In this document: piece by piece, positions 1-64,000 of the stretch
How the letters are laid out: every line of letters starts with the position of its first letter
How positions within the stretch are numbered: position 1 is the first letter of the stretch
Assembly: GCA_036265815.1 (NCBI GenBank)
Contig: DATAOI010000087.1
Location: 6,849 to 70,848, forward strand
Origin: Gemmatimonadales bacterium
GTDB lineage: Bacteria; Gemmatimonadota; Gemmatimonadetes; Gemmatimonadales; GWC2-71-9
Direction: 5' to 3'
DNA: 64,000 bases
Notes under the pieces: generated by a model
What the model saw: only the letters and a program-made list of their open reading frames with translations
The model's database searches: none
What the model was told of the DNA's origin: nothing
Translations under genes and position numbers: made by a program

Positions 1-907
1 ACCGCTCGTCCCAGCGGGCGTGTAACTCCTCGGGCAAGCCCTCTCCGGCCGAGGTGGCCAGGCGCAGGGAGGAGAGGTCCTGACGGCCGGCCTCGGGATG
101 ACTCACCATCTGGTTCACCATGGTGGGCACGGTGATCAGGATGGTGGGCCGGTTTCGGGCAATCCGGCTGAAGATCGCGTCCGCGGTGCAACGCTCGTCG
201 AACAGCACGCTGGCGGCGCCGGCCGCGAAGGGAAACAGGAGATTGGAGCCGGTAGCGTAGCCGAAGTAGAGCTTGGGCACCGAGAGCGTCACATCATCCT
301 CGGTATACCTGAGGACCTGCCGGGCGTAGCACTGTGCCGTGTTGACGAACGAGCGATGCGGCTGCACCGCTGCCTTGGGCCGACCGGTGGTGCCGCCGGA
401 GAAGAGCCAGATGGCTGCATCATCCGGGTGGGTGGGGTAGTTCCTCAGGGTCGCCGGTGCCGCGTCGAGCCGCGATCTCCAGTCGCTGCCGCCCACGACC
501 AGCAGCGCGGGTGCATGGGCAGCGTGGCGGCCCGCGGCGCCAAACGCGTCCGCGTGCACCGCGCCCACCAGCGCCACTGCGGCGCGGCTGTACTCGAAGA
601 AATACTCGATGGCCTCGGGCTTGAGCTCCGGGTTCACCATGACGACCACGGCGCCGATCTTGAGGATGCCGAACAGCGCCCCCACGTAGTCGGGCCCATC
701 GGGCAGGGCGATGATCACCCGCTGTTCCGGCGCCACTCCCGCCGAGTTCAGCAGGTTGGCATAGCGGTTGGCCAACGCCTGGACCTCACGATAGGTCCAC
801 CGTCCGGCATCGGTCACCAGCGCGGTCCGGTCGCCCCGGCCCTCGCGTACCCGGGCATCGAGGAAGAAGTCGGCGATGTTGAGACGGGCGGGATCGTCGG
901 TCGTCAT
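1..907 (-). CDS. Aryl-carboxylate--CoA ligase (benzoate/2-aminobenzoate-CoA ligase clade); C-terminal part lies outside the window
   Basis: My own translation of the minus strand from ATG at 907-905 gives MTTDDPARLNIADFFLDARV... It has the AMP-binding P-loop LFSGGTTGRPKA and KLYFGYATG, typical of benzoate-CoA ligases. The frame is open to the window edge, so it is absent from the ORF track. An alternative in-frame ATG lies at 946-944. Confidence 0.85.
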   Translation of the reverse strand, partial: MTTDDPARLNIADFFLDARVREGRGDRTALVTDAGRWTYREVQALANRYANLLNSAGVAPEQRVIIALPDGPDYVGALFGILKIGAVVVMVNPELKPEAIEYFFEYSRAAVALVGAVHADAFGAAGRHAAHAPALLVVGGSDWRSRLDAAPATLRNYPTHPDDAAIWLFSGGTTGRPKAAVQPHRSFVNTAQCYARQVLRYTEDDVTLSVPKLYFGYATGSNLLFPFAAGAASVLFDERCTADAIFSRIARNRPTILITVPTMVNQMVSHPEAGRQDLSSLRLATSAGEGLPEELHARWDER

Positions 908-1030
908 AGCACGTACACCTTGCGAGGCGGCCACCGGCCTCACCATTGACGTCCGAGGAGCGAGCCGCGAGAGGCCGGGCTGGGACCCGTCGGGCGGGAC
1001 CCGGTCGAGAAAGCGTCGGGGGCCTCCGCC

Positions 1031-1232
1031 ATCAGGTCGTCCCGCGAATCAAAATGCGCATAGAAGCCGCCATGGGTAAGCCCGGCGCGCTGCACTGGAT
1101 GAGCGGGAATCGAGGTCCGGGTTGACCATCACAACGGGTGCGCCGATCTTCAGAATGCGAGGCAGGGCCCCTATGTAATACCTCCGGCAGTCGAACCGTC
1201 CGAACATCGAGAAAGAACTCGGCGATATTTGC
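1031..1232 (-). pseudogene. Decayed relic of a second aryl-CoA ligase copy (internally deleted, frameshifted)
   Basis: Three minus-strand patches are colinear with the intact ligase. NIAEFFLD (about 1232-1195) matches NIADFFLD. YYIGALPRILKIGAPVVMVNPDL (about 1170-1098) matches DYVGALFGILKIGAVVVMVNPEL; nt 1116-1182 align with 627-693 at roughly three quarters identity by eye. GGFYAHFDSRDDLM (1078-1031) resembles the DGY..GR.DDM ligase box. The patches sit in different frames. Confidence 0.45.
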
Positions 1233-1996
1233 AGCCGCTCGCCGGAATGACCTGGGAAGACGCACGCGAGGCCGCGGGCCCGGGGTCCGCCGCCATTCTG
1301 CCGGTGGGCGCCATCGAGGCGCACGGTCCGCACCTGCCGCTCGAGACGGACGTGATCATCGCCCAGGCGATGGCGCGCGCCGGTGCCGCCCGGCTGAGCG
1401 CGCGGGGACTCCGGGTGGTCGTTCTCCCGCCGCTGACCTACACCGCCGCGGCATTTGCGCAGAACTTTGCGGGGACGCTCTCGCTTCGCCCGGAGACGGT
1501 CACGGCGACGGTGCGGGACATCGCCGCGTGCCTGGTACGGCATGAGTTCGGAGTGCTGGCCATCGCCAACGCGCATCTCGATCCGGAACACCTCGGCTCG
1601 CTCGATGCCGCCGCCGCCCTGATCCGACGCGATCTCGAGCTCGCGGTAGCATGTCCCAACCTCGCGGCCAAGCCGTGGGCCCTCCGGCTGGGGGACGAAT
1701 TCCGCAGCGGCGCGTGCCACGCAGGGCAGTTCGAGACGTCGGTCGTGCTGGCCGAACGGCCGGAGCTGGTCCGCGGGGCACTGATGGCCTCGCTGCCGGC
1801 GAACCCCGTCTCCCTGTCCCGTGCCATCCGCGATGGCAAGCGGAGCTTCGAGGAGGCGGGCGGCGCCCAGGCGTACTTCGGCTTTCCGGCCCAGGCGAGC
1901 GCCGAGGAGGGCCGGGCCACGATCGAGGTGCTCGGTCAGATTCTCGACGAAGCGGTGCAAGCCGAGCTCACCGCCAGGGCCGAGCAGACGAGATGA
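1229..1996 (+). CDS. Creatininase-fold amidohydrolase family protein
   Basis: 255-aa ORF with LPVGAIEAHGPHLPLETDVII, the metal-binding signature of the creatinine amidohydrolase / ArfB / MftE fold. An alternative start is MTWEDA at 1247. Its stop overlaps the next start (ATGA at 1993-1996). Confidence 0.8.
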   Translation: MQPLAGMTWEDAREAAGPGSAAILPVGAIEAHGPHLPLETDVIIAQAMARAGAARLSARGLRVVVLPPLTYTAAAFAQNFAGTLSLRPETVTATVRDIAACLVRHEFGVLAIANAHLDPEHLGSLDAAAALIRRDLELAVACPNLAAKPWALRLGDEFRSGACHAGQFETSVVLAERPELVRGALMASLPANPVSLSRAIRDGKRSFEEAGGAQAYFGFPAQASAEEGRATIEVLGQILDEAVQAELTARAEQTR

Positions 1997-3213
1997 GCTC
2001 CCTGAGCCGTGGAGTGGCTGTGGTGACCGGCGGCGGCCGCGGGATCGGAGCGGCCACCGCCCGCGCGCTGTCGGACGCCGGTCTCGATGTGGTCGTCGCC
2101 GCCCGCACGGGCGAGCAGATCGAGCGCCAGGCCGCCGCGCTGGTGGCCATGGGCCGCCGGGCGAGGGCGGTGGTCTGTGACGTGACCAGCGAAGCCAGCG
2201 TGGAGGCCCTCTCCCGCGCGGCGTCCGAGCTGGGACCGGTGGCGGTTCTGGTCAACAACGCGGGCGCCGCCGGGTCGATGCCTGTGGTCCGGACCTCGCT
2301 CGAGGATTGGAATCGGCTCCTGGCCATCAACGCCACCGGGGCCTTCCTATGCACCCGGGCGTTTCTCCCGGGGATGCTCGAGCGGCAGCAGGGCCGAGTG
2401 ATCAACGTGTCGTCGACGGCGGGTCTCCGCGGGGGGAAGTATCTCGCGGCCTACGCCGCTGCCAAGCACGCGCTGCTGGGTCTCACCCGGTCGGCGGCCG
2501 CCGAGGTTGCCGGCAGCGGGGTGACGGTGAACGCCGTCTGCCCCGGCTTCGTCGATACCGAGATGACATCCGAGACCGTGGCCAGGATCATGGCCAAGAC
2601 CGGCCGCACCCGCGAGGAAGCGCTGGCGGCCGCCCTCGACTCCGAGGGTCAGGTCCGCTTGATCGCGCCCGAAGAGGTGGCGGCGGCGGTGGTCTCGCTC
2701 GCCGCCACTGCGGTTCCCCATGCTCCCAACGGAGAGATCGTGGTCCTGGACGGGAGAGATCAGATGGCCGGCCGCTTCGCGATCATCAACCCCGAGGAGC
2801 TCGGTGCGCCCCGCGGCTGGAACAACGGGATGCTGGCGCACGCGGGGGGAAGGATGCTCTTCATCGCGGGCCAGACCGCGCGGGACAGCTCGGGGCGAGT
2901 GCCGGCCACCGACTTCGTCTCTCAGTTCGATCGGGCGTTGGACAACCTGCTCGCCGTCCTCCGCCATGCCGGCGGCGAGCCGGGTGACATCGGGCGATTC
3001 ACCATCTATGTCACCGACATGGCCCAGTACCGCGCGAGCCTCAAGTCCCTGGGCGAAGTGTACCGACGCCGGATGGGGACACACTACCCGGCGATGGCGC
3101 TGGTGGAGGTGACGTCGCTGGTGGATCCGCAGGCGGTGGTGGAGATCGAAGCAACCGCGGTGCTTGGGGCCAATCTCTCGGTCGATGGCGGGCAGCACAA
3201 GGGAAATCTGTGA
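1993..3213 (+). CDS. Fusion protein: short-chain dehydrogenase/reductase (N-terminal) + RidA/YjgF-family domain (C-terminal)
   Basis: The real start is MSSLSRGVAVVTGGGRGIGAA at ATG 1993; the track ORF 1651..3213 has a spurious N-extension. SDR motifs are TGGGRGIG, NNAG and YAAAKHAL. The same frame then continues into INPEELGAPRGWNNGML...FIAGQTARD...FTIYVTDM...ALVEVTSLVDPQAVVEIEATAV, which is RidA-like. Confidence 0.8.
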   Translation: MSSLSRGVAVVTGGGRGIGAATARALSDAGLDVVVAARTGEQIERQAAALVAMGRRARAVVCDVTSEASVEALSRAASELGPVAVLVNNAGAAGSMPVVRTSLEDWNRLLAINATGAFLCTRAFLPGMLERQQGRVINVSSTAGLRGGKYLAAYAAAKHALLGLTRSAAAEVAGSGVTVNAVCPGFVDTEMTSETVARIMAKTGRTREEALAAALDSEGQVRLIAPEEVAAAVVSLAATAVPHAPNGEIVVLDGRDQMAGRFAIINPEELGAPRGWNNGMLAHAGGRMLFIAGQTARDSSGRVPATDFVSQFDRALDNLLAVLRHAGGEPGDIGRFTIYVTDMAQYRASLKSLGEVYRRRMGTHYPAMALVEVTSLVDPQAVVEIEATAVLGANLSVDGGQHKGNL

Positions 3214-4013
3214 CGCCCCTGCATCCCAGGTCATTTCTCTACACCGTCGACCCGGCGACCGCCGTCGCCACGATCACGCTCAACCGGCCCGAGCGACTCA
3301 ATGCACTCACCTTCGAGGTCTACACCGAGCTCAGGGACACCTTCCGCGCACTCGACGCTGAGCCCGGCATTCGCGCCATCATCATCACCGGCACCGGGCG
3401 AGCCTTCTGCACCGGCGGAGATGTCGAGGACATCATCGGCGCGCTGTTCACCAGGGATGCCGCCGGATTGCTCGACTTCACCCGGCTCACGGGCGATCTC
3501 ATCCTCTCCATCCGCCAGTGTCGCCGCCCGGTGGTGGCGGCGCTCAACGGAACCGTGGCCGGCGCAGGAGCGGTGATCGCGGCGGCCAGCGACATCCGGA
3601 TCGCGGCGGAGAGCGCCAAGATCGCCTTTCTCTTCTCCCGGGTGGGCCTCACGGGCGCCGACATGGGCGCTGCCTGGCTGCTTCCTCGCATCGTCGGCAT
3701 GGCGCACGCGAGCGAGATCCTCATGCTGGGTGACTTTCTCAGCGCCGAGCGCGCAGTCCAGATCGGGCTCTACAACCGGGTGGTCCCCGCGGAGCGGCTG
3801 ATGGCCGAAGCCACCGAGGTCGCCAGCCGGCTGGCGCGGGGACCGTCGGTGGCGCTCGGCGTCACCAAGCAGGCGCTCAATGAGGAGGCCGCGATGACCC
3901 TGGTCTCCGCCCTCGAATGGGAGGCGAAGGCCCAAGCCGAGTGCATGCAGAACCCGAACTTCCGTGAAGCCTACGAGGCGTTCCGCGCCAAGCGCGAACC
4001 GAGGTTCGAGTAG
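3210..4013 (+). CDS. Enoyl-CoA hydratase/isomerase (crotonase) family
   Basis: ITLNRPERLNAL, GTGRAFCTGGDV and VAALNGTVAGAGAVIAAASDIRIA. The GTG start overlaps the upstream stop (GTGA). Confidence 0.9.
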   Translation: MTPLHPRSFLYTVDPATAVATITLNRPERLNALTFEVYTELRDTFRALDAEPGIRAIIITGTGRAFCTGGDVEDIIGALFTRDAAGLLDFTRLTGDLILSIRQCRRPVVAALNGTVAGAGAVIAAASDIRIAAESAKIAFLFSRVGLTGADMGAAWLLPRIVGMAHASEILMLGDFLSAERAVQIGLYNRVVPAERLMAEATEVASRLARGPSVALGVTKQALNEEAAMTLVSALEWEAKAQAECMQNPNFREAYEAFRAKREPRFE

Positions 4014-4016
4014 GTC

Positions 4017-5156
4017 ATGCCCGACGCGAAGCTGATCCGGACCTTTCTCGAGCCGCATCATCCGGTCTTCGCGGACCAAGCCAGGAGCTTCGCGACGGCT
4101 GAGATCGCTCCGCGCCCGGAGCCGGCCGACGATGCCGCGGCTCGGAAGGAGGCGCGCGAGCTGCTTGGCATACTCGGCGTGGGCGGGTGGCTCAAGCCGA
4201 TTCTCGATCTCGACCTCCGTGGCTGCTGCCTCATGCGAGAAGCACTCGCCGAAGTGTCCCCGCTCGCCGACGCGGTGTTTGCGCTGCAGGGGCTTGGCAC
4301 CACGCCGATTCTGTTGGGCGGAACGCAGGCGCAGAAGGACCGATGGCTTGGACCGATTGCCGAGGGCAAGGTCATGACCGCCTTCGCGATGACCGAGGCC
4401 GAGGCGGGGTCGGACGTGGCCGCCATTGCCAGCAACGCGCGGCACGAGGGATCAGGATACGTCATCACCGGAGCCAAGACTCTGATCTCCAACGCCGGCA
4501 TCGCCGATCTCTACATCGTGTTCGCCTCCACCGACCGGCCTAAGGGTGCCAAAGGGATCAGCTGCTTCCTGGTGCCGGCCAACACGTTCGGACTCCGGTT
4601 CCGCCCTCAGGTGCTGAGCGCGCCGCATCCGTTGGGTCAGATCGCCTTCGAGGACTGCCGGGTTCCTGCCGATGCGCTGCTCGGCGACGAGGGACGCGGG
4701 TACGGGCTCGGCCTCGCGGCACTGGACCGGTTGCGGCCGACCGTGGCGGCCGCGGCCTGCGGCATGGCGGCTCGCGCGCTCGCCGAATCACTCGCTCACG
4801 TGAAGCAGCGGAAGCAATTCGGCACCGCCCTGGCCCAATTCCAGCTGGTCCAGCAGAAGCTCGCCCGGATGGCCACCGATCTCACGGCCGCGCGGCTCCT
4901 CACCTATCAGGCGGCCTATGAGAAGGACCAGGGACAGGAGCGAATCACCCGCGAGGCCGCCATGGCCAAATCCTTCGCGACCGAGATGGCCCAGCGGGCT
5001 GTTGACGACGCGGTGCAGCTCATCGGAGGACGCGGCGTGCTGGCCGATCATCCAGTGGAGCGACTGTACCGCGCCGTGCGGGCGCTCCGGATCTACGAGG
5101 GCACGACGGAGATTCAGCAATTGATCATCGCAGGGGAGCTCCTGAAGGAAGGCTGA
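4017..5156 (+). CDS. Acyl-CoA dehydrogenase
   Basis: [28 protein letters not shown] and the C-terminal [18 protein letters not shown]. It starts 3 nt after the crotonase stop. Confidence 0.9.
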
Positions 5157-5216
5157 CGTGGCTCCCCGGTAGCTGCTGGCCCGGCTGACGGCGGCCGTTA
5201 GCTTTAGCCTTGAGCC

Positions 5217-6668
5217 ATGTGGCATCCCGATCCCTTCGTCAAGTATCCGATCCCGGAGACGCATCCACCCACGCTGGCGGACGCGGCGCGATCGCTCTGG
5301 TTCAGCCCACTCGAGTGCGGCCGGCTCGAGCTGCGGGAGCGCACCTGGGTTCCCGCCATGGTGCCGTGGCGGGCGACCGCTGACGGAGTGGTGACACCCG
5401 AGGTGCTCGCGTGGTACGAGCGGTTCGCGCGAGGGCAGCCCGGGGCTCTGGTGGTCGAGGCCACCGGGATCCGCGACATTCCCAGCGGACCGCTCCTCCG
5501 GATCGGAGACGACCGGTTCATTCCCGGCCTGGGGGAGCTGGTGCGCACCGTCCGGCAGGCGAGCGGTGGCCGGACTCGGCTGTTCATCCAGATCATCGAC
5601 TTCCTCCGGATCCGCCGCCGCCCCGAGCCGGAGCGATACTTCCGGGAGTTCCTGGTCCTCACTGAGCGGCACCGCACTCTAGTGCCGGGCAGCGACGACG
5701 CCATCCGGGAGACCCTGGCGCGAATGCCGGAGGCGGAGTGGCCCCGGTTCCTCACTGAGCGCGAGCTGGAGAGCCTGCGATTCGGCGAGCGGGAACGAGT
5801 TACGGATACCGGGCTGCCCCACATCCGGGAGCTGCCGCGCGTCTTGCCGGGGCTGTTCGCTCGAGCGGCGGCCCGCGCGGAGGAGGCGGGGTTCGACGGG
5901 GTGGAGCTGCACTGCGCCCACGCCTACACCATGGCGTCGTTTCTCTCCACCCTCAACCAGCGCGACGATGGCTACGGCGGGTCGCGCGCGGAGCGGGTGA
6001 AGTTGCCGCTCGAGGTCTTCCACGCGGTGCGGCAGAACGTAAGCCAGCGATTCGTGGTCGGGTGCCGGTTCCTGGCCGAGGAATGTATCCCGGGCGGTTA
6101 CACGTCCGAGGATGCCGCCTGGTTCGGCGCCCAGTTCGCGCGGGCGGGAATGGACTACCTCTCGCTCTCTCGAGGGGGCAAGTTCGAGGACGCCAAGCAG
6201 CCGCGGGTGGGCTGGGCCCGGTATCCCTACACCGGACCCAGCGGGTACGAGTGCATGCCGACCGTCCGATCGGATGAACGGGGACCGTTCGGCCGGAACC
6301 GGGAGGCCACCCGCGCGGTGCGGGACGCGGTACTCGCCGCGGGGTGCCGGACGCCGGTCGTCTTGTCGGGTGGCATCTCGACGTTCGAGCAGGCGGAGGA
6401 GCTGCTGCGGGACGGCGCCGCCGACATCATCGCCTCGGCACGACAGAGCCTGGCGGATCCCGACTGGTTCCGGAAGCTCAGGCTCGGCCTGGGCGGCGAA
6501 GTGCGGCGCTGTGTCTTCACCAACTACTGTGAGGGCCTCGACCAGGTGCACAAGCCCGTGACCTGCAAGCTCTGGGATCACCTCGAACTCGACGGCGACG
6601 ATCCGCCGCGCCCCGCCATCGGCCGCCGCCGGTTGGTGGCCCCGCCGTGGGAGCCGGCCGCCAGGTGA
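5217..6668 (+). CDS. Old-yellow-enzyme (OYE) family NADH:flavin oxidoreductase, atypical
   Basis: [44 protein letters not shown] is the OYE TIM-barrel core. A C-terminal [19 protein letters not shown] resembles the FadH Fe-S motif but has only 3 Cys. Confidence 0.8.
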
Positions 6669-8923
6669 GAGTCGCCATCGTAGGGGCGGGGCCCGCCGGC
6701 CTCTATCTCGCCATCCTGCTCAAGCGCGACGACCCCAGCCACCAGGTGACGGTCTATGAGCGGAACCGGGTGGAGGACACGTTCGGCTTCGGGGTGGTGT
6801 TCTCGGACGAGACGCTGGAGAACGTCGGCGAGGCCGATCCCGACACCAACGACGCAATGGCCGCCGCTGCCGCGCGCTGGGAGGAGATCGAGATCCACTA
6901 CCGCGGCACGGTCATGCGCTCCACCGGGCATCGCTTCTCGGGCGTGGAACGGAAGACCCTGCTGGACCTGCTGGCCCGGCGGGCGCAATCGCTGGGCGTC
7001 GAGGTTCAGTGGCAGCGCGAGATTCGAGATCTCACCGACTGCGGCCTTCCCGCCGCCGATCTGATCGTCGCGGCGGACGGCGTGGCCAGCCTGATCCGCG
7101 ACCAGCTGTCTGACACATTCCAACCTCAGCTCGACTGGCGCTACAACCGCTTCGTCTGGCTCGGCAGCGCCCGAGCGTTTCCCGCGTTCACCTTCTACTT
7201 CAAGCCTTCGCCGGCCGGGCTCTGGCGCACCCATGCCTATCAGTATGCTCCCGGACGCTCGACCTTCATCGTGGAGGCCAGGGAAGACACCTGGCAGGCG
7301 AGTGGACTCGACGCGAACGACGAGCGGGGCACCGTCGCGTACCTGGAGCGGCTCTTCCAGGACGAGCTGCAGGGCCATCCGCTGGTGGCCAACCGCTCCA
7401 TCTGGCGCCGGTTTCCCACGGTCCGGAACGCGCGCTGGCACTCGGGGAACGTGGTGCTGCTGGGCGACGCCGCCCACACGGCGCACTTCTCGGTCGGCTC
7501 CGGCACCAAGCTCGCGATGGAAGACGCCATCGCGCTGGCGGCGGCGCTCCGAGCCGAGCGATCGATTCCCGGCGCGCTCGCCAGCTACGAGGCGAGCCGG
7601 CGGCCGCAGGTGGAAAGCCTCCAGCGCGCGGCCCAGGCGAGCCTCGAGTGGTTCGAATCGGTGGAACGTTACCACGATACCGAGCCGCTGCAGTTCGCCT
7701 TCAATCTGCTCACCCGCAGCCTCCGCATCACCCATGAGAACCTGAAGGTTCGCGATCCCGCCCTGGTGAGCCAGGTCGACCGCTGGTTCGCCGAGCAGGC
7801 TGCCAGGCAGAGCGGGCGTCCGGTGACGCTCGAGCCGTGTCCTCCACCCTTGTTCACCCCCTACCGGCTTCGCGAGCTGGTGCTGCCCAACCGGATCGTG
7901 GTCTCCTCGATGTGCCAGTACCGGGCGGAGGACGGGCTTCCGAACGACTGGCACCTGGTCCACCTGGGCAGCCGGGCCATCGGCGGCGCCGGGCTGGTGA
8001 TGACGGAGATGACCGACGTGAGCCGGGAAGGCCGGATCTCCCCCGGCTGCGCCGGGATGTATCTCCCGGGTCATGTTGCCGCATGGCGGCGGATCGTGGA
8101 GTTCGTGCATCAAGGGAGCGAGGCCAAGCTCGGCCTGCAGCTCTCGCACGCGGGGAGGAAGGGATCGACCTGCCGGCTGTGGGAGGGCGAGGATGAGCCG
8201 CTGCCCGACGGGAACTGGCCGCTGATCGCGCCGTCTCCCATCCCCTACCGTTCCCACAACCAGATCCCCCGGGAGATGACCCGGGCCGACATGGACCAGG
8301 TCGCCGCCGACTTCGTCCGGGCCACCGGCATGGCCGACGCTGCCGGGTTCGACCTCCTGGAGCTCCACCTCGCGCATGGGTACCTGCTGGCTTCGTTCAT
8401 CTCGCCTCTCACCAACCGGCGAACCGACGAGTATGGCGGATCCCTCACCAACCGAATGCGCTACCCGCTGGAGATCGTGACCCGGGTCCGCGCCGAGTGG
8501 CCTCAGGCCAAGCCGCTGTCCGTCAGGATCTCGGCCGTCGACTGGGCGCCCGGCGGCACGGAGGCGCACGATGCGGTGGAGGTAGCGCGGATGGTGGTTG
8601 CCGCGGGGGCCGACATCGTGGACGTCTCCGCGGGCCAGACCGTCCCCGAAGCGAAGCCGGTCTACGGTCGGCAGTTCCAGACCCCGTTCAGCGACCGGGT
8701 CCGGCATGAGGCGCGGGTGCCGACGATGACGGTGGGGAACATCTCATCCCCCGCGGACGTCAACACCATCCTGGCCGCCGGCCGGGCGGATCTGGTGGTG
8801 CTGGCGCGAGCGCACCTGTGGGACCCGTACTGGACCCGGCACGCGGCCGCCGACCTGGGGTACACGCTTCCCTGGCCGCCGGAGTACGCAACCTTGAACC
8901 GGTACACTCCCCGACTGCGGTAG
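6647..8923 (+). CDS. Bifunctional FAD-dependent aromatic-ring monooxygenase :: OYE-type reductase (2-aminobenzoyl-CoA monooxygenase/reductase or salicylyl-CoA 5-hydroxylase architecture)
   Basis: N-terminal half: [17 protein letters not shown] (GxGxxG) and [27 protein letters not shown]-terminal half: [40 protein letters not shown]. The likely true start is GTG 6665, overlapping the upstream stop (GTGA). Confidence 0.85.
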
Positions 8924-9001
8924 ATCCGGCTCGGCGTTGCGTGCGCGTCGCCGCGGCTGTTGCTACTCTTGTGTTGCCTCCCCTTGCGAAGAGACCACCG
9001 G

Positions 9002-9781
9002 ATGCCCTCGTACGCCGAATACCTGAAGGTCAATGAGCTGCTCGCGCTCCAGTGTCCTCTGTCGGAGGGCCCGGAGCACGACGAGATGCTCTTCATCGTG
9101 ATCCATCAGGTGTACGAGCTCTGGTTCAAGGAGATCCTCCACGAGCTGGATCACCTCCAGGATCTGCTCTCCCGCAACGACGGCGCCAGGGCCCGGGGCA
9201 CACTCAAGCGCATTCTGACCATCCTCAAGGTGATGGTGGCGCAGCTCGACATCCTGGAAACGATGACGCCACTCGAGTTCCTGTCGTTCCGTGACCGGCT
9301 GGAGTCGGGGAGCGGGTTCCAATCGTTCCAGTTCCGCGAGCTGGAGTTCGCGCTGGGATGGAAGGATCAGAAGGCGGTGGAGCGCCACCCGGCGGGGAGC
9401 GAGGTCCGCCGGCGGTTGGAGCGACGGCTGCACTCACCCTCGCTCTGGGATGGCTTCCTGCGCCATCTGGCTGCCGGCGGCGTCCCGGTGCCCCGGAGCG
9501 ACCTGGAGCGGGACGTGACCCGGCGAGTGGAGCCCTCCCCCGGTCTCCGCGATGCGTTGATTGCCGTGTACCGCAGCCAATCGGCGGAGGCAGAGCTGTG
9601 CGAACGGCTGGTGGATCTCGATGAAGGCATCATGGAGTGGCGCTACCGGCACGTGAAGATGGTGCAGCGGACCATCGGCACCCGCCGTGGCACCGGGGGA
9701 AGCGCGGGCGCGGACTACCTGCTGGCCACACTCAATCAGCCACTGTTTCCGGATCTGTGGGCCATCAGGACCGAGCTCTGA
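9002..9781 (+). CDS. kynA: Tryptophan 2,3-dioxygenase
   Basis: MPSYAEYLKVNELLALQCPLS..HDEMLFIVIHQVYELWFKEILHELD and WRYRHVKMVQRTIG. ATG 9002 is preferred over the TTG at 8960 used by the track. Confidence 0.9.
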   Translation: MPSYAEYLKVNELLALQCPLSEGPEHDEMLFIVIHQVYELWFKEILHELDHLQDLLSRNDGARARGTLKRILTILKVMVAQLDILETMTPLEFLSFRDRLESGSGFQSFQFRELEFALGWKDQKAVERHPAGSEVRRRLERRLHSPSLWDGFLRHLAAGGVPVPRSDLERDVTRRVEPSPGLRDALIAVYRSQSAEAELCERLVDLDEGIMEWRYRHVKMVQRTIGTRRGTGGSAGADYLLATLNQPLFPDLWAIRTEL

Positions 9782-9795
9782 GCCTCGCCAGGGCC

Positions 9796-10992
9796 ATGGA
9801 CCCCGCCTCCCTCTTCGCCTCTCCCAACGCTCTCGCGCCACACTATTCCCGCTTCGGGGTCGCACAGCGACTGCTGCTCACCGGGCACTCCCACCAGGCC
9901 TGGCCGGACTGCGCCTTGGAAGGCCAGGTGAAGGCCTGGGAAGACGCGGCGCGCTACGTCGACGAGAAGTGGGAACACGCGCTGGCTCGAGCCGAGCGGG
10001 TGCGCGAGGGATTCGCCCGGCTCCTGGGAGACGCGGGCGGAGGGATAGCGCTGGGAGCGAACACCCACGAGCTGGTGGTCCGTCTGCTCTCCGCTTTGCC
10101 GCTGGGCACGCGACCCCGGCTGGTGACCACCGACGGTGAGTTCCACAGCATCCGCCGTCAGCTGGATCGCCTGGAGGAGGCAGGTCTCACCGTTGTCCGC
10201 ATCCCCCAGGCCCCCCACCAATCACTGGCTGCCCGGCTGAGCGGCGCGGTAGATGATCGGACGGCCCTGGTGCTGGTCTCTGCCGTCTTCTTCGATACCG
10301 GGCGCATGGCCCACGGGCTCGCCGACGTGGCCGCGAGCTGCCGGCGGCACGGCAGCAGTCTGCTGGTGGACGCGTATCATGCGCTCGACGTCGTGCCGTT
10401 CTCGGTCACGGACGAGGGACTCGGCGACGCGTTCATCGTTGGCGGCGGATACAAGTACTGTCAGCTCGGGGAGGGCAACTGCTTTCTGAGGATCCCGGCG
10501 GACTGCGAGCTTCGCCCCGTAGTGACCGGGTGGTTCAGCGAGTTCACCGTGCTGACGGACCGGCAGCGCGTGGAGCGAGTGGCCTATGGGCAGGGCGGCG
10601 ACCGATTCGCCGGCGCGACCTACGATCCGACCAGTCATTATCGCGCCGTTTCCGTCTTCGAGTTTTTCCGGGAGCGCGGGCTCACGCCTCAGCTCCTCAG
10701 GGCGGTGAGTCAGCACCAGGTCGGGCTGCTCGCCTCCACCTTCGACGCCCTCGATCTCGATCCCGCGATCGTGCGCCGCGACCGCGAGTGCCCGCTCGGC
10801 GAGATCGGTGGTTTCCTCGCTCTCCGAAGCCCGGTGGCGGCCGCTCTGGTGCGTGAGCTCCGGGCGCGAGGCGTGTGGACCGATGCCCGAGGGGATGTCC
10901 TACGGCTCGGCCCGGCGCCATATCTGTCGGACCGGCAGCTGCGCGATGCGGTCGGATTGCTGGGAGAGGCGGCGCGGGGGCATGCCGGCTGA
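9796..10992 (+). CDS. kynU: Kynureninase-family PLP-dependent hydrolase (class V aminotransferase fold)
   Basis: The start is MDPASLF at ATG 9796; the track ORF 9637.. has a spurious extension. GGGYKYCQLGEGNCFL matches the kynureninase PLP-lysine box (xYKYLNxGPG). The gene lies directly downstream of kynA. Confidence 0.7.
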   Translation: MDPASLFASPNALAPHYSRFGVAQRLLLTGHSHQAWPDCALEGQVKAWEDAARYVDEKWEHALARAERVREGFARLLGDAGGGIALGANTHELVVRLLSALPLGTRPRLVTTDGEFHSIRRQLDRLEEAGLTVVRIPQAPHQSLAARLSGAVDDRTALVLVSAVFFDTGRMAHGLADVAASCRRHGSSLLVDAYHALDVVPFSVTDEGLGDAFIVGGGYKYCQLGEGNCFLRIPADCELRPVVTGWFSEFTVLTDRQRVERVAYGQGGDRFAGATYDPTSHYRAVSVFEFFRERGLTPQLLRAVSQHQVGLLASTFDALDLDPAIVRRDRECPLGEIGGFLALRSPVAAALVRELRARGVWTDARGDVLRLGPAPYLSDRQLRDAVGLLGEAARGHAG

Positions 10993-11821
10993 ACAGGAGC
11001 TCCCGCGCAGGCCCGGACGCGTCGCGGCTGGGTTGCTGCTCGCCGGGTTGATCGGTGTGCTCGGCTGGAATGCCTACCAGCTGGCCGTGGCGTACCGCGA
11101 GTTCGCCGGGCTGTCCGAGCGGCTGCCGAGCCTTCCCCCGGTGCATGCCGCAACCCGTCGGCGCGAGCCCCCCTTTCCCGTGAAGCTGTGGCTCCACCGA
11201 GTCAACAGCGTCCAGCGCGCCGCGCGGATGGCCAGGAAATACGGCGGCCTGGAAATCGACGTGATGTTCGACTCCGCGGCCGGGTATTTCGATGTGGGGC
11301 ACCCTCCGGTTCCATCGGTGGGTTTGTCCCTCGACAGCCTGTTGGCGGCCGTTCCCGATATCACCGATCACTACTTCTGGCTCGACTTCAAGAATCTGAC
11401 CGACGGCAACGCAGCGGCCGCGTGCGGAGTGCTGCTCGCCATCGCTCGGAGACGCGGCGTCGTGAGCCACACCGTCGTGGAGTCGACCAATCCGAGAGCG
11501 CTCGCCTGCTTCACCGCGAACGGGTTCTATACCTCGTACTACCTCTTCCCCGATCTCGATCCGCACACGATGGCACCGGACGCATTGAGGAAGTACTACG
11601 AGGGTGTGAGGGCCAACCTGGCCGCCAGCGACGTGAACGCCCTGTCCTCGAGCTATCGCTCGCTTCCTTTCATCGAGGCGTACTTCCCCGACAGCGACGT
11701 CCTGCTCTGGTATCTGGAGCCGCGCGGGAGCCTGCGCGCCCGGGCGGCGCTGGCGTATCTCACGCGGGAGCCGCGGGTGAAGGTGATTCTGGTCAAGGAG
11801 TACAGCCGCGGATATCGCTGA
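10982..11821 (+). CDS. Membrane-anchored PLC-like/GDPD-superfamily phosphodiesterase (tentative)
   Basis: The start is MPAEQELPRRPGRVAAGLLLAGLIGVLGW, with one N-terminal TM helix. LWLHRVNS...GGLEIDVMFD...FDVGH resembles the HR / ExD / H catalytic pattern of glycerophosphodiester phosphodiesterases. It overlaps the kynU stop by 11 nt. Confidence 0.45.
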   Translation: MPAEQELPRRPGRVAAGLLLAGLIGVLGWNAYQLAVAYREFAGLSERLPSLPPVHAATRRREPPFPVKLWLHRVNSVQRAARMARKYGGLEIDVMFDSAAGYFDVGHPPVPSVGLSLDSLLAAVPDITDHYFWLDFKNLTDGNAAAACGVLLAIARRRGVVSHTVVESTNPRALACFTANGFYTSYYLFPDLDPHTMAPDALRKYYEGVRANLAASDVNALSSSYRSLPFIEAYFPDSDVLLWYLEPRGSLRARAALAYLTREPRVKVILVKEYSRGYR

Positions 11822-11878
11822 AGCCTGGCACGCCAGAGCGCACTAAGGAGCCACCATGAACTCGATGAGGGTCCCCGG

Positions 11879-14128
11879 ATGGCTGACCGGACCTCGTGCC
11901 GCGAGCTGACGCCGAGTGTGCCGATACTCACGGTCATCGCGGCCGCCGCGGTCCTGGCGTCGTGGACGGGAACGCTTCCGGGTCGGTCGGTCCCCATCTA
12001 CGGTCCGCTGGTCCAGGGGTTGTTCTGGGCGGGGCTCTGTGCGGGGCTGGCGCTGGCCTATGGCGCAGTGGCTCCCGATCAGGGGGGCGCTCTGCGCCGC
12101 GTGCTTCCGAGGGTTGGTGCCTGTCTGCTGCTCGCCCTCCTGGCGACTCACCTCTCGAGGCTGCTGCTCGGTGCGTTCATCGGTCGCGGGGTGTGGCAGA
12201 GGTTCTTCTACCTGGAGTGGCTGGTGCCTCCAGCGTGCGCCGCCCTCGCATGCGCGGCCCTGATGCCTCGGGAGACCAGGGCCATTTACCGCGCCGCCCG
12301 CGGCAGCCCCAGGGCAGCCTCGCTGCTCGCGCTCCTCGTGCTCCTCGTCTCCGCGGGTGTCCTCACGGCCGCCGCGGATCTGACATTCGAATGGGGAGGA
12401 GTCGACGCCCGCCTGAGGCGCGAGGTCGTGATGGTGGATGCCTGGGTCACCAATACCCTGCTGCTGTTCAGCGCGCTGGTGCTGGTGTTCGCGGTCACCC
12501 GGAGAGTGGCCATCGCACTCCTGCTGGTGGCGCCGTCGTTCCTCCTGCTGGACCTCGCGACGATCGCCAAGATCGAGTACATGCATTCGGCGGTGCAGCC
12601 GCTCGACGTGCTCAGGGTGGCCGAGTTCGTGCCGCTCTTCCGCCGATTCTTCGGCACGACGGTCCTCCTCATGATCGTTGTCGCTGCCGGACTCTGGGTC
12701 GTGGCACTCGTGGCAGCGCACCGAACCGAGCCATGGCGATTGTCGCTGCCGCGTCGCCTGCTGCTCGGCGTCGCGTCGCTGGTCGCCCTCATCACACTTC
12801 CGCTGGTCTTCTACCTGGCGCCCACTCAGCCGCTGGCCGGCCGCCTGCTCCTGCTGGTCGGAGCCCCCGGCGATCTCCACCGCGAGAAAGCGCGAGCGAA
12901 CGGGTTGTTGTTGTCGTTCGTCTCCGAGATCCCAGCGCTGCTGGTGCCGAGCCCGGTGGGTTACTCACCCGAATCGGTTGCCACGGCGATGGGCCGGACC
13001 TGGGGCACCGGATCTTCGGTGCAGCGCCCCCCTGGGCACGTGAACCTGATTCTCTATCTGGTCGAATCCTTCATGGACCCGGATGATCTCGGCCTGCACT
13101 ACACCAGCGATCCCATTCCCAATGTCCGGGCCCTCGGCAAGACCCACATCTACGGACACGGGATCGTCCCCGAGCGCTTCGGCGGCTCGGCCAATACCGA
13201 GTTCGAGCTCCTCACGGGGATGACGATGAGCTTCCTGCCGATCGGAAGCCTCCCGTTCAAGCAGCACATTCGGCATCCGATGCCGTCGCTTCCGCGCGCC
13301 CTCGCCGATCTGGGCTACGCGACCACCGCGATCCAGGCCGACGCCAAGTACTACTACAATCGGGAGCGGGTGTACGACCTGCTGGGCTTTCATCATGTCG
13401 TGTGGCTCAACGACATGCCGGGGGTGGAGCGCGCGGCCCGGCCAGGCTGGCCCTCCGACAACGCGGTGGTCCAATCCGTCATTCAAGCCAGTCGTGGCCC
13501 TCGTCCATTTTTCGTGTTCGCCTTCCCCTCCTCGACCCACTCTCCCTACAACTCCGGGACGTACCGCAGCTCCGATCTGGGCGTGCTCGGGGCGAAGTCG
13601 GACGACCCGATGGGCGAGGTGAAGGAGTACATCAACGCGATTCGGGAGGCGGACCGGGCGATCGGGACTCTGGTCGAGTACTTCCGCGGCCAGCGGGACT
13701 CCACCATCATCGCGATCCTCGGCGATCACATGGCCCCGCTTTCGGGTAACGCGCTTCGCCCCCTGTTCGCGCAGTTGGCCGGGCGGTCCGAGGCCGAACA
13801 GGCCCGCAGAACCCGCCGGGGGCCCCTCGTCGTGTGGGCAAATTTCCAGCTCCCGCGCGAGGAAACCGAGCTGAGCGTCAACGCGCTTCCCGCCTATCTC
13901 CTCCAGACGATGCGCATACCCCCGCCAGGCTTCCTCGGGGTGGGCGATCGGGTCCGCCGCAGGATCCCCGTGCTGGGGCGCTACATGCGGGGAACCGATG
14001 GAGAGGTCTGGGACTGGGAGTCCCTGCCCCGGGAAGAGCGGACCCTGCTGGAGGACTACCGGCTCCTTCAGTACGATCTTCTCCTGGGACGGCAGTATGC
14101 GCTGCGGGAGAACGGGGCGGCCCCCTGA
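11879..14128 (+). CDS. LTA-synthase / phosphoglycerol-transferase family protein (polytopic N-terminus + sulfatase-fold domain)
   Basis: About 330 aa of hydrophobic helices are followed by NLILYLVESFMDP, GGSANTEFELLTGM, FAFPSSTHSPY and ILGDHMAP. Confidence 0.8.
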   Translation: MADRTSCRELTPSVPILTVIAAAAVLASWTGTLPGRSVPIYGPLVQGLFWAGLCAGLALAYGAVAPDQGGALRRVLPRVGACLLLALLATHLSRLLLGAFIGRGVWQRFFYLEWLVPPACAALACAALMPRETRAIYRAARGSPRAASLLALLVLLVSAGVLTAAADLTFEWGGVDARLRREVVMVDAWVTNTLLLFSALVLVFAVTRRVAIALLLVAPSFLLLDLATIAKIEYMHSAVQPLDVLRVAEFVPLFRRFFGTTVLLMIVVAAGLWVVALVAAHRTEPWRLSLPRRLLLGVASLVALITLPLVFYLAPTQPLAGRLLLLVGAPGDLHREKARANGLLLSFVSEIPALLVPSPVGYSPESVATAMGRTWGTGSSVQRPPGHVNLILYLVESFMDPDDLGLHYTSDPIPNVRALGKTHIYGHGIVPERFGGSANTEFELLTGMTMSFLPIGSLPFKQHIRHPMPSLPRALADLGYATTAIQADAKYYYNRERVYDLLGFHHVVWLNDMPGVERAARPGWPSDNAVVQSVIQASRGPRPFFVFAFPSSTHSPYNSGTYRSSDLGVLGAKSDDPMGEVKEYINAIREADRAIGTLVEYFRGQRDSTIIAILGDHMAPLSGNALRPLFAQLAGRSEAEQARRTRRGPLVVWANFQLPREETELSVNALPAYLLQTMRIPPPGFLGVGDRVRRRIPVLGRYMRGTDGEVWDWESLPREERTLLEDYRLLQYDLLLGRQYALRENGAAP

Positions 14129-14159
14129 GCATCGAGGCACGTCGCCGACGTGAGGCCGC

Positions 14160-15059
14160 TCATCGCAGCTGGCGGGACTGGCAGGACGGCTCCCCATACC
14201 GGATCCCCATGGGCCGACTCAATCCGTCGGCCAGCGCCCGCAGATCGGGCCGCTCGCGGGGGATGTTTTCGTGCCCCCGTCCATTCGGCTCGATCGTGGC
14301 CGTCCCCGTCTTCGAGATTCCCGGGAACACCTTGACCTGCCCCCGCACCACCTGCCATTGATCGCTGGAGACCGCGAGGCGGGTCTGCTTGAGGTCCGGC
14401 TTGCCCAAGACCGCGAACACCGCCGAAAGGAAGCCGACCGGCCGCACGGAAATGCCCTTCACCTGATCGAACACGAGCATGTCCTCGTACTCCAGCAGCT
14501 TGAATCGGATGACCCGGCTGTCGTACACATCCATTTTGGGCACGGACAGGGTGTCCTTATAGCTGAAATGGGAAGGCGCGCCCGCCGAGTCGGGCCAGAA
14601 GATGGTCACGTCCAGCGCGAGGAGCGGGGCAGGGCCTTCCAGCACCTGTGCCACCACCTGGGGGCCGTAGTCGATCAGCGCATCCTGATGGTGCTCGAAT
14701 CCCGCCCTGGCCGACTCCGACATATCCCCATAGGTCACCCCCGCCGTCTCGAGGTGAGCGCTGAACCAATCGTCCTGCTTGACGATCAATTGGGTGCTCC
14801 CCGGCGACTCCCGCTGCCGCCGCCGGACGAGCGCGAGGAGCGCCTCGGCTCCGAACCGCATCGACGTGGTGGTGCTGGTGAGACTGTAGGCCCCGTGGGT
14901 CCGCATCGCCTCCAGGATCTCCTGCCGGGAGACGCGGTATGGCTCGGCGCACGCTCGGTGGCCCGGCCGGGGAAGGTTCGCGCTGAGCGCAGGCGCAATC
15001 ACCGTCAGCGCGATCGCGGCCGGGTTAGAGAATCGTCGAAGCATCTGCAGGAGTGTCAT
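14160..15059 (-). CDS. Hypothetical exported protein
   Basis: MTLLQMLRRFSNPAAIALTVIAPALSA is a signal peptide, and the remaining composition is protein-like. I recognised no family. The gene is divergent from the BlaI-like gene. Confidence 0.6.
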   Translation of the reverse strand: MTLLQMLRRFSNPAAIALTVIAPALSANLPRPGHRACAEPYRVSRQEILEAMRTHGAYSLTSTTTSMRFGAEALLALVRRRQRESPGSTQLIVKQDDWFSAHLETAGVTYGDMSESARAGFEHHQDALIDYGPQVVAQVLEGPAPLLALDVTIFWPDSAGAPSHFSYKDTLSVPKMDVYDSRVIRFKLLEYEDMLVFDQVKGISVRPVGFLSAVFAVLGKPDLKQTRLAVSSDQWQVVRGQVKVFPGISKTGTATIEPNGRGHENIPRERPDLRALADGLSRPMGIRYGEPSCQSRQLR

Positions 15060-15148
15060 GCATTCTTTGGATGAGCTGGTCGGTGGCCGCCTGGATCCCA
15101 GTTGCGCTGCGTGGCAGCTCCTCAAGGTAGCCAAGTCAGGCGGAGCCC

Positions 15149-15181
15149 TTGACTTTTCCTGGCCTCTGCTGAAATATCAGC
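15149..15181 (+). promoter_or_regulatory. Sigma70-like promoter with overlapping palindromic operator upstream of the BlaI-like gene
   Basis: TTGACT (15149-15154), a 17-nt spacer, then AAATAT (15172-15177). The near-palindrome GCTGAAATATCAGC (15168-15181) covers the -10 box. Confidence 0.4.
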
Positions 15182-15222
15182 ACAGCGTCACCGTTCATAC
15201 TCTCAGGTCCAAGGCCACCGCC

Positions 15223-15624
15223 ATGCCCCAGCGCCCCCCTGTCGAAGACCTCAGCCGCCGCGAGCGGCAGGTGATGGAGATCCTGCATCGGCGGGGCGAG
15301 TCCACCGTCACCGAGATCATGCAGAGCCTTCCCGACCCGCCCAGCTATTCCGCGGTCCGCTCCATCCTGCGGATCCTGGGGGAGAAGAAGCTGATCTCCC
15401 ACAGGGAGGACGGGCCCCGGTACGTCTACCTGACGGCCCGTCCGACCGACAAGGCCCGGGATGACGTCCTCGCGCACGTCGTGCGCACCTATTTTGCCGG
15501 CTCGACCGAGCAGGCGGTCACGGCGCTGCTGCGGCTTTCCGACGCCGACCTGGACGAGGCCGAGATCGGCCGGCTCCGGGAGAAGATCCGCCGCGCGCGG
15601 CGGAACGAGAGCGGGAGGTCATGA
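15223..15624 (+). CDS. BlaI/MecI/CopY-family transcriptional repressor
   Basis: The start is MPQRPPVEDLSRRERQVMEIL. The winged-helix region is STVTEIMQSL...YSAVRSILRILGEKKLISHREDGPRYVY. Its stop overlaps the next start (ATGA). Confidence 0.9.
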   Translation: MPQRPPVEDLSRRERQVMEILHRRGESTVTEIMQSLPDPPSYSAVRSILRILGEKKLISHREDGPRYVYLTARPTDKARDDVLAHVVRTYFAGSTEQAVTALLRLSDADLDEAEIGRLREKIRRARRNESGRS

Positions 15625-17585
15625 TGTCGACATCCATTCCAGACCTGCTCTCCTGGGTCACGGCAGCACCATTGGGCCTGTCGATTCTGCTGGTGCTTCT
15701 GAAGGTCACCTGTCTGCTTCTGGCCGCGATCGGCGCCTCGCTCGCAATGTCGCGCGCCTCGGCGGGCGCCCGGCATCTGGTCTGGGTCGTGGTGCTTGGC
15801 GCGCTCCTTGTCCTCCCCGCACTCGCCATGTGGGCCCCCCTCCCGGTCCGGATGCTTCCCCAGTCCGTATCACCGACAATTGCATCGAGCATGGCAGGAG
15901 CGCTTGTCGGCCCCGAAATCACCCGTTCGCTGCGGCAGCAGAGCAGCGCTGCTCCTGAAGCCGCGGGCCCCGCCGCCTCGTCCGCATCGCGGTCTCGCGC
16001 CGCGATCGGGCCGTCGTTCGGGCTCGGGACCGTACTGTTGCTCGGCTGGGTGCTGGGCGCTCTCGCGCTGATCCTGAGGCTCGCCCACGGCGCGTACGCT
16101 GTGCGGCGCATCCTCCGCCGGGCCGAGCCGCTGGAGCACCCGGACTGGCAGACGCCGTTGTACCAGGTCGCCGATCGCCTGGGCGTGCCCGTCATTCCGC
16201 GGCTGGTCCGCAGCGAGGATGTGAAGATGCCCTTTGCGAGCGGCCTTATTGCTCCCGCCGTCGTGCTTCCCGCCGAATGCGAGCAGTGGAGCGCCGAGCG
16301 GCGGAGCGCCGTGCTGGTGCACGAGCTGGGGCACGTCCGTCGGCGCGACCTGGCCGGTCACACGATCGGCCGGATCGCCTGCGCCCTCTATTGGTTTCAC
16401 CCGCTGGTGTGGACGGCCGCCCGGCGGCTCCGCACCGAGAGCGAGCGGGCCTGCGACGACCTGGCGCTGGTCCTCGGTGCCCGGCCCAGCGACTACGCCG
16501 AGCATCTGCTGGACCTGGTGACGGGCGTGCGCGATCACTACACGCCGTCGCTCGCCCTTGCGATGGCGCACCGAAAGGAGTTCGAGGGACGCATGCTGGC
16601 TATTCTCGACCCCGCGCTCCGTCGCAAGGGGCCGAATCGGAGGCAGACCGCCGTGATCGTCGGTGCGCTCGCCATCCTCGCCTCTTTCGTCGGTGCAGCG
16701 ACGCCGGTGCCACGCACCGCGTCTCACTCGCTCCCCTCGCATGCTGAAGCGCCACGCAGCGCGCCGGTTCAACCGGTCCAGCCACCGCCGGACGCTGCCC
16801 CCCAACCCGCGGCAATCGCGATCCCGACCCGAGCCTCGCCAGCCGTCACCGCCCGCGAGGAGCCCGGCGACGACAGGGCGGCGCTGCTCGCCAGGACACT
16901 CCGCACCGATACGAGCGCCCCGGTTCGGCGGGTGGCCGCGTGGGGACTCCAGCGGTACGTCGAGGTCGATGTCGCGATCGAGGCCCTCGCCTCCGCGGCC
17001 GGGACCGATGCCGACGCGGAGGTGCGTGAGATGGCGGTGTGGGCCCTGGCCGATGCACGACCGGGCTCGACCGTCGTGCTGGCGGCCCTGGCCAAGGCCG
17101 TCCGGCTGGACCGGGACCCGAAGGTTCGCGCGACGGCAGTGTGGGCACTGGGCTCGATCGGCGACGAAAACGCCGTGGAGACCTTGACGGGCGTCCTCAG
17201 GAGCCCCGATCCCACGCTACGGGAGGTCGCGGCCTGGTCGATCGGCTCCTGCGAGCCGAGCCGGGCGCCGGCCGCGCTGTCGAGCGCGCTGTCGGACCGA
17301 GATCGCAACGTGCGCGAATCGGTGGCCTGGGCGCTCTACACGATCGGGGATCCCCGGACGGCCGGCGCCATCGATTCCGCGCTTCGGCGCGAGCAGGACC
17401 CCGAGGTGCAGCACGGCCTCATCCGGGCGCTCGGTGCCGTGGGGGAGGGCTCGGTGGAGGCCTTCCAGCGACTCGTATCATCCCCGGACGCCGAAGTGCG
17501 AGGGATGGCCGTGGCCGCGCTGGCCGGCGGAGACGCCTCCGGTCCCTGGCCCTGGCCCCGCCCGGAGCCTCGGCCGTTTCCGTGA
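15621..17585 (+). CDS. BlaR1-like M56 zinc-metallopeptidase signal transducer with C-terminal HEAT-repeat domain
   Basis: Several TM helices, HELGH at 16320-16334, and a fourth TM helix (TAVIVGALAILASFVGAA). These are followed by a Pro-rich linker and about 7 HEAT-like units (VRxxAxWAL). The tail is GPWPWPRPEPRPFP. Confidence 0.85.
   Translation: MMSTSIPDLLSWVTAAPLGLSILLVLLKVTCLLLAAIGASLAMSRASAGARHLVWVVVLGALLVLPALAMWAPLPVRMLPQSVSPTIASSMAGALVGPEITRSLRQQSSAAPEAAGPAASSASRSRAAIGPSFGLGTVLLLGWVLGALALILRLAHGAYAVRRILRRAEPLEHPDWQTPLYQVADRLGVPVIPRLVRSEDVKMPFASGLIAPAVVLPAECEQWSAERRSAVLVHELGHVRRRDLAGHTIGRIACALYWFHPLVWTAARRLRTESERACDDLALVLGARPSDYAEHLLDLVTGVRDHYTPSLALAMAHRKEFEGRMLAILDPALRRKGPNRRQTAVIVGALAILASFVGAATPVPRTASHSLPSHAEAPRSAPVQPVQPPPDAAPQPAAIAIPTRASPAVTAREEPGDDRAALLARTLRTDTSAPVRRVAAWGLQRYVEVDVAIEALASAAGTDADAEVREMAVWALADARPGSTVVLAALAKAVRLDRDPKVRATAVWALGSIGDENAVETLTGVLRSPDPTLREVAAWSIGSCEPSRAPAALSSALSDRDRNVRESVAWALYTIGDPRTAGAIDSALRREQDPEVQHGLIRALGAVGEGSVEAFQRLVSSPDAEVRGMAVAALAGGDASGPWPWPRPEPRPFP
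16881..17528 (+). repeat. Tandem HEAT-like (PBS-lyase type) coding repeats, about 31 aa period
   Basis: Recurrent units: VRRVAAWGL, VREMAVWAL, VRATAVWALGSIGD, LREVAAWSIG, VRESVAWALYTIGD, VRGMAVAALAG. Confidence 0.7.
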
Positions 17586-17708
17586 TCGGGCGCGGCTGAC
17601 GCGAACGGGCGCGGCGTGACGCAGGGTGTCGCGCTTCGCCCGTTGCTTCGGCCCATGAGTGCTGAAATTTCAACATCACATCGATCATCCTCCTCTGTGG
17701 AGCAGACC

Positions 17709-19052
17709 ATGATACGGATGACCAGCCTCGTCCTCGCCGCGACCGCGATGTCACTCGGCGGATCGACGGGTGCACCCGCGCCCAGCCTGCGGAAGAGTTC
17801 ACCAGAGATTCGCGAGCTGCTCGCGGGCGCCCTGGGCGCGCCGCGCGCCCTGTGCGCGCTTGCCGCAACCGCGGTCGGCAACAACCGCTGGGGCGAGCGC
17901 GACGCGCCGGCGACGCCGCTCGCCCGCCCGAAGACACCAGACTCCCGCGGTACCCGCGAGACGCAGGGCACGCCGGAGGACGTGCGGTTCCTGCTGGAGA
18001 GTCTCTCGACTGATGACCCCTGCGTCCGCGAGCTCGCGGTGCGGCTGCTCGCCAATCAGGCGAGCGATCTGGCGGCGCCCGGTCTGCTGCAGCGGCTCGG
18101 GTCGGCCGATTCGGTAATGCGTACCCTCGCCGCGCTGGGGCTGGGATTGCTGCAGCCGAAGGGCGCGGTTGAGCCGCTGGTGCGAGCCGCCCATGACCCA
18201 TCTACCGGCGCGAGGGCGGATGCGCTCTGGGCGCTTGGGCGGATCGGCGATGGGCGCGCCGTGCGTCCGGCGACCGCCGCCCTGGGTGACGGCGCGCCCG
18301 TGGTGCGAGAAGCGGCGGCGGAGGCGTTAGGCCAGCTCGATTCCACGAGCGCGGTCCCGGCGCTGGTGCGCCTCCTCCACGACGACGCGGTGGCCTCCGT
18401 CCGGCGCACCGCGGCCTGGGCGCTGGGTCAGCTCGAGGCCAAATCGGGCGCCGACGGGCTCGCCCTGGCGCTGCGGGGCGATCGGGATGCCGGCGTACGC
18501 GAGATGAGCGCCTGGGCCTTGGCCAGCATCGAGGCGCGATCCGCCACACCGGTCCTGCTGCGGGCGGCACAGGCGGACAGCGACGCCGCCGTACGGGAGA
18601 CGGCGGTTTGGGCCCTCGGCGAGCTGGGCGATGCGTCGGCGGCCGAAGGCCTGGGTCAACTCCTCACGAAGGAGCGGAACGCGGAAGTGCGGAGAACCGC
18701 GGCGTGGGCCCTGGGTCAGCTCGACGTCCACACCGCGCCGAAGGCGCTGATCGGCGCCCTGAGCGACGCCGATGCCGAGCTGCGGGTCAAGGCAGCGTGG
18801 GCGCTCTCCGAGATCGCGGATGGCGCAGCCGTCCCCGCGCTCCGGGCCTCGTTGTCACGGGAGCAGGATGCCGATGCGCGGAAAGCCGAGGTCCGGGCGC
18901 TGATCCATTCGGGCGAACGCTCCGAGCAGTTGACCGAGCTCCTGCAGTCGAAGGATCCCGAGGTGCGTGAGGCGGCGATCCGGGGCATTGCGGGACACGG
19001 GGAGTCCGATCCGTGGCCCTGGCCCGAGCCTCGGCCCCGCCCGTTCCCCTGA
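17709..19052 (+). CDS. Secreted HEAT-repeat protein
   Basis: The start is MIRMTSLVLAATAMSLGGSTG, which is signal-peptide-like. About 10 HEAT-like units follow (VRRTAAWALGQL occurs twice; also VREMSAWALASI, VRETAVWALGELGD, LRVKAAWALSEI). The tail is DPWPWPEPRPRPFP. Confidence 0.8.
   Translation: MIRMTSLVLAATAMSLGGSTGAPAPSLRKSSPEIRELLAGALGAPRALCALAATAVGNNRWGERDAPATPLARPKTPDSRGTRETQGTPEDVRFLLESLSTDDPCVRELAVRLLANQASDLAAPGLLQRLGSADSVMRTLAALGLGLLQPKGAVEPLVRAAHDPSTGARADALWALGRIGDGRAVRPATAALGDGAPVVREAAAEALGQLDSTSAVPALVRLLHDDAVASVRRTAAWALGQLEAKSGADGLALALRGDRDAGVREMSAWALASIEARSATPVLLRAAQADSDAAVRETAVWALGELGDASAAEGLGQLLTKERNAEVRRTAAWALGQLDVHTAPKALIGALSDADAELRVKAAWALSEIADGAAVPALRASLSREQDADARKAEVRALIHSGERSEQLTELLQSKDPEVREAAIRGIAGHGESDPWPWPEPRPRPFP
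17982..18995 (+). repeat. Tandem HEAT-like coding repeats, about 31 aa / 93 nt period
   Basis: Repetition is visible at the DNA level, e.g. 18400-18440 versus 18690-18725 (gcggc.tgggc.ctgggtcagctcga). Confidence 0.7.
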
Positions 19053-19124
19053 GCGAATCTGGCGGGGCGATTTCGTCCAACCTTTTCGGCACAACCCGTG
19101 TCCAACCCGTGAACCTTCCCGCGG

Positions 19125-21671
19125 GTGTCTCACATGACTGCACTGCTCGGCGTTCTGTTGGGTCTTCAGGCGCAGGTGATGACGATCCCACGGCCGCGCC
19201 CGGCAACCACCGTCGTCCGGGCCACGCGCACGGCGGTGGCCCCCGTGCTCGACGGCCGGGATGACGACGTCGTGTGGCGGACCGCCCCGCCCGTCGACCA
19301 GTTCCTCGAGGCCAAGCCCAGCGAAGGCGTGGCACCGCGACTGCGGACGGAGGCGCGGGTGGCGTACGACGAGCACAACCTTTACGTGTTCGTCCGCGCA
19401 TTCGATCCCCACCCTGACAGCATCGTCAGCCTGCTCGCCCGCCGGGATGACCTGCCCGCCTCCGATTACATCAGCGTGATGCTCGACCCCTACCACGACC
19501 GGCGGACCGGGTACGAGTTCTCGGTGAACCCCGCCGGGGTCAAGGCGGACTACGCGATCTATAACGATGGCGACGAGGACGTCGCCTGGGACGCGGTATG
19601 GGACGCCGCGACCCGGATCGATTCGCTTGGCTGGACCGCGGAGTATCGGATCCCGCTCTCCCAGCTGCACTACTCGTCCAAGGGAAGCGGCACGTTCGGC
19701 CTGCTCCTCTGGCGGGTCATCCAGCGCCATACCGCGACCGTCACCTGGCCACTCTATCGCACCTCGCGCTCGGGCCTCACCTCCCAGTTCGGCGAGCTGA
19801 CCGGGCTGGACGGACTGGGCAGCCCGGGACACGCGGAGATCACGCCGTACGTCATCACCAAGAGCCAGCCGGACGCCGGCGCGGCCGACCCGGAGCAGAA
19901 TCAGGAGGTCTCTCTCGGCGGCGATCTGAAATACCGGCTCGCCTCGAATCTGCTGCTCAACGCCACCGTCAATCCCGATTTCGGCCAGGTCGAGGCCGAT
20001 CCGTCGGAGCTCAACCTCAGCGCCTTCGAGACCTTCTTCAGCGAGCGACGGCCGTTCTTCGTGGAGGGAAAGGGCCTCTTCACCTTCACCGTCAATTGCG
20101 TCGTGGTGGTCGACTGCAATACCGGGGAAGGGTTGTTCTATTCCCGCCGGATCGGGCGCTCGCCGCAGTTGGCCGACACCTATGGAGACGAGGCGTCCGC
20201 CACCTCGACCAAGATCCTGGGGGCCGGTAAGGTCACCGGACGCCTGCCGAACGGTTTCTCACTGGGGGCCCTCGACGCGGTGACCGATCATGTGGCGGGG
20301 CCGGGAGGCACCACGCTCGAGCCCGCGACCAATTACGGCGTGATCCGCGCCAATCAGGACTTCCACGGCGGCGATGCCAGCCTCGGGTTCATCGTAACGG
20401 GAGTGAACCGGTCGCTCGATGCCACCAGTGCGCCCTATCTCCATCGGAGCGCGTACGCCGGAGGAATCGATGGGCGGTGGCGGTTCCACGGCCGGTTCGA
20501 GATCTCCGGCTCGCTGGACCTGAGCCGGGTCGCGGGCGATGCGGCGGCGATCGCTCGCACCCAGCAGGACCCGGTCCATCTGTACCAGCGTCCGGACGGC
20601 CCGCTGACCTTCGATTCGACCCGGACCTCGTTGAGCGGCATCAATCAGGAGATCCGTTTCGCCAAGGTGGGCGGCAAGCGGCTGCACTTCGAGACGGCCT
20701 ACCAGCGGCGGACGCCGGGGTTCGAGGTCAACGACCTCGGGTTCCTCCGCCAGGCCGACCAGCAGGAGTGGACCAGCTGGGCGAACCTGGCGTTCAATCA
20801 TCCCAACCGGATTTTTCAGCAGCTCCGCTGGAATTTCAACAACTGGGAGCACTGGACCGCCGAGGGACTGCCGACCGAGCGGGCGTTCAACACCAATGTC
20901 CATGTCCAGTTCACCAACCGTTGGTGGCTGCACGTGGGGGGCACCATCGGCCAGCTCGGTGCTACCTATTGCGACCGTTGCGCGCGGGGTGGTCCGGCGG
21001 TCCGGCAGGACCCGTATCTCTCGCCCTGGATCACCATCCAGGGCGATGACCGCCGGCCGCTGGTGCCCTCCGTGTCGGCCAACTACACCAGGGGCGATCA
21101 GGGCCGCTCCGAGACGATCGACCTCTCGCCGACGCTCGATCTCAAGGTGTCCACTCGCTTTACCACCTCGCTCAGCGCGGAGTACAACCACAACCGGAAC
21201 GACCTGCAGTACTTCGACACGTTCACCGACCCGGCCGGCGGGCAGCACTACACCTTCGCGCATCTGCAGCAGAGGACCCTGAGCTTCACCTGGCGGCTGG
21301 GCTACACCTTCACGCCCACCACCTCGCTCCAGGTCTACGCTTCGCCGTTCGTCTCCAAGGGCACCTACACCGACATCCGTGAAGTGGCGGACGCGCGGGC
21401 GAGCGAGTACTCGGGGCGCTACCGGCCCTATACTGACCCCGCCGTCGCCGAGGATGACAGCGGGTTCAACTTCCAGCAGTTCCGCTCCAACGTGGTGTTC
21501 CGCTGGGAGTATCGCCCGGGGTCGACGCTGTTCCTGGTCTGGAGCCAGGGACGGCAGGCGGATTCGCCGGTCGAGGGCGCCGAGTCCTTCCGCGGCGACC
21601 TCGGCGACCTGTTCGGCCGGCGGGCACGCGATACGTTCCTGGTGAAGGTGTCGTACTGGTTCACCCGCTGA
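19125..21671 (+). CDS. CBM9-like / DUF5916-type large beta-rich protein (probable outer-membrane associated)
   Basis: The N-terminus, APVLDGRDDDVVWRTAPPVDQFLE...ARVAYDEHNLYVFVRAFD...DYISVMLDPYHDRRTGYEFSVNPAGV, has the family-9 carbohydrate-binding/DOMON-like pattern. The rest alternates in beta-strand style and ends in FLVKVSYWFTR. Confidence 0.7.
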   Translation: MSHMTALLGVLLGLQAQVMTIPRPRPATTVVRATRTAVAPVLDGRDDDVVWRTAPPVDQFLEAKPSEGVAPRLRTEARVAYDEHNLYVFVRAFDPHPDSIVSLLARRDDLPASDYISVMLDPYHDRRTGYEFSVNPAGVKADYAIYNDGDEDVAWDAVWDAATRIDSLGWTAEYRIPLSQLHYSSKGSGTFGLLLWRVIQRHTATVTWPLYRTSRSGLTSQFGELTGLDGLGSPGHAEITPYVITKSQPDAGAADPEQNQEVSLGGDLKYRLASNLLLNATVNPDFGQVEADPSELNLSAFETFFSERRPFFVEGKGLFTFTVNCVVVVDCNTGEGLFYSRRIGRSPQLADTYGDEASATSTKILGAGKVTGRLPNGFSLGALDAVTDHVAGPGGTTLEPATNYGVIRANQDFHGGDASLGFIVTGVNRSLDATSAPYLHRSAYAGGIDGRWRFHGRFEISGSLDLSRVAGDAAAIARTQQDPVHLYQRPDGPLTFDSTRTSLSGINQEIRFAKVGGKRLHFETAYQRRTPGFEVNDLGFLRQADQQEWTSWANLAFNHPNRIFQQLRWNFNNWEHWTAEGLPTERAFNTNVHVQFTNRWWLHVGGTIGQLGATYCDRCARGGPAVRQDPYLSPWITIQGDDRRPLVPSVSANYTRGDQGRSETIDLSPTLDLKVSTRFTTSLSAEYNHNRNDLQYFDTFTDPAGGQHYTFAHLQQRTLSFTWRLGYTFTPTTSLQVYASPFVSKGTYTDIREVADARASEYSGRYRPYTDPAVAEDDSGFNFQQFRSNVVFRWEYRPGSTLFLVWSQGRQADSPVEGAESFRGDLGDLFGRRARDTFLVKVSYWFTR

Positions 21672-21965
21672 GCCGGGGCGACCGCCCGAGCCTCAATTGT
21701 TCCGCAGCCACCCACTCTCCGCCCGCCGGATTGCCGGCCAGCTCACCTCGTGTGGCGCTTCGCGCCTCGATCTAGCCAAGATGGCGGGTAGATCTTCAGT
21801 CCACGTCGCAAGTCGGTGCGTGACTGTCTCTTGAGCTTCCCTTGACCGTCGCCCGTACTTTCTCCTCTGCAAGCTGTTAGCCGGACCAGTGAAGGGGATC
21901 GCGATCCCGCGAGTAGAGGCGTCGAGACGGTCATCCTTCCGTGATCCCTCGTACGAGGAGGACGC

Positions 21966-22976
21966 ATGTCACCCCGCCCGCCGCTCATTCTCCCGCTCCT
22001 ACTCAGCCTGTTCGCCGTCCTCTCCTGCGGTGAGGACACGACGCCGACCCAGCCCGGATCGACGGACGATCAGATCTCCGCCGCCACGGCATCGACCGCG
22101 TCGAACAGCTGGACCGACAAGGCTGCCCGTCCCGGAGAGTCCCTTTATGGGTTTGTCGGTGGAGTGGCTCCCAACTCGGCCGGGCAATCGATCCTCTACA
22201 CCTTCGGCGGTGTCAATGACGAAGGGGGCAGCGGGTTTCCCATCCAGGCCTACAACGCGGCGACGAACAGCTGGTCGACGAAGACGTCGGAGGTTTACAT
22301 GTACGACTTGAACGGCGTCGCCAAGATCGGGAGCAAGCTGTATTTCTCCGGTGGCCGCTCACACGACGGCACCGGGGACACACCGAGCGTGCCCACCACG
22401 TGGGCCTACGACTACACCAACGACCGCCTGACCCGGAAAGCCGACATGCCGAAGGCCACCTCCGAGGGCGTCACCGGGGTCATCGACGGCAAGATGTACG
22501 TGCTTCCTGGCTTCTGTGATGGTACGGGCTGGCCCTTCCCGGGCTACTGTGACCACTCGGCGATCCGCCAGTTGTTCCGCTACGATCCGGTGAACAACAA
22601 GTGGGGCGCCCTGCGGTCATGCCCCCACTATCATCCCTTCGGAGCGGGCGGGGTCATCAACGGGAAGTTCTATGTCGCAGGCGGCCTTGGCACCGCAGCG
22701 CTCGACGTCTTCGACCCTGCGACCGACAGTTGGAGTCCTCTCGCCCCGGTCCCCACCGCCGGGCGGGCCATCGGGACGATCCTCGGCCAGAAGCTCTACG
22801 TGATCACGGCAAGCGATAGCCATACCTACGCTTACGATCCCGGCACGAACACCTGGAAGGCCAGAGCTCCCTATCCTTCGGCAGGGCTGCCTCTGGCGCT
22901 CGGCCGGGTGGCACTGGATGGACGCAACTACCTGGTCGGGGTGGACGGCGCAGGCTCCCACCTGTACACGCCGTAG
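21966..22976 (+). CDS. Kelch-repeat lipoprotein
   Basis: The lipobox is LLLSLFAVLSCGED. Repeated blades: KLYFSGG, GKMYVLPG, GKFYVAGG, QKLYVITA. An SD sequence (GAGGAGGA) precedes the ATG. Confidence 0.8.
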   Translation: MSPRPPLILPLLLSLFAVLSCGEDTTPTQPGSTDDQISAATASTASNSWTDKAARPGESLYGFVGGVAPNSAGQSILYTFGGVNDEGGSGFPIQAYNAATNSWSTKTSEVYMYDLNGVAKIGSKLYFSGGRSHDGTGDTPSVPTTWAYDYTNDRLTRKADMPKATSEGVTGVIDGKMYVLPGFCDGTGWPFPGYCDHSAIRQLFRYDPVNNKWGALRSCPHYHPFGAGGVINGKFYVAGGLGTAALDVFDPATDSWSPLAPVPTAGRAIGTILGQKLYVITASDSHTYAYDPGTNTWKARAPYPSAGLPLALGRVALDGRNYLVGVDGAGSHLYTP

Positions 22977-22979
22977 CCG

Positions 22980-25900
22980 TCACTCCCTGGACGAGACCAA
23001 GGCCTTGCCCTGGAGCTCGCGCGATTCCGCTGGCGAGTCCTGATCCCCACTCCACCGGCCGTGCGCCGGCCGGTGGAGCGGATCGGCACCGATGGTGCCG
23101 ACCAGCGAGGTCACATACTCGGGAGCGCTCATCCGCTCGAGCTCCGCGCGCGCGTGCTCGAGACGCTTGGCGATGCCGAGGCGCACCGCCTCGTCGCGAT
23201 GGCCCGCGCGCGCCAGGAATTGGGTCAAGCTCCGCGCGTGACGCTCCCAGAGCGCCACATCCCGCTGCTGCTTGATGGCCAGACGCTCGTGGTACCAGTC
23301 GCTGGCGAGCAGCGCTTCGCGGGTGAACAGCCTCCGGATATCGGGATGTCCCGCGTCTTTCCCTTGGTAGTGCCCGTGGGCCATGATGTGGAGCAACGCT
23401 CTGAGCGGAGGGCAGGCGTCCTCGATCGTACCATCCTTGAAATACGCCGCGGCCACCCGCTGCTGGGCCTCCACGATGTTGTCGATCCCGTCGGTGAAGA
23501 CCGCCCGGTCCTGCAGCTCGGGCTGCAGGATCTCCTCGGTGAATACCGTGCTGGGATTGTCGAACACCCGCCCGAAGTAGGTGTGCACGAACTTGGCCGT
23601 GATGCGGTAGCCGAGGCGGCTGGCGAGCACCTTCCGGCCAGCGGATTCGTAGTCCTCGAGCTTCTCCAGGTGTCCGGCCTCGATCAGCCGCTTCGGGTCA
23701 CGCTCGTGGGGGAACAGCCGGCACCAGATCTCGGGAATGAGCAGGCTGATGTCGTGGTCCACCCGGTAGCGCGGCCCGATGAATCCCGCCGCCGAGCTGA
23801 AGCCGGCGTAGCCGGTGAGCAGCATCGCGACCAGCGCGTTGTTGAGATCGGCGGTGGCTGCGAGCGCGTTGAATGGGCCCTTGGTGAGGGCCCCCTCCGA
23901 CCCCGCCCCCGTGGTGCTCGGCGACGTTCCTGTCAGCGAGCACACGTAGTCCATGAACAGCTCCGGCAATTCCTGGTAGTGGATGGGTCCGTACACGCAA
24001 AGCGGACGGACGCCGTCTTCCGGCCGATTGTTCCGCCGCCCGGACAGTACGCTGATCACCGGGAACAGCACGGGCGCGTGGAGCGGGAGCCGCCGATTGA
24101 GCCGCGCGCCCATTTCCGCCACGTAGCGATCGCGCGGACGGGCGAGGTCGGGCCTGAGCTGCAGGTAGCGCGGATTCTTGGTGGGCTTGCCGCCGATCAG
24201 CCGGGGCTGGGCCGAGCAGATGGAGAAACCGTCGTCGGCGAGCGCCGCGTTCGCGGCGACATGCTCGCGCATCGGTGGGGTGAAGGCGTCATGCACCGCC
24301 ACGTCCTCTACGATCCGCTGCGCGTCCGCTCGGGTGAGCGGCTGGAAGTTCGAGCAGAAGAGGCCCGGCCCCGCCATGTCCTCCTCGGTCTGCCGGTCCA
24401 GGCCGGGATGGATGGCGTCGTCCGGGCGCTGGAACAGCCGCACCTCGCAGTTCTCCGCCAGCTTGAGGCTGGGATGGCCGTCGTACTCGCCCGGGAGCCC
24501 GATCAGGCGGCGTGCCGGGACCACCACCGCGGCGGTGATATCGTCCTCCATCTGCACCTTGTCGGCCGCGACGAAGTCCTGCCGCAGCTTGTAGGTGCGC
24601 CAGGCCCCGTGCTCCTCGCGGCCGATCCGGAGATAGTTGGCCACCAGTCGCCGGCCCTCGTACTTGAGCTCGTGCCCCGGCGCGCCGTTGATGATGTCGA
24701 CGCTGAAGTAACGCTGCCAATCATCCCCCCACTCGGGCCGGTGAAAGCGCTTGATGACGAAGACCAGCGCGCGCACATGATTGGGAATGCTCTCGAGCCA
24801 CGCGTTGTACTCCGGCGTGAACTCGGCCGGATTGGGGGTGAGCAGCTTGACCACCGAGCCGAGCGAGCGGTCGGGGGAGAGGATCGGCCGTGAAGCTCCG
24901 CGCCCGTCCGCCGCGCGAAGCTCGGACAGGCGTACCTCCTCGTAGTCCCGCTCGAAGATCGCCTGGACCTGCGCCATGTCGTCGTCGAAACTTCGTACGT
25001 AGAAGGAGCCCGGCAGCACCGCGTCGACCAGGCTCTTGCTGATCTCCGACTTGCCCCCACCCGATACGGTGCACGGCTTGTGGCAGAATGCGCCCTCCGG
25101 CACGGTTCCGATCAGCCGCCAGCTCGGCGCCGCGCGATGCTTGGCCATGCGGACCTTGTAGCCGCTCGGGTGGATGTAAATCCGCCCGGGCAGAAGCTTG
25201 AGGTGCTGCTCCTTCCCCTGGCTCATCCAGGTGATGTCCTGGCGGGGGACGTCGATCACCATGTCTTCCGGCATGTAGTGGATCTCGGGATACTGCACGT
25301 CGGTCGCGTACCCCGAGTCGTGGAACCTGGCGCGCTGCCCCAGGAGCCCGCGCACTTCGGCGAAGCGGTGACTGGCGCTCACGATCCTCACGAGATCCGG
25401 GACGAACCGGTCGCCCAGGTTGAAGGTCGGAAAGGCCAGCACCCCGCCCGCGTGCTCCTCCTCCGCCAGGCCGAAGAGGTTGGCGCTGTAGCCGATCTGG
25501 GTCTTGATCTCCTTCTTGCAGTACCCGAAATAGTTGTCGGCGAGGATGGTGACCATCACGCCCTGGGTTCCGCGCGAGGTGACCTTGAATGGCCTGCCCT
25601 CGTTGTAGAGCTCGCCCTCGTCGGCCCAGCACATGCCCGCCGCGCGCTCGGCCTCGGTGGCGCGGCTCACGTGCGGCAGGCCCAGGTCCGTCTTCCGAAG
25701 CCGGGTGAGGTGGGGCGCCAGGATCACGCAGCCGCTGTGGCCGGTCCAGCCGTCCACGTCGAGCGCGGCGTCGTTGGCCGGCAGGTACGGATCGCCGGCG
25801 TTGCCGAAGATGCTCTCCACGAAATCCAGGTTCGAGACCAGCCCGCCGGGCGCGAAGAAGCGCACCTCCATCCGCTTTTCCGGGGCCACCCTGGGGACCG

Positions 25901-26534
25901 CCGGACACACCAGCGGCCGCAGCAGGAGCGAGACCACGGTCTCGACCGGATCGGACCAGTTGATGGTGAAGGGGAGGCGAGTCAACTGGGCCGGAGGCCG
26001 CAGGGCCTCCTGCAGCAGGCGAACGAATGCGCCGAGCGGCACCCGGGTCTTGTCCGCGGGAATGGGAAGTCCACCCTCGGCCACGTGGAACACGCCCTGG
26101 GTGGTGCGGCGATCGTTGACCGGATTGTGCAGCACGCCGTTGTCCAGCCGGTAACTCGAGACCAGCTCGTTGTGCCACGCGTTCCCGTCGATCGGCAAGG
26201 ACAGCTCTCGGGCGAGTCCGTAATGATCGAGGATGAGGGTCTCGGCGGGCAGCCGTACCGGCTCGGCAAAACCGGCGGCCGCCAACAGCGCGTCGATGTA
26301 GTCCTGGATCCGCCGGTCGGCCGGGCACAGGTGCTCGGAGAGCAGCCGGGTCTGCTCCCGATAGCGGGCGAAGAGATCGCCCGCAAGCTGGAGCACGTTC
26401 TCGTCACCGGTATCCGCCGGGATCTGGACGCCCATGGCCGCGAGCTTGAGCAGGATGGAGCTGACGGCAGCGTGGCGGTCCGGGAGCCAGACCGACCCGT
26501 CGGGGCGGAGGCCTACTGCACGCTCGAGCTCCAT
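22980..26534 (-). CDS. Large (1184 aa) conserved protein; possible PPi-dependent phosphoenolpyruvate carboxykinase family (tentative)
   Basis: The reading frame is uninterrupted and protein-like. ILADNYFGYCKKEIKTQ (about 25512-25532) resembles the Y-G-G-x-x-K-K box of ATP/GTP PEPCKs. TVSGGGKSEISKS (about 25044-25064) resembles the PEPCK P-loop (GxSGxGK[ST]). The size fits the ~130 kDa PPi-PEPCKs. Confidence 0.4.
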   Translation of the reverse strand: MELERAVGLRPDGSVWLPDRHAAVSSILLKLAAMGVQIPADTGDENVLQLAGDLFARYREQTRLLSEHLCPADRRIQDYIDALLAAAGFAEPVRLPAETLILDHYGLARELSLPIDGNAWHNELVSSYRLDNGVLHNPVNDRRTTQGVFHVAEGGLPIPADKTRVPLGAFVRLLQEALRPPAQLTRLPFTINWSDPVETVVSLLLRPLVCPAVPRVAPEKRMEVRFFAPGGLVSNLDFVESIFGNAGDPYLPANDAALDVDGWTGHSGCVILAPHLTRLRKTDLGLPHVSRATEAERAAGMCWADEGELYNEGRPFKVTSRGTQGVMVTILADNYFGYCKKEIKTQIGYSANLFGLAEEEHAGGVLAFPTFNLGDRFVPDLVRIVSASHRFAEVRGLLGQRARFHDSGYATDVQYPEIHYMPEDMVIDVPRQDITWMSQGKEQHLKLLPGRIYIHPSGYKVRMAKHRAAPSWRLIGTVPEGAFCHKPCTVSGGGKSEISKSLVDAVLPGSFYVRSFDDDMAQVQAIFERDYEEVRLSELRAADGRGASRPILSPDRSLGSVVKLLTPNPAEFTPEYNAWLESIPNHVRALVFVIKRFHRPEWGDDWQRYFSVDIINGAPGHELKYEGRRLVANYLRIGREEHGAWRTYKLRQDFVAADKVQMEDDITAAVVVPARRLIGLPGEYDGHPSLKLAENCEVRLFQRPDDAIHPGLDRQTEEDMAGPGLFCSNFQPLTRADAQRIVEDVAVHDAFTPPMREHVAANAALADDGFSICSAQPRLIGGKPTKNPRYLQLRPDLARPRDRYVAEMGARLNRRLPLHAPVLFPVISVLSGRRNNRPEDGVRPLCVYGPIHYQELPELFMDYVCSLTGTSPSTTGAGSEGALTKGPFNALAATADLNNALVAMLLTGYAGFSSAAGFIGPRYRVDHDISLLIPEIWCRLFPHERDPKRLIEAGHLEKLEDYESAGRKVLASRLGYRITAKFVHTYFGRVFDNPSTVFTEEILQPELQDRAVFTDGIDNIVEAQQRVAAAYFKDGTIEDACPPLRALLHIMAHGHYQGKDAGHPDIRRLFTREALLASDWYHERLAIKQQRDVALWERHARSLTQFLARAGHRDEAVRLGIAKRLEHARAELERMSAPEYVTSLVGTIGADPLHRPAHGRWSGDQDSPAESRELQGKALVSSRE

Positions 26535-26576
26535 GGCGGCCTCCCTGCGCGGGGTAGTTCGAGGTTCGGCATCAGC

Positions 26577-27071
26577 TCACCCCGCGACACGCTTCAGCGC
26601 GTCCGCGAAATCCTGCTTGCCGCCGAAACCGGTGTAAATGACCTTGCCCTTGGCGTCGATGATCACGACGTACGAGGTCCCGGGCACCTGGTAGGCCTTG
26701 AGGCTGGTCTTGCCCTCGTCCCAGAGCGGCCGGTACGGGGGTTTCTCGGTGTCGCGGTACCGGCGCACCCGTGCGAGGGTCTGGTTGGTGGTGACGTTCA
26801 TCCCCAGGAATTCGACCTTGGCGCCATAGCGCGCGGCCGCCGCTTTCACCGTAGGGAGCAGCTCCGCGCAGTTGGTGCACCAGGTCGCCCAGAACTCCAG
26901 GAAGACCGGCTTCTTTCCGATCCACCGCCCCAAATCAACTCGGTTCCCATCGAGGTCCTGCACCGTGACCACGGGTGCTTTGTCTCCGACGGCGATGCCG
27001 GTTTGTGCCCCGGCCGGGCGGGCGGCCAGGAGCCCCGCTGCGAGCAGGACCGGCGTGAATCCTTTTCTCAT
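26577..27071 (-). CDS. TlpA/ResA-like thiol:disulfide oxidoreductase (redoxin), exported
   Basis: The start is MRKGFTPVLLAAGLLAARPAGA, a signal peptide. The CxxC motif is FWATWCTNC. The track ORF has a 32-aa spurious extension. Confidence 0.85.
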   Translation of the reverse strand: MRKGFTPVLLAAGLLAARPAGAQTGIAVGDKAPVVTVQDLDGNRVDLGRWIGKKPVFLEFWATWCTNCAELLPTVKAAAARYGAKVEFLGMNVTTNQTLARVRRYRDTEKPPYRPLWDEGKTSLKAYQVPGTSYVVIIDAKGKVIYTGFGGKQDFADALKRVAG

Positions 27072-27416
27072 AGGACCCTTCCCACTGGAGATCCGCCCTC
27101 GAGGGGCGGCTATGCCCGGTTGGCCGGGGTGTCTACACAACGTCTCCCCACGGCATGCATCCGTCAACGTCTCCGAGGTGCACGGCGGTGCCCCCGAGCC
27201 AGCGCCTGCTGACGGCGCAATGAGTTCTATTGCAATAAGTTACGTGGGTACTGAGGGATGGCTATCAGGCGGGGGCCGAAGTGGCCCAGGTGGTCAAACT
27301 GTCCCCGTGCGTGGGGTCACATCTCGGTCCGGCGCCGGGGGCTATCGTCTGGTTGAGGGCGCCCGTCCGGGCGCCACTTACTGGAGCTTCGCGCCTGAGC
27401 GCAGGAGAGGAAAGCC

Positions 27417-28589
27417 ATGTCCGTAGCAAGACTCATCACCACCGCCGCGGGACTCACTCTGGCCTTCGCGGCCGCGCCTGCGAGCACGCTGCATTCGCAG
27501 ACGACGCCAGCCCGGGACACATCCGCCCGGATCATCTTTGGGAAGGGCGCGCCGACCACCGCACCAGCGCAGGTGACGCTCGATTCGTTGGCGGACACCG
27601 CCTTCGTGCGTGAAGCCATCGCGGGCAATCTCCTGGAGGTGCGGCTAGGCCGGGCGGCGATGCAACGAGCCTCGAGTCCCGCCGTCAAGCAATTTGGCCA
27701 GCAGATGTTCAGAGATCACACCACCATGGGCAATCAGTGGAGCGCGCTTATCAGCAGGAACCGGCTGCCCGTCAAGGTGGCGCTGGACCCGGCCCAGGAG
27801 CAACAGGCCAGTCGGCTGGAGCGACTGTCCGGCGCGGACTTCGATCGGAACTACATGAACTCCATGATTCAGGACCACCAGCAGGATGCCCAGGCCTTCC
27901 AGAGTCAGGGGCTGTCAGCGCGTTCCGCCGATGTGCGGCAGCTTGCGTCCAGCGACCTGGCGACGATTCAACAACACCTGAGCATGGCCCAGCAGGTCGG
28001 AGCCCAGGTGGGCGCGAGCACCAACGTCGCGGTCGCACCGCAGAATCCTCAGAATACGCGGGTCACCAGTCAGAATGCTCAGGTGCATCCGCAACGAGTC
28101 ACCGGCCGCGCGGATGAGCTCAAGGCGGACCGGAAATTCGTAGAGGAGATGGGTGCGGATAACACCCTGGAGATCCGCCTTGGCCGGGCGGCGCAGCAGA
28201 AGGCCAGCAACTCCGCGGTGAAGCGGTTCGCGGACCACATGGTGGACGACTTCAGCAAGTGGCAGGATCGCTGGGCCGGCGTGGCCTCGAGAAACGGCAT
28301 GTCGCTCCAGCGGGGTATGGGATCTCAGCATCAGGAGAAGTTGGATCGGGTGCAGAAGCGGTCGGGCGCCGAGTTCGATCGGACCTATATGACGACCGTG
28401 ATCGAGCATCTCGAATCGATGGTGCCGTACTTCCAGAATGAGGGCAGGTCTGCCAATTCAAATCAGGTCCGAAGCCTGGTGGCGGACGAGCTCCCGGCGC
28501 TGCAGCAGAATCTGGCGCAGGCCCGGCGGATCGGCGATCAGGTGAAGGCCGAGACCGGCCGTTCTCGGAACGTGTCGAAGAACCGGTAG
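27417..28589 (+). CDS. Exported protein with two DUF4142 domains
   Basis: Signal peptide present. Duplicated pattern: LEVRLGRAA..A....VK.F...M..DH, plus DFDRNYMNSMIQDHQQDAQAF and EFDRTYMTTVIEHLESM. Confidence 0.8.
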   Translation: MSVARLITTAAGLTLAFAAAPASTLHSQTTPARDTSARIIFGKGAPTTAPAQVTLDSLADTAFVREAIAGNLLEVRLGRAAMQRASSPAVKQFGQQMFRDHTTMGNQWSALISRNRLPVKVALDPAQEQQASRLERLSGADFDRNYMNSMIQDHQQDAQAFQSQGLSARSADVRQLASSDLATIQQHLSMAQQVGAQVGASTNVAVAPQNPQNTRVTSQNAQVHPQRVTGRADELKADRKFVEEMGADNTLEIRLGRAAQQKASNSAVKRFADHMVDDFSKWQDRWAGVASRNGMSLQRGMGSQHQEKLDRVQKRSGAEFDRTYMTTVIEHLESMVPYFQNEGRSANSNQVRSLVADELPALQQNLAQARRIGDQVKAETGRSRNVSKNR

Positions 28590-28613
28590 CTGCAGCCGTC
28601 GTAGTTGGGATGG

Positions 28614-28657
28614 GAACGCCCAGGGGGGGCCTGAAACCCCCTGGGCGTTCTCTTGTG
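28614..28657 (+). terminator. Intrinsic terminator hairpin after the DUF4142 gene
   Basis: Perfect 14-bp stem GAACGCCCAGGGGG (28614-28627) / CCCCCTGGGCGTTC (28637-28650), followed by TCTTGTG. Confidence 0.65.
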
Positions 28658-29341
28658 AAGGGAGGCAGCGCCCAAGCGACACGCATCCTCTCCATCATTG
28701 CAGCCATCGTCTTCGCCGTCACCACGATGCTCGCGGGGTACGTGAACATCGGTCTGCCCCCGGTCGTGATCGTCGGCGGATCGAGCGTGATTGCCCTGGT
28801 GATGTGGAGCCGGACGTACCTGAGAAAGCCACTCGACCCCGCGGTCATCCTCCCGCTCTTCCTGCTGACGGTGGCGGCGCTGGAGGTCCATATGGCGGAG
28901 GAGTACCTGACCGGCTTCGGGCCGGCCATGAGCCGGCTTTTCGATATCAGCTGGACGGAGCGGTCATTCCTGATGGTGTTCGCCTTCATCGGGCCGGCGC
29001 TCTATGCGCTGACGGCGCTGGGCCTCTTCTATCGCGTGCCCCTGGCTGGCTTTCTCGCGTGGTTCATCTTCATCGGCCCCGGGGTGGCGGAGTTTACCCA
29101 CTTCATCTTTCCGATACTCCGGCCGGCGATACAGCCCGAGTTGCCGGGCACGATTTCCCAGGTAGTGTCGAACGGCGGATTCGTGGCGGGCATGCGCAAC
29201 TACTACCTGCACACCACCGGGGTGTACTACTTCCCGGGACTCTATACGGCGGTCCTGCCGATGATCCCGGGCATCTGGGCAATCCAGCGGGTGATCCGGG
29301 CGAGCCGGGAGGATCGGCTGGCGTCCCGGGCCCTGACGTGA
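28655..29341 (+). CDS. HXXEE-domain integral membrane protein
   Basis: LEVHMAEEYLTGFG is the HxxEE motif, with multiple TM helices. I moved the start to GTG 28655 because the track start at 28610 lies inside the upstream terminator hairpin. ATG 28727 is also possible. Confidence 0.6.
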   Translation: MKGGSAQATRILSIIAAIVFAVTTMLAGYVNIGLPPVVIVGGSSVIALVMWSRTYLRKPLDPAVILPLFLLTVAALEVHMAEEYLTGFGPAMSRLFDISWTERSFLMVFAFIGPALYALTALGLFYRVPLAGFLAWFIFIGPGVAEFTHFIFPILRPAIQPELPGTISQVVSNGGFVAGMRNYYLHTTGVYYFPGLYTAVLPMIPGIWAIQRVIRASREDRLASRALT

Positions 29342-29869
29342 TGCGATAGTCGGGGGTTCCCAAGCCTGGGTCGAGTTCTCCCGAGGTCCGCGGCGGCCCG
29401 GCTCGATCCTGAGGCCGTGAGGGAAGCAGCGGAGCGGGTCGCCGGCGGCCTTGGCGGCGGACTCCCTCAGCGCCCAGGCGAGCGCGGGCTGGAGCGAGGA
29501 GCATGTGCCTACATCCTCAACCAGGCGTCACGCTCGATGCCATCACGGGTGACGCGCGCCTGTCAATCGGTTACTCGGGCTTCACCGGCGATACGTCTGG
29601 CATGATTACCTGCCGCACGCTCGGCGCAGTCGAGGTCCTGGTCGACGGGGCGCCGGCTCGAGGCGCGGGGCTATTCGTTTGCGGCCCGGCTCACGCGGCT
29701 GGTGATCGCGGAGGACATGCTGTCGCCGGGGCAACGTCGACGTCTGCTGGCGGCGATGCGAGACGTGCGGTCCCCGACCCGCTGAGTCGTCCCTTGCTCT
29801 TTGGCTCGCATCGACTTACATTGTCTCATCGGCGCGAGTGCGCCGCCGATATCGGACGTGATCAGGCAG

Positions 29870-29896
29870 GGGCTGGCGTCACCGCCGGCCCTTTTT
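29870..29896 (+). terminator. Intrinsic terminator in the degenerate region upstream of csp
   Basis: 9-bp stem GGGCTGGCG / CGCCGGCCC with one G-U pair, loop TCAC, then TTTTT (29892-29896). Confidence 0.5.
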
Positions 29897-30036
29897 CATG
29901 TCAAAAGTGGTTGTCGTTCCAGGCGCAATGCTGCGCCGCGGCAGCCAAGCCCCGCGTGGAGGCGGAATCCACGTGAACCGTAGTCGGTCGTGCGGCCTGT
30001 CCCCACTCCGATTACATAAGGAACAAGGAGTAGGAC

Positions 30037-30249
30037 ATGGCACGCACTACCGGAACGGTCAAGTGGTTCAACGACGCCAAGGGCTTCGGCTTCATCACGC
30101 CCGAGGGCGGTCAGAAGGACTGCTTCGTCCACCATTCCGCGATCCAGGCTCAGGGCTTCAAGAGCCTGGCCGAGGGCGAGCGGGTCGAGTTCGACGTCGT
30201 GCAGGGTCAGAAGGGCCCCGCCGCGGAGAATGTCGTCAAGCTGACGTAA
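30037..30249 (+). CDS. Cold-shock protein (CspA family)
   Basis: [15 protein letters not shown] (RNP1) and CFVHHSAI (RNP2). The SD sequence AAGGAG lies 7 nt upstream. The upstream non-coding leader region is long. Confidence 0.95.
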
Positions 30250-30275
30250 CTCGGAACCGCGATGTCGCGGTTGAC

Positions 30276-30314
30276 GGCCGGCTCGCCTCGGGCGAGCCGG
30301 CCGTTTCGTCGTTT
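30276..30314. terminator. Hairpin terminator shared by convergent csp and prolyl oligopeptidase genes
   Basis: GGCCGGCTCGC (30276-30286) / GCGAGCCGGCC (30292-30302), followed by GTTTCGTCGTTT. A smaller hairpin AACCGCGA/TCGCGGTT lies at 30255-30272. Confidence 0.6.
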
Positions 30315-32532
30315 ACGGCGTCACCGTCTTCACCGGCGTCGGCCCCATCCCGGTATGCTGGGCCACGAACGTCCAGATGTCCGCCCACTCGTCGATCCGG
30401 CGGTCCAGCGGCCGGTAACCGTGGCTGCCCTGCGCCTCGACCCGGAGGAGCACGGGATTCGCGCAGCCCGCCGCCGCTGTCTGCGCGGCCTGGAGCGTAG
30501 CCGTGAACTTGTAGGAATGGCTGGGCACCACCCGGTCGTCGTGATCGGCCGTGGTGACCAGGGTCGCGGGATAACAGATGCCTGGTTTGATGTTGTGCAG
30601 TGGAGAGTATCTGCGCAGATACTCGAAGCTGGCCGAGTCGTTCGGGGTGCCGTACTCGGCGGTCCACGCATTCCCGCCGGTGAATTGGTTGAACCGCAGC
30701 ATATCCATGACACCCACCTGCGGCACCGCCGCCGCGAACAGCTCGGGGCGCTGAGTCATTGCCGCACCCACCAGCAGCCCGCCGTTCGACCCACCGTTGA
30801 TGGCCAGCCTCTCGGGCGAGGTGTACTTCTCACGGACCAGATACTCCGCCGCCGCGATGAAGTCATCGAACACGTTCTGCTTCCGCTGGAACATTCCCGC
30901 TTGGTGCCAGCGCTCCCCGTACTCGCCGCCGCCCCGGATGTTCGGCACCGCGTAGACACCGCCCTGCTCCACCCACGCGATCACTGCCGGGCTGAAGGAG
31001 GGAGTAATGCTGATCGAGAAGCCGCCGTAGGCAGAGAGCATCGTCGGATTCTCGCCGTTCTTCACCAGGTCGCGCCGGTGGGTGACGAACATCGGGACCC
31101 GGGTGCCATCGTTGCTGGTATAGAAGACGCGCTCGGTCTCGAATCGGCCGGGGTCGAAGGTGAGCGGGGGTGGCTCGAACGGGCGGCTCGTACCGGTCTT
31201 CGCGTTGTAGAGAAACGCCGTGCTCGGCGCGAGCGGCGCGGTATAGCTGTAGAAGAGCTCGGGACGATCGAAGCGCCCGACCAGCCCGCTCGCACTGCCG
31301 AGTCCCGGCATCGGTACGTCTCGCTCGAGCGACCCCTGGAGGGAGTAGAGCCGGACGACCGCGGCCACGTCCCGCAGGGAGAGCACCGCCAGTTTCCCTG
31401 CCACGAGCGAGGCGCTCTCGATCGGCATCTCGCCGGCGGCCAGCACCGTGGTCCAGCTCTTCGGGTCGAGGGGGGCTGCCGGGAGCGAGACAATCCTGCG
31501 GTTGGGTGTGTCCTTGTCCGTCTGGAGGTACAGCCGCCCGCGCACGACGCCAAGGGGCAGGTAGTTGGCGTCCTGCCCGGTGACCACCGGCCGGATCGCC
31601 GCGCGGAGGTTCGGCCTGGCCGGATTGCCGAGGTCGGCGAGGTAGAGCTCGTTCTTGTCTGTGCCCTTGGACGTGTAAACGATAAGGAATCGGCCGGTCT
31701 CGTCCGTTCCGCCGCCCACGAACCAGGTCGGCTGGTCGGGACGCTCGTAGATCCTGAGATCCCGCGACTGCGAGCTCCCGAGCCGATGGTAATAGAGGGT
31801 CTGATGCTCGAGTTTGGCCTTCAGCTCCTCACCGGGTGGCGGGGCGGGATATCGGGAATAGAAGAAGCCCTGGTCGTCCTGGGTCCAGGACACGTCGGTG
31901 AACCTCGCCCAGCGAATGGTGTCGGCCGTGTTCTTCCCGGTCGCGAGATCGCGCACGTGGAAGGTCATCCAGTCGGCACCGCCTTCGCTCAGACCGTAGG
32001 TCACGAACCGGCCTTTGGGCGACGGGGCGAACGCGGAGAGCTGCACCGAGCCATCGGGCGACAGCTCATTGGGATCGATCACCACCCGCGCCGCCCCTTG
32101 GAGCGTCGAACGGGAGTACCACACGTTCTGCCGCTGGAGTCCCGAGTTCCTGGTGTAGAACCAGCGGCCGCCTTGCCAGAACGGCACGCCGGTCCGGGGA
32201 AAGTTGAAGAGCGCGGTGAGCCGCTGCTTCAGCGCATCGCGGCCCGGCAGGGCGGCCAGGTACGGCATGGTCACCGCGTTCTGCGCTTTGATCCAGGCGG
32301 CAACGTCGGCGCTGTCGATCGACTCCAGCCATCGGTACGGATCGGCGATGCGGGTGCCGTGGAAGTCGGCGACGGTGTCGACGGTGCGGGTCGGGGGATA
32401 GTGCAGCGGCGCCGGCTGTTGGCCGGCGGCGAACGTCAGCGGAACGAGGAGTGCGGTGGCGAGAGCGGCGGCGAGCGCCCGAATCGCGACTCGCCGGCGG
32501 GCGGGCGTCATTGGCACCTCATGGTCGATCAA
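30313..32532 (-). CDS. Prolyl oligopeptidase (S9A family), exported
   Basis: TRIADPYRWLE, the nucleophile box GGSNGGLLVGA, and ADHDDRV. The probable start is MTPARRRVAIRALAAALA at 32511. Confidence 0.9.
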   Translation of the reverse strand: MIDHEVPMTPARRRVAIRALAAALATALLVPLTFAAGQQPAPLHYPPTRTVDTVADFHGTRIADPYRWLESIDSADVAAWIKAQNAVTMPYLAALPGRDALKQRLTALFNFPRTGVPFWQGGRWFYTRNSGLQRQNVWYSRSTLQGAARVVIDPNELSPDGSVQLSAFAPSPKGRFVTYGLSEGGADWMTFHVRDLATGKNTADTIRWARFTDVSWTQDDQGFFYSRYPAPPPGEELKAKLEHQTLYYHRLGSSQSRDLRIYERPDQPTWFVGGGTDETGRFLIVYTSKGTDKNELYLADLGNPARPNLRAAIRPVVTGQDANYLPLGVVRGRLYLQTDKDTPNRRIVSLPAAPLDPKSWTTVLAAGEMPIESASLVAGKLAVLSLRDVAAVVRLYSLQGSLERDVPMPGLGSASGLVGRFDRPELFYSYTAPLAPSTAFLYNAKTGTSRPFEPPPLTFDPGRFETERVFYTSNDGTRVPMFVTHRRDLVKNGENPTMLSAYGGFSISITPSFSPAVIAWVEQGGVYAVPNIRGGGEYGERWHQAGMFQRKQNVFDDFIAAAEYLVREKYTSPERLAINGGSNGGLLVGAAMTQRPELFAAAVPQVGVMDMLRFNQFTGGNAWTAEYGTPNDSASFEYLRRYSPLHNIKPGICYPATLVTTADHDDRVVPSHSYKFTATLQAAQTAAAGCANPVLLRVEAQGSHGYRPLDRRIDEWADIWTFVAQHTGMGPTPVKTVTP

Positions 32533-32616
32533 GCGGAACGCGAGCGCAGGCGGGGGGAAGGCCCGGATAGCATAGCCCGGGGTCTCTCGACCGTCAACCG
32601 CGGCGGTGCTTCAGGA

Positions 32617-32976
32617 CTACGGCGTCCTGCTGGCGGAAGCCGCGCGCTCGATTTCGCCCGTGAGCCTCGCCTGATAGTTCGCCGCCTCCGCCTGCTTGCC
32701 CCAGCCTCGATACAAGGCCACGAGGTCGTGGAGCGTGTGTTCCCTCAGGGTCCGGTGATACCAGTTGGTGGCGGCAGCGAGGGTCCGGTAGCTCTCGACC
32801 AGGAGTTTTTCCGCCTCGGGGTGCCTTCCGAGCGCCATTAAGCACAGGCCGAGTGTCCGTTGTGCCCTCGCGGTACGGCGGTCGCCTGGCCCAAGCTTCT
32901 CGACCCGTCGGGCGAGCGCCTGCCGCAGGAGTGGCTCGGGCGATAGCGGCGGAGCCCACATACAGGGCGGCCCCAT
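32617..32976 (-). CDS. Small TPR-like ORF, possibly the C-terminal remnant of a larger TPR protein
   Basis: LLRQALARRVEKLGPGDRRTARAQRTLGLCLMALGRHPEAEKLLVESYRTL...LVALYRGWGKQAEAANYQARL has TPR character. Only about 119 aa are available between the GDE stop/hairpin and the stop at 32617. Confidence 0.3.
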   Translation of the reverse strand: MGPPCMWAPPLSPEPLLRQALARRVEKLGPGDRRTARAQRTLGLCLMALGRHPEAEKLLVESYRTLAAATNWYHRTLREHTLHDLVALYRGWGKQAEAANYQARLTGEIERAASASRTP

Positions 32977-33010
32977 ACAAGAGCGCAGGCCGCGATGTCG
33001 AGTACTCCGA

Positions 33011-33036
33011 GGGCTGGCTCTCCGCCAGCCCTTTTT
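33011..33036. terminator. GC hairpin abutting the stop codon of the debranching-enzyme gene
   Basis: GGGCTGGC (33011-33018) / GCCAGCCC (33024-33031). TTTTT follows on the + strand, which reads as an A-tract before the stem on the - strand. Confidence 0.45.
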
Positions 33037-33038
33037 CC

Positions 33039-35285
33039 TCAGGGGAGCACGCTGTCGACCAGGGCCCGGAATCGATCCCCGAGGCCCGCCGACAGCGATT
33101 CGGGTGGCGGTTGGCGGACCAGGCGCAGCGGCCCTCGTTTGCGGACCACTTCGGCATCGGTATAGCCATCTTCCCGCCGCCAAAAGCGCAACGTCGCACG
33201 GGTCTCGCCTAAGCGGAGACCTTCGAGGGTCACCTCGGGCAGCCAGTCCGGGAGCATCGGGTCGATCGCCAGCAGATGCAGGGGCGCCACCGGCTGGAGA
33301 CCGAGGATCGTCTGCAGCAGCAGCGGGAGCGCGCTCTGATTCCACGCCTGGGGAGCGTTGGCCCTGGGGTAGGCCCCGGGATGGGGGAACTCGGATCGCG
33401 CGTAGCCGCCCACGCACTCCGGCACGCGATAGCCCTCGTACAGCATGGCCAGGTCCACCATCGCCTCGAACAGGTCCAGCGTTCTCGCGTCCAGTCCGTA
33501 CCGTCTGAGCCCGAACGCCATCGTCCCGTTCTCGACCGTCCAGATGCTGCCCAGATGGTAGCTGATCGGGTTGTAGGAGGGATGCTCGCTCGAGAGCGTG
33601 CGGATGCCCCAGCCGCTGAACATATCCGGGGCGAAGAGCCTGCCCACGACGGGGGGAACGTGCTCGTCGGCGATGATCCCCGCGGCCAGGCAGTGACCCA
33701 CGTTGGAGGTGATGCTTCGTGCGGGACGCTTCTCGGGGTCGAGCGCGAGCGCGAAGAACCGTTCGTCCGGCATCCACCAGTCGCGGTTGAATCGCTCCTT
33801 GAGGGACTGGGCCGACGCCCAGTGGGCCTTCGCCTCGCCCACCTGCCCGAGCGCCGCGGCCAGTACCGCGGTGAGCTGTTGAGCCGCGAACCAGTACCCC
33901 TGGATCTCGCAGGTCGCGATCGGCGCCGGTACCTGGCGTCCATCCTCGTAGACGATTCCGTTGCCGCTGTCCTTCCATCCCTGGTTCTTGGGCCCGTCCT
34001 TCGCGTGCGTCTGGTACTCGAGATAGCCGTCGCCGTCACGATCGCCGTACTCCCGCGCCCAGTCGAGGATCCGCCGAGCGGCGTCCCAGTGACGACGGAC
34101 CGGTCGCACGTCCCCGGTCCAGGCATAGAGCTGCGCCAGCGAGATGACGAACATGAACGGACTGGCGAAGTCCGCGTAGTATCGGGCGAACGAGTTCATC
34201 CCCAGCCTGGCCAGCGGCCCCCGGCGCACCGAGTGAATGATCCGGCCCGGCTCCTCGTCGCGCTCGGGCACCACCGCGGTGCCCTGGAGCTCGGCCAGAC
34301 GGACCAGGGTCGCCGCGAGCAGCTCGCCGCGGTCCAGCACGGTCGCCTGCCAGGTGGAGGTGAGAGAATCCCGTCCGAACAGCGCCGGATACAGTGGAGC
34401 ACCGGCCGCGGGTGCGAGCCAGCCCTCCGTGGTTCCCTCCAGCAGTGCGAAGGAGCCCAGGTCGTCCATCGCCCGCTGTACCATGTCGCCGAAGGGGAGC
34501 CGGCCGTTGGTGTGCACCCGCGTCACCCGGGAGCGCCATTCGGTCATCACCCGCTCTCGCGCGGCGAGCCCCGCCACATCCGGCAGGTCTTCATCTCCCA
34601 GAGCGGTCACCCGGAGGCGTACGGTCCTGCCCTCGCCGCGCTGGAGAACCAACGAGGTCACCAGCCGATCGCTCTCGGCCCGCCAGCTCGCCCCATCGGC
34701 TTCGGCGCTCGTCTCCAGCGGCAGACCGGGCTGCTGGTAGCGAAACCGGAGCCGCTCTGCTTCGGCCAGGCGCTCGACGCCCGCTTGCTGCTGCCGAGCT
34801 CCCGCGTCCGCCTCGAGCAGGTCCGCGTAGTCGGCGTCGAGACACCACGCGAGCTCCAGCGCCGCGCGCTCGGCCCAGCGATTGGTGATCGTGAGCTCCA
34901 CCTCCAGAGCGTAGAAGCCCACCCGGTAGAGCGTGATCAGGTCGATCGCCCGCCGGGGCAGGCCCCGGGCGTCACGGGGAAGCTCGTCCCCCGCGGTCCC
35001 GCTCCCGCCGCCGCTGCCGCCGGCGAGCTCAGGGTATGCATAGGTGAATGCCAGCTCGTTCTGCCTCCCGGCCCCCACCGCGCATAACCAGGGCGCCTCT
35101 CCGTTCAGCTCGAGACGGAGGCGGCTCAGGTACCGTGTCTCGCGAAAGTAGAATCCGGACAGCACCGGCTCCTCACCTCCGCCGCACTCTCCCCGGTGGT
35201 CGGTGATGAGCAGCGCGGGGCCTTGCCAGGCGTAGCGCTCGCCGGGCCGGATCTCGACTTGTCGTGTGACGTGGTCCGCTCGCAT
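33039..35285 (-). CDS. Amylo-alpha-1,6-glucosidase / glycogen debranching enzyme family (GDE_N + GDE_C)
   Basis: FGRDSLTSTWQATVLD, DGDGYLEYQTHAKDGPKNQGWKDSGNGI, ATCEIQGYWFAAQ and SYHLGSIWTVENG. Confidence 0.85.
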   Translation of the reverse strand: MRADHVTRQVEIRPGERYAWQGPALLITDHRGECGGGEEPVLSGFYFRETRYLSRLRLELNGEAPWLCAVGAGRQNELAFTYAYPELAGGSGGGSGTAGDELPRDARGLPRRAIDLITLYRVGFYALEVELTITNRWAERAALELAWCLDADYADLLEADAGARQQQAGVERLAEAERLRFRYQQPGLPLETSAEADGASWRAESDRLVTSLVLQRGEGRTVRLRVTALGDEDLPDVAGLAARERVMTEWRSRVTRVHTNGRLPFGDMVQRAMDDLGSFALLEGTTEGWLAPAAGAPLYPALFGRDSLTSTWQATVLDRGELLAATLVRLAELQGTAVVPERDEEPGRIIHSVRRGPLARLGMNSFARYYADFASPFMFVISLAQLYAWTGDVRPVRRHWDAARRILDWAREYGDRDGDGYLEYQTHAKDGPKNQGWKDSGNGIVYEDGRQVPAPIATCEIQGYWFAAQQLTAVLAAALGQVGEAKAHWASAQSLKERFNRDWWMPDERFFALALDPEKRPARSITSNVGHCLAAGIIADEHVPPVVGRLFAPDMFSGWGIRTLSSEHPSYNPISYHLGSIWTVENGTMAFGLRRYGLDARTLDLFEAMVDLAMLYEGYRVPECVGGYARSEFPHPGAYPRANAPQAWNQSALPLLLQTILGLQPVAPLHLLAIDPMLPDWLPEVTLEGLRLGETRATLRFWRREDGYTDAEVVRKRGPLRLVRQPPPESLSAGLGDRFRALVDSVLP

Positions 35286-35424
35286 CGAACCGCTCCCGCG
35301 GGTGTGAGCCAGGAAGTTCGCAGGCTCGCGCCGGTCGGCGGGTGAGACGCGTCACACTGTGTCGACGCGGGTGGACCACCGCCTATTCCCCTCTGCCGGC
35401 GTCGGACGTACACTTTCGCGCACG

Positions 35425-38172
35425 ATGAGCCGCCGCTTTCCGCCTCCGCGCCCTCGATTACGCTTCCGCCTGCTGCCGACGCTGTTCGCCGCGCTGGTCG
35501 CGGGATTCTTCCTGTTCCCTGCTCTCAACCTCCTGCTCACCGACTGGTGGTGGTTCCGCGAGATCGGATACCAGATCGTCTTCACCCGGCAGCTGAGCAC
35601 CAAATGGCTGCTCTTCCTGGCCGGTGGCGGGCTGACGGCGGGCGTGCTCTACCTGAACCTGCGCGCCGCGCAGCGTGGCCTGGTGCCCGATCCGATCGTG
35701 CTCAAGTTCGGACAATCGGTCCCCCGGCTGGACATCACCGCGGCGCTTGGCCGCCTGAGCCTTCCGGTCTCGCTCGCCCTGGGCCTCCTGGCTGGGCTGA
35801 CGCTCACCTCCGCCTGGGAGGCCGCACTCGGGCTGATCTATGGCACCAGCTTCGGGACCGCCGATCCGATCTTCTCCCGCGACATCGGCTTCTACGTGTT
35901 CACGCTGCCCGCCCTGGCCATCGTCCTCGGCTGGTTGACCACGCTCGCCGTCATCTGTCTGCTCCTGCTCGCTCCCCTCTATTGGCTGCGCGGCGACGTG
36001 GTGCCCGGCCCGGGGTGGCTCCGGATCGAGCCCACGGCGGGGCTGCATCTGGCGATCGTCCTGGCGGTTCTGTTCCTCCTGACGGCGCTCCGCCTCTGGC
36101 TGGTGACGATCCCCGGCCTGCTCTATTCGACCACCGGCCCGCTGGTCGGCGCCAGCTACACCGATCTGCACGCGAGCCTGCCGGCGCTCCGGCTCTCCGC
36201 CGTCGTGGCGCTTCTCGCGGCCGCGGCCGTGCTGATCGGAGGCATGCGGCGGCAGCTGCCCCGCTACGCACTGCTGGCCATCGGTGGCTATCTCCTGGTG
36301 GGCATTGTCGGTCGGGGACTCATTCCCCAGGTGATACAGAAGCTCGTGGTGGCTCCGACCGAGCTCACCCGCGAGACGCCGTACCTCGGGCATCACATCG
36401 TCGCCACCCGGCGGGCGTGGGGTCTCGACAGCGTGGATGCCCGCGAGCTGAACGGCGAAGCCAGCCTCACGCCGGCCGACATCCGGGCCAACGCCCCCAC
36501 CATCCAGAATGTGCGGCTCTGGGACCGGGAACCGCTGCTGCTGACCTTCGGCCAGCTTCAGGAGATCCGCACCTATTACGATTTCATCTCGGTGGACGAC
36601 GACCGCTACTGGATCGACGGGAAGTACCGCCAGGTGTTGCTCTCGCCCCGGGAGCTCAATCCCGCCTCGCTGCCGACCCGGACGTTCATCAACGAGCATC
36701 TCACGTTCACTCATGGGATGGGACTTACCCTCGGTCCGGTCAACCAGGTGACCAGCGAGGGCCTGCCGGTGCTGTTCGTGAAAGACCTGCCCCCGGTCTC
36801 CACCGTGTCGCTCAAGGTCAGCCGCCCCCAGATCTATTACGGCGAGCTCGCCAACGACTTCGTCTTCGTGAACACGCGGCAGCGCGAGTTCGATCACCCG
36901 TCTGGCGAAGCAAACGTCTACGCGGTGTATCGCGGGACCGGCGGCGTCCGCATCGGCAACCTCGTCCGCCGGCTGCTCCTCGCCGCCCGATTCGGCTCCT
37001 CCAAGATCCTCTTCTCAGGCGACATCACCAGCGACAGCCGGGTGCTCTACTACCGAACCATCATGGAGCGCGCCCGGAAGGCGCTGCCGTTCCTTCGGTT
37101 CGATCGGGATCCCTATCTGGTGATCGCGGCCGACGGCACCCTCAAGTGGATCATGGACGCCTATACCGTCACCGACGGCTATCCCTACGCGCAGCCGCTG
37201 CGCGATGGCACGACCTACATGCGGAACAGCGTCAAGCTCGTGATCGACGCGTACAATGGGTCGCTCACCGCGTATGTCAGCGCCCCGACCGACCCGTTGA
37301 TCCGGACCTGGGCGCGCATCTTTCCCGGCATCTTCTCGCCGCTCGCCAGCATGCCCGCCGACCTTCGGGCGCACCTCCGCTACCCCGACGAGATCTACCG
37401 GATCCAGACCAGCCTCTATACCACCTACCACATGGACCAGCCGGAGGACTTCTATCACCGGGAGGACCAGTGGCAGATCCCGGTCGTCGCCGAGGCGCAG
37501 GAGTCGGTGCCGTTCATGCGGCACATCATCATGCGCCTGCCCGACGAGAAGGAGGCCGAGTTCATCTACATGGTGCCGTTCACGCCGCGGGGGAAGGACA
37601 ACCTGGCCGCCTGGATGGTCGCGAGGAACGACGGCGCCGCCTACGGGCGGCTCCGGGTGTACCGGCTCTCCCGGCAGAGCCTGGTGTACGGCCCGCAGCA
37701 GATCGAGAACCGGATCAACCAGGACACCGAGATCTCCCGCCAGATCTCGCTCTGGGACCAGCGCGGCTCCAAGGTGATCCGGGGAGACCTGCTGGTGATC
37801 CCGATCGAAGCGTCACTGCTCTACGTCCAGCCACTCTACCTTCAGGCGGAAGGCGGGCGGATCCCCGAGCTCAAGCGGGTGGTCGTCGCCTACCAGAATC
37901 GGGTGGTGATGCAGGAGACGCTGGACGGCGCGCTGGCCGAGCTCTTCGGCGGATCGGGGCCGCCACCGGCGCAGCCGGGACCAGTCGTGACGCCGGGCGC
38001 CGAGCCGGCCGATTCCGGGCTCCAGTCACTGGTGGCCGAGGCCCGGCGCCGGTACGAGGCGGCAGTGGAGGCACAGCGGGAGATCGACTGGGCTCGCTAC
38101 GGCGAGGAGTTCCGCCGGCTGGGCGAGCTGCTCGAGCGCCTGGGAAAGGAAGCAGCCAAATCGAAACGCTAG
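35425..38172 (+). CDS. UPF0182-family large membrane protein
   Basis: The start is MSRRFPPPRPR. LLTDWWWFREIGY is followed by about 7 TM helices and a large soluble domain (LYVQPLYLQAEGGRIPELKRVVV). Confidence 0.85.
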   Translation: MSRRFPPPRPRLRFRLLPTLFAALVAGFFLFPALNLLLTDWWWFREIGYQIVFTRQLSTKWLLFLAGGGLTAGVLYLNLRAAQRGLVPDPIVLKFGQSVPRLDITAALGRLSLPVSLALGLLAGLTLTSAWEAALGLIYGTSFGTADPIFSRDIGFYVFTLPALAIVLGWLTTLAVICLLLLAPLYWLRGDVVPGPGWLRIEPTAGLHLAIVLAVLFLLTALRLWLVTIPGLLYSTTGPLVGASYTDLHASLPALRLSAVVALLAAAAVLIGGMRRQLPRYALLAIGGYLLVGIVGRGLIPQVIQKLVVAPTELTRETPYLGHHIVATRRAWGLDSVDARELNGEASLTPADIRANAPTIQNVRLWDREPLLLTFGQLQEIRTYYDFISVDDDRYWIDGKYRQVLLSPRELNPASLPTRTFINEHLTFTHGMGLTLGPVNQVTSEGLPVLFVKDLPPVSTVSLKVSRPQIYYGELANDFVFVNTRQREFDHPSGEANVYAVYRGTGGVRIGNLVRRLLLAARFGSSKILFSGDITSDSRVLYYRTIMERARKALPFLRFDRDPYLVIAADGTLKWIMDAYTVTDGYPYAQPLRDGTTYMRNSVKLVIDAYNGSLTAYVSAPTDPLIRTWARIFPGIFSPLASMPADLRAHLRYPDEIYRIQTSLYTTYHMDQPEDFYHREDQWQIPVVAEAQESVPFMRHIIMRLPDEKEAEFIYMVPFTPRGKDNLAAWMVARNDGAAYGRLRVYRLSRQSLVYGPQQIENRINQDTEISRQISLWDQRGSKVIRGDLLVIPIEASLLYVQPLYLQAEGGRIPELKRVVVAYQNRVVMQETLDGALAELFGGSGPPPAQPGPVVTPGAEPADSGLQSLVAEARRRYEAAVEAQREIDWARYGEEFRRLGELLERLGKEAAKSKR

Positions 38173-38233
38173 GCTGGTCGCCTTTCCATCCTGTTCTCGA
38201 TATCCTTCCGTAGACTCGACCACATACCCTCGA

Positions 38234-40858
38234 ATGGCGTCCGTCCAAGAACGTCTCGCTGCGGCTCTCGCCGATCGATACCGGCTCGAACGGGGGCCGG
38301 ACGGTGAGCTGTCCCTGTTGGGTCGGGGCGGCACCGCCACGGTGTACCTCGCGCACGACCTCCGGCACGACCGTCACGTGGCGCTCAAGGTCGTGCATCC
38401 GGAGCTCGCCGTCTCGGTCGGAGCGGAGCGGTTCCTCCGGGAGATCCGCTTCGTCGCCCGGCTCTCCCATCCACATATCCTGCCGCTCTTCGATTCCGGT
38501 GAGGCCGACGGCCTGTTGTACTACGTCATGCCTTACCTCCAGGGCGAGTCCCTGCGCCGGCGGCTGCGCGAGGGACCGCTTCCCCTCCAGGTGGCCATAC
38601 GGATTACCCGCGAGGTCGCGATGGCCCTGGATCATGCCCATCGCCAGGGGGTGATCCACCGCGACATCAAGCCGGAGAACATCTTGTTCGAGGACGATCA
38701 GGCGGTCGTCGCCGACTTCGGCATCGCCACGGCGGTGGAAGTCGCCGGGGGAGATCGGCTCACCGAGTCCGGGCGGGCCATCGGGACGCCGGCCTACATG
38801 AGCCCGGAACAGGCGGGGGGCGAGGATGCCCAGGACGGCAGAAGCGACATCTATAGCCTGGGATGCGTGCTCTACGAGATGCTTGGAGGCCAGCCACCGT
38901 TCACCGGTGCTACGGCACAGGCGGTCATGGCCCAGCAGGTGATGGCGCCGCTGCCGCCGCTCCGGTCCCGCCGACCGGAAGTGCCGGAATCGGTAGCTCA
39001 GGTACTGGCCCGGGCGCTGGCCAAGGAGCCACGGGATCGCTTCGCCACGGCGGCGGAGTTCAGCGCCGCGCTGGAAAGCGCTCTGTCGACCACTCGGCCA
39101 GCCGCTGGCCGGTCACGCCACCGGGCCGCACTCCTGACAGCCGGGGCAGTCACCGGGGCGGCCCTCATGCTCGCCCTCGGCCTGGCGAACCGGGGTGAGA
39201 AACCAGACGAGACACCGTCCATCGTCGTGCTGCCATTCCAGAACCTGGGCGCGGCGGAAGACCGCTACTTCACCGATGGCATCACCGAGGAGATCACCAG
39301 CCGGCTGGCCATGCTCCCCAGCCTCGGCGTCATCTCCCGGACCAGCGCCGAGCAGTATCGGGCCAGTCCAAAGCCGGTGAAAAAGATCGGGCGGGAGCTC
39401 GGCGCCGAGTACGTCCTCGAGGGCAGTGTGCGATGGGAGAAGTCCCCCGGAGGGACCAGCCGGGTGCGGGTCACCCCGCAGCTCATCCGGGTATCGGACG
39501 ACCGGCACCTCTGGGCCGGGCGCTACGACGAGACGCTCGAGGAGGTCTTCGACGTGCAGTCCAGGATCGCGGAGCAGGTCGCGACCGCCCTGGACCTGGC
39601 ACTGCGTGAGCCGGACCGCCAGGCCATCGCCTCGCGACCCACCGCGAATCTCCAGGCCTACGACCTGTACCTTCGGGGAAACGATTATTTCACCCGTGCC
39701 GCCGATCCCGAAGGGCTTCGCACGGCCGAGCAGATGTACACCAGGGCCACCGAGCTGGATCCCCGCTTCGCGCTGGCCTTCGCCCGGCTGGCCCGGACCC
39801 ACATCTGGCAATTCCAGCTCCTCGCGGACCGGACCCCTGAGCGTCTGGCCAAGGCTCGGAGCGCCGTCGATTCCGCGCTCGGGCTCGCGCCCCGTTTGCC
39901 GGAGGCGCACCTCGCGCTGGGACAGATCCACTACTGGGGCGAGCTCGATTATCAGCAGGCGCTCCGGGAATTCCGGATCGCCCAGGCGGGCGACCCTGGG
40001 AACGGCGACCTCGCCTGGGCGCGAGGACTGGTCGAGCGGCGCCTGGGCCAGTGGGACCAGGCGATCGCGGACCTGCGGCGTGCCGTCGACCTCGACCCGA
40101 GATCACTGGTCAAGAACCTCGACCTGTTCGAGGTGTACCTGCGCCGGCGGGAGTATCGGCAGGCGGGGCGCTACATCGACCGAGCCCTCGAGCTGGAGCC
40201 GGACTCGCCGGTCTATTTCTACAAGGCCATTCTGGTCCTCGCGCGGGACGGAAATCTCGACGCGGCCGCCGGGGTCTTGAAGGAGGGGATCCGTCGGGTC
40301 GGAATGGACGCAGTGGTCTACTGGGCTCCGCAGTCCGACGCCGGCGCAATGCTCTGGCGGAGCCTGGACAGCACGGCCCAGGCGGCCGTCGAGCGTCTCT
40401 CCATCGACCGCTTCGGCACCGATTCCGGGGGCTACTATCTCGTCAAGGCCAGGGCGCACCGGTACCGGGGCGATCTCGCGACCGGGCGGATCTACTTCGA
40501 TTCCGCGGCGGCGGTCCTGGAGGGCAGGAGCCGGGTTCGACCGGACGATCCCTCGCTTCACGCGGCGCTCGCCCTCGCCTACGCGGGCGGAGGGCGCCGG
40601 GGAGAAGCCGTTCGGGAGGGCCTGCAGGCCGTGGAGCTTCGGCCACCCTCGAAGGACAGCTGGTATGGGGTGGACATGCTGCACAACCTGGCGGTGGTGT
40701 ACGCCATCCTGGGCGAGGCCGAGCCGGCAGTGAAGCAGCTCCGAGTGCTGCTCGCGGTGCCCTCCTGGATCTCGGTTCCCTGGCTCCGGGCTGACCCGAC
40801 GTGGGATGCCATCCGTGGGCATCCGGAGTTCCAGGCGCTGGTGAAGCGGGGCACGTGA
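38234..40858 (+). CDS. Ser/Thr protein kinase with TM segment and C-terminal TolB-N-like/TPR region
   Basis: GRGGTATVYLA, VALKV, HRDIKPENILF, DFGIA and GTPAYMSPEQ. A TM helix (LLTAGAVTGAALMLALGLA) and TPR-like repeats follow. Confidence 0.9.
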   Translation: MASVQERLAAALADRYRLERGPDGELSLLGRGGTATVYLAHDLRHDRHVALKVVHPELAVSVGAERFLREIRFVARLSHPHILPLFDSGEADGLLYYVMPYLQGESLRRRLREGPLPLQVAIRITREVAMALDHAHRQGVIHRDIKPENILFEDDQAVVADFGIATAVEVAGGDRLTESGRAIGTPAYMSPEQAGGEDAQDGRSDIYSLGCVLYEMLGGQPPFTGATAQAVMAQQVMAPLPPLRSRRPEVPESVAQVLARALAKEPRDRFATAAEFSAALESALSTTRPAAGRSRHRAALLTAGAVTGAALMLALGLANRGEKPDETPSIVVLPFQNLGAAEDRYFTDGITEEITSRLAMLPSLGVISRTSAEQYRASPKPVKKIGRELGAEYVLEGSVRWEKSPGGTSRVRVTPQLIRVSDDRHLWAGRYDETLEEVFDVQSRIAEQVATALDLALREPDRQAIASRPTANLQAYDLYLRGNDYFTRAADPEGLRTAEQMYTRATELDPRFALAFARLARTHIWQFQLLADRTPERLAKARSAVDSALGLAPRLPEAHLALGQIHYWGELDYQQALREFRIAQAGDPGNGDLAWARGLVERRLGQWDQAIADLRRAVDLDPRSLVKNLDLFEVYLRRREYRQAGRYIDRALELEPDSPVYFYKAILVLARDGNLDAAAGVLKEGIRRVGMDAVVYWAPQSDAGAMLWRSLDSTAQAAVERLSIDRFGTDSGGYYLVKARAHRYRGDLATGRIYFDSAAAVLEGRSRVRPDDPSLHAALALAYAGGGRRGEAVREGLQAVELRPPSKDSWYGVDMLHNLAVVYAILGEAEPAVKQLRVLLAVPSWISVPWLRADPTWDAIRGHPEFQALVKRGT

Positions 40859-40877
40859 GCGGACACATAATACAGTC

Positions 40878-40906
40878 TTGACAAGAATTGTTGTCCGTGA
40901 CATGTT
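40878..40906 (+). promoter_or_regulatory. Candidate promoter/operator of the ArsR-like gene
   Basis: TTGACA (40878-40883), a 17-nt spacer, then the weak -10 CATGTT. The ATG lies 6 nt further on. The inverted repeat GACAAG-AATT-GTTGTC (40880-40895) overlaps the -35 and spacer. Confidence 0.3.
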
Positions 40907-40912
40907 CGCTCC

Positions 40913-41509
40913 ATGATGCCGACGCCCTCCCTCCATGTCATCCACCGAGCCGACTCCGCCGCCGTGGTGCTCGACCCCATCCGGCAGCGGCTGCTCGGCG
41001 CACTGAGCCAGCCCGATTCGGCCGCCGGACTCGCCCGCCGGCTGCGGCTCCCCCGCCAGAAGATCAACTACCACCTCCGGGCCCTCGAGGCCGCCGGCGT
41101 GGTCGAGCTGGTCGAGGAGCGCCGCAAGGGGAACTGCATCGAGCGAGTGGTCCGCGCCACCGCGCGGTCGTTCATGATCAGCCCGGAGGCCCTCGGGGCC
41201 CTCGGACCCACCGCGGAAACGGCGAGCGATCGTCTCAGCGCGGCGTACCTCATGTCCGCCGCCGGGCGGACCATCCGGGATGTCGCCTCGCTCGACGCAC
41301 GCGCGCGGAAAGAAGGTAGGCGGATCGCCACCCTCACCCTCGAAACGGATGTGCGCTTCGCCAGCGCGGCCTCCCGGGCCGCCTTTGCCGAGGAGTTGGC
41401 GGACACGCTGGCCCGCCTCGCGGCCAAGTACCACGACGATCGGGCCACCGGGGGCCGGGAATTCCGGCTGCTCGCGACCGTTCATCCGACGCCCAAAGAT
41501 CGACCATGA
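40913..41509 (+). CDS. ArsR/SmtB-family (winged HTH) transcriptional regulator with C-terminal extension
   Basis: VLDPIRQRLLGALSQP.SAAGLARRLRLPRQKINYHLRALEAAGVVE. Confidence 0.8.
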   Translation: MMPTPSLHVIHRADSAAVVLDPIRQRLLGALSQPDSAAGLARRLRLPRQKINYHLRALEAAGVVELVEERRKGNCIERVVRATARSFMISPEALGALGPTAETASDRLSAAYLMSAAGRTIRDVASLDARARKEGRRIATLTLETDVRFASAASRAAFAEELADTLARLAAKYHDDRATGGREFRLLATVHPTPKDRP

Positions 41510-42372
41510 AGGAGACGACCATGGAGAAGACCGCGACTGAAGCGGAGCAGCGGCGCGCGTTCGAGATGTCGCTCGACATCGATGCGTCGCGAGAGGACGT
41601 GTGGCGGGCGCTGACCGAGGCGGAGGAGCTGGTGCGATGGTTCCCGCTCGAGGCTCGTGTCACGCCGGGCGAGGGCGGCTCCATGATGTGGTCATGGGGA
41701 GAAGGTTGGGAGTGGGAGACGCGGATCGACGCCTGGGAGCCGGGGCGGCTCTTGCGCCTGGTACAGGAGGATGCGCGGCCGTACGACTCGCAGGGCCGCC
41801 CGCTGCCGCCAGGCGAGGCCGAGCCGGCGCGAATCGCGATGGAGTTCACCTTGGAGACGCATCAGGGGAACACCCGGCTCAGGCTGGTGCACTCGGGGTT
41901 CGGCCACGGGTCCGCGTGGGAGAACGAGCTGGAAGGAATCACCGAAGGCTGGCAGGCCGAGCTCCGGGGCCTCCGGCATTACCTGGCGCATCACCGGGGG
42001 AAGGGCCGCCACGCGGGGCGCGCATGGCTCACCACATCGACGCCCCGGGAGGCCGCGTGGGTCAGGCTGCTCGGCCCCGGCGGATTCCCGGTGATGCCGG
42101 CCGAGCCGAGGGAGGGCGAGCCATACGAGGTGGTGGCGCCCGGCGGGCAGCGGTTCAGCGGCACCGTCGAGCTCCATCTGCCGGGCCAGACCCTGGCGGG
42201 CACGGTCCGCGAGCTGGAGGGCGGCTGGTTCCGGCTGCTCACCTGGAGGGAGGCCTCCGGGAGCACCGGCGTGTGGGCGTGGATCTCGACCTACTCGGGA
42301 GACGAAGCACCGGTGCGGCAGTTCAAGCAGCGGGCGCAGGCAGCGCTGGAACGGCTTTTTCCTGAGCGGTAA
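41506..42372 (+). CDS. SRPBCC/AHSA1-like domain protein (two START-like halves)
   Basis: DIDASREDVWRALTEAEELVRWFP...GGSMMWSWGEGWEWETRIDAWEPGRLLRL. An ATGA overlap links it to the ArsR-like gene, a common pairing. Confidence 0.75.
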   Translation: MKETTMEKTATEAEQRRAFEMSLDIDASREDVWRALTEAEELVRWFPLEARVTPGEGGSMMWSWGEGWEWETRIDAWEPGRLLRLVQEDARPYDSQGRPLPPGEAEPARIAMEFTLETHQGNTRLRLVHSGFGHGSAWENELEGITEGWQAELRGLRHYLAHHRGKGRHAGRAWLTTSTPREAAWVRLLGPGGFPVMPAEPREGEPYEVVAPGGQRFSGTVELHLPGQTLAGTVRELEGGWFRLLTWREASGSTGVWAWISTYSGDEAPVRQFKQRAQAALERLFPER

Positions 42373-42394
42373 GCCTACCGGCGGCGGCTCGACC

Positions 42395-42985
42395 GTGCAG
42401 ATTTCCGGCATGACGCTCGAGCTCATCATCGGCATCATCATCCCGACGCTCTGGATCGCCTGGCTCGTGTACTGGTGGTACAGTGCCCGGAATGTGAAGC
42501 CAACCCGCGTGCGGGAGCCGCTGCACTCGCAGCTGCAGCATCGCGTTCCGCTCATGCTCGCCGCCTTTCTCCTGGCCGCACCACGCTGGGTGCCCGGGGT
42601 GCTCACCAGGCGATTTCTCCCCGCGGGTCCCGTCTTCCCCATTCTGGGCACGATCATGCTGGCGGCCGGCTTAGGGTTCTCGGTCTGGGCCCGCCGGCAC
42701 CTCGGCCGCAACTGGAGCGCGCAGGTGGTGGTGAAGGAGGACCATGCGCTGGTCCGCAGCGGTCCGTACCGGTACCTGCGCCACCCGATCTACACCGGCC
42801 TCCTGCTGGCCTTTCTGGGCATGGTGGTGACTATCGGGGAATTGAGGGCCATCCTGGCCTTCGCGTTCGCGCTGCTCGCCTTCGCGCGGAAGAGCCGGGC
42901 GGAGGAAGACCGGATGCGGGAGACGTTCCCGGAGTACGAGCGGTATCGGCAGGACACGGCGGCGCTGATCCCGTTCGTTTACTGA
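42395..42985 (+). CDS. Isoprenylcysteine carboxyl methyltransferase (ICMT)-family membrane methyltransferase
   Basis: TM helices, then LVRSGPYRYLRHPIYTGLLLAFLG and EEDRMRETFPEYERYRQ. Confidence 0.8.
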   Translation: MQISGMTLELIIGIIIPTLWIAWLVYWWYSARNVKPTRVREPLHSQLQHRVPLMLAAFLLAAPRWVPGVLTRRFLPAGPVFPILGTIMLAAGLGFSVWARRHLGRNWSAQVVVKEDHALVRSGPYRYLRHPIYTGLLLAFLGMVVTIGELRAILAFAFALLAFARKSRAEEDRMRETFPEYERYRQDTAALIPFVY

Positions 42986-43030
42986 CGCGCCGGCCCGGGG
43001 GCGAGGCTCAAGCCGGGATTAGATTCTCTC

Positions 43031-45178
43031 GTGATGCCTCCCCTCTGCTACCGCGCTCTGCTGGCTTTCGCGATTGGTCTCGTACCGGCGCGGGCTGCCG
43101 CCCAGCACCGCCCCTGCGACACTCCCGATTCATTGGGGCCGAGTCGCGATCTCTACTGCATGGAGCTGGTGCCGGTGCCCGGGATGGACGGTGTCTCCGG
43201 CCGGGTCGAGCTCGGCTATCTGCCGGGCCCCTTCACGATAGCGGTGAGCTCCACCGGCCAGCTCCGCTACCGCCCGATCATCTACCTGGCCGGACTCCCG
43301 GCACCCGCGTCGCTCGGCAGCTACCGGACCTATGTCGCCTGGGTCTCGCCACCCACCATGTACCCGGCCATCAAGCTCGGAGCGGTGCGGAACGGCAGCA
43401 GCGTCCTTCCCCCGGTGGAGCTGGAGAAGTTCGTCGTCCTCGTCACCGCCGAATCGAGTACCCGGGTGAAGCAGCCGAGCGGCCCAATGGTGCTCCGGGG
43501 GCAATCACCCAGCACCCGTCTCTTCCCGCCCGACCTGCTGACCTTCTCCATCGGCTCTGCGCCGGTCCAGCCGGGCGCCGATCACCACGGCCATCACGAG
43601 ATGCCGGGCGATTCCGGCGGGGTCCGCTGGAGCTCGATCCCGATGCCTCCCGGTCTCACGATGCTTCCCGCCGAGATGACGCTCCGCCCGGATGCGAGGG
43701 CGTACCTTCCGGAGGCGGAAGCGCCCCTCGCGCGCCCGAGTGAGGTCGTCCACCTCGAACCTGGCGACACCCTCCGGCTCGAGGCTGCGCTGGTACGCCG
43801 GACTCTCCTGGGACGAAGCACCACGATGTATGCCTTCAACGGACAGCAGCCGGGCCCGTTGATCGAGGTGCGCCGCGGATCCGAGATCACCGTGGCGTTC
43901 ACCAACCATCTCCCGCAACCGACGACGGTGCACTGGCACGGCATCCGCCTGGACAGCCGGAACGACGGTGTGCCCGGCATGACCCAGCCGGCGGTTCCTC
44001 CCGGCGGCCAGTTCAGCTACCGGCTCCGCTTTCCCGACGCGGGGATGTACTGGTATCACCCGCACGTTCGGGAGGATGTCCAGCAGGAGCTCGGCCTCTA
44101 CGGCAACCTGCGGGTGCGGTCACCCGGGGACGGAGAATACGGGCCGGCCAATCGCGAAGCCGTGCTGATGCTCGACGACCTGCTGATCGGCGACGACGGG
44201 CTGGTGCCGCTCGGCGCGGAGTCGCCCACCCACGCCCTGATGGGAAGGTTCGGCAACACGCTGCTGGTGAACGGGGAGCCGCACTATCACCTCGCGGTGA
44301 AGCGCGGCGAAGTGGTCCGATTCTTCTTCACCAACGCGGCGAGCACACGGGCATTCAACATCTCCTTCCCCGGCGCCCGGATGAAGGTGGTGGCATCGGA
44401 CGCCGGCCCCTACGAGCGCGAAGCGTGGGTCGAGAGCGTGGTGATCGGGCCGGCGGAGCGCTACGTGGTCCAGGTGCGGTTCGAGCGCACTGGAAGAGTG
44501 GCGCTGGTGAACCGGGTACGGGGGCTCGACCATCTCTACGGCCGCTTCTTCCGCGAGGCCGACACCCTCGGCGTGGTGCAGGTCTCACCTGGCCGGGTCG
44601 GCCGCGATCTGGAGCGCAGCTTTGCCGCTTTGCGACGCGATACCGTCAGGGCCTCGGAGATGGAGCGCTATCGGCGCGCGGCGGCGGGCGCTCCCGAGAA
44701 GATCCTGATCCTCACCCTCGAGACCCACGACCTGCCATCCGTCACCCGGCGACTGATGCAGCTCGACTCCATCTATTTCGCCCCGGTGGAGTGGAGCGGG
44801 ACGATGCCGATGATGAACTGGGCATCGACCGGCCGGCAGGTGCGCTGGATCCTCCGCGACCCCGCCACTGGCCGGGAGAACATGGATATCGACTGGCGCT
44901 TCCGCCGGGGCGAGCCGGTCAGGATCCGGCTGGTCAACCGGCGGGAGAGCTTCCACGCGATGCAGCACCCCATCCACCTGCATGGTCAGCGGTTTCTGGT
45001 GCTGGCCGTGAACGGCGTGCCGAACGAGAACCTGGTCTGGAAGGACACCGTGATGGTTCCGGCGGGGGCCACGGTGGAGATCCTGCTGGATCCGGCGAAT
45101 CCGGGCCGATGGATGCTGCACTGTCACATCGCGGAGCATCTCTCGGCGGGAATGATGGCGGGGTTTACGGTGGAGTAG
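43031..45178 (+). CDS. Multicopper oxidase with ~190-aa N-terminal extension
   Basis: Copper sites: HWHGIRL, WYHPHV, HPIHLHGQRF and LHCHIAEHLSAGMM. Signal peptide present. A His-rich linker DHHGHHEMP lies at about 43580-43600. Confidence 0.85.
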   Translation: MMPPLCYRALLAFAIGLVPARAAAQHRPCDTPDSLGPSRDLYCMELVPVPGMDGVSGRVELGYLPGPFTIAVSSTGQLRYRPIIYLAGLPAPASLGSYRTYVAWVSPPTMYPAIKLGAVRNGSSVLPPVELEKFVVLVTAESSTRVKQPSGPMVLRGQSPSTRLFPPDLLTFSIGSAPVQPGADHHGHHEMPGDSGGVRWSSIPMPPGLTMLPAEMTLRPDARAYLPEAEAPLARPSEVVHLEPGDTLRLEAALVRRTLLGRSTTMYAFNGQQPGPLIEVRRGSEITVAFTNHLPQPTTVHWHGIRLDSRNDGVPGMTQPAVPPGGQFSYRLRFPDAGMYWYHPHVREDVQQELGLYGNLRVRSPGDGEYGPANREAVLMLDDLLIGDDGLVPLGAESPTHALMGRFGNTLLVNGEPHYHLAVKRGEVVRFFFTNAASTRAFNISFPGARMKVVASDAGPYEREAWVESVVIGPAERYVVQVRFERTGRVALVNRVRGLDHLYGRFFREADTLGVVQVSPGRVGRDLERSFAALRRDTVRASEMERYRRAAAGAPEKILILTLETHDLPSVTRRLMQLDSIYFAPVEWSGTMPMMNWASTGRQVRWILRDPATGRENMDIDWRFRRGEPVRIRLVNRRESFHAMQHPIHLHGQRFLVLAVNGVPNENLVWKDTVMVPAGATVEILLDPANPGRWMLHCHIAEHLSAGMMAGFTVE

Positions 45179-45268
45179 CGGGATTCCGAACTTGACCGGA
45201 TGCACCCACCGGCGCAGGTTGTGCCGGATGCCGGCTCGAACGGCAGCTCGCGACACCACACCAAGGAC

Positions 45269-46699
45269 ATGCCAATGCGTCCACTTCCGGTCCTCGCCGT
45301 CCTGCTCGCCGTTCTGCCCCGTGCCCTCCCCGCCCAGCGGCCCGACTCGCTCTCGGAAAACGTCCGCAAGTATGTCGCGGTCGACAGCAGCATCATCGCG
45401 CTCACCCACGTGCTGCTGATCGACGGCACCGGCGCGGCTCCCAAGCCGGACCAGACGGTCATCATCCGCAACGGCCAATTCGCCGAAGTTGGCCCGGCGG
45501 CATCGGTGCGGGTACCGGACGGCGCCGTGACCATGGATCTCAACGGCCACACCGCTATCCCCGGCCTGGTCGGCATGCACGACCATCTGTTCTACACCGC
45601 TGCCGGCGGGCGAGCGGTGCAGATGTCGTACACCGGCCCTCGGCTGTACCTGGCCTCGGGAGTCACCACCATCCGCACCACCGGTGGACGCGCCCCCTAC
45701 GCCGAGATCAACCTCAAGGACGCGATCACCCGCGGACTGACGCCGGGTCCCCGCATCCACCTGACGGCACCCTACATCACGGGGCCGGAGGGTGGCGGGA
45801 GCATGGCGGTGGTGAAGTCGCCGGAGGAGGCGCGCCGCTTCGTGGCCTACTGGGCCTCCGAGGGCGCCACCTGGATCAAGGCGTATACCGACATCAACCG
45901 GGCCGCACTGGGCGCGGCCATCAAGGAGGCGCACAAGCGAGGGATCAAGGTCACCGGCCATCTCTGCTCCGTCTCCTTCCGCGAGGCCGTCGCGCTCGGC
46001 ATCGACAACCTGGAGCACGGCATGTTGACCGCCTCGGATTTCGAGTCCGCCAAAGAGCCTGACATCTGCCCGGTGAACATGTTCGAGGACAACAGCAAGG
46101 CCGACGCAGGCGGGGCCACGGCCGACTCGGTGATCCGCACGATGGTGAAGGCCGGCGTGCCGATGACGTCGACCCTGGCGGTGATGGAGCCGTTCGTCCC
46201 CAACCGCCCCACCAAGGAGCCGCGGGTGCTGAATGCCATGGCCCCGGCGGTGCGGGACGACTACCTCAAGATGCGGAACGAGATCGACTCCACCGGCAAG
46301 GGCATCATTCCGGTGGAGGGGCTCAAGGCTTCGATGGCATTCGAGAAGCGCTTCGTCGAGGCCGGTGGCGTGCTCGCCGCGGGAGTCGACCCGACCGGGA
46401 TCGGCGGCGCACTGGCCGGATATGGCGACCAGCGGAACTACGAGCTGCTGATCGAGGCGGGGTTTACGCCGGTGCAGGTGGTGCGGATCATGAGCGCGAA
46501 CGGCGCCCGGATCCTCGGTGTGCAGCAGAAGCTGGGCACGGTGGAGAAGGGGAAGCTGGCCGACCTGGTGGTGCTCAAGGGAGACCTCACCGCGGATCCC
46601 ACGGTGATCCGGAATCCCACGACCGTCTTCAAGGACGGCATAGGGTATGACCCCGCGAAGCTGATCGCGTCGGTGCAGGGCAGGGTGGGAATCGACTGA
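45269..46699 (+). CDS. Amidohydrolase-superfamily metallohydrolase, exported
   Basis: The start is MPMRPLPVLAVLLAVLP. GLVGMHDHLFY (HxH), GIKVTGHL and ADLVVLKGDLTADP. Confidence 0.8.
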   Translation: MPMRPLPVLAVLLAVLPRALPAQRPDSLSENVRKYVAVDSSIIALTHVLLIDGTGAAPKPDQTVIIRNGQFAEVGPAASVRVPDGAVTMDLNGHTAIPGLVGMHDHLFYTAAGGRAVQMSYTGPRLYLASGVTTIRTTGGRAPYAEINLKDAITRGLTPGPRIHLTAPYITGPEGGGSMAVVKSPEEARRFVAYWASEGATWIKAYTDINRAALGAAIKEAHKRGIKVTGHLCSVSFREAVALGIDNLEHGMLTASDFESAKEPDICPVNMFEDNSKADAGGATADSVIRTMVKAGVPMTSTLAVMEPFVPNRPTKEPRVLNAMAPAVRDDYLKMRNEIDSTGKGIIPVEGLKASMAFEKRFVEAGGVLAAGVDPTGIGGALAGYGDQRNYELLIEAGFTPVQVVRIMSANGARILGVQQKLGTVEKGKLADLVVLKGDLTADPTVIRNPTTVFKDGIGYDPAKLIASVQGRVGID

Positions 46700-46708
46700 G
46701 GGAGCCGC

Positions 46709-47416
46709 TCAGCTGAGCCGCTTGGCCGTCTGCGATGGTGGAATGACGCGGAAGCGGAACTGCTGCTGCACCAGTTGGCGGACCTTCGCGGGGCCGCGAC
46801 TCGCCGGCCGGAAGCGCATCTGCCCCAGCGCCGTCAGCACCGACGCGGTGAAGCGGGGATCGTCACTGCGTACCACCTGGATTGTGGTGGTATCCACCTG
46901 GCCGGTCGTGTCGACCACGTAGATGGCGTCGACCAGCCCTTCGGCGCCGATGGCGAGCAGGTCCGGCGGATAGACCGGTGCCGCGCTCGACGGATACCGC
47001 TCCACCGCCTGATCCACCTCGAGCACGCTGAAGGCGGAATCGGGGATGAACGGTGCCATCGGACCGAACGGGAGCTGGCCCCGGGCGCCGCTCCCATCGG
47101 GTCCCTTCCGGGCGCCGTGGGTCGGGGGCCGCATGAGCCGTCCTACGGTCGGGACCGCGAGATTCTTCCCGTTGTCGAGATCCCCACCGAGCTTCCCCAA
47201 CTCGAGGATGTCAGTCTGCCGCGCGCGGATGTCCATCCGGTCGGGCGGCAGGAGGAAGAACACCCTGGCCTCGCGCTCGTCGGTGGGGATCTGCCTGCCT
47301 CCCTGAGTGGCGCCCAGGGCTAGCCAGACGACTCCGAGGTGCGCCAGGATGCTCACCAGCGCACACTCCGCGCTTTGGAAGAAGCTGCGATCGGATTCGA
47401 GAAGGGTGGGGTGCAT
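46709..47416 (-). CDS. TonB-family protein (N-terminal anchor + TonB C-terminal domain), paralogue A
   Basis: MHPTLLESDRS, then TM helix LVSILAHLGVVWLAL. The C-terminus has APVYPPDLLAIGAEGLVDAIYVVDTTGQVD...ALGQMRFRPA. It shares about half its residues, by eye, with the ORF at 59745-60449. Confidence 0.7.
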   Translation of the reverse strand: MHPTLLESDRSFFQSAECALVSILAHLGVVWLALGATQGGRQIPTDEREARVFFLLPPDRMDIRARQTDILELGKLGGDLDNGKNLAVPTVGRLMRPPTHGARKGPDGSGARGQLPFGPMAPFIPDSAFSVLEVDQAVERYPSSAAPVYPPDLLAIGAEGLVDAIYVVDTTGQVDTTTIQVVRSDDPRFTASVLTALGQMRFRPASRGPAKVRQLVQQQFRFRVIPPSQTAKRLS

Positions 47417-47461
47417 GCCAAAGCCGTCAGACGATTCGAGCCGCGAAACGTCGCGCTATCA

Positions 47462-47491
47462 CATATATGGCGAAGGTGCGCGTGGCGGCAA
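47462..47491 (-). promoter_or_regulatory. Candidate promoter of TonB-like paralogue A
   Basis: The minus strand reads TTGCCG-N18-TATATG. This geometry and the surrounding sequence (CGCCATATA..GAT.GCG) resemble the region upstream of paralogue B. Confidence 0.3.
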
Positions 47492-47522
47492 GAGGGGGGG
47501 TGGAGTCCCAGGCTGAAACGGG

Positions 47523-48416
47523 CTATTTCGCAGTGAAGAATCGTCCCAGCGCCTCGGCCGTCTGTTGGGGCGCTTCTTCGGGAAAGAAGTGCCCCGCGTC
47601 GAACGGCTGTCCCCGCACATCGTCGCTCCACGCCCGCCAGACGGCGAGTGGCCCGGACTCCTCCACGTACCAGGTTCCCAGCGGTCCAGGGCCGCTCCAC
47701 AGGACAAGCAGCGGGCAGCCGATCCGGCGGCCAGCCGCACGATCCGCCCGGTCATGCTCGCGGTCGATGGTCGCGGCAGCTCGGTATTCCTCGCAGATGG
47801 CGTGGGCGTGGCCGGGATCTCGGAGGGCCTCGACGTAGGCGGCACGGACCACCGGAGGGAACACCGCCGGCGGCGAGCCCCATCCCCCGAGTGCATCGTC
47901 CACGATGGCCTCGGCGGCTGCCGTCAGGATCCGCTCGGGGAGTGGTTCGGGCTGAGCCAGGAGCGACCAGGGCCAGAAGCCGAGCGCCAAGCGCGCGTCG
48001 GCGCGCTCCCAGACGGTCTCGGTCGGCAGGACGTCGAGCACGGCGAGCCGGTCCACCCGGGAGGGATGGTCCAGCGCCATCCGATAGGCCACTCGGCCGC
48101 CCCGGTCGTGTCCCGCTACGGAGAAGCGGGAGAACCCCAGCCGCTCCATGACGGCCACCAGGTCTCGCGCCATCGCGCGCTTGGCGTAGGGCCCATGGTC
48201 GGGGGCGGAAGCCGGGCAGCCGCTGCTCCCGTAGCCGCGCAGATCGGCGCAGACGACGGTGAAGTCGCGAGCGAGCAGCGGCGCGACGCCGCGCCACATG
48301 AGGTGGGTCTCGGGAAAGCCGTGGAGCAGAAGGAGCGGCGGACCGGAACCGGACGAGCGCACGAAGATGCTGGTCTCACCCGTCTCGAGCGTGGCGCTCT
48401 TGAACCCATCCATCAT
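47523..48416 (-). CDS. Alpha/beta hydrolase (haloacetate dehalogenase / epoxide hydrolase-like subgroup)
   Basis: LLLLHGFPETHLMW, the nucleophile elbow VAGHDRGGRVA, and VLDVLPT. Confidence 0.8.
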   Translation of the reverse strand: MMDGFKSATLETGETSIFVRSSGSGPPLLLLHGFPETHLMWRGVAPLLARDFTVVCADLRGYGSSGCPASAPDHGPYAKRAMARDLVAVMERLGFSRFSVAGHDRGGRVAYRMALDHPSRVDRLAVLDVLPTETVWERADARLALGFWPWSLLAQPEPLPERILTAAAEAIVDDALGGWGSPPAVFPPVVRAAYVEALRDPGHAHAICEEYRAAATIDREHDRADRAAGRRIGCPLLVLWSGPGPLGTWYVEESGPLAVWRAWSDDVRGQPFDAGHFFPEEAPQQTAEALGRFFTAK

Positions 48417-48455
48417 GCAGATCAGCCTGGTGCAGCTCGGCGCGGCGAGGCCGAG

Positions 48456-48926
48456 TCAGGAGCTTGCGGCGAGAAGGGTCAGGAACGCGCCCCCGACCGC
48501 CACGACGTCCTCTCCCAGGGCCACCACGTAGTCCGGCACGCCGAGCGCCGGGACGAGGCGGGTCCGGGCCCTGTAACCGCCGAGCGTCCCGGCCACCGCG
48601 CCGAGCGCGCCGAGCACGGCGCCAAGGGCGAGAGAGCCGCCGGTGCCGGCCACGAGCGCGGCGCCCGAGAGCCCGCCCGTCACGATCCGTGCGACGAACG
48701 GCCCCGGCCGAGTGCGGCTCGGGGTCTTCGGCAGCTGGTCCGCCACCAGCTCGCCGAGCATCAGAACGGTGAGCAGGTACGCCGCTGGCGCGGAGCTTAG
48801 GAAAGCCAGCGGGGTGTCGTCAAGGTGCAGCCAGTCGAGGTGCGCGGCCCAGGCAATGGCCGCCGGTGCGGTCATCGACCGGAGGCCGGCGACGAAACCG
48901 ATCGCTGACGCGAACAGATAAAGCAT
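48456..48926 (-). CDS. DUF4126-family membrane protein
   Basis: Four hydrophobic segments, GLRSMTAPAAIAWAAHL, and GELVADQLPKTPSRT. Confidence 0.7.
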   Translation of the reverse strand: MLYLFASAIGFVAGLRSMTAPAAIAWAAHLDWLHLDDTPLAFLSSAPAAYLLTVLMLGELVADQLPKTPSRTRPGPFVARIVTGGLSGAALVAGTGGSLALGAVLGALGAVAGTLGGYRARTRLVPALGVPDYVVALGEDVVAVGGAFLTLLAASS

Positions 48927-48967
48927 GAGCTGCCTTCCTGGGCCCGAGCTGTCCGAGTCAGTCTGTG

Positions 48968-49891
48968 TTACTGTGCCGCTTCACGGCACCGACGCGCGCG
49001 GACATTCCGAGGCTCCCCCGGCATGCCCACGCTTCGTCGGAACCCTCCAGGCGTCTCCCCGAAGGCACGCCGGAACGCTCTGGTGAAATGACTCTGATCA
49101 GCGAAACCCGCTTCCACCGCGATCTCGGCGATGGATCGTCCACCCTCCGTCAGGGCGGTGACTGACCAGGCGAGCCGAAGCTGCCTCAGGTATTCTCCCG
49201 GCGTACTCCCGAGCCAGGCACGAAACGCACGGGAAAGGTAGACGGGATGCACATCGAGCTCGCCTGCCAGGTCCACAATCCGGAGGTCGCGACACCTGAA
49301 ACGTTCCTGCAAAAGCTCTCGCGCTCGTCCAAGCCACGGTGCCGCGGTCGGGCTCAGACGGCCGGGCCCTCCGGTCGCGCGCCCGACGTGGGCGAGCAGC
49401 TCGAAGGTGAGCCCCTCGAGCGCCAGCGGCGTCGCGCTGTCGGCCAGGCCAAGCTCGTGATGCATCTTGCGCGCGATCAGCTGAACCGTCGCGTCACGCC
49501 GCTCCGTAATCCGCGCGAACATGTCCGTACGGCCGATCAGCGTCTCGAGGCGGGCAGGGGTGATCTCGACGACGAGATTCAGCGCTCCTTCCCGGCCGAA
49601 GCGATCTGCGTGCGGCTCGCCCGGTGGGCGGAACAGCACGCTCGATGCCAGGCAGCGTTGCTGCGGGATCCGGCCGGGATAACTCTCCTCGAAGGTCCCC
49701 TCGAGAAGGATGGTCAGCGTCGCCTGTTCATGGATGTGGACCGCGATGGGCGCGCGATGACGCGATTCGCTGAAGACCAGATCACCCGCGCGGAGGGCAC
49801 GCACGAGGTCGCCTGGGTTCGCCGGCACCGGGCGCACCTCGGGTAGCGCGAGCGGCTCTGGCACCCGGCGAGTTTCGTGCGTTCCATTCAT
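48968..49891 (-). CDS. AraC-family transcriptional regulator
   Basis: The C-terminal HTH pair is VHPVYLSRAFRAWLGSTPGEYLRQLRL...IAEIAVEAGFADQSHFTRAFRRAFGETP. It is divergent from the decarboxylase gene. Confidence 0.85.
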   Translation of the reverse strand: MNGTHETRRVPEPLALPEVRPVPANPGDLVRALRAGDLVFSESRHRAPIAVHIHEQATLTILLEGTFEESYPGRIPQQRCLASSVLFRPPGEPHADRFGREGALNLVVEITPARLETLIGRTDMFARITERRDATVQLIARKMHHELGLADSATPLALEGLTFELLAHVGRATGGPGRLSPTAAPWLGRARELLQERFRCRDLRIVDLAGELDVHPVYLSRAFRAWLGSTPGEYLRQLRLAWSVTALTEGGRSIAEIAVEAGFADQSHFTRAFRRAFGETPGGFRRSVGMPGEPRNVRARRCREAAQ

Positions 49892-49983
49892 GCGCCACCT
49901 CGTTCAAGACAGACTCCACCCCGACAACATATCCTCCTTCACCAGCCGTAGGAACATGTCTGCCGGCAGGACGGAGGCACCCA

Positions 49984-51471
49984 GTGGAAGAGTCCTTGGA
50001 TCCTGTCACCGAGGAGGAGTGGGAGGGGCTCCAGCGGCTGGGGAGTCGCATGCTCGATGACATGATGAACTATCTCCGGACCGTTCGCGAGCGCCCCGCT
50101 TGGCAGCCGGTGCCGGGCGAGGTGGCGGGCCGCCTCACAGGTCCGCTCCCGCTGGACCCCGTGCCGCTGGAGGCCGTGTACGACCAGTTCACCCGGGACG
50201 TGCTCCCATATCCCACCGGAAACATTCATCCACGCTTCTGGGGCTGGGTCATGGGTACGGGTACGCCGGTGGGCATGCTGGCGGAGCTGCTCACCGCTGC
50301 GATGAACGCCCACGTGGGAGGATACGATCAAGCCGCCACTCACGTCGAGCGCCAAGTGGTGCGCTGGCTCATCGAGCTGCTGGGCTACCCTCCCGCCGCG
50401 AGTGGGTTGCTGGTGTCCGGTGCGACAGCGGCCAACCTGATCGGCCTGACGGTCGCACGGAACGCGAAGGCGGGCTTCGACGTGCGGGCCTCCGGACTGG
50501 GTGCCCTCGAGAGGCCACGATTGCTGATCTATGCCTCGACCGAGACACACAGCTGGCTCACCAAATCGTGCGAGCTTCTCGGCCTCGGCAGAGCGGCCAT
50601 TCGCCTGGTCCCGGTTGATGCCGAGTTCCGCATCGAGCTCGGCACGTTGCGGGAAATGGTGGACCGGGATCGGCGCGATGGCCAGCGCCCGATCTGCGTG
50701 ATCGGGAATGCGGGAACCGTGAACACGGGGGCCACGGACGATCTCAGGTCCCTGGCGGCGTTCTGCCGCCAGGAGGATCTCTGGTTCCACGTGGATGGCG
50801 CGTTCGGGGCACTCGCTGCCCTGGCGCCGGCGCTACAGCCCATCGTCGCCGGAATGCAGGAGGCCGACTCGCTCGCGTTCGATCTGCACAAGTGGGGCTA
50901 CGTACAGTACGAGGCCGGCTGCATCCTGGTCAGGGACGCGGCAGTGCATAGAGCGACCTTCGCCCTGACGCCCGACTATCTGCGGCCGACGGCCGGAGGG
51001 ATCTCGATCGACCCTACCCACTTTGCCGACCTGGGAACCCAGCTCTCGCGCAGCTTTCGCGCACTGAAGGTCTGGATGACACTCCAGGCGCAGGGCGCTC
51101 GCGCGTGGGGACGTGTCATCCAGCAGAACGTGGATCAGGCCAGCTACCTCGCCGGGCTGATCGAGGCGAGCGACGAGCTCGAGCTGCTCGCACCGGTCCC
51201 GCTGAACGTCGTGTGCTTCCGATACGCCGGCGACCTCGACGAAGAGCGGCGGCGGGTCGTGAACGAGGCGATTCTGGTGGAGCTGCAGGTTCGGGGCATC
51301 GCGGTGCCGTCGGGCACCACCATCACGGGACCGGCCGGACCTCGGTTTGGCCTGCGGGTCGCGAATACCAATCACCGGAGCCGGCGCGAGGACTTCCGGA
51401 TGCTGGTGGAGGCCGTTCTCGAGCTAGGGCATGAGCTCAGCTCTCCGGTCGCCAGTCCCGTGGCACATTGA
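49984..51471 (+). CDS. Group II PLP-dependent (aromatic amino acid-type) decarboxylase
   Basis: HPRFWGWVMG, SGATAANLIGL, and the PLP lysine box SLAFDLHKWGYV. GTG start. Confidence 0.85.
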   Translation: MEESLDPVTEEEWEGLQRLGSRMLDDMMNYLRTVRERPAWQPVPGEVAGRLTGPLPLDPVPLEAVYDQFTRDVLPYPTGNIHPRFWGWVMGTGTPVGMLAELLTAAMNAHVGGYDQAATHVERQVVRWLIELLGYPPAASGLLVSGATAANLIGLTVARNAKAGFDVRASGLGALERPRLLIYASTETHSWLTKSCELLGLGRAAIRLVPVDAEFRIELGTLREMVDRDRRDGQRPICVIGNAGTVNTGATDDLRSLAAFCRQEDLWFHVDGAFGALAALAPALQPIVAGMQEADSLAFDLHKWGYVQYEAGCILVRDAAVHRATFALTPDYLRPTAGGISIDPTHFADLGTQLSRSFRALKVWMTLQAQGARAWGRVIQQNVDQASYLAGLIEASDELELLAPVPLNVVCFRYAGDLDEERRRVVNEAILVELQVRGIAVPSGTTITGPAGPRFGLRVANTNHRSRREDFRMLVEAVLELGHELSSPVASPVAH

Positions 51472-51472
51472 G

Positions 51473-53080
51473 ATGCGATCCGTGCGCCTCCTTCTCCCAG
51501 CGCTGCTCGCCGCCGCCTCTCCGGCGGAGGCGCAGTCGCCCACGCGCGCCGGGGCGTCGGAGCAAGATTATGTGGCCGGCCGACGGCTGGTCGACGCGGC
51601 AATTCGGGCCACCGGTGACTCGGCGGCGCTCGCAGCCCTTGGGACCCTCACGGCCACCTTCTGCGCCAGGGCCGTGGAACTCGGTCAGAGCGCCCGCCCA
51701 GACGCTCCGTACGACACCATACGCGCGGCCGGCCGCCGAATCTATGATCTGGCGGGGCGGCGCTATGCTCAGGAGTGGTCCACCGAGTTCCGCGGTGGCA
51801 TCCCACTCGCGCTTCACGAGGTGGTGACCGACAGCGCCGCGTACTCCCTCGATCGTCGCGGCGGCGTCCCATTCACGGTCGCTCCCAGCGGACTTGCGGC
51901 CAGCCTGCGGCGCGTCGAAGACAACTCCCCCTACGCTCCGCTCGTGCTGCTGGACCGCGCGCGCCGGAATGCCACGTCCATCAGGATCGTTCATCCAGCG
52001 GGGAGCCGGAGCCCGAACGCCGTGCTGTTTGTCGATCGTGCGACGGTGACTACGCTCGAGATCGATCCGCGAACCCATCTGGTCGTCAGCGCCGAAGCAC
52101 TATACGACAATTGGGCGGTGGGGTTAGGGACGCTGCGGGTCGAGTTCCTCGACTATCAGCGCGTCGGCCCGGTCCGACTTGCGGCGCGCGTCAGAACCTC
52201 GTGGCAGCAGGGCGTGCTCACCGATGTGGTCTTCGCCGGAGTCGCGCGGACCGCGGCACCTCCTCCGGAGGCCTTCCAGCCCCCAAGCGACTCGGCCCAC
52301 GCGGTGCCGATCGGTGGGGCATTGCATATCAGCATCGATTCCGTCGCACCGCACGTCTTTGCTGTCCGCTTCGGGCAGACGGCTGGTCCCAACTTCGGCT
52401 ACAATCCGCCGTTCGCATATGCCCAGCTGCTCGTGGAGCTCACCGACCGGCTTCTCCTGGTCGACGCACCGTGGTCAGCCACCGTCCAGCAGGCGGTGAT
52501 CGACTCGGTGCACCGTCGGTTCCCGGCCAAGCCCATCGCGCTCATAGCCTTCACCCACTATCACTCGGACCACTTCGGCGGGCTGCGCGCGTATCTGGGG
52601 GGCAAGACCAGGTTCATCACGACGCCCGGGAACCGGAGGTTCATCGAGCGGGTCGCTACGGCCTCCCATCCGTTGGACTCGCCGGGCCCAGGGGCGGCAT
52701 CGGACGCCGCGTCTCGCATCGAGACCTTCACCGGGACGCACTCGATCGCCGACAGTGCCGCGCCGGTCGACCTGCACGAGGTCGGCGGAGCTCACGCCGA
52801 CGAGATGGTGATCGCCTGGCTTCCCCGCCAGCACCTGCTCTTCACCGCCGATCTGTTCGGGATCTTTCCCGAACCCGGCGGACCGGGTGGCTCCTACGAG
52901 GCGGAGCGCGCGCTCGCGCGGTACGTGCTGGGCCAGGGTTGGAAGGTCGAGACTGTGGTCAGTGGTCATGCCGCGATCGTCCCTGGCTCGGTGCTCGGGG
53001 CAACGTTGACGCAGGGCTCCGACACCGGAAGGGCACGCCAGATGGGTGTGCCCGCATGTCCCCCCGGTCAACGGTTCTGA
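51473..53080 (+). CDS. Exported metallo-beta-lactamase-fold hydrolase with large N-terminal domain
   Basis: The start is MRSVRLLLPALLAAASPAEAQ, 1 nt after the upstream stop. The HxHxDH motif is FTHYHSDHFGG. Confidence 0.75.
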   Translation: MRSVRLLLPALLAAASPAEAQSPTRAGASEQDYVAGRRLVDAAIRATGDSAALAALGTLTATFCARAVELGQSARPDAPYDTIRAAGRRIYDLAGRRYAQEWSTEFRGGIPLALHEVVTDSAAYSLDRRGGVPFTVAPSGLAASLRRVEDNSPYAPLVLLDRARRNATSIRIVHPAGSRSPNAVLFVDRATVTTLEIDPRTHLVVSAEALYDNWAVGLGTLRVEFLDYQRVGPVRLAARVRTSWQQGVLTDVVFAGVARTAAPPPEAFQPPSDSAHAVPIGGALHISIDSVAPHVFAVRFGQTAGPNFGYNPPFAYAQLLVELTDRLLLVDAPWSATVQQAVIDSVHRRFPAKPIALIAFTHYHSDHFGGLRAYLGGKTRFITTPGNRRFIERVATASHPLDSPGPGAASDAASRIETFTGTHSIADSAAPVDLHEVGGAHADEMVIAWLPRQHLLFTADLFGIFPEPGGPGGSYEAERALARYVLGQGWKVETVVSGHAAIVPGSVLGATLTQGSDTGRARQMGVPACPPGQRF

Positions 53081-53083
53081 TGC

Positions 53084-54874
53084 ATGCGCGCTTCCCGCAG
53101 ACTCCCAGCCCTTGCACTCGCCGTAATCGGCGGATGCGCCCCGCCCCATCAGGCGGCCGCGCAAGCGCCCGATGGCCCGACATCGGCAGGCGCTCAAGCC
53201 CTGATCGGTCTCTGGGCTTCCGAGGTCAGCTTCGGCCCACAGGCGAGCGGACTGCTCACCGTGGCTCGCGATGGAGCAGGGTGGACCGCCATGATCGCGG
53301 GCTTCGAGGTGCCTGCCCAGGTCACCAGCGATTCGGTCCTGGTGCGGCTGCCGGACGGACTCGGCGACTTCCGTGGCGCGCGGCACACCCGCCCGGATCG
53401 AGTCGAGGGGTTCTGGGTCCAACCTGCCGGGCTGGTGGCAGGTGTGCCGTACGCGACGCCCGTGGCTTTGCACCGTAGCGGAATGGGCTCCTGGCAGGGT
53501 CGCATCGTTCCCGCCGAGGATCGCTATGCCCTCTACCTCTCCGTGCGATCCGACTCGAGCGGTCGCACCGTCGCGACCTTCCGGAATCCTGAGCGAAACT
53601 CGCGAGGCGGAGCCCCGGAGTTTCAGGTGGTTCGTACCGGCGACCTCGTCCGCTTCAGCGACTCTGCGTCTGGCACCAGCGCCATTGTCGCCACCTATGA
53701 CTCGGCCGGGCCGCGCCTGACCCTGTCGTGGCCGCCCCTTGGTGCCGTGCTCACGCTGACCCCGCGGTCGCGCGAGAACTCCGTCGGCCTGTTCCCTCGA
53801 ACTCCAGCGCCGTCCGGGTACCAGTATCGCGTACCCCTCGATCAGGGGGACGGATGGACCGTCGGCCGCGCCGGCACGGCCGGATTCGACGAGAGCGTGC
53901 TCACGCGTTTCGTCTCGCAGGTCATCAGCACCGACCCGCTCGCGCGAGCGGCCCCGCTGATCCATTCCGTCTTGATCGCCCGGCAGGGAAAGCTGGTGCT
54001 CGAGGAATACTTCTTCGGCTACGACCGCACGCGCACCCACGACCTGCGATCGGCTTCGAAGACGTTCACCTCGATCATGCTCGGGGCGGCGATGCAGCAC
54101 GGAGTGTCCCTCGGACCCGAGAGCCGGGTGTATCGGCTCTTTCACCGGTACGATCGATTCTCCAGGCCGGATCCACGAAAGCAGCAGATTACCCTCGGTC
54201 ACCTGCTCACTCACACCTCAGGGCTCGCCTGCGACGATTCGGACCCGGGCTCACCGGGCAACGAAGGCACGATGCAGACGCAGACGGAGCAGCCCGATTG
54301 GATCAAGTACACTCTGGATCTTGGCATGGCGCACGATCCCGGGGCCGCCTACGCCTATTGCTCCGGCGGAATGAACCTGGTGGGCGGAACGGTGGCCGTG
54401 GCCAGCGGACTCTGGCTGCCGGAGCTGTTCGAGCGGTGGATCGCCCGGCCTCTCGACATCATGGATTACCATGTCAACCTGACACCCACTGGTGAGGCAT
54501 ACTCGGGTGGGGGAGTCCAGATGCGTCCCCGCGACTTTCTCAAGTTCGGACAACTGTTTCTCGATCATGGACTCTGGCGGGGGCAACGGATCGTGCCGGA
54601 CCAGTGGGTGCGCCAGTCCACGACGCGACAGGTGAGGGCGAGCCCGGACAACGATGACGGATTCGGCTGGCACCTGTTCCACCTGCAGGTAGGTACCCGC
54701 CAGTATCGTGAGTACGAGGCGAACGGTAACGGCGGCCAGCTCCTGATCGTCGTCCCCGAGCTCGACCTCGCGGTCGTCTTCACGGCCGGGAACTACAACA
54801 ACTACGGCGTCTGGCGAAAGTTTCGCGATGAGCTCGTCCCCGAAGTGATCATCCCGGCGATTCGGCGCCGCTGA
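53084..54874 (+). CDS. Exported serine hydrolase of the beta-lactamase/PBP (class C-like) family with N-terminal extension
   Basis: The signal is MRASRRLPALALAVIGGCAP. The SxxK box is LRSASKTFTS. LLTHTSGL is present. It starts 3 nt after the upstream stop. Confidence 0.8.
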   Translation: MRASRRLPALALAVIGGCAPPHQAAAQAPDGPTSAGAQALIGLWASEVSFGPQASGLLTVARDGAGWTAMIAGFEVPAQVTSDSVLVRLPDGLGDFRGARHTRPDRVEGFWVQPAGLVAGVPYATPVALHRSGMGSWQGRIVPAEDRYALYLSVRSDSSGRTVATFRNPERNSRGGAPEFQVVRTGDLVRFSDSASGTSAIVATYDSAGPRLTLSWPPLGAVLTLTPRSRENSVGLFPRTPAPSGYQYRVPLDQGDGWTVGRAGTAGFDESVLTRFVSQVISTDPLARAAPLIHSVLIARQGKLVLEEYFFGYDRTRTHDLRSASKTFTSIMLGAAMQHGVSLGPESRVYRLFHRYDRFSRPDPRKQQITLGHLLTHTSGLACDDSDPGSPGNEGTMQTQTEQPDWIKYTLDLGMAHDPGAAYAYCSGGMNLVGGTVAVASGLWLPELFERWIARPLDIMDYHVNLTPTGEAYSGGGVQMRPRDFLKFGQLFLDHGLWRGQRIVPDQWVRQSTTRQVRASPDNDDGFGWHLFHLQVGTRQYREYEANGNGGQLLIVVPELDLAVVFTAGNYNNYGVWRKFRDELVPEVIIPAIRRR

Positions 54875-54928
54875 GCCACTGCTCTCACCGGGGCACCACA
54901 GCAGCGCCGCCGGTTTAGATTTCGGAGC

Positions 54929-55768
54929 GTGGGCTCTCGCGTCAGATGTATCGATAGACGTACCCCCCGCACCTCGGTTCTCGGGCTGCTGGCGGCAGTG
55001 CTGTGGCTCGGCTGCGCGCCGACCATCAATCTGCTCAATCCCAACACCCCACGATTCGCGGGCGAGTATGCGGCGCCCATCGCCGACGCCGGCGCCCTCC
55101 CACGGCTCCGCATCGTCACCTTCAATGTCAAGCTGGCCCGCCGGATCGACCGCGCCATCGAGGTCCTCCGGAGCGACAGCCTCCACGCCGCCGACGTCAT
55201 CGCCCTGGAGGAGATGGACGACGCCGGCGTCGAGCGGATCGCGCGGGCGCTCCAGCTCAACTACGTCTACTATCCCGGCTCCATCCACCCGATCGACCAC
55301 AAGTACTTCGGTCCGGCCGTCCTCTCCCGCTGGCCGATCGAGCGGAGCTGGAAGCTGCTGCTGCCGCACGAGGGGCGGGTCCGCCACCAGCGGCGGACCG
55401 CCACCGCCGCCATTCTGAGGGTGGCCGGCCGGCCTGTGCTCGCGTATGCGGTGCATCTGGAGACCCCCATCCGACTCTCGGACAAGGGACGGGCCGACCA
55501 GGTACGTGCGGTCCTGTCCGACGCAGCCGGCTTCGCCGGCCCGGTGGTGATCGCGGGCGACTTCAATAGCTACGGCGTCGGCCCGCTGCTGGTACGGCAG
55601 GGATACCACTGGCTCACGGCGCGAGTGGGCCCGAGCATCTCGTTTTTCTCCTGGGATCACATCTTCGCCCGTGGCCTCTCGCCCGCCCGGCCAGCCAGCG
55701 CTGGCGTGGTGCGGCAGGTGCACGGCGCGAGCGACCATCACCCGGTGTGGGCCGTCGTCGTGGATTAA
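54929..55768 (+). CDS. Endonuclease/exonuclease/phosphatase (EEP) family lipoprotein
   Basis: The lipobox is VLWLGCAP. Motifs: RIVTFNV, IALEEMD, AGDFNSYG and ASDHHPVWAVV. Confidence 0.8.
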   Translation: MGSRVRCIDRRTPRTSVLGLLAAVLWLGCAPTINLLNPNTPRFAGEYAAPIADAGALPRLRIVTFNVKLARRIDRAIEVLRSDSLHAADVIALEEMDDAGVERIARALQLNYVYYPGSIHPIDHKYFGPAVLSRWPIERSWKLLLPHEGRVRHQRRTATAAILRVAGRPVLAYAVHLETPIRLSDKGRADQVRAVLSDAAGFAGPVVIAGDFNSYGVGPLLVRQGYHWLTARVGPSISFFSWDHIFARGLSPARPASAGVVRQVHGASDHHPVWAVVVD

Positions 55769-55780
55769 GCCCCCCCGGAC

Positions 55781-56203
55781 CTAACTGGAGCTCGCCGCCC
55801 GCGCCGCGGCTCGGCGCATGACCGTCGACACGAGCAGGTAGGCCTCGGTCCACGCGGCGCGCACCTCGGGCGTGAACTCCTCGCCCAGATTCTGCTCCAG
55901 GGTCCAGAGCAGCGCCGCCCCGACCGACTGGTAGTCCGCATCCCTGACGCCATAGTGCAGATGGCGGCTCCCCAGCGCCGCTACCTCGCTGACCAGCACG
56001 TCGGGCTGGTCGAGCACCCGCACGATCTCCGCGAGCATCGCCATGAGCTTCCGTTGCAACCTCTCGAGATCGACACTGGCAAAGAGATGCCGGACCGCGG
56101 GATCGAGCGCGAAGAGACGCTCGTAAAACGACGCATCCGATTGCACCGTGGGCTCGAAGCGTCGCCAGCTCTCCCGCACGATCGCCTGCTGCTCCGGGGT
56201 CAT
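55781..56203 (-). CDS. Single-domain globin
   Basis: MTPEQQAIVRESW...FYERLFALDPAVRHLF...LGSRHLHYGV (proximal His region). ATG 56203 is preceded by GGAGGAGGAG, so I prefer it to the track start at 56236. Confidence 0.7.
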   Translation of the reverse strand: MTPEQQAIVRESWRRFEPTVQSDASFYERLFALDPAVRHLFASVDLERLQRKLMAMLAEIVRVLDQPDVLVSEVAALGSRHLHYGVRDADYQSVGAALLWTLEQNLGEEFTPEVRAAWTEAYLLVSTVMRRAAARAASSS

Positions 56204-56232
56204 GTGCTCCTCCTCCTGCGGCTTCCAGGCCG

Positions 56233-56709
56233 TCACGCCCAGGTAAATATCTCATCCCCCCTGTTTGAGGCTAGAGCAGGCCGAAGGCGACGTTCAGACG
56301 CTTCTGGCAGTGAAGGAACCGGAGACCGACAGCAGGAGACCTCCCGGCTCCGCTGCAGGCCGGTGGTCTCCAGGGAAAAGGTGCCGACCACCCATGCGTC
56401 CGTGACCGAGATGATCCTCAGGGTTCCCGACTGCGCCTGGAATTCCCCGAACGGCCGTTCGGACGGACCGAGCATCACGGAGGCGCGGATGACGTCGGAG
56501 GCATCTCCTTGGCAGGAGATGGCATATCTGCCCGGCGCTGGCCGGACGCCGCTCATCACGCGGAAGAAGACCGCGCCCCGCGCGCTGAGCGGGCCAAGAG
56601 CCAGTCCGAACACCGCCGGGGCATCGACCCGTCCGGGTACCTGGCTGAAGGTCTCTTCGCCGGAGGTGCGCCTACATCGCCGCTGAGCCGGGCGGTGAAC
56701 GAGGCGCAA
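56233..56709 (-). CDS. Hypothetical protein (weak call, possibly degraded)
   Basis: The central stretch GRYAISCQGDASDVIRASVMLGPSERPFGEFQAQSGTLRIISVTDAWVVGTFSLETTG looks like a beta-rich domain. Both termini are Arg/Ser/Pro-rich and unconvincing. Confidence 0.25.
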   Translation of the reverse strand: MRLVHRPAQRRCRRTSGEETFSQVPGRVDAPAVFGLALGPLSARGAVFFRVMSGVRPAPGRYAISCQGDASDVIRASVMLGPSERPFGEFQAQSGTLRIISVTDAWVVGTFSLETTGLQRSREVSCCRSPVPSLPEASERRLRPALASNRGDEIFTWA

Positions 56710-56815
56710 TGACGTACTGGCGCCGGCGCAGTCGGGACGCGCTTGGGCTGGCCGGCCCGACGGATGGGTGGTAAATCAATGCGGTAGCGCAAACACTCGC
56801 CCGGAGTTGCCCGCC

Positions 56816-58150
56816 ATGAGTCCGAAGCGCTCGGCAACGAAGCGGTCGCGGCCCTGGTCGGATGGATGGCGGCAGCTCCGGACGGCGCGGGCTGCCGTGG
56901 CCGTGCTGGTGGGCCTCCTCCTCGCGGTGATTCTGCTCTACGTGAACCTCGCCAGCTCCGAACGGAAGGTCGAGAACCCGCTGCCCCACCGATACGCCAC
57001 GGCCGATTCCCAGTTCGTCCGGACCATGGGGAGCCTGCTGGGTCCCGGATTCCTGCCGGGGAATCGAGTCACCACCCTGCTCAACGGCGATCAGGTCTTC
57101 CCCGCGATGCTCCAGGCGATCCGCTCCGCCCGACGGACGATCACCTTCGAGAACTACATCTACTGGTCCTCCCAGGTGGAGCAGCAGTTCTCCCAGGCAC
57201 TGGCGGAGCGGGCGCGCGCCGGCGTCCGGGTGCACCTGCTGCTCGACTGGGTGGGCTCGGACAAGAAGGACCGCAACTCCATCGAGCAAATGCGCAAGGC
57301 CGGGGTGGAGGTGGTCGAGTATCGGCCGCTCCGCTGGTACAACCTCGACCGGCTCAATCACCGGGACCACCGGAAGATCCTGGTCGTGGACGGCCGGGTA
57401 GGATTCACCGGCGGGGTAGGCATCGCGGACAAGTGGCTGGGCCACGCCCAGGATCGGGATCACTGGCGGGACTCCCACTTCCAGGCGGAGGGCCCGGTGG
57501 TGGCCCAGCTCCAGTCGGTCTTCATGGACGATTGGTTCGCCACCAGGGGCACGCTGCTGGACGGCCCGGGCTACTTCCCCGACCTGGACCCGGTGGGCCC
57601 GGAGTGGGCACAGGCTTTCCGAAGCTCTCCTTCGGGTGGGAGCGAGAGCGTCCGGCTCATGTACCTCCTCGCCATCGCGGCCGCGGCCAGGAGCATCCTC
57701 ATCGCGAACGCCTATTTCGTTCCCGATCGGGTCACCGTCGCCATGCTGGTCGAGGCCCGCCGGCGAGGCGTGGAGGTCGAGATCATCGTGCCGGGACCGA
57801 TTCTGGACGCCCAAGTGGTCCGGCGGGCCTCGCGCGAGCTGTGGGGACCGCTGCTCCGGTCCGGGGTGCGGATCTACGAATACCAGCCCACCATGTATCA
57901 CACCAAGGTCATGGTGGTGGATGATCTCTGGGTCTCCGTGGGCTCGACCAACTTCGACGAGCGCTCGTTCCGGCTGAATCAGGAAGCGAACCTCAACGTG
58001 CTGGATCCCGGGTTCGCGGAGGAGCAGGTGCGGGTATTCCGCGAGGATCGGCAGCGCTCGAAGCGGATCACGCTGGAGGAATGGCGGCGCCGGCCGCTGT
58101 GGGAGCGGGTCGAAGGGTGGGTGGCCGGCGTGGGTCGGGGGCAGCTCTGA
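56816..58150 (+). CDS. cls: Cardiolipin synthase (PLD superfamily)
   Basis: Two HKD motifs: HRKILVVDGRVGFTGGVGI and HTKVMVVDDLWVSVGSTNFDERS. An N-terminal TM helix is present. The start is ATG 56816. Confidence 0.9.
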   Translation: MSPKRSATKRSRPWSDGWRQLRTARAAVAVLVGLLLAVILLYVNLASSERKVENPLPHRYATADSQFVRTMGSLLGPGFLPGNRVTTLLNGDQVFPAMLQAIRSARRTITFENYIYWSSQVEQQFSQALAERARAGVRVHLLLDWVGSDKKDRNSIEQMRKAGVEVVEYRPLRWYNLDRLNHRDHRKILVVDGRVGFTGGVGIADKWLGHAQDRDHWRDSHFQAEGPVVAQLQSVFMDDWFATRGTLLDGPGYFPDLDPVGPEWAQAFRSSPSGGSESVRLMYLLAIAAAARSILIANAYFVPDRVTVAMLVEARRRGVEVEIIVPGPILDAQVVRRASRELWGPLLRSGVRIYEYQPTMYHTKVMVVDDLWVSVGSTNFDERSFRLNQEANLNVLDPGFAEEQVRVFREDRQRSKRITLEEWRRRPLWERVEGWVAGVGRGQL

Positions 58151-58152
58151 GT

Positions 58153-58668
58153 ATGACGAGGTACGCCGCGTTTCTCCGGGGCGTGAGTCCGATGAACGCC
58201 AAGATGCCGGAGCTGAAGCAGGCGTTCGAGTCCGCCGGATTCACCGAGGTAAAGACGGTCCTCTCCAGCGGCAATGTCGTGTTCAACGCGCGCGGCGCTT
58301 CGGAGCGGTCCCTCCAGCGCAAGGCGGAGGCGGCCATGAGCCGGCGCCTCGGCCAGGCATTTCTCACCATCGTGCGACCGGTCGAGATCCTCCGCGAGCT
58401 GCTCGCCTCCGATCCCTACCGGTCCTTCGGCCTCAGCCCCGCCGCCAAGCGCATCGTCACCTTCCTGCGAGACGAGCCCACCTCGGAGCTCGCCCTGCCG
58501 GTCGAGCTGCACGGGGCGCGCATTCTCGCTCAGCAGGGCAGGGAAGTCTTCAGCGCGTACCTGCCAACCCCGAGGGGCCCCGTCTTCATGGGGCTCATCG
58601 AGAAGACGCTCGGCAAGGAGCTGACGACCCGTACCTGGGACACCGTCATCAAAGTCGCCAGGGCGTAG
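58153..58668 (+). CDS. DUF1697-family protein
   Basis: MTRYAAFLRGVSPMNAKMPELKQAFESAGFTEVKTVLSSGNVVF...TTRTWDTV. It starts 2 nt after the cls stop. Confidence 0.8.
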   Translation: MTRYAAFLRGVSPMNAKMPELKQAFESAGFTEVKTVLSSGNVVFNARGASERSLQRKAEAAMSRRLGQAFLTIVRPVEILRELLASDPYRSFGLSPAAKRIVTFLRDEPTSELALPVELHGARILAQQGREVFSAYLPTPRGPVFMGLIEKTLGKELTTRTWDTVIKVARA

Positions 58669-58708
58669 GAAGCCCCGCGTTCTCTCTGGCTGGGTCCAGG
58701 GCTGCCCT

Positions 58709-59593
58709 TCACACCTCCTTCCGCACCGCGCGGCCCACCACCACCGTGATGTTGTCACTGCCGCCGCCGTCGAGCGCCTCCTGCAGCAGCGTCTCGCACG
58801 CCTGTCGTGCCGAGGTCATCGAGCGAAGCACGTCCCGGATCCGCTCGTCGCTCACATGCCGGGTGAGCCCGTCGCTGCAGAGCAGCAGGATGTGGCCCCA
58901 ATTCATCTCGAAGCGGGTGATCGTGGGATGGGTCTCGCGCCCGCCGATCGAGCTGGTGAGCGTGTGGGCCAGCCGGGTCCCGGCCGCCTCCTCCGCCTTC
59001 ATGACGCCGAGGTCGACCATCTCCTGCGCCATGGTCTGGTCGCGGGTGATCTGGGTCAGCTCGCCGTTCCGGAGCAGGTAGCAGCGGCTGTCGCCCACTT
59101 GGAGCAGGTAGGCACGGGGCCAGACGCCGAGGTACAGGGTGAGTGTCGTGGCCATCCCGCGGAAGTCCATGTCCTCTTCGCCCAGGCGCACCAGATCCGC
59201 GTGGCATTGGCGGGCGGCTTCCTCGAGCGCGTGATAGAGGGCCTGATCGTTGTCCTCCACGGCGCCGAAGTAACAACGGGTGGCATGGGAGACGTATCGG
59301 GTGACTGCCTGGAGCGCCAGCCGGCTGGCCGTCTCACCCCGGGCGGCGCCGCCCACCCCATCGGCGACCATCGCGAGCGACGCGAGCCGCTCACTCTCCG
59401 ACAGGAGGCCGTCGGCCTCGGGGATACTGGAGAGCCGAAGTACGAGCTGCTTGCGGAGCGAGCAGAGGATGAAGTGGTCCTGGTTGTCTTTCCGGATCTT
59501 GCCGGGATGGGTCACGCCGTGGGCGTCGATCTCGTCCTCGCGGGGCTTACGGGACGCGAGGGTCGCGGCGGCGGCTGCGTTCAGGGCAGGCAT
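58709..59593 (-). CDS. PP2C-family Ser/Thr protein phosphatase
   Basis: The start is MPALNAAAA at 59593. Motifs: THPGKIRKDNQDHF, MVADGVGG, LLLCSDGLT and GGSDNITVVV. The track ORF runs on to 60130 through the neighbouring gene, which is spurious. Confidence 0.85.
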   Translation of the reverse strand: MPALNAAAAATLASRKPREDEIDAHGVTHPGKIRKDNQDHFILCSLRKQLVLRLSSIPEADGLLSESERLASLAMVADGVGGAARGETASRLALQAVTRYVSHATRCYFGAVEDNDQALYHALEEAARQCHADLVRLGEEDMDFRGMATTLTLYLGVWPRAYLLQVGDSRCYLLRNGELTQITRDQTMAQEMVDLGVMKAEEAAGTRLAHTLTSSIGGRETHPTITRFEMNWGHILLLCSDGLTRHVSDERIRDVLRSMTSARQACETLLQEALDGGGSDNITVVVGRAVRKEV

Positions 59594-59681
59594 GCGTGCT
59601 CCGGGTCTGACGTGGACGGACTCGCCTAATCTGGGGACTCTCGCACTGTCCGGCCACCCTTTGCCGGACTCAATCGGTGTC

Positions 59682-59709
59682 TTGTGGAGGGCGGCCGTCG
59701 TCATATAAT
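59682..59709 (+). promoter_or_regulatory. Candidate promoter of TonB-like paralogue B
   Basis: TTGTGG (59682-59687), a 16-nt spacer, then TATAAT (59704-59709), 35 nt before the ATG. Confidence 0.4.
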
Positions 59710-59744
59710 AGGATCGCGGCGTGTCCCGTTGACTGGCCCCGAGC

Positions 59745-60449
59745 ATGCACCTCACCCTCCTCGAATCCGACCGGAGCCTCCTGGGCTCCCCCGAATACTC
59801 CTTTCTCAGCATCCTGGCACACGCCGGGGTGGTGTGGCTCGTCGTCTCCATGAGCGTCGGCGGGAGGCAGCTCCCCAGCGACGAGCGCGAAGCCAAGGCG
59901 TTCTTTCTCCTCCCGCCCGACCGGGTCGAGACCCACCCACGCCAGGCCGAGATTGCCCGGGTGGGGAAGATCGGGGGCAGCTTCGCGGACGGACCCCAGC
60001 TCGCCAGCCCAGGCGACGGCGCACGGCCTCGGGTGCCCGGCAAGGCCCCCAACCGGCCCGGCAAGCGGAGCGGCGCCCTGGGTGAGCTGCCTTTCGGTCC
60101 AGCGCCTTCTCTGCAGCAGATCGCGTTCACCGCGCTGCAGGTGGACGAGATGGTCGAGCGGTACGAGGGGAGCGCTGCGCCGGTCTACCCGCCCGAGCTG
60201 GCCGCAGCCAGGGTGGAGGGGCTGGTGCAGGCCAAGTACGTGGTCGATACCACCGGGCGGGTCGACACCAGCACGATCCGCATCGTGATCAGTAACAATC
60301 CCCGCTTCAGCGAGTCGGTGCGTACCGCGTTGGCCGAGATGCGCTTCCGTGCGGCCAAGCGGGCCGGCAAGCGGGTCCGCCAACTCGTCGAGCAGCGGTT
60401 CCGGTTCAGCAGTCCGTCTGTATCACAGGCTGGGCGACAGGCCAGCTGA
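59745..60449 (+). CDS. TonB-family protein, paralogue B
   Basis: MHLTLLESDRS, TM helix FLSILAHAGVVWLVV, and APVYPPELAAARVEGLVQAKYVVDTTGRVD...ALAEMRFRAA. Confidence 0.7.
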   Translation: MHLTLLESDRSLLGSPEYSFLSILAHAGVVWLVVSMSVGGRQLPSDEREAKAFFLLPPDRVETHPRQAEIARVGKIGGSFADGPQLASPGDGARPRVPGKAPNRPGKRSGALGELPFGPAPSLQQIAFTALQVDEMVERYEGSAAPVYPPELAAARVEGLVQAKYVVDTTGRVDTSTIRIVISNNPRFSESVRTALAEMRFRAAKRAGKRVRQLVEQRFRFSSPSVSQAGRQAS

Positions 60450-60519
60450 CGCGGTCCGGGTGGTTCGACGTTCCCCGGCCGCGGACCCCGACACGCCGGA
60501 GCCGCGAACCCAGCCTTCC

Positions 60520-61341
60520 TCACCCCCGAGCCTTTACGGCTCGCTCCACCAGTCGCGCCTCCCCGATTCCCTCGGCCCACCCCGCAAACCCGCTCGTCGC
60601 CCCCCGCCACTCGAGCTCGTCGACGTCCCGGAACACCGGCGCATCCGTCCTCAGCGTCGCGAGGGTCTTGAACAGCAGCGCCCGTTCCCGCTCCTCCCCC
60701 AGCACCGTGCTCGGAAACCCTTCGATCGGCCCGTATCGATTGAGCAGCCGGGCCGCCGTGGTGCGGCCGATGCCTGAGATGCCCGGATATCCATCCTGAG
60801 CATCCCCCACCAGTGCGAGCAGGTCGGGGATGAGCGCGGGCTCCACGCCGAACTTCTTGCGCACGCCTTCGGCGTCCCGGATCTCCTTCGCCCGACGATC
60901 CACCTGCACCACCCGGTCGCCTCGGACACACTGCGCCAGGTCCTTGTCGTTGGCCCAGATGCAGACCTTCTCGACCCGCACCTCTTCCGCGGCGAGGTGC
61001 GCGGCCGAGGCCAGCCCATCGTCCGCCTCCAGCTCGACCATGGGCCAGACCACGACGCCCATGGCCGCCAGGGCCTTTTCCAGTGGGTGGAACTGGGCGA
61101 GGAGCGCGGGATCGATCCCTTCACCAGTCTTGTACTCGGCCCAGAGATCGTTGCGGAAAGACTCGATCACATGGTCGGTGGCGACCCCGAGATGGGTGGC
61201 ACCCGTCTCGATCATCTCCAGGACCGAGTGCAGCACTCCGACGACGGCGCCGAACGGCTTGTCCTTCCCTTTATTGAAGCGGCGCTGGCCGTAGAACTGG
61301 CGGAACAGCTCGTAGGTGCCGTCCAGCAGGTGCACGATCAT
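60520..61341 (-). CDS. 5'-3' exonuclease / flap endonuclease (Pol I N-terminal domain-like)
   Basis: The start is MIVHLLDGTYELFR at 61341. Motifs: ELEADDGLA, NDKDLAQC and VGDAQDGYPGISGIG (H3TH). Confidence 0.85.
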   Translation of the reverse strand: MIVHLLDGTYELFRQFYGQRRFNKGKDKPFGAVVGVLHSVLEMIETGATHLGVATDHVIESFRNDLWAEYKTGEGIDPALLAQFHPLEKALAAMGVVVWPMVELEADDGLASAAHLAAEEVRVEKVCIWANDKDLAQCVRGDRVVQVDRRAKEIRDAEGVRKKFGVEPALIPDLLALVGDAQDGYPGISGIGRTTAARLLNRYGPIEGFPSTVLGEERERALLFKTLATLRTDAPVFRDVDELEWRGATSGFAGWAEGIGEARLVERAVKARG

Positions 61342-61359
61342 CCGGGAGGATAATGCATC

Positions 61360-61587
61360 TTGCGGGAGCTCGAGGACAAGGCGCGCCAATACTATGTCCC
61401 TCCCTATCACGTCGCGTTGGTATACTACGGGCTGAGGGACGAGGCCGGCTCCTTGCGCCAGATCGAGCGGATGATCGAGGGCCGGGCTGGGACGCGGTCG
61501 TGGTTCGGCATCGATCCCTATGTCAGGTGGCTCGCATCCCACCCGCGGTTCCAGGAGCTGGTGCGGCCGCTTGGACTGCCCGCATAA
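61360..61587 (+). CDS. Small ORF (75 aa) resembling the extreme C-terminus of kinase/TPR-type proteins; remnant or micro-gene
   Basis: YYVPPYHVALVYYGLRDEAGSLRQIERMIEGRAGTRSWFGIDPYVRWLASHPRFQELV parallels the tail of the kinase at 38234-40858 (..WLRADPTWDAIRGHPEFQALV). It has a TTG start, and an in-frame TAA lies 3 codons upstream. GGAGGA at 61345-61350 could serve as an SD sequence. Confidence 0.3.
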   Translation: MRELEDKARQYYVPPYHVALVYYGLRDEAGSLRQIERMIEGRAGTRSWFGIDPYVRWLASHPRFQELVRPLGLPA

Positions 61588-61612
61588 ACCAGCATAGGTA
61601 GACCGGATTGGA

Positions 61613-62128
61613 GTGATGGCAAGGCCCTACCGTGAGTGTCCCGCGTGCGGCAAGCACGCGCTCAGCATCGCGACCCGCTGTCCCCAGTGCGGGCATGAGC
61701 TTTCCAACCAGCCGGTTCAGCGACCGGAATCTCGCGACCCCAGGCCGTTGAGGGTGCTGGTGGTGGTTGCCGTCGTCCTGCTGGGCGCGAGCGGGCTGGC
61801 CACCGTGCTCCGGCGGGGAGGGATAGGGGAGTCGGAGTCTCGAACCACCGCCGCAGTGCGGCCGGAAGCGCCCAGCGCGCTCGAGAACGACGTGGACACG
61901 GCGCCGCCGGCCGCACCTGATTCCTCCCCCAGCGTCGCGGCCGTCCCACGACTCGCTCGAACCTGGACCAAGGTTCACGCTCGCCGCAGCGTCAAGGCCG
62001 ACGTGGTCTCCATCCTGCTCCCGGGTGACACCGTCCTGGCCGACTCGCTTCGGGGCGGTTGGTGGCGCGTGGCCCTCGAGGGGCGGGTGCTCGGCTACGT
62101 GTACGCCCGGACTCTCACAGGGGATTGA
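61613..62128 (+). CDS. Zinc-ribbon / TM / SH3-like domain protein
   Basis: The zinc ribbon is CPACGKHALSIATRCPQCGH and the TM helix is LRVLVVVAVVLLGASGLATVL. The C-terminus, ARTWTKVHARRSVKADVVSILLPGDTVLADSLRGGWWRVALEGRVLGYVYARTL, looks like a bacterial SH3_3 domain. Confidence 0.6.
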   Translation: MMARPYRECPACGKHALSIATRCPQCGHELSNQPVQRPESRDPRPLRVLVVVAVVLLGASGLATVLRRGGIGESESRTTAAVRPEAPSALENDVDTAPPAAPDSSPSVAAVPRLARTWTKVHARRSVKADVVSILLPGDTVLADSLRGGWWRVALEGRVLGYVYARTLTGD

Positions 62129-62870
62129 TCTTCCAGGTTGCACCGCCGGTCGACACTCCCCCGGGTTCGGCGTATATTCGACCGCCCCCAACCACGACCT
62201 CTCCAAGCTCCGCATCGACCGCGACCCTCCACCCGAGATCCGGCGCGCCTTCGGCCGTACGCTGTGGTTCGTCGGCGCCGCGGTTGTTCTGGTCGCCGCT
62301 GCCGTGCTCTGGGCTCGAAGCCGCTCCGCCGTCACGGTCGAGACCATCATCGCTGCGCCGATGGCGAGTGGCGGCGGCGGGACCGGTGGCGGTGGCACAA
62401 CCTCGGTCACAGCCAACGGCTACGTGGTGGCCCGCACCCGCGCCGCCGTCTCGGCCAAGATCCCCGGCCGCATCGCCTCGCTCACGGTGGACGGCGGCTC
62501 CAACGTGCGCCGCGGCGAGGTGATCGCCAGACTGGAGAACGACGACTACGCCGCCGCCGCTGCCGAGGCCCGAGCCAACGTCACCAGCGCCCGCGCGCAG
62601 CTCTCCGAGGCCGCCACCGAGCGGGACCAGTCGGCCCGCGAGGCCCACCGGCTGGCGCGGATTCACGGCGAGCATCCCGAGCTGATCTCGGCGCAGGACG
62701 TCGAGGCTGCCGAGGCCGCGCTCCGCTATGCCCAGGCCACGCTGGAGAACACCTACATCCGCGCTCCGTTCACCGGCACCGTGCTGAGGAAAGAAGCCGA
62801 GGTAGGTGAGGTGGTGGCCCCCTCGGTGGGCGGCGGGCTCACCCGCGGCGCGGTGCAGGCGATCAGGTAG
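62025..62870 (+). pseudogene. Truncated HlyD/MacA-type efflux periplasmic adaptor (C-terminal domains missing, start unclear)
   Basis: LSKLRIDRD, a TM helix, VTANGYVVARTRAAVSAKIPGRIASL.V..G..V..GEVIARLE, a coiled coil, then YIRAPFTGTVLRKEAEVGEVV, ending shortly after. There are no beta-barrel or membrane-proximal domains and no pump gene downstream. The only in-frame start (62025) overlaps the previous gene by 104 nt. Confidence 0.45.
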
Positions 62871-62876
62871 TGGTAC

Positions 62877-62905
62877 TTGACTGGTCGGTCAATTTAGACT
62901 AAGAT
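62877..62905 (+). promoter_or_regulatory. Promoter plus palindromic operator of the TetR gene
   Basis: TTGACT (62877-62882), a 17-nt spacer, then TAAGAT (62900-62905). The ATG lies 7 nt after the -10 box. The operator-like sequence TGACTGGTCGGTCA (62878-62891) overlaps the -35 box. Confidence 0.45.
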
Positions 62906-62912
62906 AGATCCC

Positions 62913-63494
62913 ATGCCACGCCCCAAGTCCTTCGACGAGGACGCCGTCCTCGACCAAGCCGTGCAGCTCTTCCAGGAGCGCGGCTACGAAGGCACCTCCC
63001 TGGCCGATCTCGAGGCCCACCTCGGCCTCGGCCGGCAGAGCATCTACAACAGCTTCGGTGACAAGCAGGCGCTCTTCCTCAAGGCGCTGGAGCGCTACCG
63101 GCAGAATATCTCCGAGCTGATGCTGGGCCAGCTCGACGCCCCGGATGCCGGCCTGGAAGCGATTCGCGCCTTCTTCCGGACATCAGTCGAGGCCATGACT
63201 GCCCCCGGGCCCAGACGGGCCTGCCTGGTGGCCAGTACCATTCTGGAGCGGGGCGCGGAGGATCCCGATGCCCTGCTGCGCTGCAATCACGCGCGGGCCG
63301 GGCTGGAGCGGCTGCTCCGTCGCGCGCTGGCACAGGCCAAGTCCCGCGGGGAGGTGTCCAGGAGCCTCGACGTCGAGGCCACCGCGACCCTCCTGGTCAT
63401 TCAGAATTACGGGCTCAATATCCTTGCGAAAACCGGCGCACCTGCGGCAGATCTGCACGCCGCCGTAGAGGTCCTGCTGGCGGGCCTGGAGTAG
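62913..63494 (+). CDS. TetR/AcrR-family transcriptional regulator
   Basis: The N-terminal HTH is LFQERGYEGTSLADLEAHLGLGRQSIYNSFGDKQALF. Confidence 0.9.
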   Translation: MPRPKSFDEDAVLDQAVQLFQERGYEGTSLADLEAHLGLGRQSIYNSFGDKQALFLKALERYRQNISELMLGQLDAPDAGLEAIRAFFRTSVEAMTAPGPRRACLVASTILERGAEDPDALLRCNHARAGLERLLRRALAQAKSRGEVSRSLDVEATATLLVIQNYGLNILAKTGAPAADLHAAVEVLLAGLE

Positions 63495-63512
63495 TGTTTT
63501 GGTGTCTTGTTT

Positions 63513-63527
63513 TTGACCGATCAGTCA
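63513..63527 (+). promoter_or_regulatory. Second TetR-type operator candidate upstream of the SDR gene
   Basis: TTGACCGATCAGTCA has 6 of 7 palindromic pairs in TGACCGATCAGTCA. It is the same TGAC-N6-GTCA design as 62878-62891 and lies in an AT-richer spacer. Confidence 0.35.
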
Positions 63528-63546
63528 CAAATTAAGGAGACTCCAC

Positions 63547-64000
63547 ATGTCGGACGGATTGCGGATCGAGGGACGGGTGGCCCTGGTGACCGGGGCGAAT
63601 CGGGGAATCGGGCGGGCTATCGTCGAGGCGCTGCTGGAGCGGGGCGCGCGGAAGGTCTATGCGGCCGCTCGGAAGCCGGAGGCGGTGGCCGATCTCGTAG
63701 CGGAGAACGCAGGACGGGTCGTACCGCTTCGGCTCGACATCACCAGCTCCGAGGAGGTGCGGCAGGCGGTCGCGCAGGCCGGCGACATCGATCTGCTGGT
63801 GAACAATGCCGCGATCCTGGGCCATATGGCAGGCGGCTTCGAGGATCCTGTGTGGCTCGACGCGGCCCGGCGGGAGTACGAGACCAACGTGGTCGGCGTG
63901 CTGCAGGTCTCCCAGGCGTTCGCCCCGGTGCTGGCGCGGCAGGGCGGCGGTACGCTGGTCAACGTGAGCTCGGTGGCCGGGTTGGTGGGCATGCCGCTGG
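63547..64000 (+). CDS. Short-chain dehydrogenase/reductase (3' end outside the window)
   Basis: My own translation gives MSDGLRIEGRVALVTGANRGIGRAIVEALL...LLVNNAAI...VNVSSVAG. The SD sequence AAGGAG lies at 63534-63539. The frame is open to the window end. Confidence 0.85.
   Translation, partial: MSDGLRIEGRVALVTGANRGIGRAIVEALLERGARKVYAAARKPEAVADLVAENAGRVVPLRLDITSSEEVRQAVAQAGDIDLLVNNAAILGHMAGGFEDPVWLDAARREYETNVVGVLQVSQAFAPVLARQGGGTLVNVSSVAGLVGMPL

Follow-up and report, generated by a model that had tools for sequence, protein, structure and literature searches.

The operon that opens the window (the whole 64,000-nt stretch of DNA that was analysed, from an uncultured soil Gemmatimonadales bacterium of the Gemmatimonadota) is probably a catabolic unit in which the upper kynurenine pathway feeds into aerobic, CoA-dependent anthranilate degradation, as judged from its gene content. 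If this is true, tryptophan breakdown and a little-understood CoA-dependent ring degradation are encoded in one conserved operon. The path drawn in the initial annotation, from Trp through anthranilate and anthraniloyl-CoA to a dearomatised CoA ester, is supported by the gene context and the conserved order described below.

Organization of the locus

Eight co-directional genes were read as ORFs in the window, with the gene of an aryl-CoA ligase diverging from them, and their domains were assigned with Pfam and NCBIfam profiles (Table 1). Three junctions are 4-nt overlaps: ATGA at 1993-1996, and GTGA at 3210-3213 and 6665-6668. The remaining gaps are 3 nt between the crotonase and acyl-CoA dehydrogenase (ACAD) genes (4013/4017), 60 nt between the ACAD and OYE genes (5156/5217), 78 nt between the fusion gene and that of tryptophan 2,3-dioxygenase (TDO; 8923/9002), or 36 nt if TDO starts at the TTG at 8960, and 14 nt between the TDO and kynureninase genes (9781/9796). 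The layout given in the initial annotation, i.e. a one-strand run with a divergent ligase, overlaps and gaps under about 80 nt, was re-read without change, and its family calls hold under Pfam and NCBIfam, the kynureninase call being only borderline by itself (KYNU_C, 27.9 bits) and supported by a subfamily profile.

Table 1. Features of the tryptophan-anthranilate locus in the window
Feature	Position	Strand	Evidence
Aryl-CoA ligase, N-terminal 302 aa (gene cut by window edge)	1..907	-	PF00501 211 bits, TIGR02262
Divergent intergenic region	908..1228	.	321 nt, read from sequence
Creatininase-fold metal amidohydrolase, 255 aa	1229..1996	+	PF02633 182.9 bits
SDR::Rid fusion, 406 aa	1993..3213	+	adh_short 197.8 bits, Ribonuc_L-PSP 69.8 bits, one ORF
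PaaG-like crotonase, 267 aa	3210..4013	+	ECH_1 194 bits; NF006107 369.6 bits (cutoff 330)
Acyl-CoA dehydrogenase, 379 aa	4017..5156	+	all three ACAD domains
Stand-alone OYE, 483 aa with insertions	5217..6668	+	Oxidored_FMN, partial match
FAD-monooxygenase::OYE fusion (ACMR family), 752 aa	6665..8923	+	FAD_binding_3 + Oxidored_FMN; NF006101 1110.6 bits
Tryptophan 2,3-dioxygenase KynA, 259 aa	9002..9781	+	PF03301 212 bits; alternative TTG start 8960
Divergent KynU-like PLP enzyme, 398 aa	9796..10992	+	KYNU_C 27.9 bits; subfamily profile

The region between the ligase and creatininase-fold genes is presumably the site of the promoters of both the ligase gene and the operon. It contains a CCATTGAC motif that is also found in 6 related loci, and the sequence TCA(A/G)AATGCG repeated twice; a search of this region for a sigma-70-like site found none. 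The corresponding spacer is only 20-70 nt long in most relatives, versus 321 nt here. A weak terminator-like hairpin lies at 5182-5197 in the ACAD-OYE gap, such hits being not enriched over shuffled sequence. The locus is flanked by housekeeping or unrelated genes, and the cluster contains neither a thiolase nor a regulator. As the initial annotation had stated for thiolase and canonical kynurenine formamidase, neither a thiolase nor a cyclase-type KynB was found in a non-exhaustive scan of the larger ORFs over ~1-60 kb of the window.

A gene order conserved in no relative would have spoken against the reading of the initial annotation; the order clearly recurs, in at least 20 species-level genomes of Gemmatimonadales, Longimicrobiales, Palauibacter and Eisenbacteria. 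Among 48 well-flanked loci, which are species representatives fetched with the fusion protein, 20 have the set from ligase to kynU around the fusion gene, with the order almost always kept, and the same order is found in 7 of 8 suitable metagenome contigs.

Tryptophan 2,3-dioxygenase and kynureninase

The protein encoded 3' of the fusion gene appears to be a bona fide TDO. It matches the bacterial TDO 2nox over its full length (E=1.3e-55), and the alignment keeps the motifs that are taken to carry the distal and proximal His; on TIGR03036 it scores 277 bits, under the cutoff of 390. The kynureninase-like protein has no match among the curated NCBIfam models. A profile of its subfamily finds P. 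fluorescens 1qz9 over the full length (E=1.5e-19), followed by human kynureninase, and the alignment to 1qz9 conserves the YK(Lys) PLP motif as well as the motifs with Asp and Arg. Its gene adjoins that of TDO at every locus holding it, and close homologues are named kynureninase in some JGI and NCBI records. The protein seems to represent a divergent kynureninase subfamily.

The fusion enzyme and the additional OYE

The fusion protein matches NF006101 over its full length with 1110.6 bits, above the cutoff of 1078, and we propose that it is a 2-aminobenzoyl-CoA monooxygenase/reductase (ACMR). The model is named bifunctional salicylyl-CoA 5-hydroxylase/oxidoreductase, and sequence alone cannot part ACMR from SdgC because the fusion homologues compared outside this lineage are all ~52-54% identical (52% for the putative ACMR of Arthrobacter pAL1). 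Together with a benzoate-CoA ligase as the best solved relative of the ligase, and with 16 of the 48 well-flanked loci having none of the accessory genes, so that the family has other contexts, the model name would suit a fusion and ligase acting on salicylate or another ortho-substituted benzoate in the manner of SdgC, kynA and kynU being mere neighbours. We regard this as improbable, since TDO and kynU come next after the fusion gene, with gaps of 8-80 nt, in at least 20 species-level genomes, and the ligase type of the window is found beside TDO or kynureninase in other phyla too. A Rid protein, which would have no role with salicylate, is kept in all such clusters, and the window scan turned up none of the genes for gentisate 1,2-dioxygenase, FAH-type hydrolase and thioesterase, which sets the window apart from the Arthrobacter pAL1 locus. 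With its Rid-family deaminase domain, its bona fide TDO and neither gentisate dioxygenase nor thioesterase, the gene content suits anthranilate better than salicylate.

The additional OYE is of the YqjM/TsOYE class, with the HxxH and Tyr residues kept and an insertion of ~85 aa, and occurs in few relatives only (L002, L018, L043, L072, L033 and L121). At three other loci (L117, L123 and L165) its orthologue pairs with a stand-alone FAD monooxygenase, a pair that seems to amount to a split ACMR. The stand-alone OYE of the window is probably an accessory ene-reductase, with its translation coupled to that of ACMR by the overlapping GTGA.

The aryl-CoA ligase

The ligase fragment in the window belongs to the AMP-binding, benzoate-CoA ligase family, and a full-length orthologue (L010) scores 476.7 bits on TIGR02262 (cutoff 375). 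Among solved structures, the ligase is closest to benzoate-CoA ligase 2v7b (412 bits), followed by anthranilate-CoA ligase 4wv3 (373 bits; AuaEII, an enzyme of aurachin biosynthesis). The identity matrix separates two clades, with the window type (clade B) apart from the Arthrobacter type, and the window-type ligase shares only 33% identity with the Arthrobacter pAL1 enzyme, whose anthranilate-CoA ligase activity is proven by experiment. The ligase belongs to a separate clade, apart from both AbmG and the Arthrobacter enzyme, which is tied to the creatininase-fold gene; it is no orthologue of the proven anthranilate-CoA ligases, although AuaEII is its neighbour within the benzoate-CoA ligase family. 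We propose that it is an anthranilate-CoA ligase.

The relationship to AuaEII could also indicate that the locus supplies anthraniloyl-CoA, derived from tryptophan, to the biosynthesis of quinolone, aurachin-like or other anthranilate-derived metabolites, just as the kynurenine-pathway genes of Pseudomonas are known from the literature to feed anthraniloyl-CoA into quinolone signal synthesis. Such a function is very improbable for a cluster in which a dearomatising ACMR is present together with ACAD, crotonase, SDR and Rid, in or near which no condensing enzyme, PKS, NRPS or prenyltransferase was found, and whose flanks are housekeeping or unrelated.

The creatininase-fold protein

The creatininase-fold protein conserves the metal and catalytic residues with one Glu-to-Asp exchange, does not reach the cutoffs of the true creatininase and MftE models, and has weak NCBIfam similarity to the ring hydrolase IolN. 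A cyclase-type KynB was absent from all clusters and inserted genes that were examined. We regard the protein as a candidate aryl-formamidase that would replace the absent KynB, acting on N-formylkynurenine, N-formylanthranilate or its CoA ester, a link that the initial annotation did not draw. Among the 48 ACMR loci, the gene occurs together with kyn genes at 20 and without them at 1, while 2 have only the kyn genes and 25 have neither, a co-occurrence that is confounded by phylogeny. At these loci it is present almost only where kyn genes and a clade-B ligase occur; it is kept without a nearby kyn gene in L036, L044 and some of L165-L170, and is missing from L019 and L053 despite kyn genes. 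In other phyla and without ACMR, the creatininase-fold gene and a clade-B ligase lie beside TDO or kynureninase at seven loci (L090, L092, L110, L112, L164, L167 and L169). In ~10 independent non-ACMR contexts, TDO or kynureninase lies no more than 9 kb away from the pair, which is far above the expectation for a random 16-20 kb neighbourhood.

The creatininase-fold gene follows the ligase more tightly than it follows TDO or kynU. Its distant homologues adjoin clade-B ligases, often as overlapping genes, at 14 of 18 metagenome loci and in 7 of 7 looked-up contigs from several phyla; a split-ACMR cluster without kyn genes (L165) has the pair, which stands alone in L166, L168 and L170, and genes of a GNAT acetyltransferase and a 4HBT thioesterase lie 3' of it in some loci. 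These observations and the similarity to IolN make it quite conceivable, if somewhat short of an even chance, that the enzyme is not a formamidase and serves the clade-B ligase otherwise, with the rest of the pathway unchanged. It might release anthranilate from other N-acyl-anthranilates, hydrolyse amides that arise as by-products of the activated acyl-adenylate or thioester, free the ligase of acyl groups or perform an IolN-like ring cleavage, and N-formylkynurenine would be deformylated spontaneously or by an enzyme encoded elsewhere. However, in proteobacteria the same CoA pathway is encoded by abm-type clusters that have no creatininase-fold gene, which therefore seems to be dispensable downstream of ACMR. 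The proximity of TDO or kynureninase to the pair in the non-ACMR contexts also argues for the formamidase role, and no other formamidase candidate was found in any cluster examined.

Late steps and the proposed pathway

SDR and Rid are fused here and in only 4 of 31 relatives, and are encoded by adjacent separate genes elsewhere. The position of the canonical Arg105, the carboxylate-binding residue of Rid proteins (PMC4433059), is Met in the window protein and is never Arg in the Rid proteins of ACMR clusters (mostly Met, otherwise Thr, Ile or Val). This loss would fit a non-amino-acid (thioester) substrate, and we propose that the Rid domain hydrolyses the enamine/imine of 2-amino-5-oxocyclohex-1-ene-1-carbonyl-CoA, freeing NH3. 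Arthrobacter grown on anthranilate accumulates a C7H8O4-CoA ester, read as cyclohexanedione-carboxyl-CoA (PMC3534580); it is the product expected of deamination and supports the catabolic reading of the locus.

The best solved relative of the crotonase is 3g64 from S. coelicolor, of unknown function, followed by PaaG (4fzw_C). An Asp is aligned at the position that we take to be that of the catalytic Asp of PaaG, and the Glu pair of enoyl-CoA hydratase is absent; we propose that the protein either isomerises the alicyclic CoA ester or opens its ring by hydrolysis. The nearest NCBIfam models to the ACAD are acryloyl-CoA, glutaryl-CoA and cyclohexane-1-carbonyl-CoA dehydrogenases, all below cutoff.

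From the family-level identities, overlaps, conserved order and co-occurrences we infer the following route, including its substrates and the order of its late steps. TDO would open the indole ring of L-tryptophan to give N-formylkynurenine, and the divergent kynureninase would yield L-alanine and the anthranilate unit. The creatininase-fold amidohydrolase may take off the formyl group from any of the three substrates named above, and the ligase would form 2-aminobenzoyl-CoA. The fusion enzyme, with the stand-alone OYE as a possible auxiliary reductase, is predicted to hydroxylate and reduce this ester to 2-amino-5-oxocyclohex-1-ene-1-carbonyl-CoA, from which the Rid domain would produce cyclohexanedione-carbonyl-CoA and ammonia. 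SDR, the PaaG-like crotonase and ACAD would then convert the alicyclic CoA ester further and open its ring with no oxygenolytic cleavage.

Comparison with known clusters

Rid, SDR, crotonase (ECH), ACAD and ligase genes co-cluster with fusion homologues (80 loci, 55-80% identity). Proteobacterial loci of the Azoarcus abm type carry them beside ACMR as the window does, plus a MarR regulator, and lack the creatininase-fold gene that the window operon has; the ACAD gene is kept in both cluster types. Schuhle et al. (2001) reportedly described abm clusters of Azoarcus evansii in which the genes of SDR, crotonase, ACAD and Rid are already linked with ACMR. The initial annotation had put forward the co-operonic genes as candidates for the late steps; since abm-type loci already show the same set, the downstream candidates (SDR, Rid, crotonase, ACAD, ACMR and ligase) match the abm core and are not new. 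What is new is the joining of kynA and kynU to an abm-type cluster, the separate ligase clade so distant from the proven anthranilate-CoA ligase, and the creatininase-fold gene that nearly always accompanies this clade in several phyla, often beside TDO or kynureninase. Also new are the canonical Rid arginine missing in all these clusters and the additional OYE as an accessory, which elsewhere would be the reductase half of split ACMR systems.

Organization of the operon and its surroundings

Eight genes on the same strand compose the operon at 1229-10992, as established from the ORF listing and by reading the junctions directly, in a window of 66-73% G+C. Three of the junctions are 4-nt start/stop overlaps (ATGA at 1993-1996, GTGA at 3210-3213 and GTGA at 6665-6668), and the other intergenic gaps measure 3, 60, 78 and 14 nt. 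The gene order, the overlaps and the divergent ligase had been described accurately in the initial annotation, as confirmed by ORF listing, junction reading and Pfam/NCBIfam searches. Its remark that no thiolase and no canonical kynurenine formamidase are visible also holds among the window ORFs scanned. Downstream, between 10982 and about 60 kb, the genes are unrelated; they include hypothetical, sulfatase-family, BlaI/BlaR1-like, HEAT-repeat, peptidase and multicopper oxidase genes among others, and neither a thiolase nor a cyclase-type formamidase was found among the downstream ORFs scanned over this range.

Features of the window, with the basis of each assignment
Feature	Position	Strand	Basis or remark
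Ligase, AMP-binding, benzoate-CoA-ligase family	1-907	-	Pfam/NCBIfam; runs off the window start
Spacer between ligase and operon	908-1228		321 nt
Creatininase family protein	1229-1996	+	Pfam/NCBIfam
adh_short (SDR) fused to Rid (Ribonuc_L-PSP) domain	1993-3213	+	Pfam/NCBIfam
Rid domain of the fusion	2788-3213		PF01042
Crotonase	3210-4013	+	NF006107 above cutoff
Acyl-CoA dehydrogenase (ACAD)	4017-5156	+	Pfam/NCBIfam
Terminator-like hairpin	5182-5197
Stand-alone OYE with insertions, 483 aa	5217-6668	+	Pfam/NCBIfam
FAD-monooxygenase::OYE fusion	6665-8923	+	passes NF006101
Tryptophan 2,3-dioxygenase (TDO)	9002-9781	+	Pfam/NCBIfam
PLP enzyme (kynU)	9796-10992	+	borderline KYNU_C match by itself
ORF overlapping the kynU stop	10982-11821	+	no Pfam match
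BlaI-like repressor and BlaR1 (M56) sensor fused to HEAT repeats, then second HEAT-repeat protein	15058-19052
1184-aa ORF	22980-26534	-	zero Pfam matches
Alpha/beta hydrolase	47523-48416		remote from operon

The ORF that overlaps the kynU stop by 11 nt has a high third-position GC and an N-terminal hydrophobic segment, and is called by gene callers on a second contig too (L001; L numbers denote related loci in genomes and on metagenome contigs). Since it has no Pfam match and no counterpart in any of 80 related loci, it is not counted as a part of the system.

A scan for promoters and terminators returned nothing above the shuffled expectation. The spacer between ligase and operon is 321 nt long, and that of most relatives is only 20-70 nt. 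It contains TCAAAATGCG and TCAGAATGCG spaced 101 nt, the former overlapping an 8-bp palindrome, ATGCGCAT, and a k-mer search of intergenic sequence returned a weak CCATTGAC motif in this spacer that is common to the window and six related loci. The 60-nt gap between the ACAD and OYE genes is the sole sizeable gap in the upstream half of the operon and the point at which the OYE gene is inserted relative to most relatives. Within it lies a hairpin resembling a terminator, CGGCTGACGGCGGCCG, with a T-rich tail behind it; hairpins of this class are not enriched over shuffled sequence.

Conservation of the gene order

Conservation was scanned with the fusion protein as query against one genome per species, followed by a tblastn matrix with all window proteins. 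The scan recovered 80 loci with a fusion protein of 55-80% identity, the nearest genome locus being that of a Gemmatimonadota MAG (80%), and the matrix distinguishes two cluster types. Type 1, found in Gemmatimonadales, Longimicrobiales, Palauibacter and Eisenbacteria, repeats the order of the window: the ligase on the opposite strand, then creatininase-fold gene, SDR, Rid, crotonase, ACAD, 2-aminobenzoyl-CoA monooxygenase/reductase (ACMR, the fusion enzyme), TDO and kynU. The neighborhood conservation that the initial annotation had proposed to examine is thus borne out, and additional type 1 copies occur on metagenome contigs. Longimicrobiales and Palauibacter chromosomes that are complete and have the cluster are OX639991, OX638356, OZ242008 and NZ_CBDBNY010000004. 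Type 2, found in Alpha- and Betaproteobacteria, Caulobacter and others, is composed of Rid, ligase, ACAD, crotonase, MarR and SDR genes divergent from or beside ACMR, with neither the creatininase-fold gene nor kyn genes.

Co-occurrence was counted in the 48 loci with enough flanking sequence. Creatininase-fold and kyn genes are both present in 20 of these and both absent in 25, with one locus having the creatininase-fold gene only and two having kyn genes only. The full beta-oxidation-like core is retained in 9 of the 25 loci that have neither. The genes that interrupt the ACMR-TDO-kynU order in some relatives were considered as hidden formamidases and rejected, all being unrelated (PAS sensor, Na/Ca exchanger, MscS, kinase, ankyrin protein and methylase).

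The cultured Gemmatirosa kalamazoonensis carries an ACMR homologue of 54% identity on plasmid 2 (L082, NZ_CP007130.1:1034191-1036524) with SDR and crotonase genes nearby, and lacks both the kyn genes and the creatininase-fold gene at this locus. It was therefore dropped as a direct test organism; it could possibly serve as a cultivable organism for comparison.

The fusion enzyme and the stand-alone OYE

The fusion gene encodes, as a single polypeptide, an N-terminal FAD monooxygenase (GxGxxG at the N-terminus, FAD_binding_3 at residues 131-321) and a C-terminal OYE (FMN) reductase (Oxidored_FMN, 396-730). It scores 1110.6 bits against NF006101 (cutoff 1078), with residues 1-744 aligned to model positions 1-748 of 768. 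This model is named bifunctional salicylyl-CoA 5-hydroxylase/oxidoreductase. From the operon context of Rid, TDO and kynU, the substrate is predicted to be 2-aminobenzoyl-CoA rather than salicylyl-CoA, and the product non-aromatic 2-amino-5-oxocyclohex-1-ene-1-carbonyl-CoA rather than gentisyl-CoA. Sequence identity proved uninformative for separating ACMR from SdgC: homologues on plasmids of Streptomyces, Arthrobacter, Ralstonia, Phyllobacterium and Gemmatirosa all share about 53-54% identity with the window protein.

The stand-alone OYE belongs to the YqjM/TsOYE class, keeps the HxxH motif and the Tyr, and carries an insertion of about 85 aa. Few loci have it (L002, L018, L043, L121, L072 and L033), and it is therefore accessory. 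In three further loci (L117:12331-14891, L123:6192-8753 and L165:1227-3891), an OYE orthologue directly adjoins a stand-alone FAD monooxygenase, in either gene order. The orthologues in L117 and L123 are 65% identical to the window OYE, and the L117 monooxygenase aligns to ACMR residues 1-376 with 45% identity, those of L123 and L165 being similar. This adjacency implies that split ACMR systems exist and that the stand-alone OYE of the window corresponds to their reductase half; in the window, it is probably an auxiliary reductase.

Tryptophan dioxygenase and putative kynureninase

The TDO gene product is a haem tryptophan 2,3-dioxygenase (KynA). It scores 212 bits against PF03301 and 277.6 against TIGR03036, below the cutoff of 390.7, and matches the solved bacterial TDO 2nox over its full length (E=1.3e-55). 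The motifs FIV(Q/I)HQ and WR(F/Y)RH, which we take to be the distal and proximal histidine sites, are conserved.

The PLP enzyme encoded by the last gene is less readily recognized. As a single sequence, it gives 27.9 bits against KYNU_C (cutoff 27), no NCBIfam match, and a weak best PDB match to IscS. A subfamily profile of 11 members, however, retrieves Pseudomonas fluorescens kynureninase 1qz9 first (E=1.5e-19, full length) and then human kynureninase, with the Tyr-Lys motif for PLP and the motifs that hold the Asp and the Arg in register. Judged by this profile, the protein probably represents a divergent kynureninase subfamily. Soil metagenomes contain very many close homologues of it, and those with a named source come from Gemmatimonadales MAGs. 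The window contig itself stems from a metagenomic assembly.

The Gemmatimonadota relative L012 has a second kynureninase of canonical type (Aminotran_5 and KYNU_C; 1qz9 at E=5.5e-44) together with a 3-hydroxyacyl-CoA dehydrogenase, at 51-2267 on the minus strand. Both genes are divergent to the subfamily kynureninase, which is itself upstream of the ligase, and no TDO was found in this locus.

Two clades of anthranilate-CoA-ligase-like proteins

The ligase gene is cut by the window edge, and its type was compared through the full-length orthologue in L010. This protein shares 33-34% identity with the ligases of Arthrobacter and the proteobacteria, against 51-59% within that set; for the ligase of Arthrobacter Rue61a plasmid pAL1, the values are 33% against the L010 protein and 54% against a type 2 cluster ligase. 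The identity matrix therefore yields clade A, with the Arthrobacter and type 2 ligases, and clade B, with the window type and the ligases adjoining distant creatininase-fold genes. The window type is not an AbmG-type 2-aminobenzoate-CoA ligase by these values, and both clades pass TIGR02262 (benzoate-CoA ligase family). For the pAL1 enzyme, anthranilate-CoA ligase activity is established by experiment (PMC3534580). Among solved structures, clade B comes closest to Burkholderia benzoate-CoA ligase 2v7b and anthranilate-CoA ligase 4wv3, and activity on 2-aminobenzoate has been reported for the Azoarcus and Thauera benzoate-CoA ligases (PMC8388817). Anthranilate is therefore a plausible candidate substrate of clade B.

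The creatininase-fold hydrolase and the missing formamidase

The first gene of the operon encodes a clear member of PF02633 (182.9 bits). The metal and catalytic residues E, H, D, H, H and E align with those of 1q3k/1j2t, and Glu122 is replaced by Asp. None of the characterized equivalogs is reached: the scores are 88.3 against 235 bits for creatininase (TIGR04448), 95.3 against a cutoff of 172 for MftE (TIGR03964) and 27.8 against a cutoff of 245 for IolN (NF041098). Sequence and profile evidence suffices to assign every protein of the operon a fold, and no solved structure of the creatininase family has an alternative function by which the readings could be told apart.

No kynurenine formamidase (KynB) of the cyclase-like or alpha/beta-hydrolase type was found in the operon, in the insertions of related operons or among the window ORFs scanned; the sole alpha/beta hydrolase of the window lies remote from the operon. 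Because no KynB is present, the associations of the creatininase-fold gene were searched more widely. An exhaustive search of representative proteins gave 141 relatives at E<1e-30, in many small groups of 35-48% identity, and metagenome contigs were scanned with an alignment of the distant groups and the matches re-annotated. In 14 of the 18 distant loci with enough upstream sequence, the creatininase-fold gene lies just downstream of a clade B ligase gene, often overlapping it (L092, L104 and L127). By precomputed Pfam labels, the ligase lies 0-4 kb upstream of the creatininase-fold gene in all seven further contigs, which derive from Planctomycetota, Blastocatellales, Pseudohongiellaceae and others.

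This adjacency in distant loci implies that the creatininase-fold hydrolase and the clade B ligase form the constant unit. The pair is accompanied by TDO, a canonical kynureninase or both, with no ACMR, in L090, L092, L109, L110, L112, L164, L167 and L169; in L165 and L140, the pair is part of an ACMR-type cluster without kyn genes. The unit has been recruited repeatedly beside kynurenine-pathway genes in at least three phyla.

Other genes also recur around the pair. A 4HBT hotdog thioesterase gene lies just downstream in five distant loci (L089, L091, L101, L109 and L118), and a GNAT acetyltransferase gene lies between the pair and the thioesterase gene in L091 and L101. A Peptidase_M24/AMP_N (Xaa-Pro aminopeptidase-like) gene precedes the region of kynU, TDO, ligase and creatininase-fold gene in a Planctomycetota-like contig (L164:1-418), and another directly precedes the ligase in a Pseudohongiellaceae contig (L166:5131-6432); DUF480 follows the creatininase-fold gene in both.

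Type 2 clusters run the CoA pathway without the creatininase-fold gene, which is thus dispensable downstream of ACMR. Most simply, its product would supply the ligase or ACMR with a free amine. We tentatively suppose, with somewhat less than even confidence, that it may be an amidohydrolase of aryl-formamides (or N-acyl-anthranilates), with N-formylkynurenine, N-formylanthranilate or the CoA ester as substrate. Archaeal ArfB, which hydrolyzes a formamide, already belongs to PF02633 and sets a precedent for the cleavage of aryl-type formamides, and kynureninases can cleave N-formylkynurenine. The creatininase-fold gene is tied more closely to the ligase than to TDO, and some other function linked to the ligase therefore competes seriously with the amidohydrolase reading.

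The Rid, SDR, crotonase and ACAD proteins

A fused SDR-Rid gene is confined to the window and 4 of 31 relatives; elsewhere, two separate adjacent genes encode the proteins. The Rid domain is a member of its superfamily (69.8 bits against PF01042). At the position of Arg105 of archetypal RidA, however, it has Met (YPAMALVEV), and none of the Rid proteins aligned from 46 ACMR clusters has Arg there, most having Met and the rest Thr, Ile or Val. This holds for both cluster types and across phyla, within a conserved (Y/F)PAMxLVEV motif. Taken by sequence, the Rid proteins of ACMR clusters form a dedicated subfamily. In canonical Rid, Arg105 binds the substrate carboxylate (PMC4433059); its loss here makes a substrate lacking an alpha-carboxylate probable. 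Arthrobacter cells grown on anthranilate contain a CoA ester of formula C7H8O4, interpreted as cyclohexanedione-carboxyl-CoA (PMC3534580), and it would be chemically sensible for Rid to hydrolyze the enamine/imine of the ACMR-product thioester. The Rid-family survey (PMC4433059) makes no mention of hydrolysis of thioester enamines or imines by Rid.

The SDR scores against the BadH model below its cutoff. The best solved relative of the crotonase is the uncharacterized Streptomyces coelicolor protein 3g64, followed by PaaG. The crotonase lacks the Glu pair of enoyl-CoA hydratases and has Asp in the alignment column that we take to be that of the catalytic Asp of PaaG.

Proposed pathway and its significance

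Read together with the observed gene families and overlaps, the conserved order, the two ligase clades, the co-occurrence pattern and the conserved and lost residues, the locus would encode the following route. TDO would convert tryptophan to N-formylkynurenine, from which the kynureninase and the creatininase-fold hydrolase, in either order, may release anthranilate, alanine and formate. The ligase would form 2-aminobenzoyl-CoA, and ACMR, with or without the extra OYE, would convert it to the enamine 2-amino-5-oxocyclohex-1-ene-1-carbonyl-CoA. Rid would then yield dioxocyclohexane-carbonyl-CoA and NH3, and the SDR, the PaaG-like crotonase and ACAD may lead to a ring-opened C7 dicarboxyl-CoA and beyond. 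Neither cluster type has a thiolase gene, which suggests either that the crotonase opens the ring by hydrolysis, in the manner of BadI or Oah, or that housekeeping thiolases take part.

The aerobic, CoA-dependent route for anthranilate was already known in the early 1990s, and its understanding stops after the ACMR step. Each half of the proposed pathway is already known, and the locus overturns nothing. The co-operonic genes, put forward in the initial annotation as candidates for the steps after ACMR, stand as candidates; they are not new ones, since they were already linked to ACMR in Azoarcus. In the open-access literature, we found no report of kynA/kynU joined to an ACMR cluster, of the clade B ligase, of the ligase/creatininase-fold module or of an ACMR-tied Rid subfamily lacking the Arg, and no relevant report on a kynurenine-ACMR link, a creatininase-formamidase link or a worked-out downstream pathway.

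The locus and its relatives connect the CoA-dependent anthranilate pathway with tryptophan as its physiological source in uncultured bacteria that are abundant in soil, and offer a compact conserved gene set for in vitro reconstitution, which makes the post-ACMR steps and the missing formamidase directly testable. Candidate new activities are a creatininase-fold aryl-formamidase, a thioester-enamine Rid deaminase, a second anthranilate-CoA ligase clade and a split ACMR. It is conceivable, albeit doubtful, that the creatininase-fold protein, as a kynurenine formamidase or a deformylase of N-formylanthranilate or N-formylanthraniloyl-CoA, represents a third class of aryl-formamidases that is not orthologous to the others. 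In this reading, it is co-inherited, often through overlapping genes, with a new anthranilate-CoA ligase clade in Gemmatimonadota, Planctomycetota, Acidobacteriota and Gammaproteobacteria, and the Arg-less Rid acts on a CoA thioester. If so, a widespread soil route would lead from tryptophan into the ACMR pathway. Automatic names such as 'salicylyl-CoA 5-hydroxylase', 'creatinine amidohydrolase' and 'cysteine desulfurase' are likely to mislead for thousands of metagenomic proteins.

Comparison with known systems

Schuhle et al. in 2001 reportedly described the abm clusters of Azoarcus evansii for aerobic 2-aminobenzoate metabolism via 2-aminobenzoyl-CoA, which presumably are matched by our type 2 clusters. 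According to a review, the later steps were attributed by them to enzymes of beta-oxidation (PMC4539516). The ACMR fusion, an aryl-CoA ligase, SDR, crotonase, ACAD and a YjgF/Rid protein are common to abm and the window, and the late steps after ACMR are unsettled in both. The abm-type core of ACMR with SDR, crotonase, ACAD and Rid is likewise found in L055, L064, L065, L070, L074 and L081. The window differs in its phylum (Gemmatimonadota), the appended kynA and kynU, the creatininase-fold hydrolase, the extra OYE, the SDR-Rid fusion and the other ligase clade. Neither a MarR regulator nor an ABC substrate-binding protein was found at 1-28.6 kb of the window, the stretch beyond the ligase gene lying outside it; MarR is present in the proteobacterial locus L074 and the metagenome locus L123.

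The bacterial kynurenine (anthranilate) pathway kynA-kynB-kynU is said by Kurnasov et al. (2003) to occur in Pseudomonas, Bacillus cereus and Cupriavidus. The window resembles it in that TDO, close to the solved bacterial TDOs, adjoins a kynureninase-family PLP enzyme. It has, however, no KynB of either type in the cluster, its putative kynureninase is divergent and fails the curated models, and its anthranilate would be passed to the CoA pathway instead of anthranilate dioxygenase and catechol.

The pAL1 locus of Arthrobacter Rue61a (L083, 22136-29049) likewise places an anthranilate-CoA ligase beside a 52%-identical ACMR homologue, with a Rid-family gene nearby, and this strain yielded CoA esters that fit hydroxyanthraniloyl-CoA and cyclohexanedione-carboxyl-CoA (PMC3534580). 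Thioesterase, cupin and FAH-family genes, however, stand in place of SDR, ECH and ACAD, which suggests a gentisate-like exit from the same first two steps, and the anthranilate derives from quinaldine rather than tryptophan.

SdgC of Streptomyces sp. WA46 (sdgABCD) is a salicylyl-CoA 5-hydroxylase, and the route gives aromatic gentisyl-CoA and then proceeds by gentisate ring cleavage. The window shares with it the fusion-protein family behind the NF006101 name and, presumably, the activation of an ortho-substituted benzoate to a CoA ester. The Sdg route, however, has no place for the Rid, TDO and kynU of the window, and neither a cupin dioxygenase, as counterpart of gentisate 1,2-dioxygenase, nor a second ligase, as in the two-step salicylyl-AMP/CoA ligase pair, was found in the window cluster.

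The creatininase-fold protein shares fold and metal/catalytic residues with the PF02633 members creatininase, MftE, IolN and archaeal ArfB, but belongs to a separate subfamily that is linked to one clade of aryl-CoA ligases. Similarly, the benzoyl-CoA and phenylacetyl-CoA routes (BadH/BadI/BadK, PaaG) resemble the window in applying SDR, crotonase and ACAD to ring CoA esters. None of the window proteins reaches the cutoff of these equivalogs, however, and the amino/oxo substrate pattern is unique to the ACMR product.

Follow-up and report, generated by a model that had tools for sequence, protein, structure and literature searches.

The Rid fold is known for the hydrolysis of enamines and imines, including that carried out by 2-aminomuconate deaminase in the catabolism of aromatic amines (PMC4433059, PMC6742747). 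Among the Rid enamine deaminases of aromatic catabolism, this main-line enzyme, AmnE/NbaF/CnbZ (PDB 6izh), is the only one known to have been characterised; it acts, after ring cleavage, on a free dicarboxylic acid, and its Arg117 is listed among the conserved residues of the ligand pocket, common to TdcF and hp14.5 (PMC6742747). Other Rid proteins are devoid of the catalytic arginine. At its position tryptophan is found in Rid4 and Rid7 and variable residues in Rid5 and Rid6, and such Arg-less proteins have been labelled "mysterious" in the field (PMC4433059). Where they were assayed, as in the case of Rid7 of S. enterica and Y3550 of Y. pestis, neither imine nor 2-aminoacrylate deaminase activity was observed (PMC4433059, PMC7221256).

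Here, we focus on a gene of a tryptophan/anthranilate degradation operon from a Gemmatimonadales bacterium, in which an Arg-less Rid domain is joined to an SDR domain. We term this domain Rid-M, after the invariant methionine found at the position of RidA Arg105. The closest described gene clusters are the abm clusters of Azoarcus (Aromatoleum) evansii, which Schuhle et al. (2001) reportedly linked to aerobic 2-aminobenzoate metabolism and which are said to encode a CoA ligase, the 2-aminobenzoyl-CoA monooxygenase/reductase (ACMR) and "beta-oxidation-like" functions. A further parallel is offered by BadH and BadI of Rhodopseudomonas palustris, where an SDR likewise acts on a cyclohexane-carbonyl-CoA and is followed by a ring hydrolase of the crotonase family. 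The preliminary description of this DNA held that the nitrogen-removal step of the 2-aminobenzoyl-CoA pathway lacks an assignment, in agreement with GapMind, which in 2022 left the pathway out for lack of knowledge (PMC9007349); our literature search found no link between RidA and anthraniloyl-CoA.

The anthranilate locus and its fusion gene

The window, i.e., the whole stretch of 64,000 nucleotides analysed, contains the cluster close to its left end (Table 1), with a divergent ligase gene followed by co-oriented genes for the creatininase-family protein, the SDR::Rid fusion, crotonase, acyl-CoA dehydrogenase (ACAD), an OYE-like flavoprotein, ACMR, tryptophan 2,3-dioxygenase (TDO) and kynureninase. 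ACMR, TDO and kynureninase thus share the locus with the fusion, which bears out the 2-aminobenzoyl-CoA setting originally proposed. Since TDO and kynureninase genes adjoin, the substrate of ACMR is taken to be derived from anthranilate and not from salicylate. The ligase, whose position is conserved in relatives, is presumed to be an anthranilate-CoA ligase. Compared with the abm clusters, the window adds the creatininase-family, OYE-like, TDO and kynureninase genes, and its SDR is fused to Rid. The creatininase-family gene lies immediately upstream of the SDR gene in loci of Gemmatimonadota, Acidobacteriota and Myxococcota, and the crotonase gene comes next after the SDR/Rid genes in all but a few related loci; PDB searches with these two proteins yielded no hint of function.

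Table 1. Coordinates of the genes and domains of the locus in the window.
Feature	Position	Strand	Evidence and remarks
Benzoate-CoA-ligase-family gene, divergent, truncated at the left edge of the window	1..907	-	TIGR02262, 225.7 bits; 302-aa fragment
Creatininase-family amidohydrolase	1229..1996	+	PF02633, E 8.9e-54; ATGA-coupled to the fusion gene
SDR::Rid-M fusion gene	1993..3213	+	406-aa uninterrupted ORF; coordinates include the stop
Classical SDR domain, aa 8-254	2014..2754	+	adh_short, E 1.7e-58; TGGGRGIG, NNAG, Asn113/Ser141/Tyr154/Lys158, Arg38
Linker RDQMAGR, seven residues	2755..2775	+	Between SDR and Rid domains
Rid/YjgF-fold domain, Arg-less "Rid-M", aa 262-392	2776..3168	+	Ribonuc_L-PSP, E 2.6e-19
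C-terminal tail ANLSVDGGQHKGNL (14 residues, aa 393-406) and stop	3169..3213	+	After the Rid domain
Crotonase/enoyl-CoA hydratase family (PRK08258)	3210..4013	+	NF006107, 369.6 bits (cut-off 330)
Acyl-CoA dehydrogenase (ACAD)	4017..5156	+	Pfam ACAD N, M and C domains; conserved in the cluster
Divergent OYE-like flavoprotein, 483 aa	5217..6668	+	PF00724 on aa 214-425
2-Aminobenzoyl-CoA monooxygenase/reductase (ACMR; PRK08255 family)	6647..8923	+	NF006101, 1108.8 bits (cut-off 1078)
Tryptophan 2,3-dioxygenase (TDO)	8960..9781	+	PF03301, E 1.4e-62; TIGR03036, E 9.9e-83
Kynureninase-like PLP enzyme, start approximate	9796..10992	+	KYNU_C domain

The fusion gene is interlocked with its neighbours, as its ATG shares the sequence ATGA with the stop of the creatininase-family gene and its own stop (3211-3213) overlaps the GTG start of the crotonase gene. 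The single open frame described previously was recovered without any internal stop, its DNA contains no N letters, and GC3 in the SDR half (0.87) and the Rid half (0.88) matches that of neighbouring genes. All previously quoted segments were found again, namely the SDR motifs TGGGRGIG (aa 12-19), NNAG (aa 88-91) and YAAAKHAL (aa 154-161), the linker GRDQMAGRFAIINPEEL (aa 254-270) and the end of the Rid domain, ALVEVTSLVDPQAVVEIEATAV (aa 369-390), and the Pfam domains adh_short (aa 8-195) and Ribonuc_L-PSP (aa 285-390) do lie in one frame. Both domains are also present in 120 of the 120 best-scoring homologous protein clusters, at 81-85% identity, so that the fusion architecture counts at least 120 protein clusters and the junction is not a sequencing error.

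The two domains

The SDR domain exceeds the Pfam adh_short cut-off by far (197.8 versus 26.6 bits) and displays the hallmarks of a classical SDR, i.e., TGxxxGIG, NNAG and the tetrad N113, S141, Y154 and K158, with these positions being invariant or at least 90% conserved among 26 aligned fusion proteins. Equally invariant among the aligned fusion proteins is Arg38, located after strand beta-2, a signature of the NADP(H) type. The domain reaches no named SDR equivalog cut-off in NCBIfam (3-hydroxybutyrate dehydrogenase, FabG, BadH, acetoacetyl-CoA reductase): the top match, PRK12429, scores 194.9 against a cut-off of 258, and BadH is among the matches but at 144.7 bits against 431.2, which places the domain outside that family. 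The nearest solved homologue is PDB 9fe6 (E 1.4e-52). This SDR from Thermus caliditerrae (9fe6/9feb; Foldseek target-normalised TM-score 0.85) shares 51-54% identity with the SDRs encoded next to ACMR in Rhizobium and Ralstonia and, unlike the fusion, is a single-domain protein; a paper search found no functional publication on 9FE6/9FEB. An AlphaFold monomer reached a pLDDT of 52 with a shallow alignment and of 76.6 with more diverse fusion proteins, and the latter model matched single-domain SDRs only in Foldseek.

The C-terminal domain lies within the Rid / YjgF / YER057c / UK114 superfamily according to Pfam (Ribonuc_L-PSP, 69.8 bits versus a cut-off of 27.3) and matched 44 solved Rid structures, whereas it stays under the cut-off of TIGR00004, the Rid family detoxifying hydrolases (53.8 versus 106.25 bits). 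The earlier assignment to YjgF/RidA therefore holds at the level of the superfamily model and not for the detoxifying hydrolases, and by its sequence features the domain belongs to the Rid superfamily without being a canonical RidA. Upon alignment with solved RidA proteins, Trp276 corresponds to RidA Tyr17, Met368 (nt 3094-3096) to Arg105 and Glu384 to Glu120, with P-A-R being replaced by P-A-M. The active-site arginine, whose conservation the preliminary description proposed to check, is thus an invariant methionine: it is found in 57 of 57 Rid domains aligned from pathway-linked loci, in each of the full-length Rid-M matches obtained across the loci, and in the Ralstonia and Paracoccus copies. 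The glutamate is retained in 56 of the 57, and an aromatic residue (Tyr, Trp or Phe) occupies the Tyr17 position in just as many.

Rid-M hence shares with RidA/YjgF/TdcF of E. coli and S. enterica the PF01042 fold, the glutamate and the aromatic residue, and differs from them by methionine for Arg105, leucine or valine for Cys107 and the fusion to or coupling with an SDR. With Rid4-Rid7, for example the Rid5/6-like Y3550, it has in common the missing arginine and the kept glutamate; the invariant methionine and the fixed genomic context of the pathway-linked group are unlike these subfamilies, and methionine instead of tryptophan counts against Rid4 and Rid7 in particular. The closest solved Rid structure, PDB 5v4f (E 2e-13), is likewise Arg-less and carries phenylalanine at position 17. 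The best functional precedent is AmnE/NbaF/CnbZ, the sequence of which is weakly similar to the domain (E 0.0023).

Distribution and origin of the SDR/Rid-M pair

Fused or adjacent, SDR and Rid were found as a pair beside ACMR in at least six phyla; the hosts comprise Gemmatimonadota, Acidobacteriota, Myxococcota, Alpha- and Betaproteobacteria and haloarchaea. Of 71 related cluster loci, 58 gave a match to an HMM of Rid-M, as opposed to none of the 12 loci with only an unrelated SDR, and both ACMR and Rid-M are encoded in 40 loci. Among plasmid records, 227 contain Rid-M homologues and 240 a full-length ACMR, with equal counts for genera such as Ralstonia (137/137) and Paracoccus (12/12). Within 10 kb, Rid-M was absent from nine full-length ACMR-SDR-crotonase-ACAD loci of Rhodobacteraceae/Alphaproteobacteria.

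Two types of clusters have ACMR, SDR, Rid-M and the CoA ligase in common. In the first, represented by the window, Ralstonia (L083) and Paracoccus (L084), this core is followed by crotonase and ACAD, and in the second, represented by Rhizobium (L001), by a thioesterase, a cupin without family match and an FAH-type enzyme resembling a diketo-acid hydrolase, without crotonase and ACAD; for the latter type a gentisate route might be considered. As the core is common to both types, the SDR and Rid-M steps are expected to follow directly after ACMR. The Ralstonia and Paracoccus clusters run in the order ACMR-SDR-MarR-crotonase-ACAD-ligase-thioesterase-RidA, which we take to be the layout of the abm clusters of A. 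evansii. The Rid-M gene overlaps the thioesterase gene by 8 nt in Rhizobium and Paracoccus and lies adjacent to it in Ralstonia. Proteobacterial and haloarchaeal clusters are devoid of the creatininase-family gene and retain Rid-M.

The search for the same fusion beside ACMR in other genomes, as suggested previously, thus recovered the pair, but mostly unfused. In most relatives, SDR and Rid are separate neighbours with overlapping stop and start codons (ATGA, also GTGA), and this overlap falls exactly at the site of the linker. Met258 (nt 2764-2766) of the linker is, judging from this position, probably the ancestral start codon of a once-separate Rid gene, and the fusion originated by loss of the 4-nt overlap between translationally coupled SDR and Rid-M genes. 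It represents a lineage-restricted join of two overlapping genes rather than a fixed architecture, and it has arisen several times independently, since in-frame fusions are spread over five or more distinct branches of the SDR+Rid tree (loci including L085-L088). In-frame junctions like that of the window were found in 15 other genome loci, and close relatives alternate between the fused and the split state (L019; L017, frameshifted in a long-read MAG). ACMR was not found within the available flanks of three distant fusion loci; in L086 and L088, both without ACMR nearby, orthologues of the OYE-like flavoprotein and of kynureninase (Aminotran_5 and KYNU_C) are present. A wider spread of the fusion across phyla, suggested by matches spanning residues 1-391 of the query, was dismissed upon a frame check, which revealed mostly two genes in different frames. 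The same holds for apparent ACAD::Rid fusions in Sphingomonadales, where ACAD and Rid matches lie in different frames and the long open frames upstream of Rid are GC-rich chance ORFs.

Beyond the Rid domain, the protein ends in the tail ANLSVDGGQHKGNL, which was missing from the preliminary description. In a related locus (L003), a 252-aa SDR ending in VVVDGGQHKGNF is encoded between the fusion and crotonase genes, and DNA alignment indicates that about 740 bp are deleted in the window at this point; the tail is the leftover of a deleted second SDR gene.

A possible role in 2-aminobenzoyl-CoA degradation

SDR and Rid-M, fused or unfused, are the best candidate for the steps after dearomatisation, including the release of ammonia. 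We consider it an even prospect that the fusion is a genuine bifunctional enzyme of the pathway, with both domains processing the ACMR product and Rid-M deaminating it. For the substrates and the steps we infer the following: both domains would act directly on 2-amino-5-oxocyclohex-1-ene-1-carbonyl-CoA, the product of ACMR. Rid-M would bind the CoA-bound enamine/imine and, in the manner of RidA/YjgF/TdcF, add water to the imine, thereby releasing ammonia and 2,5-dioxocyclohexane-1-carbonyl-CoA. The SDR would convert one of the ring carbonyls, with C5 being the likeliest, in either the ACMR product or the labile 1,4-diketone formed from it, by NADPH-dependent reduction or by aromatising dehydrogenation, and crotonase and ACAD would carry the breakdown onward. 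Since C2 of the ACMR product has the oxidation state of a ketone from the outset, no reaction of the BadH type is required there.

Unlike the free 2-imino acids of RidA and the free dicarboxylic acid of AmnE, the substrate proposed for Rid-M would be a beta-enamino CoA thioester. In RidA, whose active sites lie between the subunits of a homotrimer, the arginine is essential for imine hydrolysis and pairs with the free carboxylate of the substrate; its loss in Rid-M would be expected because this carboxylate is thioesterified here. Against a deaminase stands the replacement, throughout the group, of the very arginine that is catalytic in imine-hydrolysing Rid proteins. The low TIGR00004 score, the inactivity of the Arg-less Rid proteins assayed, the Arg-less nearest structure 5v4f, Arg117 of AmnE, the nine ACMR loci without Rid-M and the three distant fusion loci without ACMR in their flanks also tell against it. 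The idea of a CoA-enamine deamination coupled to redox chemistry, put forward in the preliminary description, is consequently well backed by the gene context and remains the best hypothesis, although the loss of the active-site arginine tells against it. In anthranilate-grown Arthrobacter, a CoA ester of C7H8O4 has been detected and read as cyclohexanedione-carboxyl-CoA (PMC3534580), matching the expected deamination product while still CoA-bound.

Several other readings have to be weighed. The invariant methionine and the lack of known imine hydrolase activity in Arg-less subfamilies are also what would be seen if Rid-M served the pathway as a tautomerase or isomerase, a decarboxylase or a module handing over CoA esters, while nitrogen is removed by another enzyme of the cluster; on balance we regard this as rather unlikely. 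Rid-M might then catalyse an enamine-imine or keto-enol tautomerisation, or pass on a labile CoA ester. The crotonase, as conserved in the clusters as Rid-M, could hydrate the 2-amino-enoyl-CoA at C2 to a carbinolamine, which would collapse; alternatively, ring opening would yield an amide for the creatininase-family amidohydrolase, whose gene is ATGA-coupled and is retained in clusters without TDO and kynureninase within 10 kb. However, the proteobacterial and haloarchaeal clusters keep Rid-M without the latter gene and the Rhizobium type keeps it without crotonase, so that neither alternative is universal, and we know of no Rid-fold tautomerase using CoA esters. It is less probable still that Rid-M merely controls damage, quenching imine or quinone-imine by-products while the main deamination proceeds spontaneously or elsewhere. 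Pre-empting enamine/imine damage is the classic Rid role (PMC4433059), and under NADH limitation ACMR makes 5-hydroxyanthraniloyl-CoA (PMC3534580), from which such by-products would arise; in Proteobacteria, the hotdog thioesterase, encoded by a gene that Rid-M overlaps or adjoins, would take part in this role, and some ACMR clusters do without Rid-M nearby. Yet the recurrent fusion, the translational coupling to a pathway SDR and the near one-to-one co-occurrence with ACMR on replicons better fit a stoichiometric step, and the pathway requires nitrogen removal anyway.

A very improbable reading concerns the pathway itself, which would degrade salicylate via salicylyl-CoA 5-hydroxylase, leaving no nitrogen to remove and an unrelated role for Rid. 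The ACMR passes the NCBIfam model for the bifunctional salicylyl-CoA 5-hydroxylase/oxidoreductase (PRK08255), and its proteobacterial homologues bear that name, but the family includes the characterised 2-aminobenzoyl-CoA enzyme of Azoarcus evansii (PMC3534580), and the anthranilate-producing TDO and kynureninase are encoded directly downstream in the same orientation, as in many relatives. Scarcely credible, finally, is a fusion by accident in a decaying locus, devoid of functional meaning and caused either by an indel with subsequent read-through or by faulty assembly. The deletion-derived tail on the same gene and the switching between fused and split states in close relatives would be in line with it; the recurrence of the in-frame junction in the best 120 clusters and the 15 other loci, the GC3 of 0.87-0.88 in both halves, the intact catalytic motifs and the independent fusions in other lineages argue against it.

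Should the deaminase reading of Rid-M prove true, the domain would fill a gap that has persisted in the aerobic anthraniloyl-CoA pathway since the 1990s, namely the removal of nitrogen. The repeated joining of Rid-M to an NADP(H)-type SDR would then be explained by the handover of an unstable 1,4-diketone CoA ester, and the short linker between an SDR forming dimers or tetramers and a Rid domain forming trimers would entail a closed higher-order assembly such as a D3 hexamer or a tetrahedral 12-mer. We tentatively propose, with somewhat less than even confidence, that Rid-M is a deaminase of CoA-thioester beta-enamines, which would make it the first of the Arg-less Rid subfamilies to be assigned a function, and that the fusion serves the handover of the diketone within such a closed assembly. 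The gap in the aerobic 2-aminobenzoyl-CoA route is narrowed to a small core of components inherited together, namely ACMR, a single SDR and a single Arg-less Rid, which provides a first strong functional lead for a Rid subfamily without the catalytic arginine. Culturable hosts of the pair include Paracoccus denitrificans PD1222, Ralstonia solanacearum, Ruegeria pomeroyi DSS-3 and Gemmatirosa kalamazoonensis. As soil Gemmatimonadota and Acidobacteriota harbour the system in abundance, it probably matters for the turnover of tryptophan-derived nitrogen in soil.

The fusion gene and its operon

The SDR::Rid fusion gene lies within a tightly packed operon in which all genes are co-directional (see table). 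It overlaps its neighbours at both ends: its start ATG shares the sequence ATGA with the stop of the creatininase-family gene before it, and its own stop runs into the GTG start of the next gene. The preliminary description of an uninterrupted frame joining an SDR to a RidA-like domain is confirmed by one open frame of 406 codons with zero ambiguous bases, by all quoted motifs (TGGGRGIG, aa 12-19; NNAG, 88-91; YAAAKHAL, 154-161) and by two Pfam domains, adh_short (aa 8-195, E 1.7e-58) and Ribonuc_L-PSP, which has the Rid/YjgF fold (aa 285-390, E 2.6e-19). The linker GRDQMAGRFAIINPEEL spans aa 254-270, and the Rid half includes the stretch ALVEVTSLVDPQAVVEIEATAV (aa 369-390). The two halves have nearly the same third-position GC (SDR 0.87, Rid 0.88), and neighbouring genes are similar. 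In the AlphaFold model (mean pLDDT 76.6 with the more diverse alignment) both domains are well folded, with low confidence in the linker (aa 256-261) and the tail (394-406). Foldseek matches in the PDB cover only ~255 columns, corresponding to the SDR half, and the two-domain SDR and Rid layout is absent among these solved proteins.

The last 14 residues of the fusion (ANLSVDGGQHKGNL, window 3169-3213) match the C-terminus of a second SDR gene (252 aa; L003:11190-11948), which in close relatives sits between the fusion and crotonase genes; a ~740 bp deletion in the window took out the fusion's own stop and nearly the whole second SDR gene. The Rhizobium cluster (L001) also holds a similar second SDR.

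Genes of the window operon and gene orders at related loci (ACAD, acyl-CoA dehydrogenase; ACMR, 2-aminobenzoyl-CoA monooxygenase/reductase)
Feature or locus	Position	Strand	Remarks
Benzoate-CoA-ligase-family gene	window 1-907	-	presumed anthranilate-CoA ligase; divergent, cut by left window edge
Creatininase-family amidohydrolase	window 1229-1996	+	
SDR::Rid fusion	window 1993-3213	+	
Crotonase	window 3210-4013	+	family PRK08258
ACAD	window 4017-5156	+	
Divergent OYE-like flavoprotein	window 5217-6668	+	483 aa; between ACAD and ACMR genes
PRK08255-family monooxygenase/reductase	window 6647-8923	+	ACMR family
Tryptophan 2,3-dioxygenase (TDO)	window 8960-9781	+	
Kynureninase-like enzyme	to window 10992	+	
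Rhizobium leguminosarum plasmid p3	L001:9600-16461		ACMR-SDR-thioesterase-Rid-cupin-FAH-type diketo-acid hydrolase-SDR-alpha/beta hydrolase
Ralstonia solanacearum	L083		ACMR-SDR-MarR-crotonase-ACAD-ligase-thioesterase-RidA
Paracoccus versutus	L084		ACMR-SDR-MarR-crotonase-ACAD-cupin-thioesterase-RidA-ligase
Sphingomonadales			ACMR-SDR-crotonase-ACAD-Rid
Gemmatirosa kalamazoonensis (cultured)	L089		SDR-crotonase-ACAD-ligase-Rid
Haloarchaeal plasmid	L002		SDR-Rid, ~4 kb from ACMR-like gene

The window genes are a complete set leading from tryptophan via anthranilate and anthraniloyl-CoA to a dearomatised CoA ester, and thus the likely substrate of the PRK08255-family flavoenzyme is anthranilate, not salicylate. 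No KynB-type formamidase is visible adjoining TDO and kynureninase in the window, so that the creatininase-family protein may be an N-formylkynurenine formamidase or a pathway amidase. Its gene is kept at the same place in clusters of Gemmatimonadota, Acidobacteriota and Myxococcota, including those with no TDO or kynureninase nearby; proteobacterial clusters lack it and have a hotdog thioesterase instead. For the OYE-like flavoprotein, the candidate roles considered are dearomatisation or ene-reduction; orthologues (42-58% identity) occur at two distant fusion loci with no ACMR in the available flanks (L086:8467-9939, L088:4346-5824).

A Rid group with methionine in place of the arginine

The preliminary description had proposed to check whether the active-site arginine of RidA is conserved, and it is not: in alignments to solved RidA proteins, the motif P-A-R-S/A has become P-A-M-A in the window, and the Arg105 position of E. 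coli RidA is Met in 57 of 57 pathway-linked Rid domains, as well as in the separately translated Ralstonia and Paracoccus copies. Among the pathway-linked domains Glu120 is retained in 56 of 57, the Tyr17 position holds Tyr, Trp or Phe, the Ser30 position is mostly Ala and the Cys107 position is Leu or Val. The match to YjgF/RidA models holds for the Pfam family, and ends at TIGR00004 ('Rid family detoxifying hydrolase'), on which the window domain scores 53.8 bits against a cut-off of 106.25. By this score and the missing arginine, it falls outside the 'RidA-type deaminases'; we refer to this group as Rid-M. The closest solved Rid structure, 5v4f (E 2e-13), likewise lacks the arginine.

Rid proteins need the arginine to hydrolyse imines, and the Rid4-7 groups without it 'remain mysterious', the Rid7 of S. 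enterica being inactive (Niehaus et al., 2015; PMC4433059). The Rid5/6-like Y3550 of Y. pestis is also inactive on 2-aminoacrylate (PMC7221256). AmnE, the only Rid protein characterised as an enamine deaminase in aromatic catabolism, has Arg117 among the conserved residues of its ligand pocket (PMC6742747).

The partner domain belongs to the classical SDRs and keeps the full catalytic tetrad; it scores below all named NCBIfam equivalogs, including 3-hydroxybutyrate DH, FabG and BadH. An arginine directly after strand beta-2 is an established pointer to NADP(H) in SDRs, and the invariance of Arg38 at this place in all aligned fusion proteins thus points to NADP(H) as cofactor. Clearly the closest solved homologue is an uncharacterised SDR of Thermus caliditerrae released in 2024 (9fe6/9feb), and 9fe6 shares 51-54% identity with the SDRs that Rhizobium and Ralstonia encode next to ACMR.

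Distribution of the fusion and co-inheritance with ACMR

The best 120 homologous protein clusters (81-85% identity) are all two-domain proteins of ~392 aa, those that are named being Gemmatimonadales, and 1.84 billion representatives at 50% identity yielded only ~4 more full-length fusion clusters (35-53% identity) when searched. Among species-representative genomes, a scan that started from the fusion protein, and is thus enriched for SDR-containing clusters, returned 80 loci. Checked frame by frame, these carry the in-frame fusion only in one Gemmatimonadales clade (the window, L003-L016 and L020; at least 65% identity). Other Gemmatimonadota, Vicinamibacteria and other Acidobacteriota, Thermoanaerobaculia, Casimicrobiaceae and Myxococcota have two distinct genes side by side, SDR then Rid, whose stop and start codons overlap as ATGA or GTGA. 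The equivalent ATG persists in the window as Met258 within the linker, which indicates that the fusion arose through loss of this 4-nt overlap. In a neighbour-joining tree of SDR and Rid sequences, one fused clade has a single split member nested inside, and four further fused sequences (L085-L088) stand on separate branches among split ones; fusion thus happened repeatedly, a classic sign of functionally coupled partners. Within the otherwise fused clade, L019:10001-11163 is a genuine split pair with a GTGA overlap, and in the long-read MAG locus L017:10001-11234 the Rid region is broken by a frameshift, probably an indel of the assembly.

The preliminary description had suggested a search for the same fusion beside ACMR in other genomes. 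The SDR and Rid set does accompany ACMR widely, mostly as separate genes, the fusion itself being lineage-limited. When the window operon proteins were mapped onto all loci, 71 carried the cluster; an HMM built from these Rid domains found a Rid-M copy in 58 of them, compared with none of the 12 loci with only an unrelated SDR. Among the 13 exceptions, four are truncated contigs and nine have full 10-kb flanks (eight from Rhodobacteraceae, chiefly Leisingera, and one from an uncultured alphaproteobacterium). On annotated plasmids and megaplasmids the same set is present as separate genes. In PLSDB, 227 records hold Rid-M-type homologues and 240 hold full-length ACMR, with identical counts in Ralstonia (137/137) and Paracoccus (12/12). 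The distant fusion loci L085, L086 and L088 show no ACMR in their available flanks, which hold ligase, crotonase, ACAD, creatininase-family and/or kynureninase genes.

A second cluster type (R. leguminosarum L001, Alloyangia) retains ligase, ACMR, SDR and Rid, with crotonase and ACAD replaced by thioesterase, cupin, FAH-type diketo-acid hydrolase, second SDR and alpha/beta hydrolase. This suggests an alternative lower pathway that branches after the SDR and Rid steps. The invariant core is ligase, ACMR, SDR and Rid; we therefore infer that the SDR and Rid steps immediately follow ACMR, before whichever lower route.

In Rhizobium (L001:12729-13536) and Paracoccus (L084:14977-15784), the Rid-M gene and the hotdog thioesterase gene share 8 nt; in Ralstonia (L083:16436-17266) the two adjoin. 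The proteobacterial Rid gene is thus coupled to the thioesterase, not to the SDR. A plasmid of Natronosalvus halobius (L002:8796-15993) has an adjacent SDR and Met-type Rid pair near an ACMR-like 720-aa flavoprotein, acyl-CoA dehydrogenases, thiolase and crotonase; the module thus crosses the boundary between Bacteria and Archaea.

A proposed role after ACMR

Reviews give the further breakdown of the ACMR product only as 'by enzymes of beta-oxidation' (PMC4539516), and GapMind 2022 left out tryptophan degradation via this enzyme 'due to a lack of knowledge' (PMC9007349). Anthranilate-grown Arthrobacter sp. Rue61a contains a C7H8O4 CoA ester interpreted as cyclohexanedione-carboxyl-CoA (PMC3534580), which is a deaminated ring with CoA still attached. 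Our literature search found no paper connecting RidA with anthraniloyl-CoA.

Judged from sequence and gene context, the fusion is very probably a real bifunctional protein of the anthraniloyl-CoA pathway, acting next to ACMR. For the specific mechanism, a Rid-M deaminase plus SDR carbonyl redox, in line with the coupling of redox and deamination proposed earlier, we see about an even chance. ACMR yields 2-amino-5-oxocyclohex-1-ene-1-carbonyl-CoA, a beta-enamino thioester, whose imine tautomer would be bound by Rid-M and, upon addition of water, release ammonia and 2,5-dioxocyclohexane-1-carbonyl-CoA. In RidA, a 2-imino acid pairs through its free carboxylate with the arginine; since this carboxylate is here a thioester, a change to hydrophobic Met would be expected for such a substrate. 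After Rid-M or before it, the SDR would act on a ring carbonyl, most plausibly at C5, either by NADPH-dependent reduction to a 5-hydroxy compound feeding the crotonase/ACAD route or by a dehydrogenation that re-aromatises the ring to gentisyl-CoA. Fusion or tight coupling would shield the labile 1,4-diketone beta-keto-thioester.

Alternatively, Rid-M could have another role, e.g., as a tautomerase or binding module, with nitrogen lost via crotonase-catalysed hydration or the creatininase-family amidohydrolase, but neither of these genes is universal in the clusters. Rid-M could also be a damage-control partner of the thioesterase. The TDO and kynureninase genes speak against a cluster serving salicylate, and the conservation of the fusion speaks against an accident.

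Rid domains, SDRs and ACMR clusters were already known, and in public annotation the unfused genes go by the name 'RidA family protein'. What is new is that the Met-type Rid proteins without the arginine form a group of their own, that this group is inherited together with ACMR in bacteria as well as haloarchaea, and that it has repeatedly been joined to one particular SDR, by fusion or by translational coupling. Both the long-standing gap in the pathway and the role of an Arg-less Rid subfamily thereby become directly testable by experiment.

Follow-up and report, generated by a model that had tools for sequence, protein, structure and literature searches.

A BlaR1-like membrane protease with a predicted periplasmic HEAT-repeat sensor, and the apparent control of a secreted sensor copy by its partner repressor

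The window (the whole 64-kb stretch of DNA analysed) contains a locus of four genes, all on the forward strand, encoding a BlaI-family repressor, an M56 membrane protease fused to a HEAT-repeat array (M56-HEAT), a soluble HEAT protein and a CBM9/DUF5916 protein (Table 1). Judged by sequence comparison, the core module is made up of the first three, the repressor, the M56-HEAT protease and the exported HEAT paralogue, and is widespread in Gemmatimonadota. This module, a BlaR1-like membrane protease with a periplasmic HEAT sensor, accompanied by its repressor and by a secreted copy of the sensor, is uncharacterised; the original prediction knew of no characterised example, and none was found in the searchable literature. 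The partner repressor appears to control the secreted copy of the sensor. The sequence features listed in the original prediction were all present where it had placed them. The locus was compared with 80 related Gemmatimonadota loci, the counts for each feature being taken over the loci usable for that feature. The gene order repressor, M56-HEAT, HEAT is kept in 50 of 54 loci, over sensor identities of 37 to 73%, and the soluble HEAT gene is located directly 3' of the protease gene, again in 50 of 54.

Table 1. Features of the locus, with positions counted from the first nucleotide of the window.
Feature	Position (nt)	Strand	Remarks
-35 hexamer TTGACT of the blaI promoter	15149..15154	+	Read in sequence; CTTGACA equivalent at the same spacing in aligned relatives
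Operator 1 (putative) TGCTGAAATATCAGCA, 6-4-6 dyad	15167..15182	+	Exact match; putative -10 in the A/T centre
BlaI/MecI-family winged-helix repressor, 133 aa	15223..15624	+	PF03965 E 1.9e-22; best start ATG 15223
M56-HEAT protein, 654 aa	15621-17585	+	Start ATG overlaps repressor stop (ATGA)
M56 protease/transducer module, residues 1-364	15621..16712	+	PF05569 E 1.4e-31, residues 42-327
Pro/Ala-rich periplasmic linker, residues 365-412	16713..16856	+	pLDDT below 50; gappy and unconserved in alignment
Periplasmic sensor, seven alphaRep/PBS-type HEAT repeats	16857..17540	+	HEAT_2 E 7e-46
Sensor C-terminal tail GPWPWPRPEPRPFP-COOH	17541..17582	+	In 97/107 homologues; exactly C-terminal in 83
GC-rich hairpin after the M56-HEAT stop	17586..17659	+	MFE -45.8 kcal/mol, z = -4.0; terminator-like, weak U-tract
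Operator 2 (putative) TGCTGAAATTTCAACA, 1 mismatch	17660..17675	+	Upstream of the soluble HEAT gene
Exported 12-repeat HEAT protein, 447 aa from ATG 17709	17709-19052 (repeats to 19007)	+	HEAT_2 E 3e-52
Soluble HEAT C-terminal tail DPWPWPEPRPRPFP-COOH	19008..19049	+	65/65 homologues; ...PRPRP(F)P in all
CBM9-like and DUF5916 beta-rich protein	19125..21671	+	DUF5916 E 3.7e-65, CBM9_1 E 1e-6, OMP_b-brl E 7e-7

The amino-terminal module of the M56-HEAT protein contains four transmembrane helices according to hydropathy (residues 19–37, 53–71, 134–152 and 345–363, approximately), and the AF2 model contains helices corresponding to all four. Residues 153–344 form the predicted cytoplasmic zinc-protease loop, in which the HELGH motif (residues 234–238, nucleotides 16320–16334) and E275-x3-D279 supply the HExxH and ExxxD zinc ligands expected of a BlaR1/MecR1 Peptidase_M56 domain; H234, E235, H238, E275 and D279 are invariant across 107 homologues. 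With 29 lysines and arginines in this loop, and flanking charges that obey the positive-inside rule, the predicted topology is that of BlaR1 and MecR1, with the carboxy-terminal HEAT array outside the cytoplasm, as the original prediction had proposed. The direct match to S. aureus BlaR1 (8exs) is weak, with HELGH aligned to HEYAH, and the NCBIfam model blaR1_generic (NF000326) matches residues 133–354 only (E 1.6e-24), scoring 86 bits where the cut-off is 400; the proteins of the locus score far below the NCBIfam equivalog cut-offs for both BlaR1 and BlaI. The profile search found neither a transpeptidase nor a beta-lactamase family in the carboxy-terminal region, which is HEAT_2, and the proposal of a BlaI/BlaR1-type pair with HEAT repeats in place of the penicillin-binding sensor is borne out by these profile matches. 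Between the fourth helix and the array, the linker of about 50 residues is disordered as judged by pLDDT and varies among homologues in both length and sequence; the extracellular loop between the second and third helices is likewise unconserved.

The sensor following this linker is modelled with high confidence (AF2, pLDDT above 95) as 14 helices, which make up seven repeats, in line with the number expected there. The model of the soluble protein (pLDDT 87, pTM 0.84) has 24 helices and so 12 repeats, where about 10 had been proposed. In both proteins, tandem helix pairs of about 31 residues, 7 and 12 in number, form a solenoid of the HEAT/alphaRep kind. The closest structures to the sensor are alphaRep binders (TM-score normalised to the target of about 0.87; Foldseek E 6e-9), and its fold matches include armadillo and importin-peptide complexes. 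The sensor contains an invariant tryptophan in five consecutive repeats (W441, W474, W508, W539 and W570, in 107 sequences), located at the AA-x-ALG position, where the repeats of the aligned alphaRep binders differ from one another; the corresponding residues of the soluble protein are W174, W237, W269, W301, W333 and W364. The ladder is invariant in both proteins and falls on a site at which alphaRep binders are randomised. The 31-residue repeat is shared with the alphaRep/PBS-lyase-type proteins (MTH187, CpcE/F, NblB), among which the best match is 35% identical, while the equivalog cut-offs for CpcE, NblB and related families are not reached by the HEAT proteins of the locus. These relatives are cytoplasmic or artificial, whereas the arrays described here are predicted to be exported and have tryptophans at the binder-surface position in 5–6 consecutive repeats as well as an (XP)6 tail. 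The Trp ladder in the two HEAT arrays was not part of the original prediction.

The soluble HEAT gene has a maximal open reading frame of 17616–19052, a GGAG preceding its likely start codon, and HEAT repeats throughout. Its product starts with a signal peptide, MIRMTSLVLAATAMSLGG, and contains two invariant cysteines, C49 and C105; a signal-peptide-like amino-terminus is present in all 65 soluble homologues, with a lipobox in several, so that export, as originally proposed, is predicted for the whole set. Residues 219–429 are colinear with residues 423–636 of the sensor at 42% identity, and the colinearity continues through to the tail. The carboxy-terminal seven repeats, the Trp ladder and the tail of the soluble protein are therefore paralogous to the sensor, and the suspected paralogy of the two arrays is confirmed.

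Both HEAT proteins end in a tail with the consensus PWPWPxPxPRPFP-COOH, which is PWPWPxP(E/Q)PRPFP in the sensor, where nearly every position is invariant or reaches 90% conservation, and PWPWPxPRPRPFP in the soluble protein. The two differ systematically at one place, where the sensor has E or Q and the soluble tails have R (65/65). Apart from short low-complexity chance matches, the motif is restricted to this HEAT family, both in 1.2 Mb of loci and among 120 metagenome hits. In the AF2 monomers the tails are placed without confidence, at a pLDDT of 57–71 versus 41–48 for the free linker. The distant relatives L075–L077 keep the Trp ladder and have no tail. This invariant carboxy-terminal motif had also gone unremarked in the original prediction. 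A general carboxy-terminal sorting signal (PEP-CTERM, T9SS CTD or LPXTG-like) was considered for it and rejected, because nothing follows the tail and it is found only on this HEAT family; such signals are common to many unrelated cargo proteins and have a transmembrane or beta-sandwich element after the motif.

The repressor matches PF03965 over profile positions 1–114 of 115, and its family profile aligns with residues 4–120 of MecI (1okr, E 1.5e-6) and also matches the BlaI structures 1p6r and 1sd4 and Mtb 2g9w, which places it in the BlaI/MecI/CopY family (PF03965, a winged helix with a carboxy-terminal helical dimerisation domain). A homologue, 47–85% identical, is present in 77 of the 80 loci, and in every case its gene immediately precedes that of the M56 protein. 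The carboxy-terminal region of the 133-residue protein contains no cysteine and thus no CopY motif CxCx4CxC, and the CopY profile TIGR02698 gives 33 bits where 122 are required. At the position aligned with the Asn-Phe scissile bond of BlaI and MecI (N101-F102), that dipeptide is absent and Ala-Leu (A101, L102), invariant or nearly so, is found; any cleavage of the repressor may be at another site, or with a different specificity.

Upstream of the repressor gene, the proposed promoter TTGACT-N17-AAATAT is present, with its putative -10 at 15172–15177. This -10 agrees with the sigma-70 consensus at 3 of 6 positions, a weak fit, and is missed by a generic promoter scan; its position is conserved in relatives, a conserved TTGACA-N17 upstream of blaI setting it in the centre of the dyad in the aligned loci. 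The palindrome GCTGAAATATCAGC, described as covering 15168–15181, does lie over the -10, and only its extent needed correction, the full dyad of 6+4+6 nucleotides being one longer at each end. BlaI/MecI/CopY operators are dyads of the TACA/TGTA type; the dyad found here differs from them, with the consensus TGCTGA-N4-TCAGCA. It is located upstream of blaI in 71 of 74 loci (at most 2 mismatches), at a density of 8.3 sites/kb versus 0.047/kb elsewhere, and is 50- to 175-fold enriched at equivalent positions in the 80 related loci. In the window there are one exact copy and one with a single mismatch, against 0.16 expected. Two copies exactly 17 nucleotides apart are present upstream of blaI in 38 loci, where the window has one.

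The second copy is located between the M56 and HEAT genes, as it is in 49 of 53 loci, mostly 45–90 nucleotides past the M56 stop codon. It is preceded by a hairpin, which has a median z of -2.7 in 48 loci and, in several, contains GCGCCCGTTTTTTTG. The original prediction treated the HEAT gene as the plain third gene of an operon; given this strongly folding, often terminator-like hairpin and an operator of its own (49/53 loci), the HEAT gene looks from the sequence like a separately repressed output instead. A conserved sigma-70-like -35 was not found before operator 2 in most of the aligned loci, and the HEAT gene could instead be transcribed by read-through that a roadblock modulates.

Signalling by BlaR1 and MecR1 through an extracellular carboxy-terminal sensor, with proteolysis of the repressor, is established (PMC7593790), and there are BlaIR pairs whose roles are unrelated to beta-lactams (bioRxiv 10.64898/2026.08.03.742534). 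The reading that we favour, tentatively, is that the module works on this BlaI/BlaR1 plan, a ligand in the sensor groove switching on the protease and hence derepression, with the soluble paralogue sequestering the ligand. At rest, the repressor would occupy the dyad at two places, the -10 region of the blaI/M56 promoter and upstream of the HEAT gene. An extended periplasmic ligand, perhaps a peptide or polymer, would lie along the Trp-lined concave groove of the sensor and activate the protease; the repressor would then be cleaved and both promoters would open. The soluble paralogue would build up in the periplasm and compete with the sensor for the same ligand, and by this sequestration is proposed to protect the cell and to shut the response off. 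In this clade the DUF5916/CBM9 protein would probably be on the same transcript as this output. As in the BlaI/BlaR1 and MecI/MecR1 pairs of S. aureus and Bacillus licheniformis, a PF03965 repressor is found beside an M56 protease with four membrane helices, a cytoplasmic HExxH/ExxxD zinc site and an extracytoplasmic carboxy-terminal sensor (here predicted), and a dyad overlapping the promoter suggests autoregulation, here on the evidence of its conservation. Also as in bla and mec, another gene has an operator, and its product would bind the ligand of the sensor; in bla/mec that output, a beta-lactamase or PBP2a, and the sensor share their beta-lactam ligand. The differences are a HEAT solenoid instead of the penicillin-binding, class D beta-lactamase-like domain, and hence no acylation chemistry, a long disordered linker, Ala-Leu in place of the Asn-Phe scissile bond, and a periplasmic location of the sensor, the organism being diderm. 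Because the linker is disordered and variable, and the loop between the second and third helices unconserved, the route from groove occupancy to the protease is hard to see. Simple titration of a ligand also leaves the role of the tail without explanation.

Alternatively, the soluble HEAT protein may be a direct periplasmic regulator and not a ligand sponge, its association with the sensor array holding the protease off, as when the (XP)6 tail of one array docks on the Trp ladder of the other; the signal would then be that the soluble protein or a tail is lost or proteolysed, and induced synthesis of the soluble protein would reset the switch. The logic is that of the ExoR-ExoS/ChvI system of Sinorhizobium, in which a membrane sensor is inhibited by ExoR, an alpha-solenoid repeat protein of the periplasm whose proteolysis there has reportedly been the subject of a published study. 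Both are secreted alpha-helical repeat proteins with their own expression under the pathway on which they feed back; the analogy is one of logic only, ExoR having Sel1 repeats, a histidine kinase partner and no paralogy to the sensor domain. We consider such a partner switch rather unlikely, even though the invariant tail is exclusive to the family and carried by both proteins with the E/Q versus R difference, its six X-Pro units compare with 5–6 Trp-bearing repeats, solenoid grooves of the same fold (the armadillo and importin-peptide matches) bind extended peptides, the soluble gene shares the operator sequence, as that of a feedback inhibitor should, and the tail is modelled above the free linker in pLDDT. 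The ladder is independent of the tail, given its retention in the tail-less L075–L077, and in none of the monomer models is the tail docked with confidence.

A related proposal, which we hold to be improbable, is that the Trp-ladder groove and the (X-Pro)6 tail are a self-recognition pair, the sensor and the soluble paralogue exchanging tails and the M56 protease being gated by this swap or by competition. About one X-Pro unit would be accommodated per Trp-bearing repeat and the E/Q versus R difference would set the preference, while the trigger might be Pro/Trp/Arg-rich peptides or proteolytic trimming of a tail. If true, transmembrane signalling would here follow a mode undescribed for BlaR1-type or other bacterial sensors.

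No more probable is that the HEAT array is a scaffold or localisation domain instead of a ligand-gated sensor, for instance tethering the protease near an envelope structure via the tail; Trp/Arg-rich tails could act as interfacial membrane anchors. The repressor would then be under other control, by a cytoplasmic cue, for instance, or through constitutive turnover, and the soluble protein would be a structural or chaperone-like periplasmic member of the regulon. Allosteric coupling across a long disordered linker is indeed hard to imagine, and sensor-less BlaR homologues are functional in mycobacteria and P. aeruginosa (bioRxiv 10.64898/2026.08.03.742534). These atypical pairs (M. tuberculosis Rv1845c/Rv1846c, M. 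abscessus BlaIR and P. aeruginosa PvmSR) share with the present module the HEXXH/EXXXD M56 protein, the BlaI-family regulator and the lack of a role for a penicillin-binding domain. However, they have no extracytoplasmic sensor, while here there is a large, highly conserved one and a co-regulated soluble paralogue. The array, Trp ladder, tail and protease are together under very strong purifying selection, and unless the two proteins share a binding function, the tight pairing with the paralogue has no easy explanation; both points argue against a mere scaffold.

The CBM9/DUF5916 protein is probably an outer-membrane protein, and its gene follows the HEAT gene after 72 nucleotides. It is the next gene in 9 of the 42 loci with enough flank, the downstream genes of the other loci being unrelated to each other, so that neither a co-conserved unit of four genes nor a general role for DUF5916 as the outer-membrane end of the system, both originally proposed, is upheld. 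No dyad (at most 2 mismatches) was found in the gap before this gene or nearby. M56-TonB_C fusions (Bacteroidota and Xanthomonas; TonB1 and TonB10 of B. thetaiotaomicron), also uncharacterised, similarly connect M56 via a periplasmic linker to a non-PBP interaction domain; theirs docks on TonB-dependent transporters where the present protein has a HEAT array, and no soluble paralogue or tail is known for them. A four-gene operon acting as a trans-envelope relay, with the HEAT proteins connecting to DUF5916/CBM9, is very unlikely, since for all the shared strand and short gaps in the window, the adjacency in some fairly distant loci (35–36% DUF5916 identity; L009 and L072, in the latter directly 3' of the M56 gene), the TonB fusions, which make it plausible that M56 transducers contact the outer membrane, and a Pro-rich linker that might span the periplasm, 33 of 42 loci lack DUF5916 at this position, the cluster is divided into two units by the hairpin and second operator, and neither a dyad nor another shared signal precedes the DUF5916 gene. 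In this locus the DUF5916 gene, a clade-specific neighbour, is probably read on one transcript with the HEAT gene.

The module formed by the repressor, M56-HEAT and soluble HEAT genes is real, conserved and uncharacterised, and it belongs to the M56/BlaI kind through its protease and its repressor. The features described in the original prediction, which had grouped these genes with the following DUF5916 gene into a single operon, are all present, with the four open reading frames on the plus strand. Among the 80 related loci retrieved, the repressor gene is always located directly upstream of the M56 gene, and the soluble HEAT gene comes next after the M56 gene in 50 of the 54 loci with enough downstream sequence. 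The DUF5916 gene follows the soluble HEAT gene in 9 of 42 loci; in the other loci, the genes after the HEAT gene are mutually unrelated, and resemble, when the sequences are read by eye without a family scan, genes for an amidohydrolase/S41-like protein, an FtsX-type permease, a kinase, a decarboxylase, an aminopeptidase and others. Because the HEAT gene recurs in this position and neither DUF5916 nor the other neighbours do so to the same extent, the conserved unit consists of three genes: the first three members of the proposed operon stay together, while co-conservation of the fourth does not hold. DUF5916 recurs as a neighbour mainly among the closer relatives. Its gene probably shares a transcript with the HEAT gene in the window, since the gap between them is 72 nt and contains no dyad. 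In one locus (L072), the M56 gene is followed directly by DUF5916 and a separate HEAT gene is absent.

Genes and regulatory elements of the module and the adjoining DUF5916 gene, in window coordinates
Feature	Position	Strand	Details
-35 element TTGACT	15149-15154	+	17 nt, then AAATAT
AAATAT	15172-15177	+	17 nt after TTGACT
Operator 1, palindrome	15168-15181; better as a 6-4-6 dyad, TGCTGAAATATCAGCA, 15167-15182	+	Read from the sequence
BlaI-family repressor gene	15223-15624 (ATG at 15223)	+	133 aa; PF03965, E 1.9e-22
M56-HEAT protease (sensor) gene	15621-17585	+	654 aa; ATGA overlap with the repressor stop; Peptidase_M56, E 1.4e-31 (residues 42-327); HEAT_2, E 7e-46
Operator 2	17660-17675	+	Dyad with one mismatch
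Soluble HEAT gene	17709-19052 (maximal ORF from 17616; ATG 17709 after GGAG)	+	HEAT repeats throughout, E 3e-52
DUF5916/CBM9 gene	19125-21671	+	848 aa; DUF5916, E 3.7e-65; CBM9_1, E 1e-6

The sensor protein contains the HELGH sequence at residues 234-238. The residues H234, E235 and H238 of the HExxH motif and E275 and D279 of the ExxxD motif are invariant among 107 homologues, as is much of the cytoplasmic domain. The NCBIfam BlaR1 model covers the protease core only, scoring 86 bits where the cut-off is 400, and no other family was named in the NCBIfam scan of the module proteins. When the N-terminal 370 residues were compared with PDB sequences using phmmer, S. aureus BlaR1 was the best match, a weak one (E 0.3) in which the zinc motif is aligned. 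A Foldseek comparison of the full-length AF2 model with the PDB was set aside as a test for the BlaR1 fold; it returned HEAT and armadillo proteins only and so gives that fold no independent support. The assignment to the M56 family is therefore based on the profiles of Pfam and NCBIfam together with the invariant motifs, the Foldseek result being unsupportive and the phmmer match weak. The repressor as a single sequence found no match in the PDB, and a family profile built from 16 sequences aligns with MecI from end to end (E 1.5e-6). The MecI cleavage site, N101-F102, corresponds to a conserved A-L in the repressor family, so the scissile site is not kept. Sensing of beta-lactams and metal sensing of the CopY type were both rejected, the required motifs or domains being missing, and a PBS-lyase or NblB-type function was rejected because the resemblance is at the level of the repeats only, with scores far under the cut-offs.

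Four transmembrane segments are predicted in the sensor by hydropathy (residues 19-37, 53-71, 134-152 and 345-363), and the protease loop (residues 153-344) contains 29 lysines and arginines. The lysine and arginine counts beside each segment fit a topology with the amino-terminus outside, the protease in the cytoplasm and the carboxy-terminus outside, which is the arrangement of BlaR1. The AF2 model of the sensor has a mean pLDDT of 80, with disorder in the TM2-TM3 loop and in the linker (residues 365-412); residues 413-636 form seven HEAT repeats with a pLDDT above 95. The soluble HEAT protein is modelled with 12 repeats (pLDDT 87, pTM 0.84), and residues 423-636 of the sensor are colinear with its residues 219-429, with 42% identity (E 3e-37). 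Read from ATG 17709, its amino-terminus is MIRMTSLVLAATAMSLGG. The amino-terminus is signal-peptide-like in all 65 soluble HEAT homologues, several of which contain a lipobox, and C49 and C105 are invariant among the homologues. These signal segments and cysteines fit an exported soluble HEAT protein and, by paralogy, a periplasmic location of the sensor array. In six homologues (P0131, P0133, P0136, P0137, P0138 and P0139) a lipobox (…VLGC, …VGGC) replaces the plain signal peptide, which probably makes the output protein a lipoprotein in the species concerned.

Two hallmarks of the family had no place in the original prediction. The first is a carboxy-terminal tail of alternating X-Pro, which ends both HEAT proteins (sensor, GPWPWPRPEPRPFP; soluble protein, DPWPWPEPRPRPFP). 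Of 107 sensor homologues, 97 have the tail, 83 of them at the exact carboxy-terminus, and 65 of 65 soluble HEAT homologues have it too. The residue ahead of the final PRP is glutamate or glutamine in most sensors and arginine in all 65 soluble proteins. In six-frame translations of 81 loci (1.2 Mb), and among 120 stretches picked out of metagenomes by a degenerate DNA pattern for the tail, the motif is restricted to the HEAT family of the module, bar a few low-complexity chance matches, and a role as a general sorting signal was rejected on that account. In a divergent subclade the sensor tails are variant: …PWPWPWPMPIVR in L065, L067 and L068, and EPQPRPWPIPAIR in L072.

The second hallmark is a ladder of tryptophans. 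An invariant tryptophan occupies the AA-x-ALG position in five consecutive repeats of the sensor (W441, W474, W508, W539 and W570) and likewise in six repeats of the soluble HEAT protein. The closest structural relatives of the HEAT arrays are the artificial alphaRep binders, in which this position, one of those randomised on the concave binding face, varies between repeats, whereas it is a fixed tryptophan in the module. A related M56-HEAT protein (L052) is without the ladder tryptophans, which are thus no inherent property of this kind of repeat. The notion that the ladder is confined to proteins with the tail was rejected: three tail-less distant relatives (L075-L077) retain four to five of the tryptophans, which argues that the ladder may bind something other than, or additional to, the tail.

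A search of the related loci for TGCTGA-N4-TCAGCA, allowing up to two mismatches, places the dyad within 170 nt upstream of blaI in 71 of 74 loci (8.3 per kb) and in the spacer that separates the M56 stop from the HEAT start in 49 of 53 (2.3 per kb), against 53 sites in total in the remaining 1.12 Mb (0.047 per kb). Upstream of blaI, the dyads are paired in 38 loci, exactly 17 nt apart; the window has a single perfect copy. CTTGACA is conserved ahead of the first dyad in the related loci, and 17 nt past it the dyad's A/T centre (AAATAT, AAAATT or AATTTT) occupies the expected -10 position. This arrangement supports the promoter and the autorepression that had been proposed. Behind the M56 gene, the second dyad lies in most loci 45-90 nt after the stop, immediately past a GC-rich hairpin (median z across loci, relative to shuffles, = -2.7; -45.8 kcal/mol and z = -4.0 in the window), which in several loci is followed by a T-run (GCGCCCGTTTTTTTG). 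Since the hairpin and a second dyad precede it, the HEAT gene seems insulated from the transcript of blaI and M56 and seems to be controlled by the same repressor. In the compared loci no conserved -35 element was found for the HEAT gene, save in three loci of the divergent subclade (L065, L067 and L068), where TTGACA and two dyads 19 nt apart lie upstream of it, roughly 70-111 nt past the M56 stop. Generic scans of the window called neither the blaI promoter, because its -10 agrees with sigma-70 at three of six positions, nor the intergenic hairpin as a terminator; both are supported by the comparison of related loci only. Many database ORFs upstream of blaI begin with peptides such as LKYQH, LIFQH or LNYQH; these are translated operator DNA, mis-annotated as amino-terminal extensions, and they make a handy marker of the dyad. 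Such an extension is found at 15058-15222 in the window, in L004, L009, L021, L036, L056 and other loci, and in the protein P0144.

The comparative data support a circuit of the BlaI/BlaR1 type with two putatively operator-controlled units and a soluble paralogue of the sensor as its product. An extended periplasmic ligand would enter the tryptophan-lined groove, the protease would be activated and the repressor cleaved, both units would be derepressed, and the soluble paralogue would titrate the ligand and close the loop. This titration circuit is favoured because its logic parallels that of bla/mec, where the output protein binds the ligand of the sensor; taken as a whole, we give the sequence of events slightly less than an even chance. 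Its weak points are the long flexible linker, which leaves the coupling of sensor and protease unexplained, the cleavage site that is not conserved, and the tails, which are modestly placed in the AF2 monomers (pLDDT 57-71). A direct inhibitor similar to ExoR, or a swap of tails, is unlikely: co-dependence of ladder and tail would have favoured docking of the tail in the groove, and L075-L077, with ladder and without tail, speak against it. Somewhat less likely again is a HEAT array that would serve as a scaffold or anchor and sense nothing. The trans-envelope relay first proposed, with DUF5916 as its outer-membrane end, is improbable, given how few loci have DUF5916 after the HEAT gene.

At least 2466 relatives of the M56-HEAT protein were found at E below 1e-5; the best 120 of them all combine M56 and HEAT, with 42-71% identity, have Gemmatimonadota MAGs as their named sources and bear automatic names only, such as 'M56 family metallopeptidase' or 'HEAT repeat domain-containing protein'. 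A scan with one genome per species gave at least 586 stretches encoding a relative. The 80 loci retrieved are nearly all from Gemmatimonadales or Gemmatimonadaceae, the exceptions being one Eisenbacteria chromosome, one short Verrucomicrobiia-binned contig and two MAGs labelled 'bacterium'. The soluble HEAT protein, with 2454 matches, has a similar spread.

BlaR1 and MecR1 are the textbook protease-coupled transmembrane sensors and are, to our knowledge, understood for beta-lactams as the sole ligand class. The module is without the penicillin-binding sensor that defines BlaR1, and adds a co-regulated paralogue of the sensor, the tryptophan ladder and the family-specific tail. A BlaR1 chassis is thus combined with a modular solenoid, proposed to bind a peptide or polymer, as sensor, and with a secreted copy of the solenoid as regulated output. 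Experimental genetics is very scarce in the soil phylum Gemmatimonadota; the ligand, if found, would show which envelope cue these abundant soil bacteria monitor, and would test activation of an M56 transducer without covalent chemistry at the sensor. The operator at two sites, the invariant ladder and the 14-residue family-only tail are handles open to mutation or synthesis, and natural alphaRep-like binders with a fixed tryptophan ladder may appeal to protein engineers. The searchable literature contained nothing on the M56-HEAT protein, on BlaR1-like systems of Gemmatimonadota or on the PWPWP tail motif, and nothing relevant on periplasmic HEAT anti-sigma factors. The canonical beta-lactam BlaR1 system has been described (PMC7593790), and sensor-less BlaIR pairs, whose signal is not known, occur in mycobacteria and P. 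aeruginosa (bioRxiv 10.64898/2026.08.03.742534). M56-TonB_C fusions in Bacteroides are uncharacterised.

The other window neighbours checked (the upstream 324-aa ORF, the Kelch protein, the PPi-PEPCK, a DUF4142 protein and the prolyl oligopeptidase) were rejected as module members, since none of the 80 loci has a homologue of them within 10 kb of the module. The whole 64 kb window yielded neither an Rfam family at gathering score nor a gene for a tRNA or tmRNA. Two genes upstream of the module, on the plus strand (11879-14128), lies the gene for a 749-aa polytopic membrane protein with a carboxy-terminal sulfatase-family domain and a weak likeness to LtaS and phosphoethanolamine transferases; this gene is no conserved companion of the module in the 80 loci. 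Between it and the module is the divergent 324-aa ORF (14160-15134, minus strand), which has a coding-like GC3 (0.84), no Pfam or NCBIfam match and, across the 80 loci, no homologue. The Kelch beta-propeller protein (21966-22976, plus strand), directly after DUF5916, has a lipoprotein-like amino-terminus (…LFAVLSCGED) and is no conserved neighbour of the module across the 80 loci. The prolyl oligopeptidase (30313-32532, minus strand; Peptidase_S9_N and S9) has a signal-like amino-terminus and lies 8.6 kb from the module; a link to the X-Pro tails is unsupported. The PPi-PEPCK is a 1184-aa ORF (22980-26534, minus strand) that has no Pfam match at E below 1e-5; this PPi-dependent phosphoenolpyruvate carboxykinase matches 6k31 (AiPEPCK) and 8e1u over its full length (E = 0).
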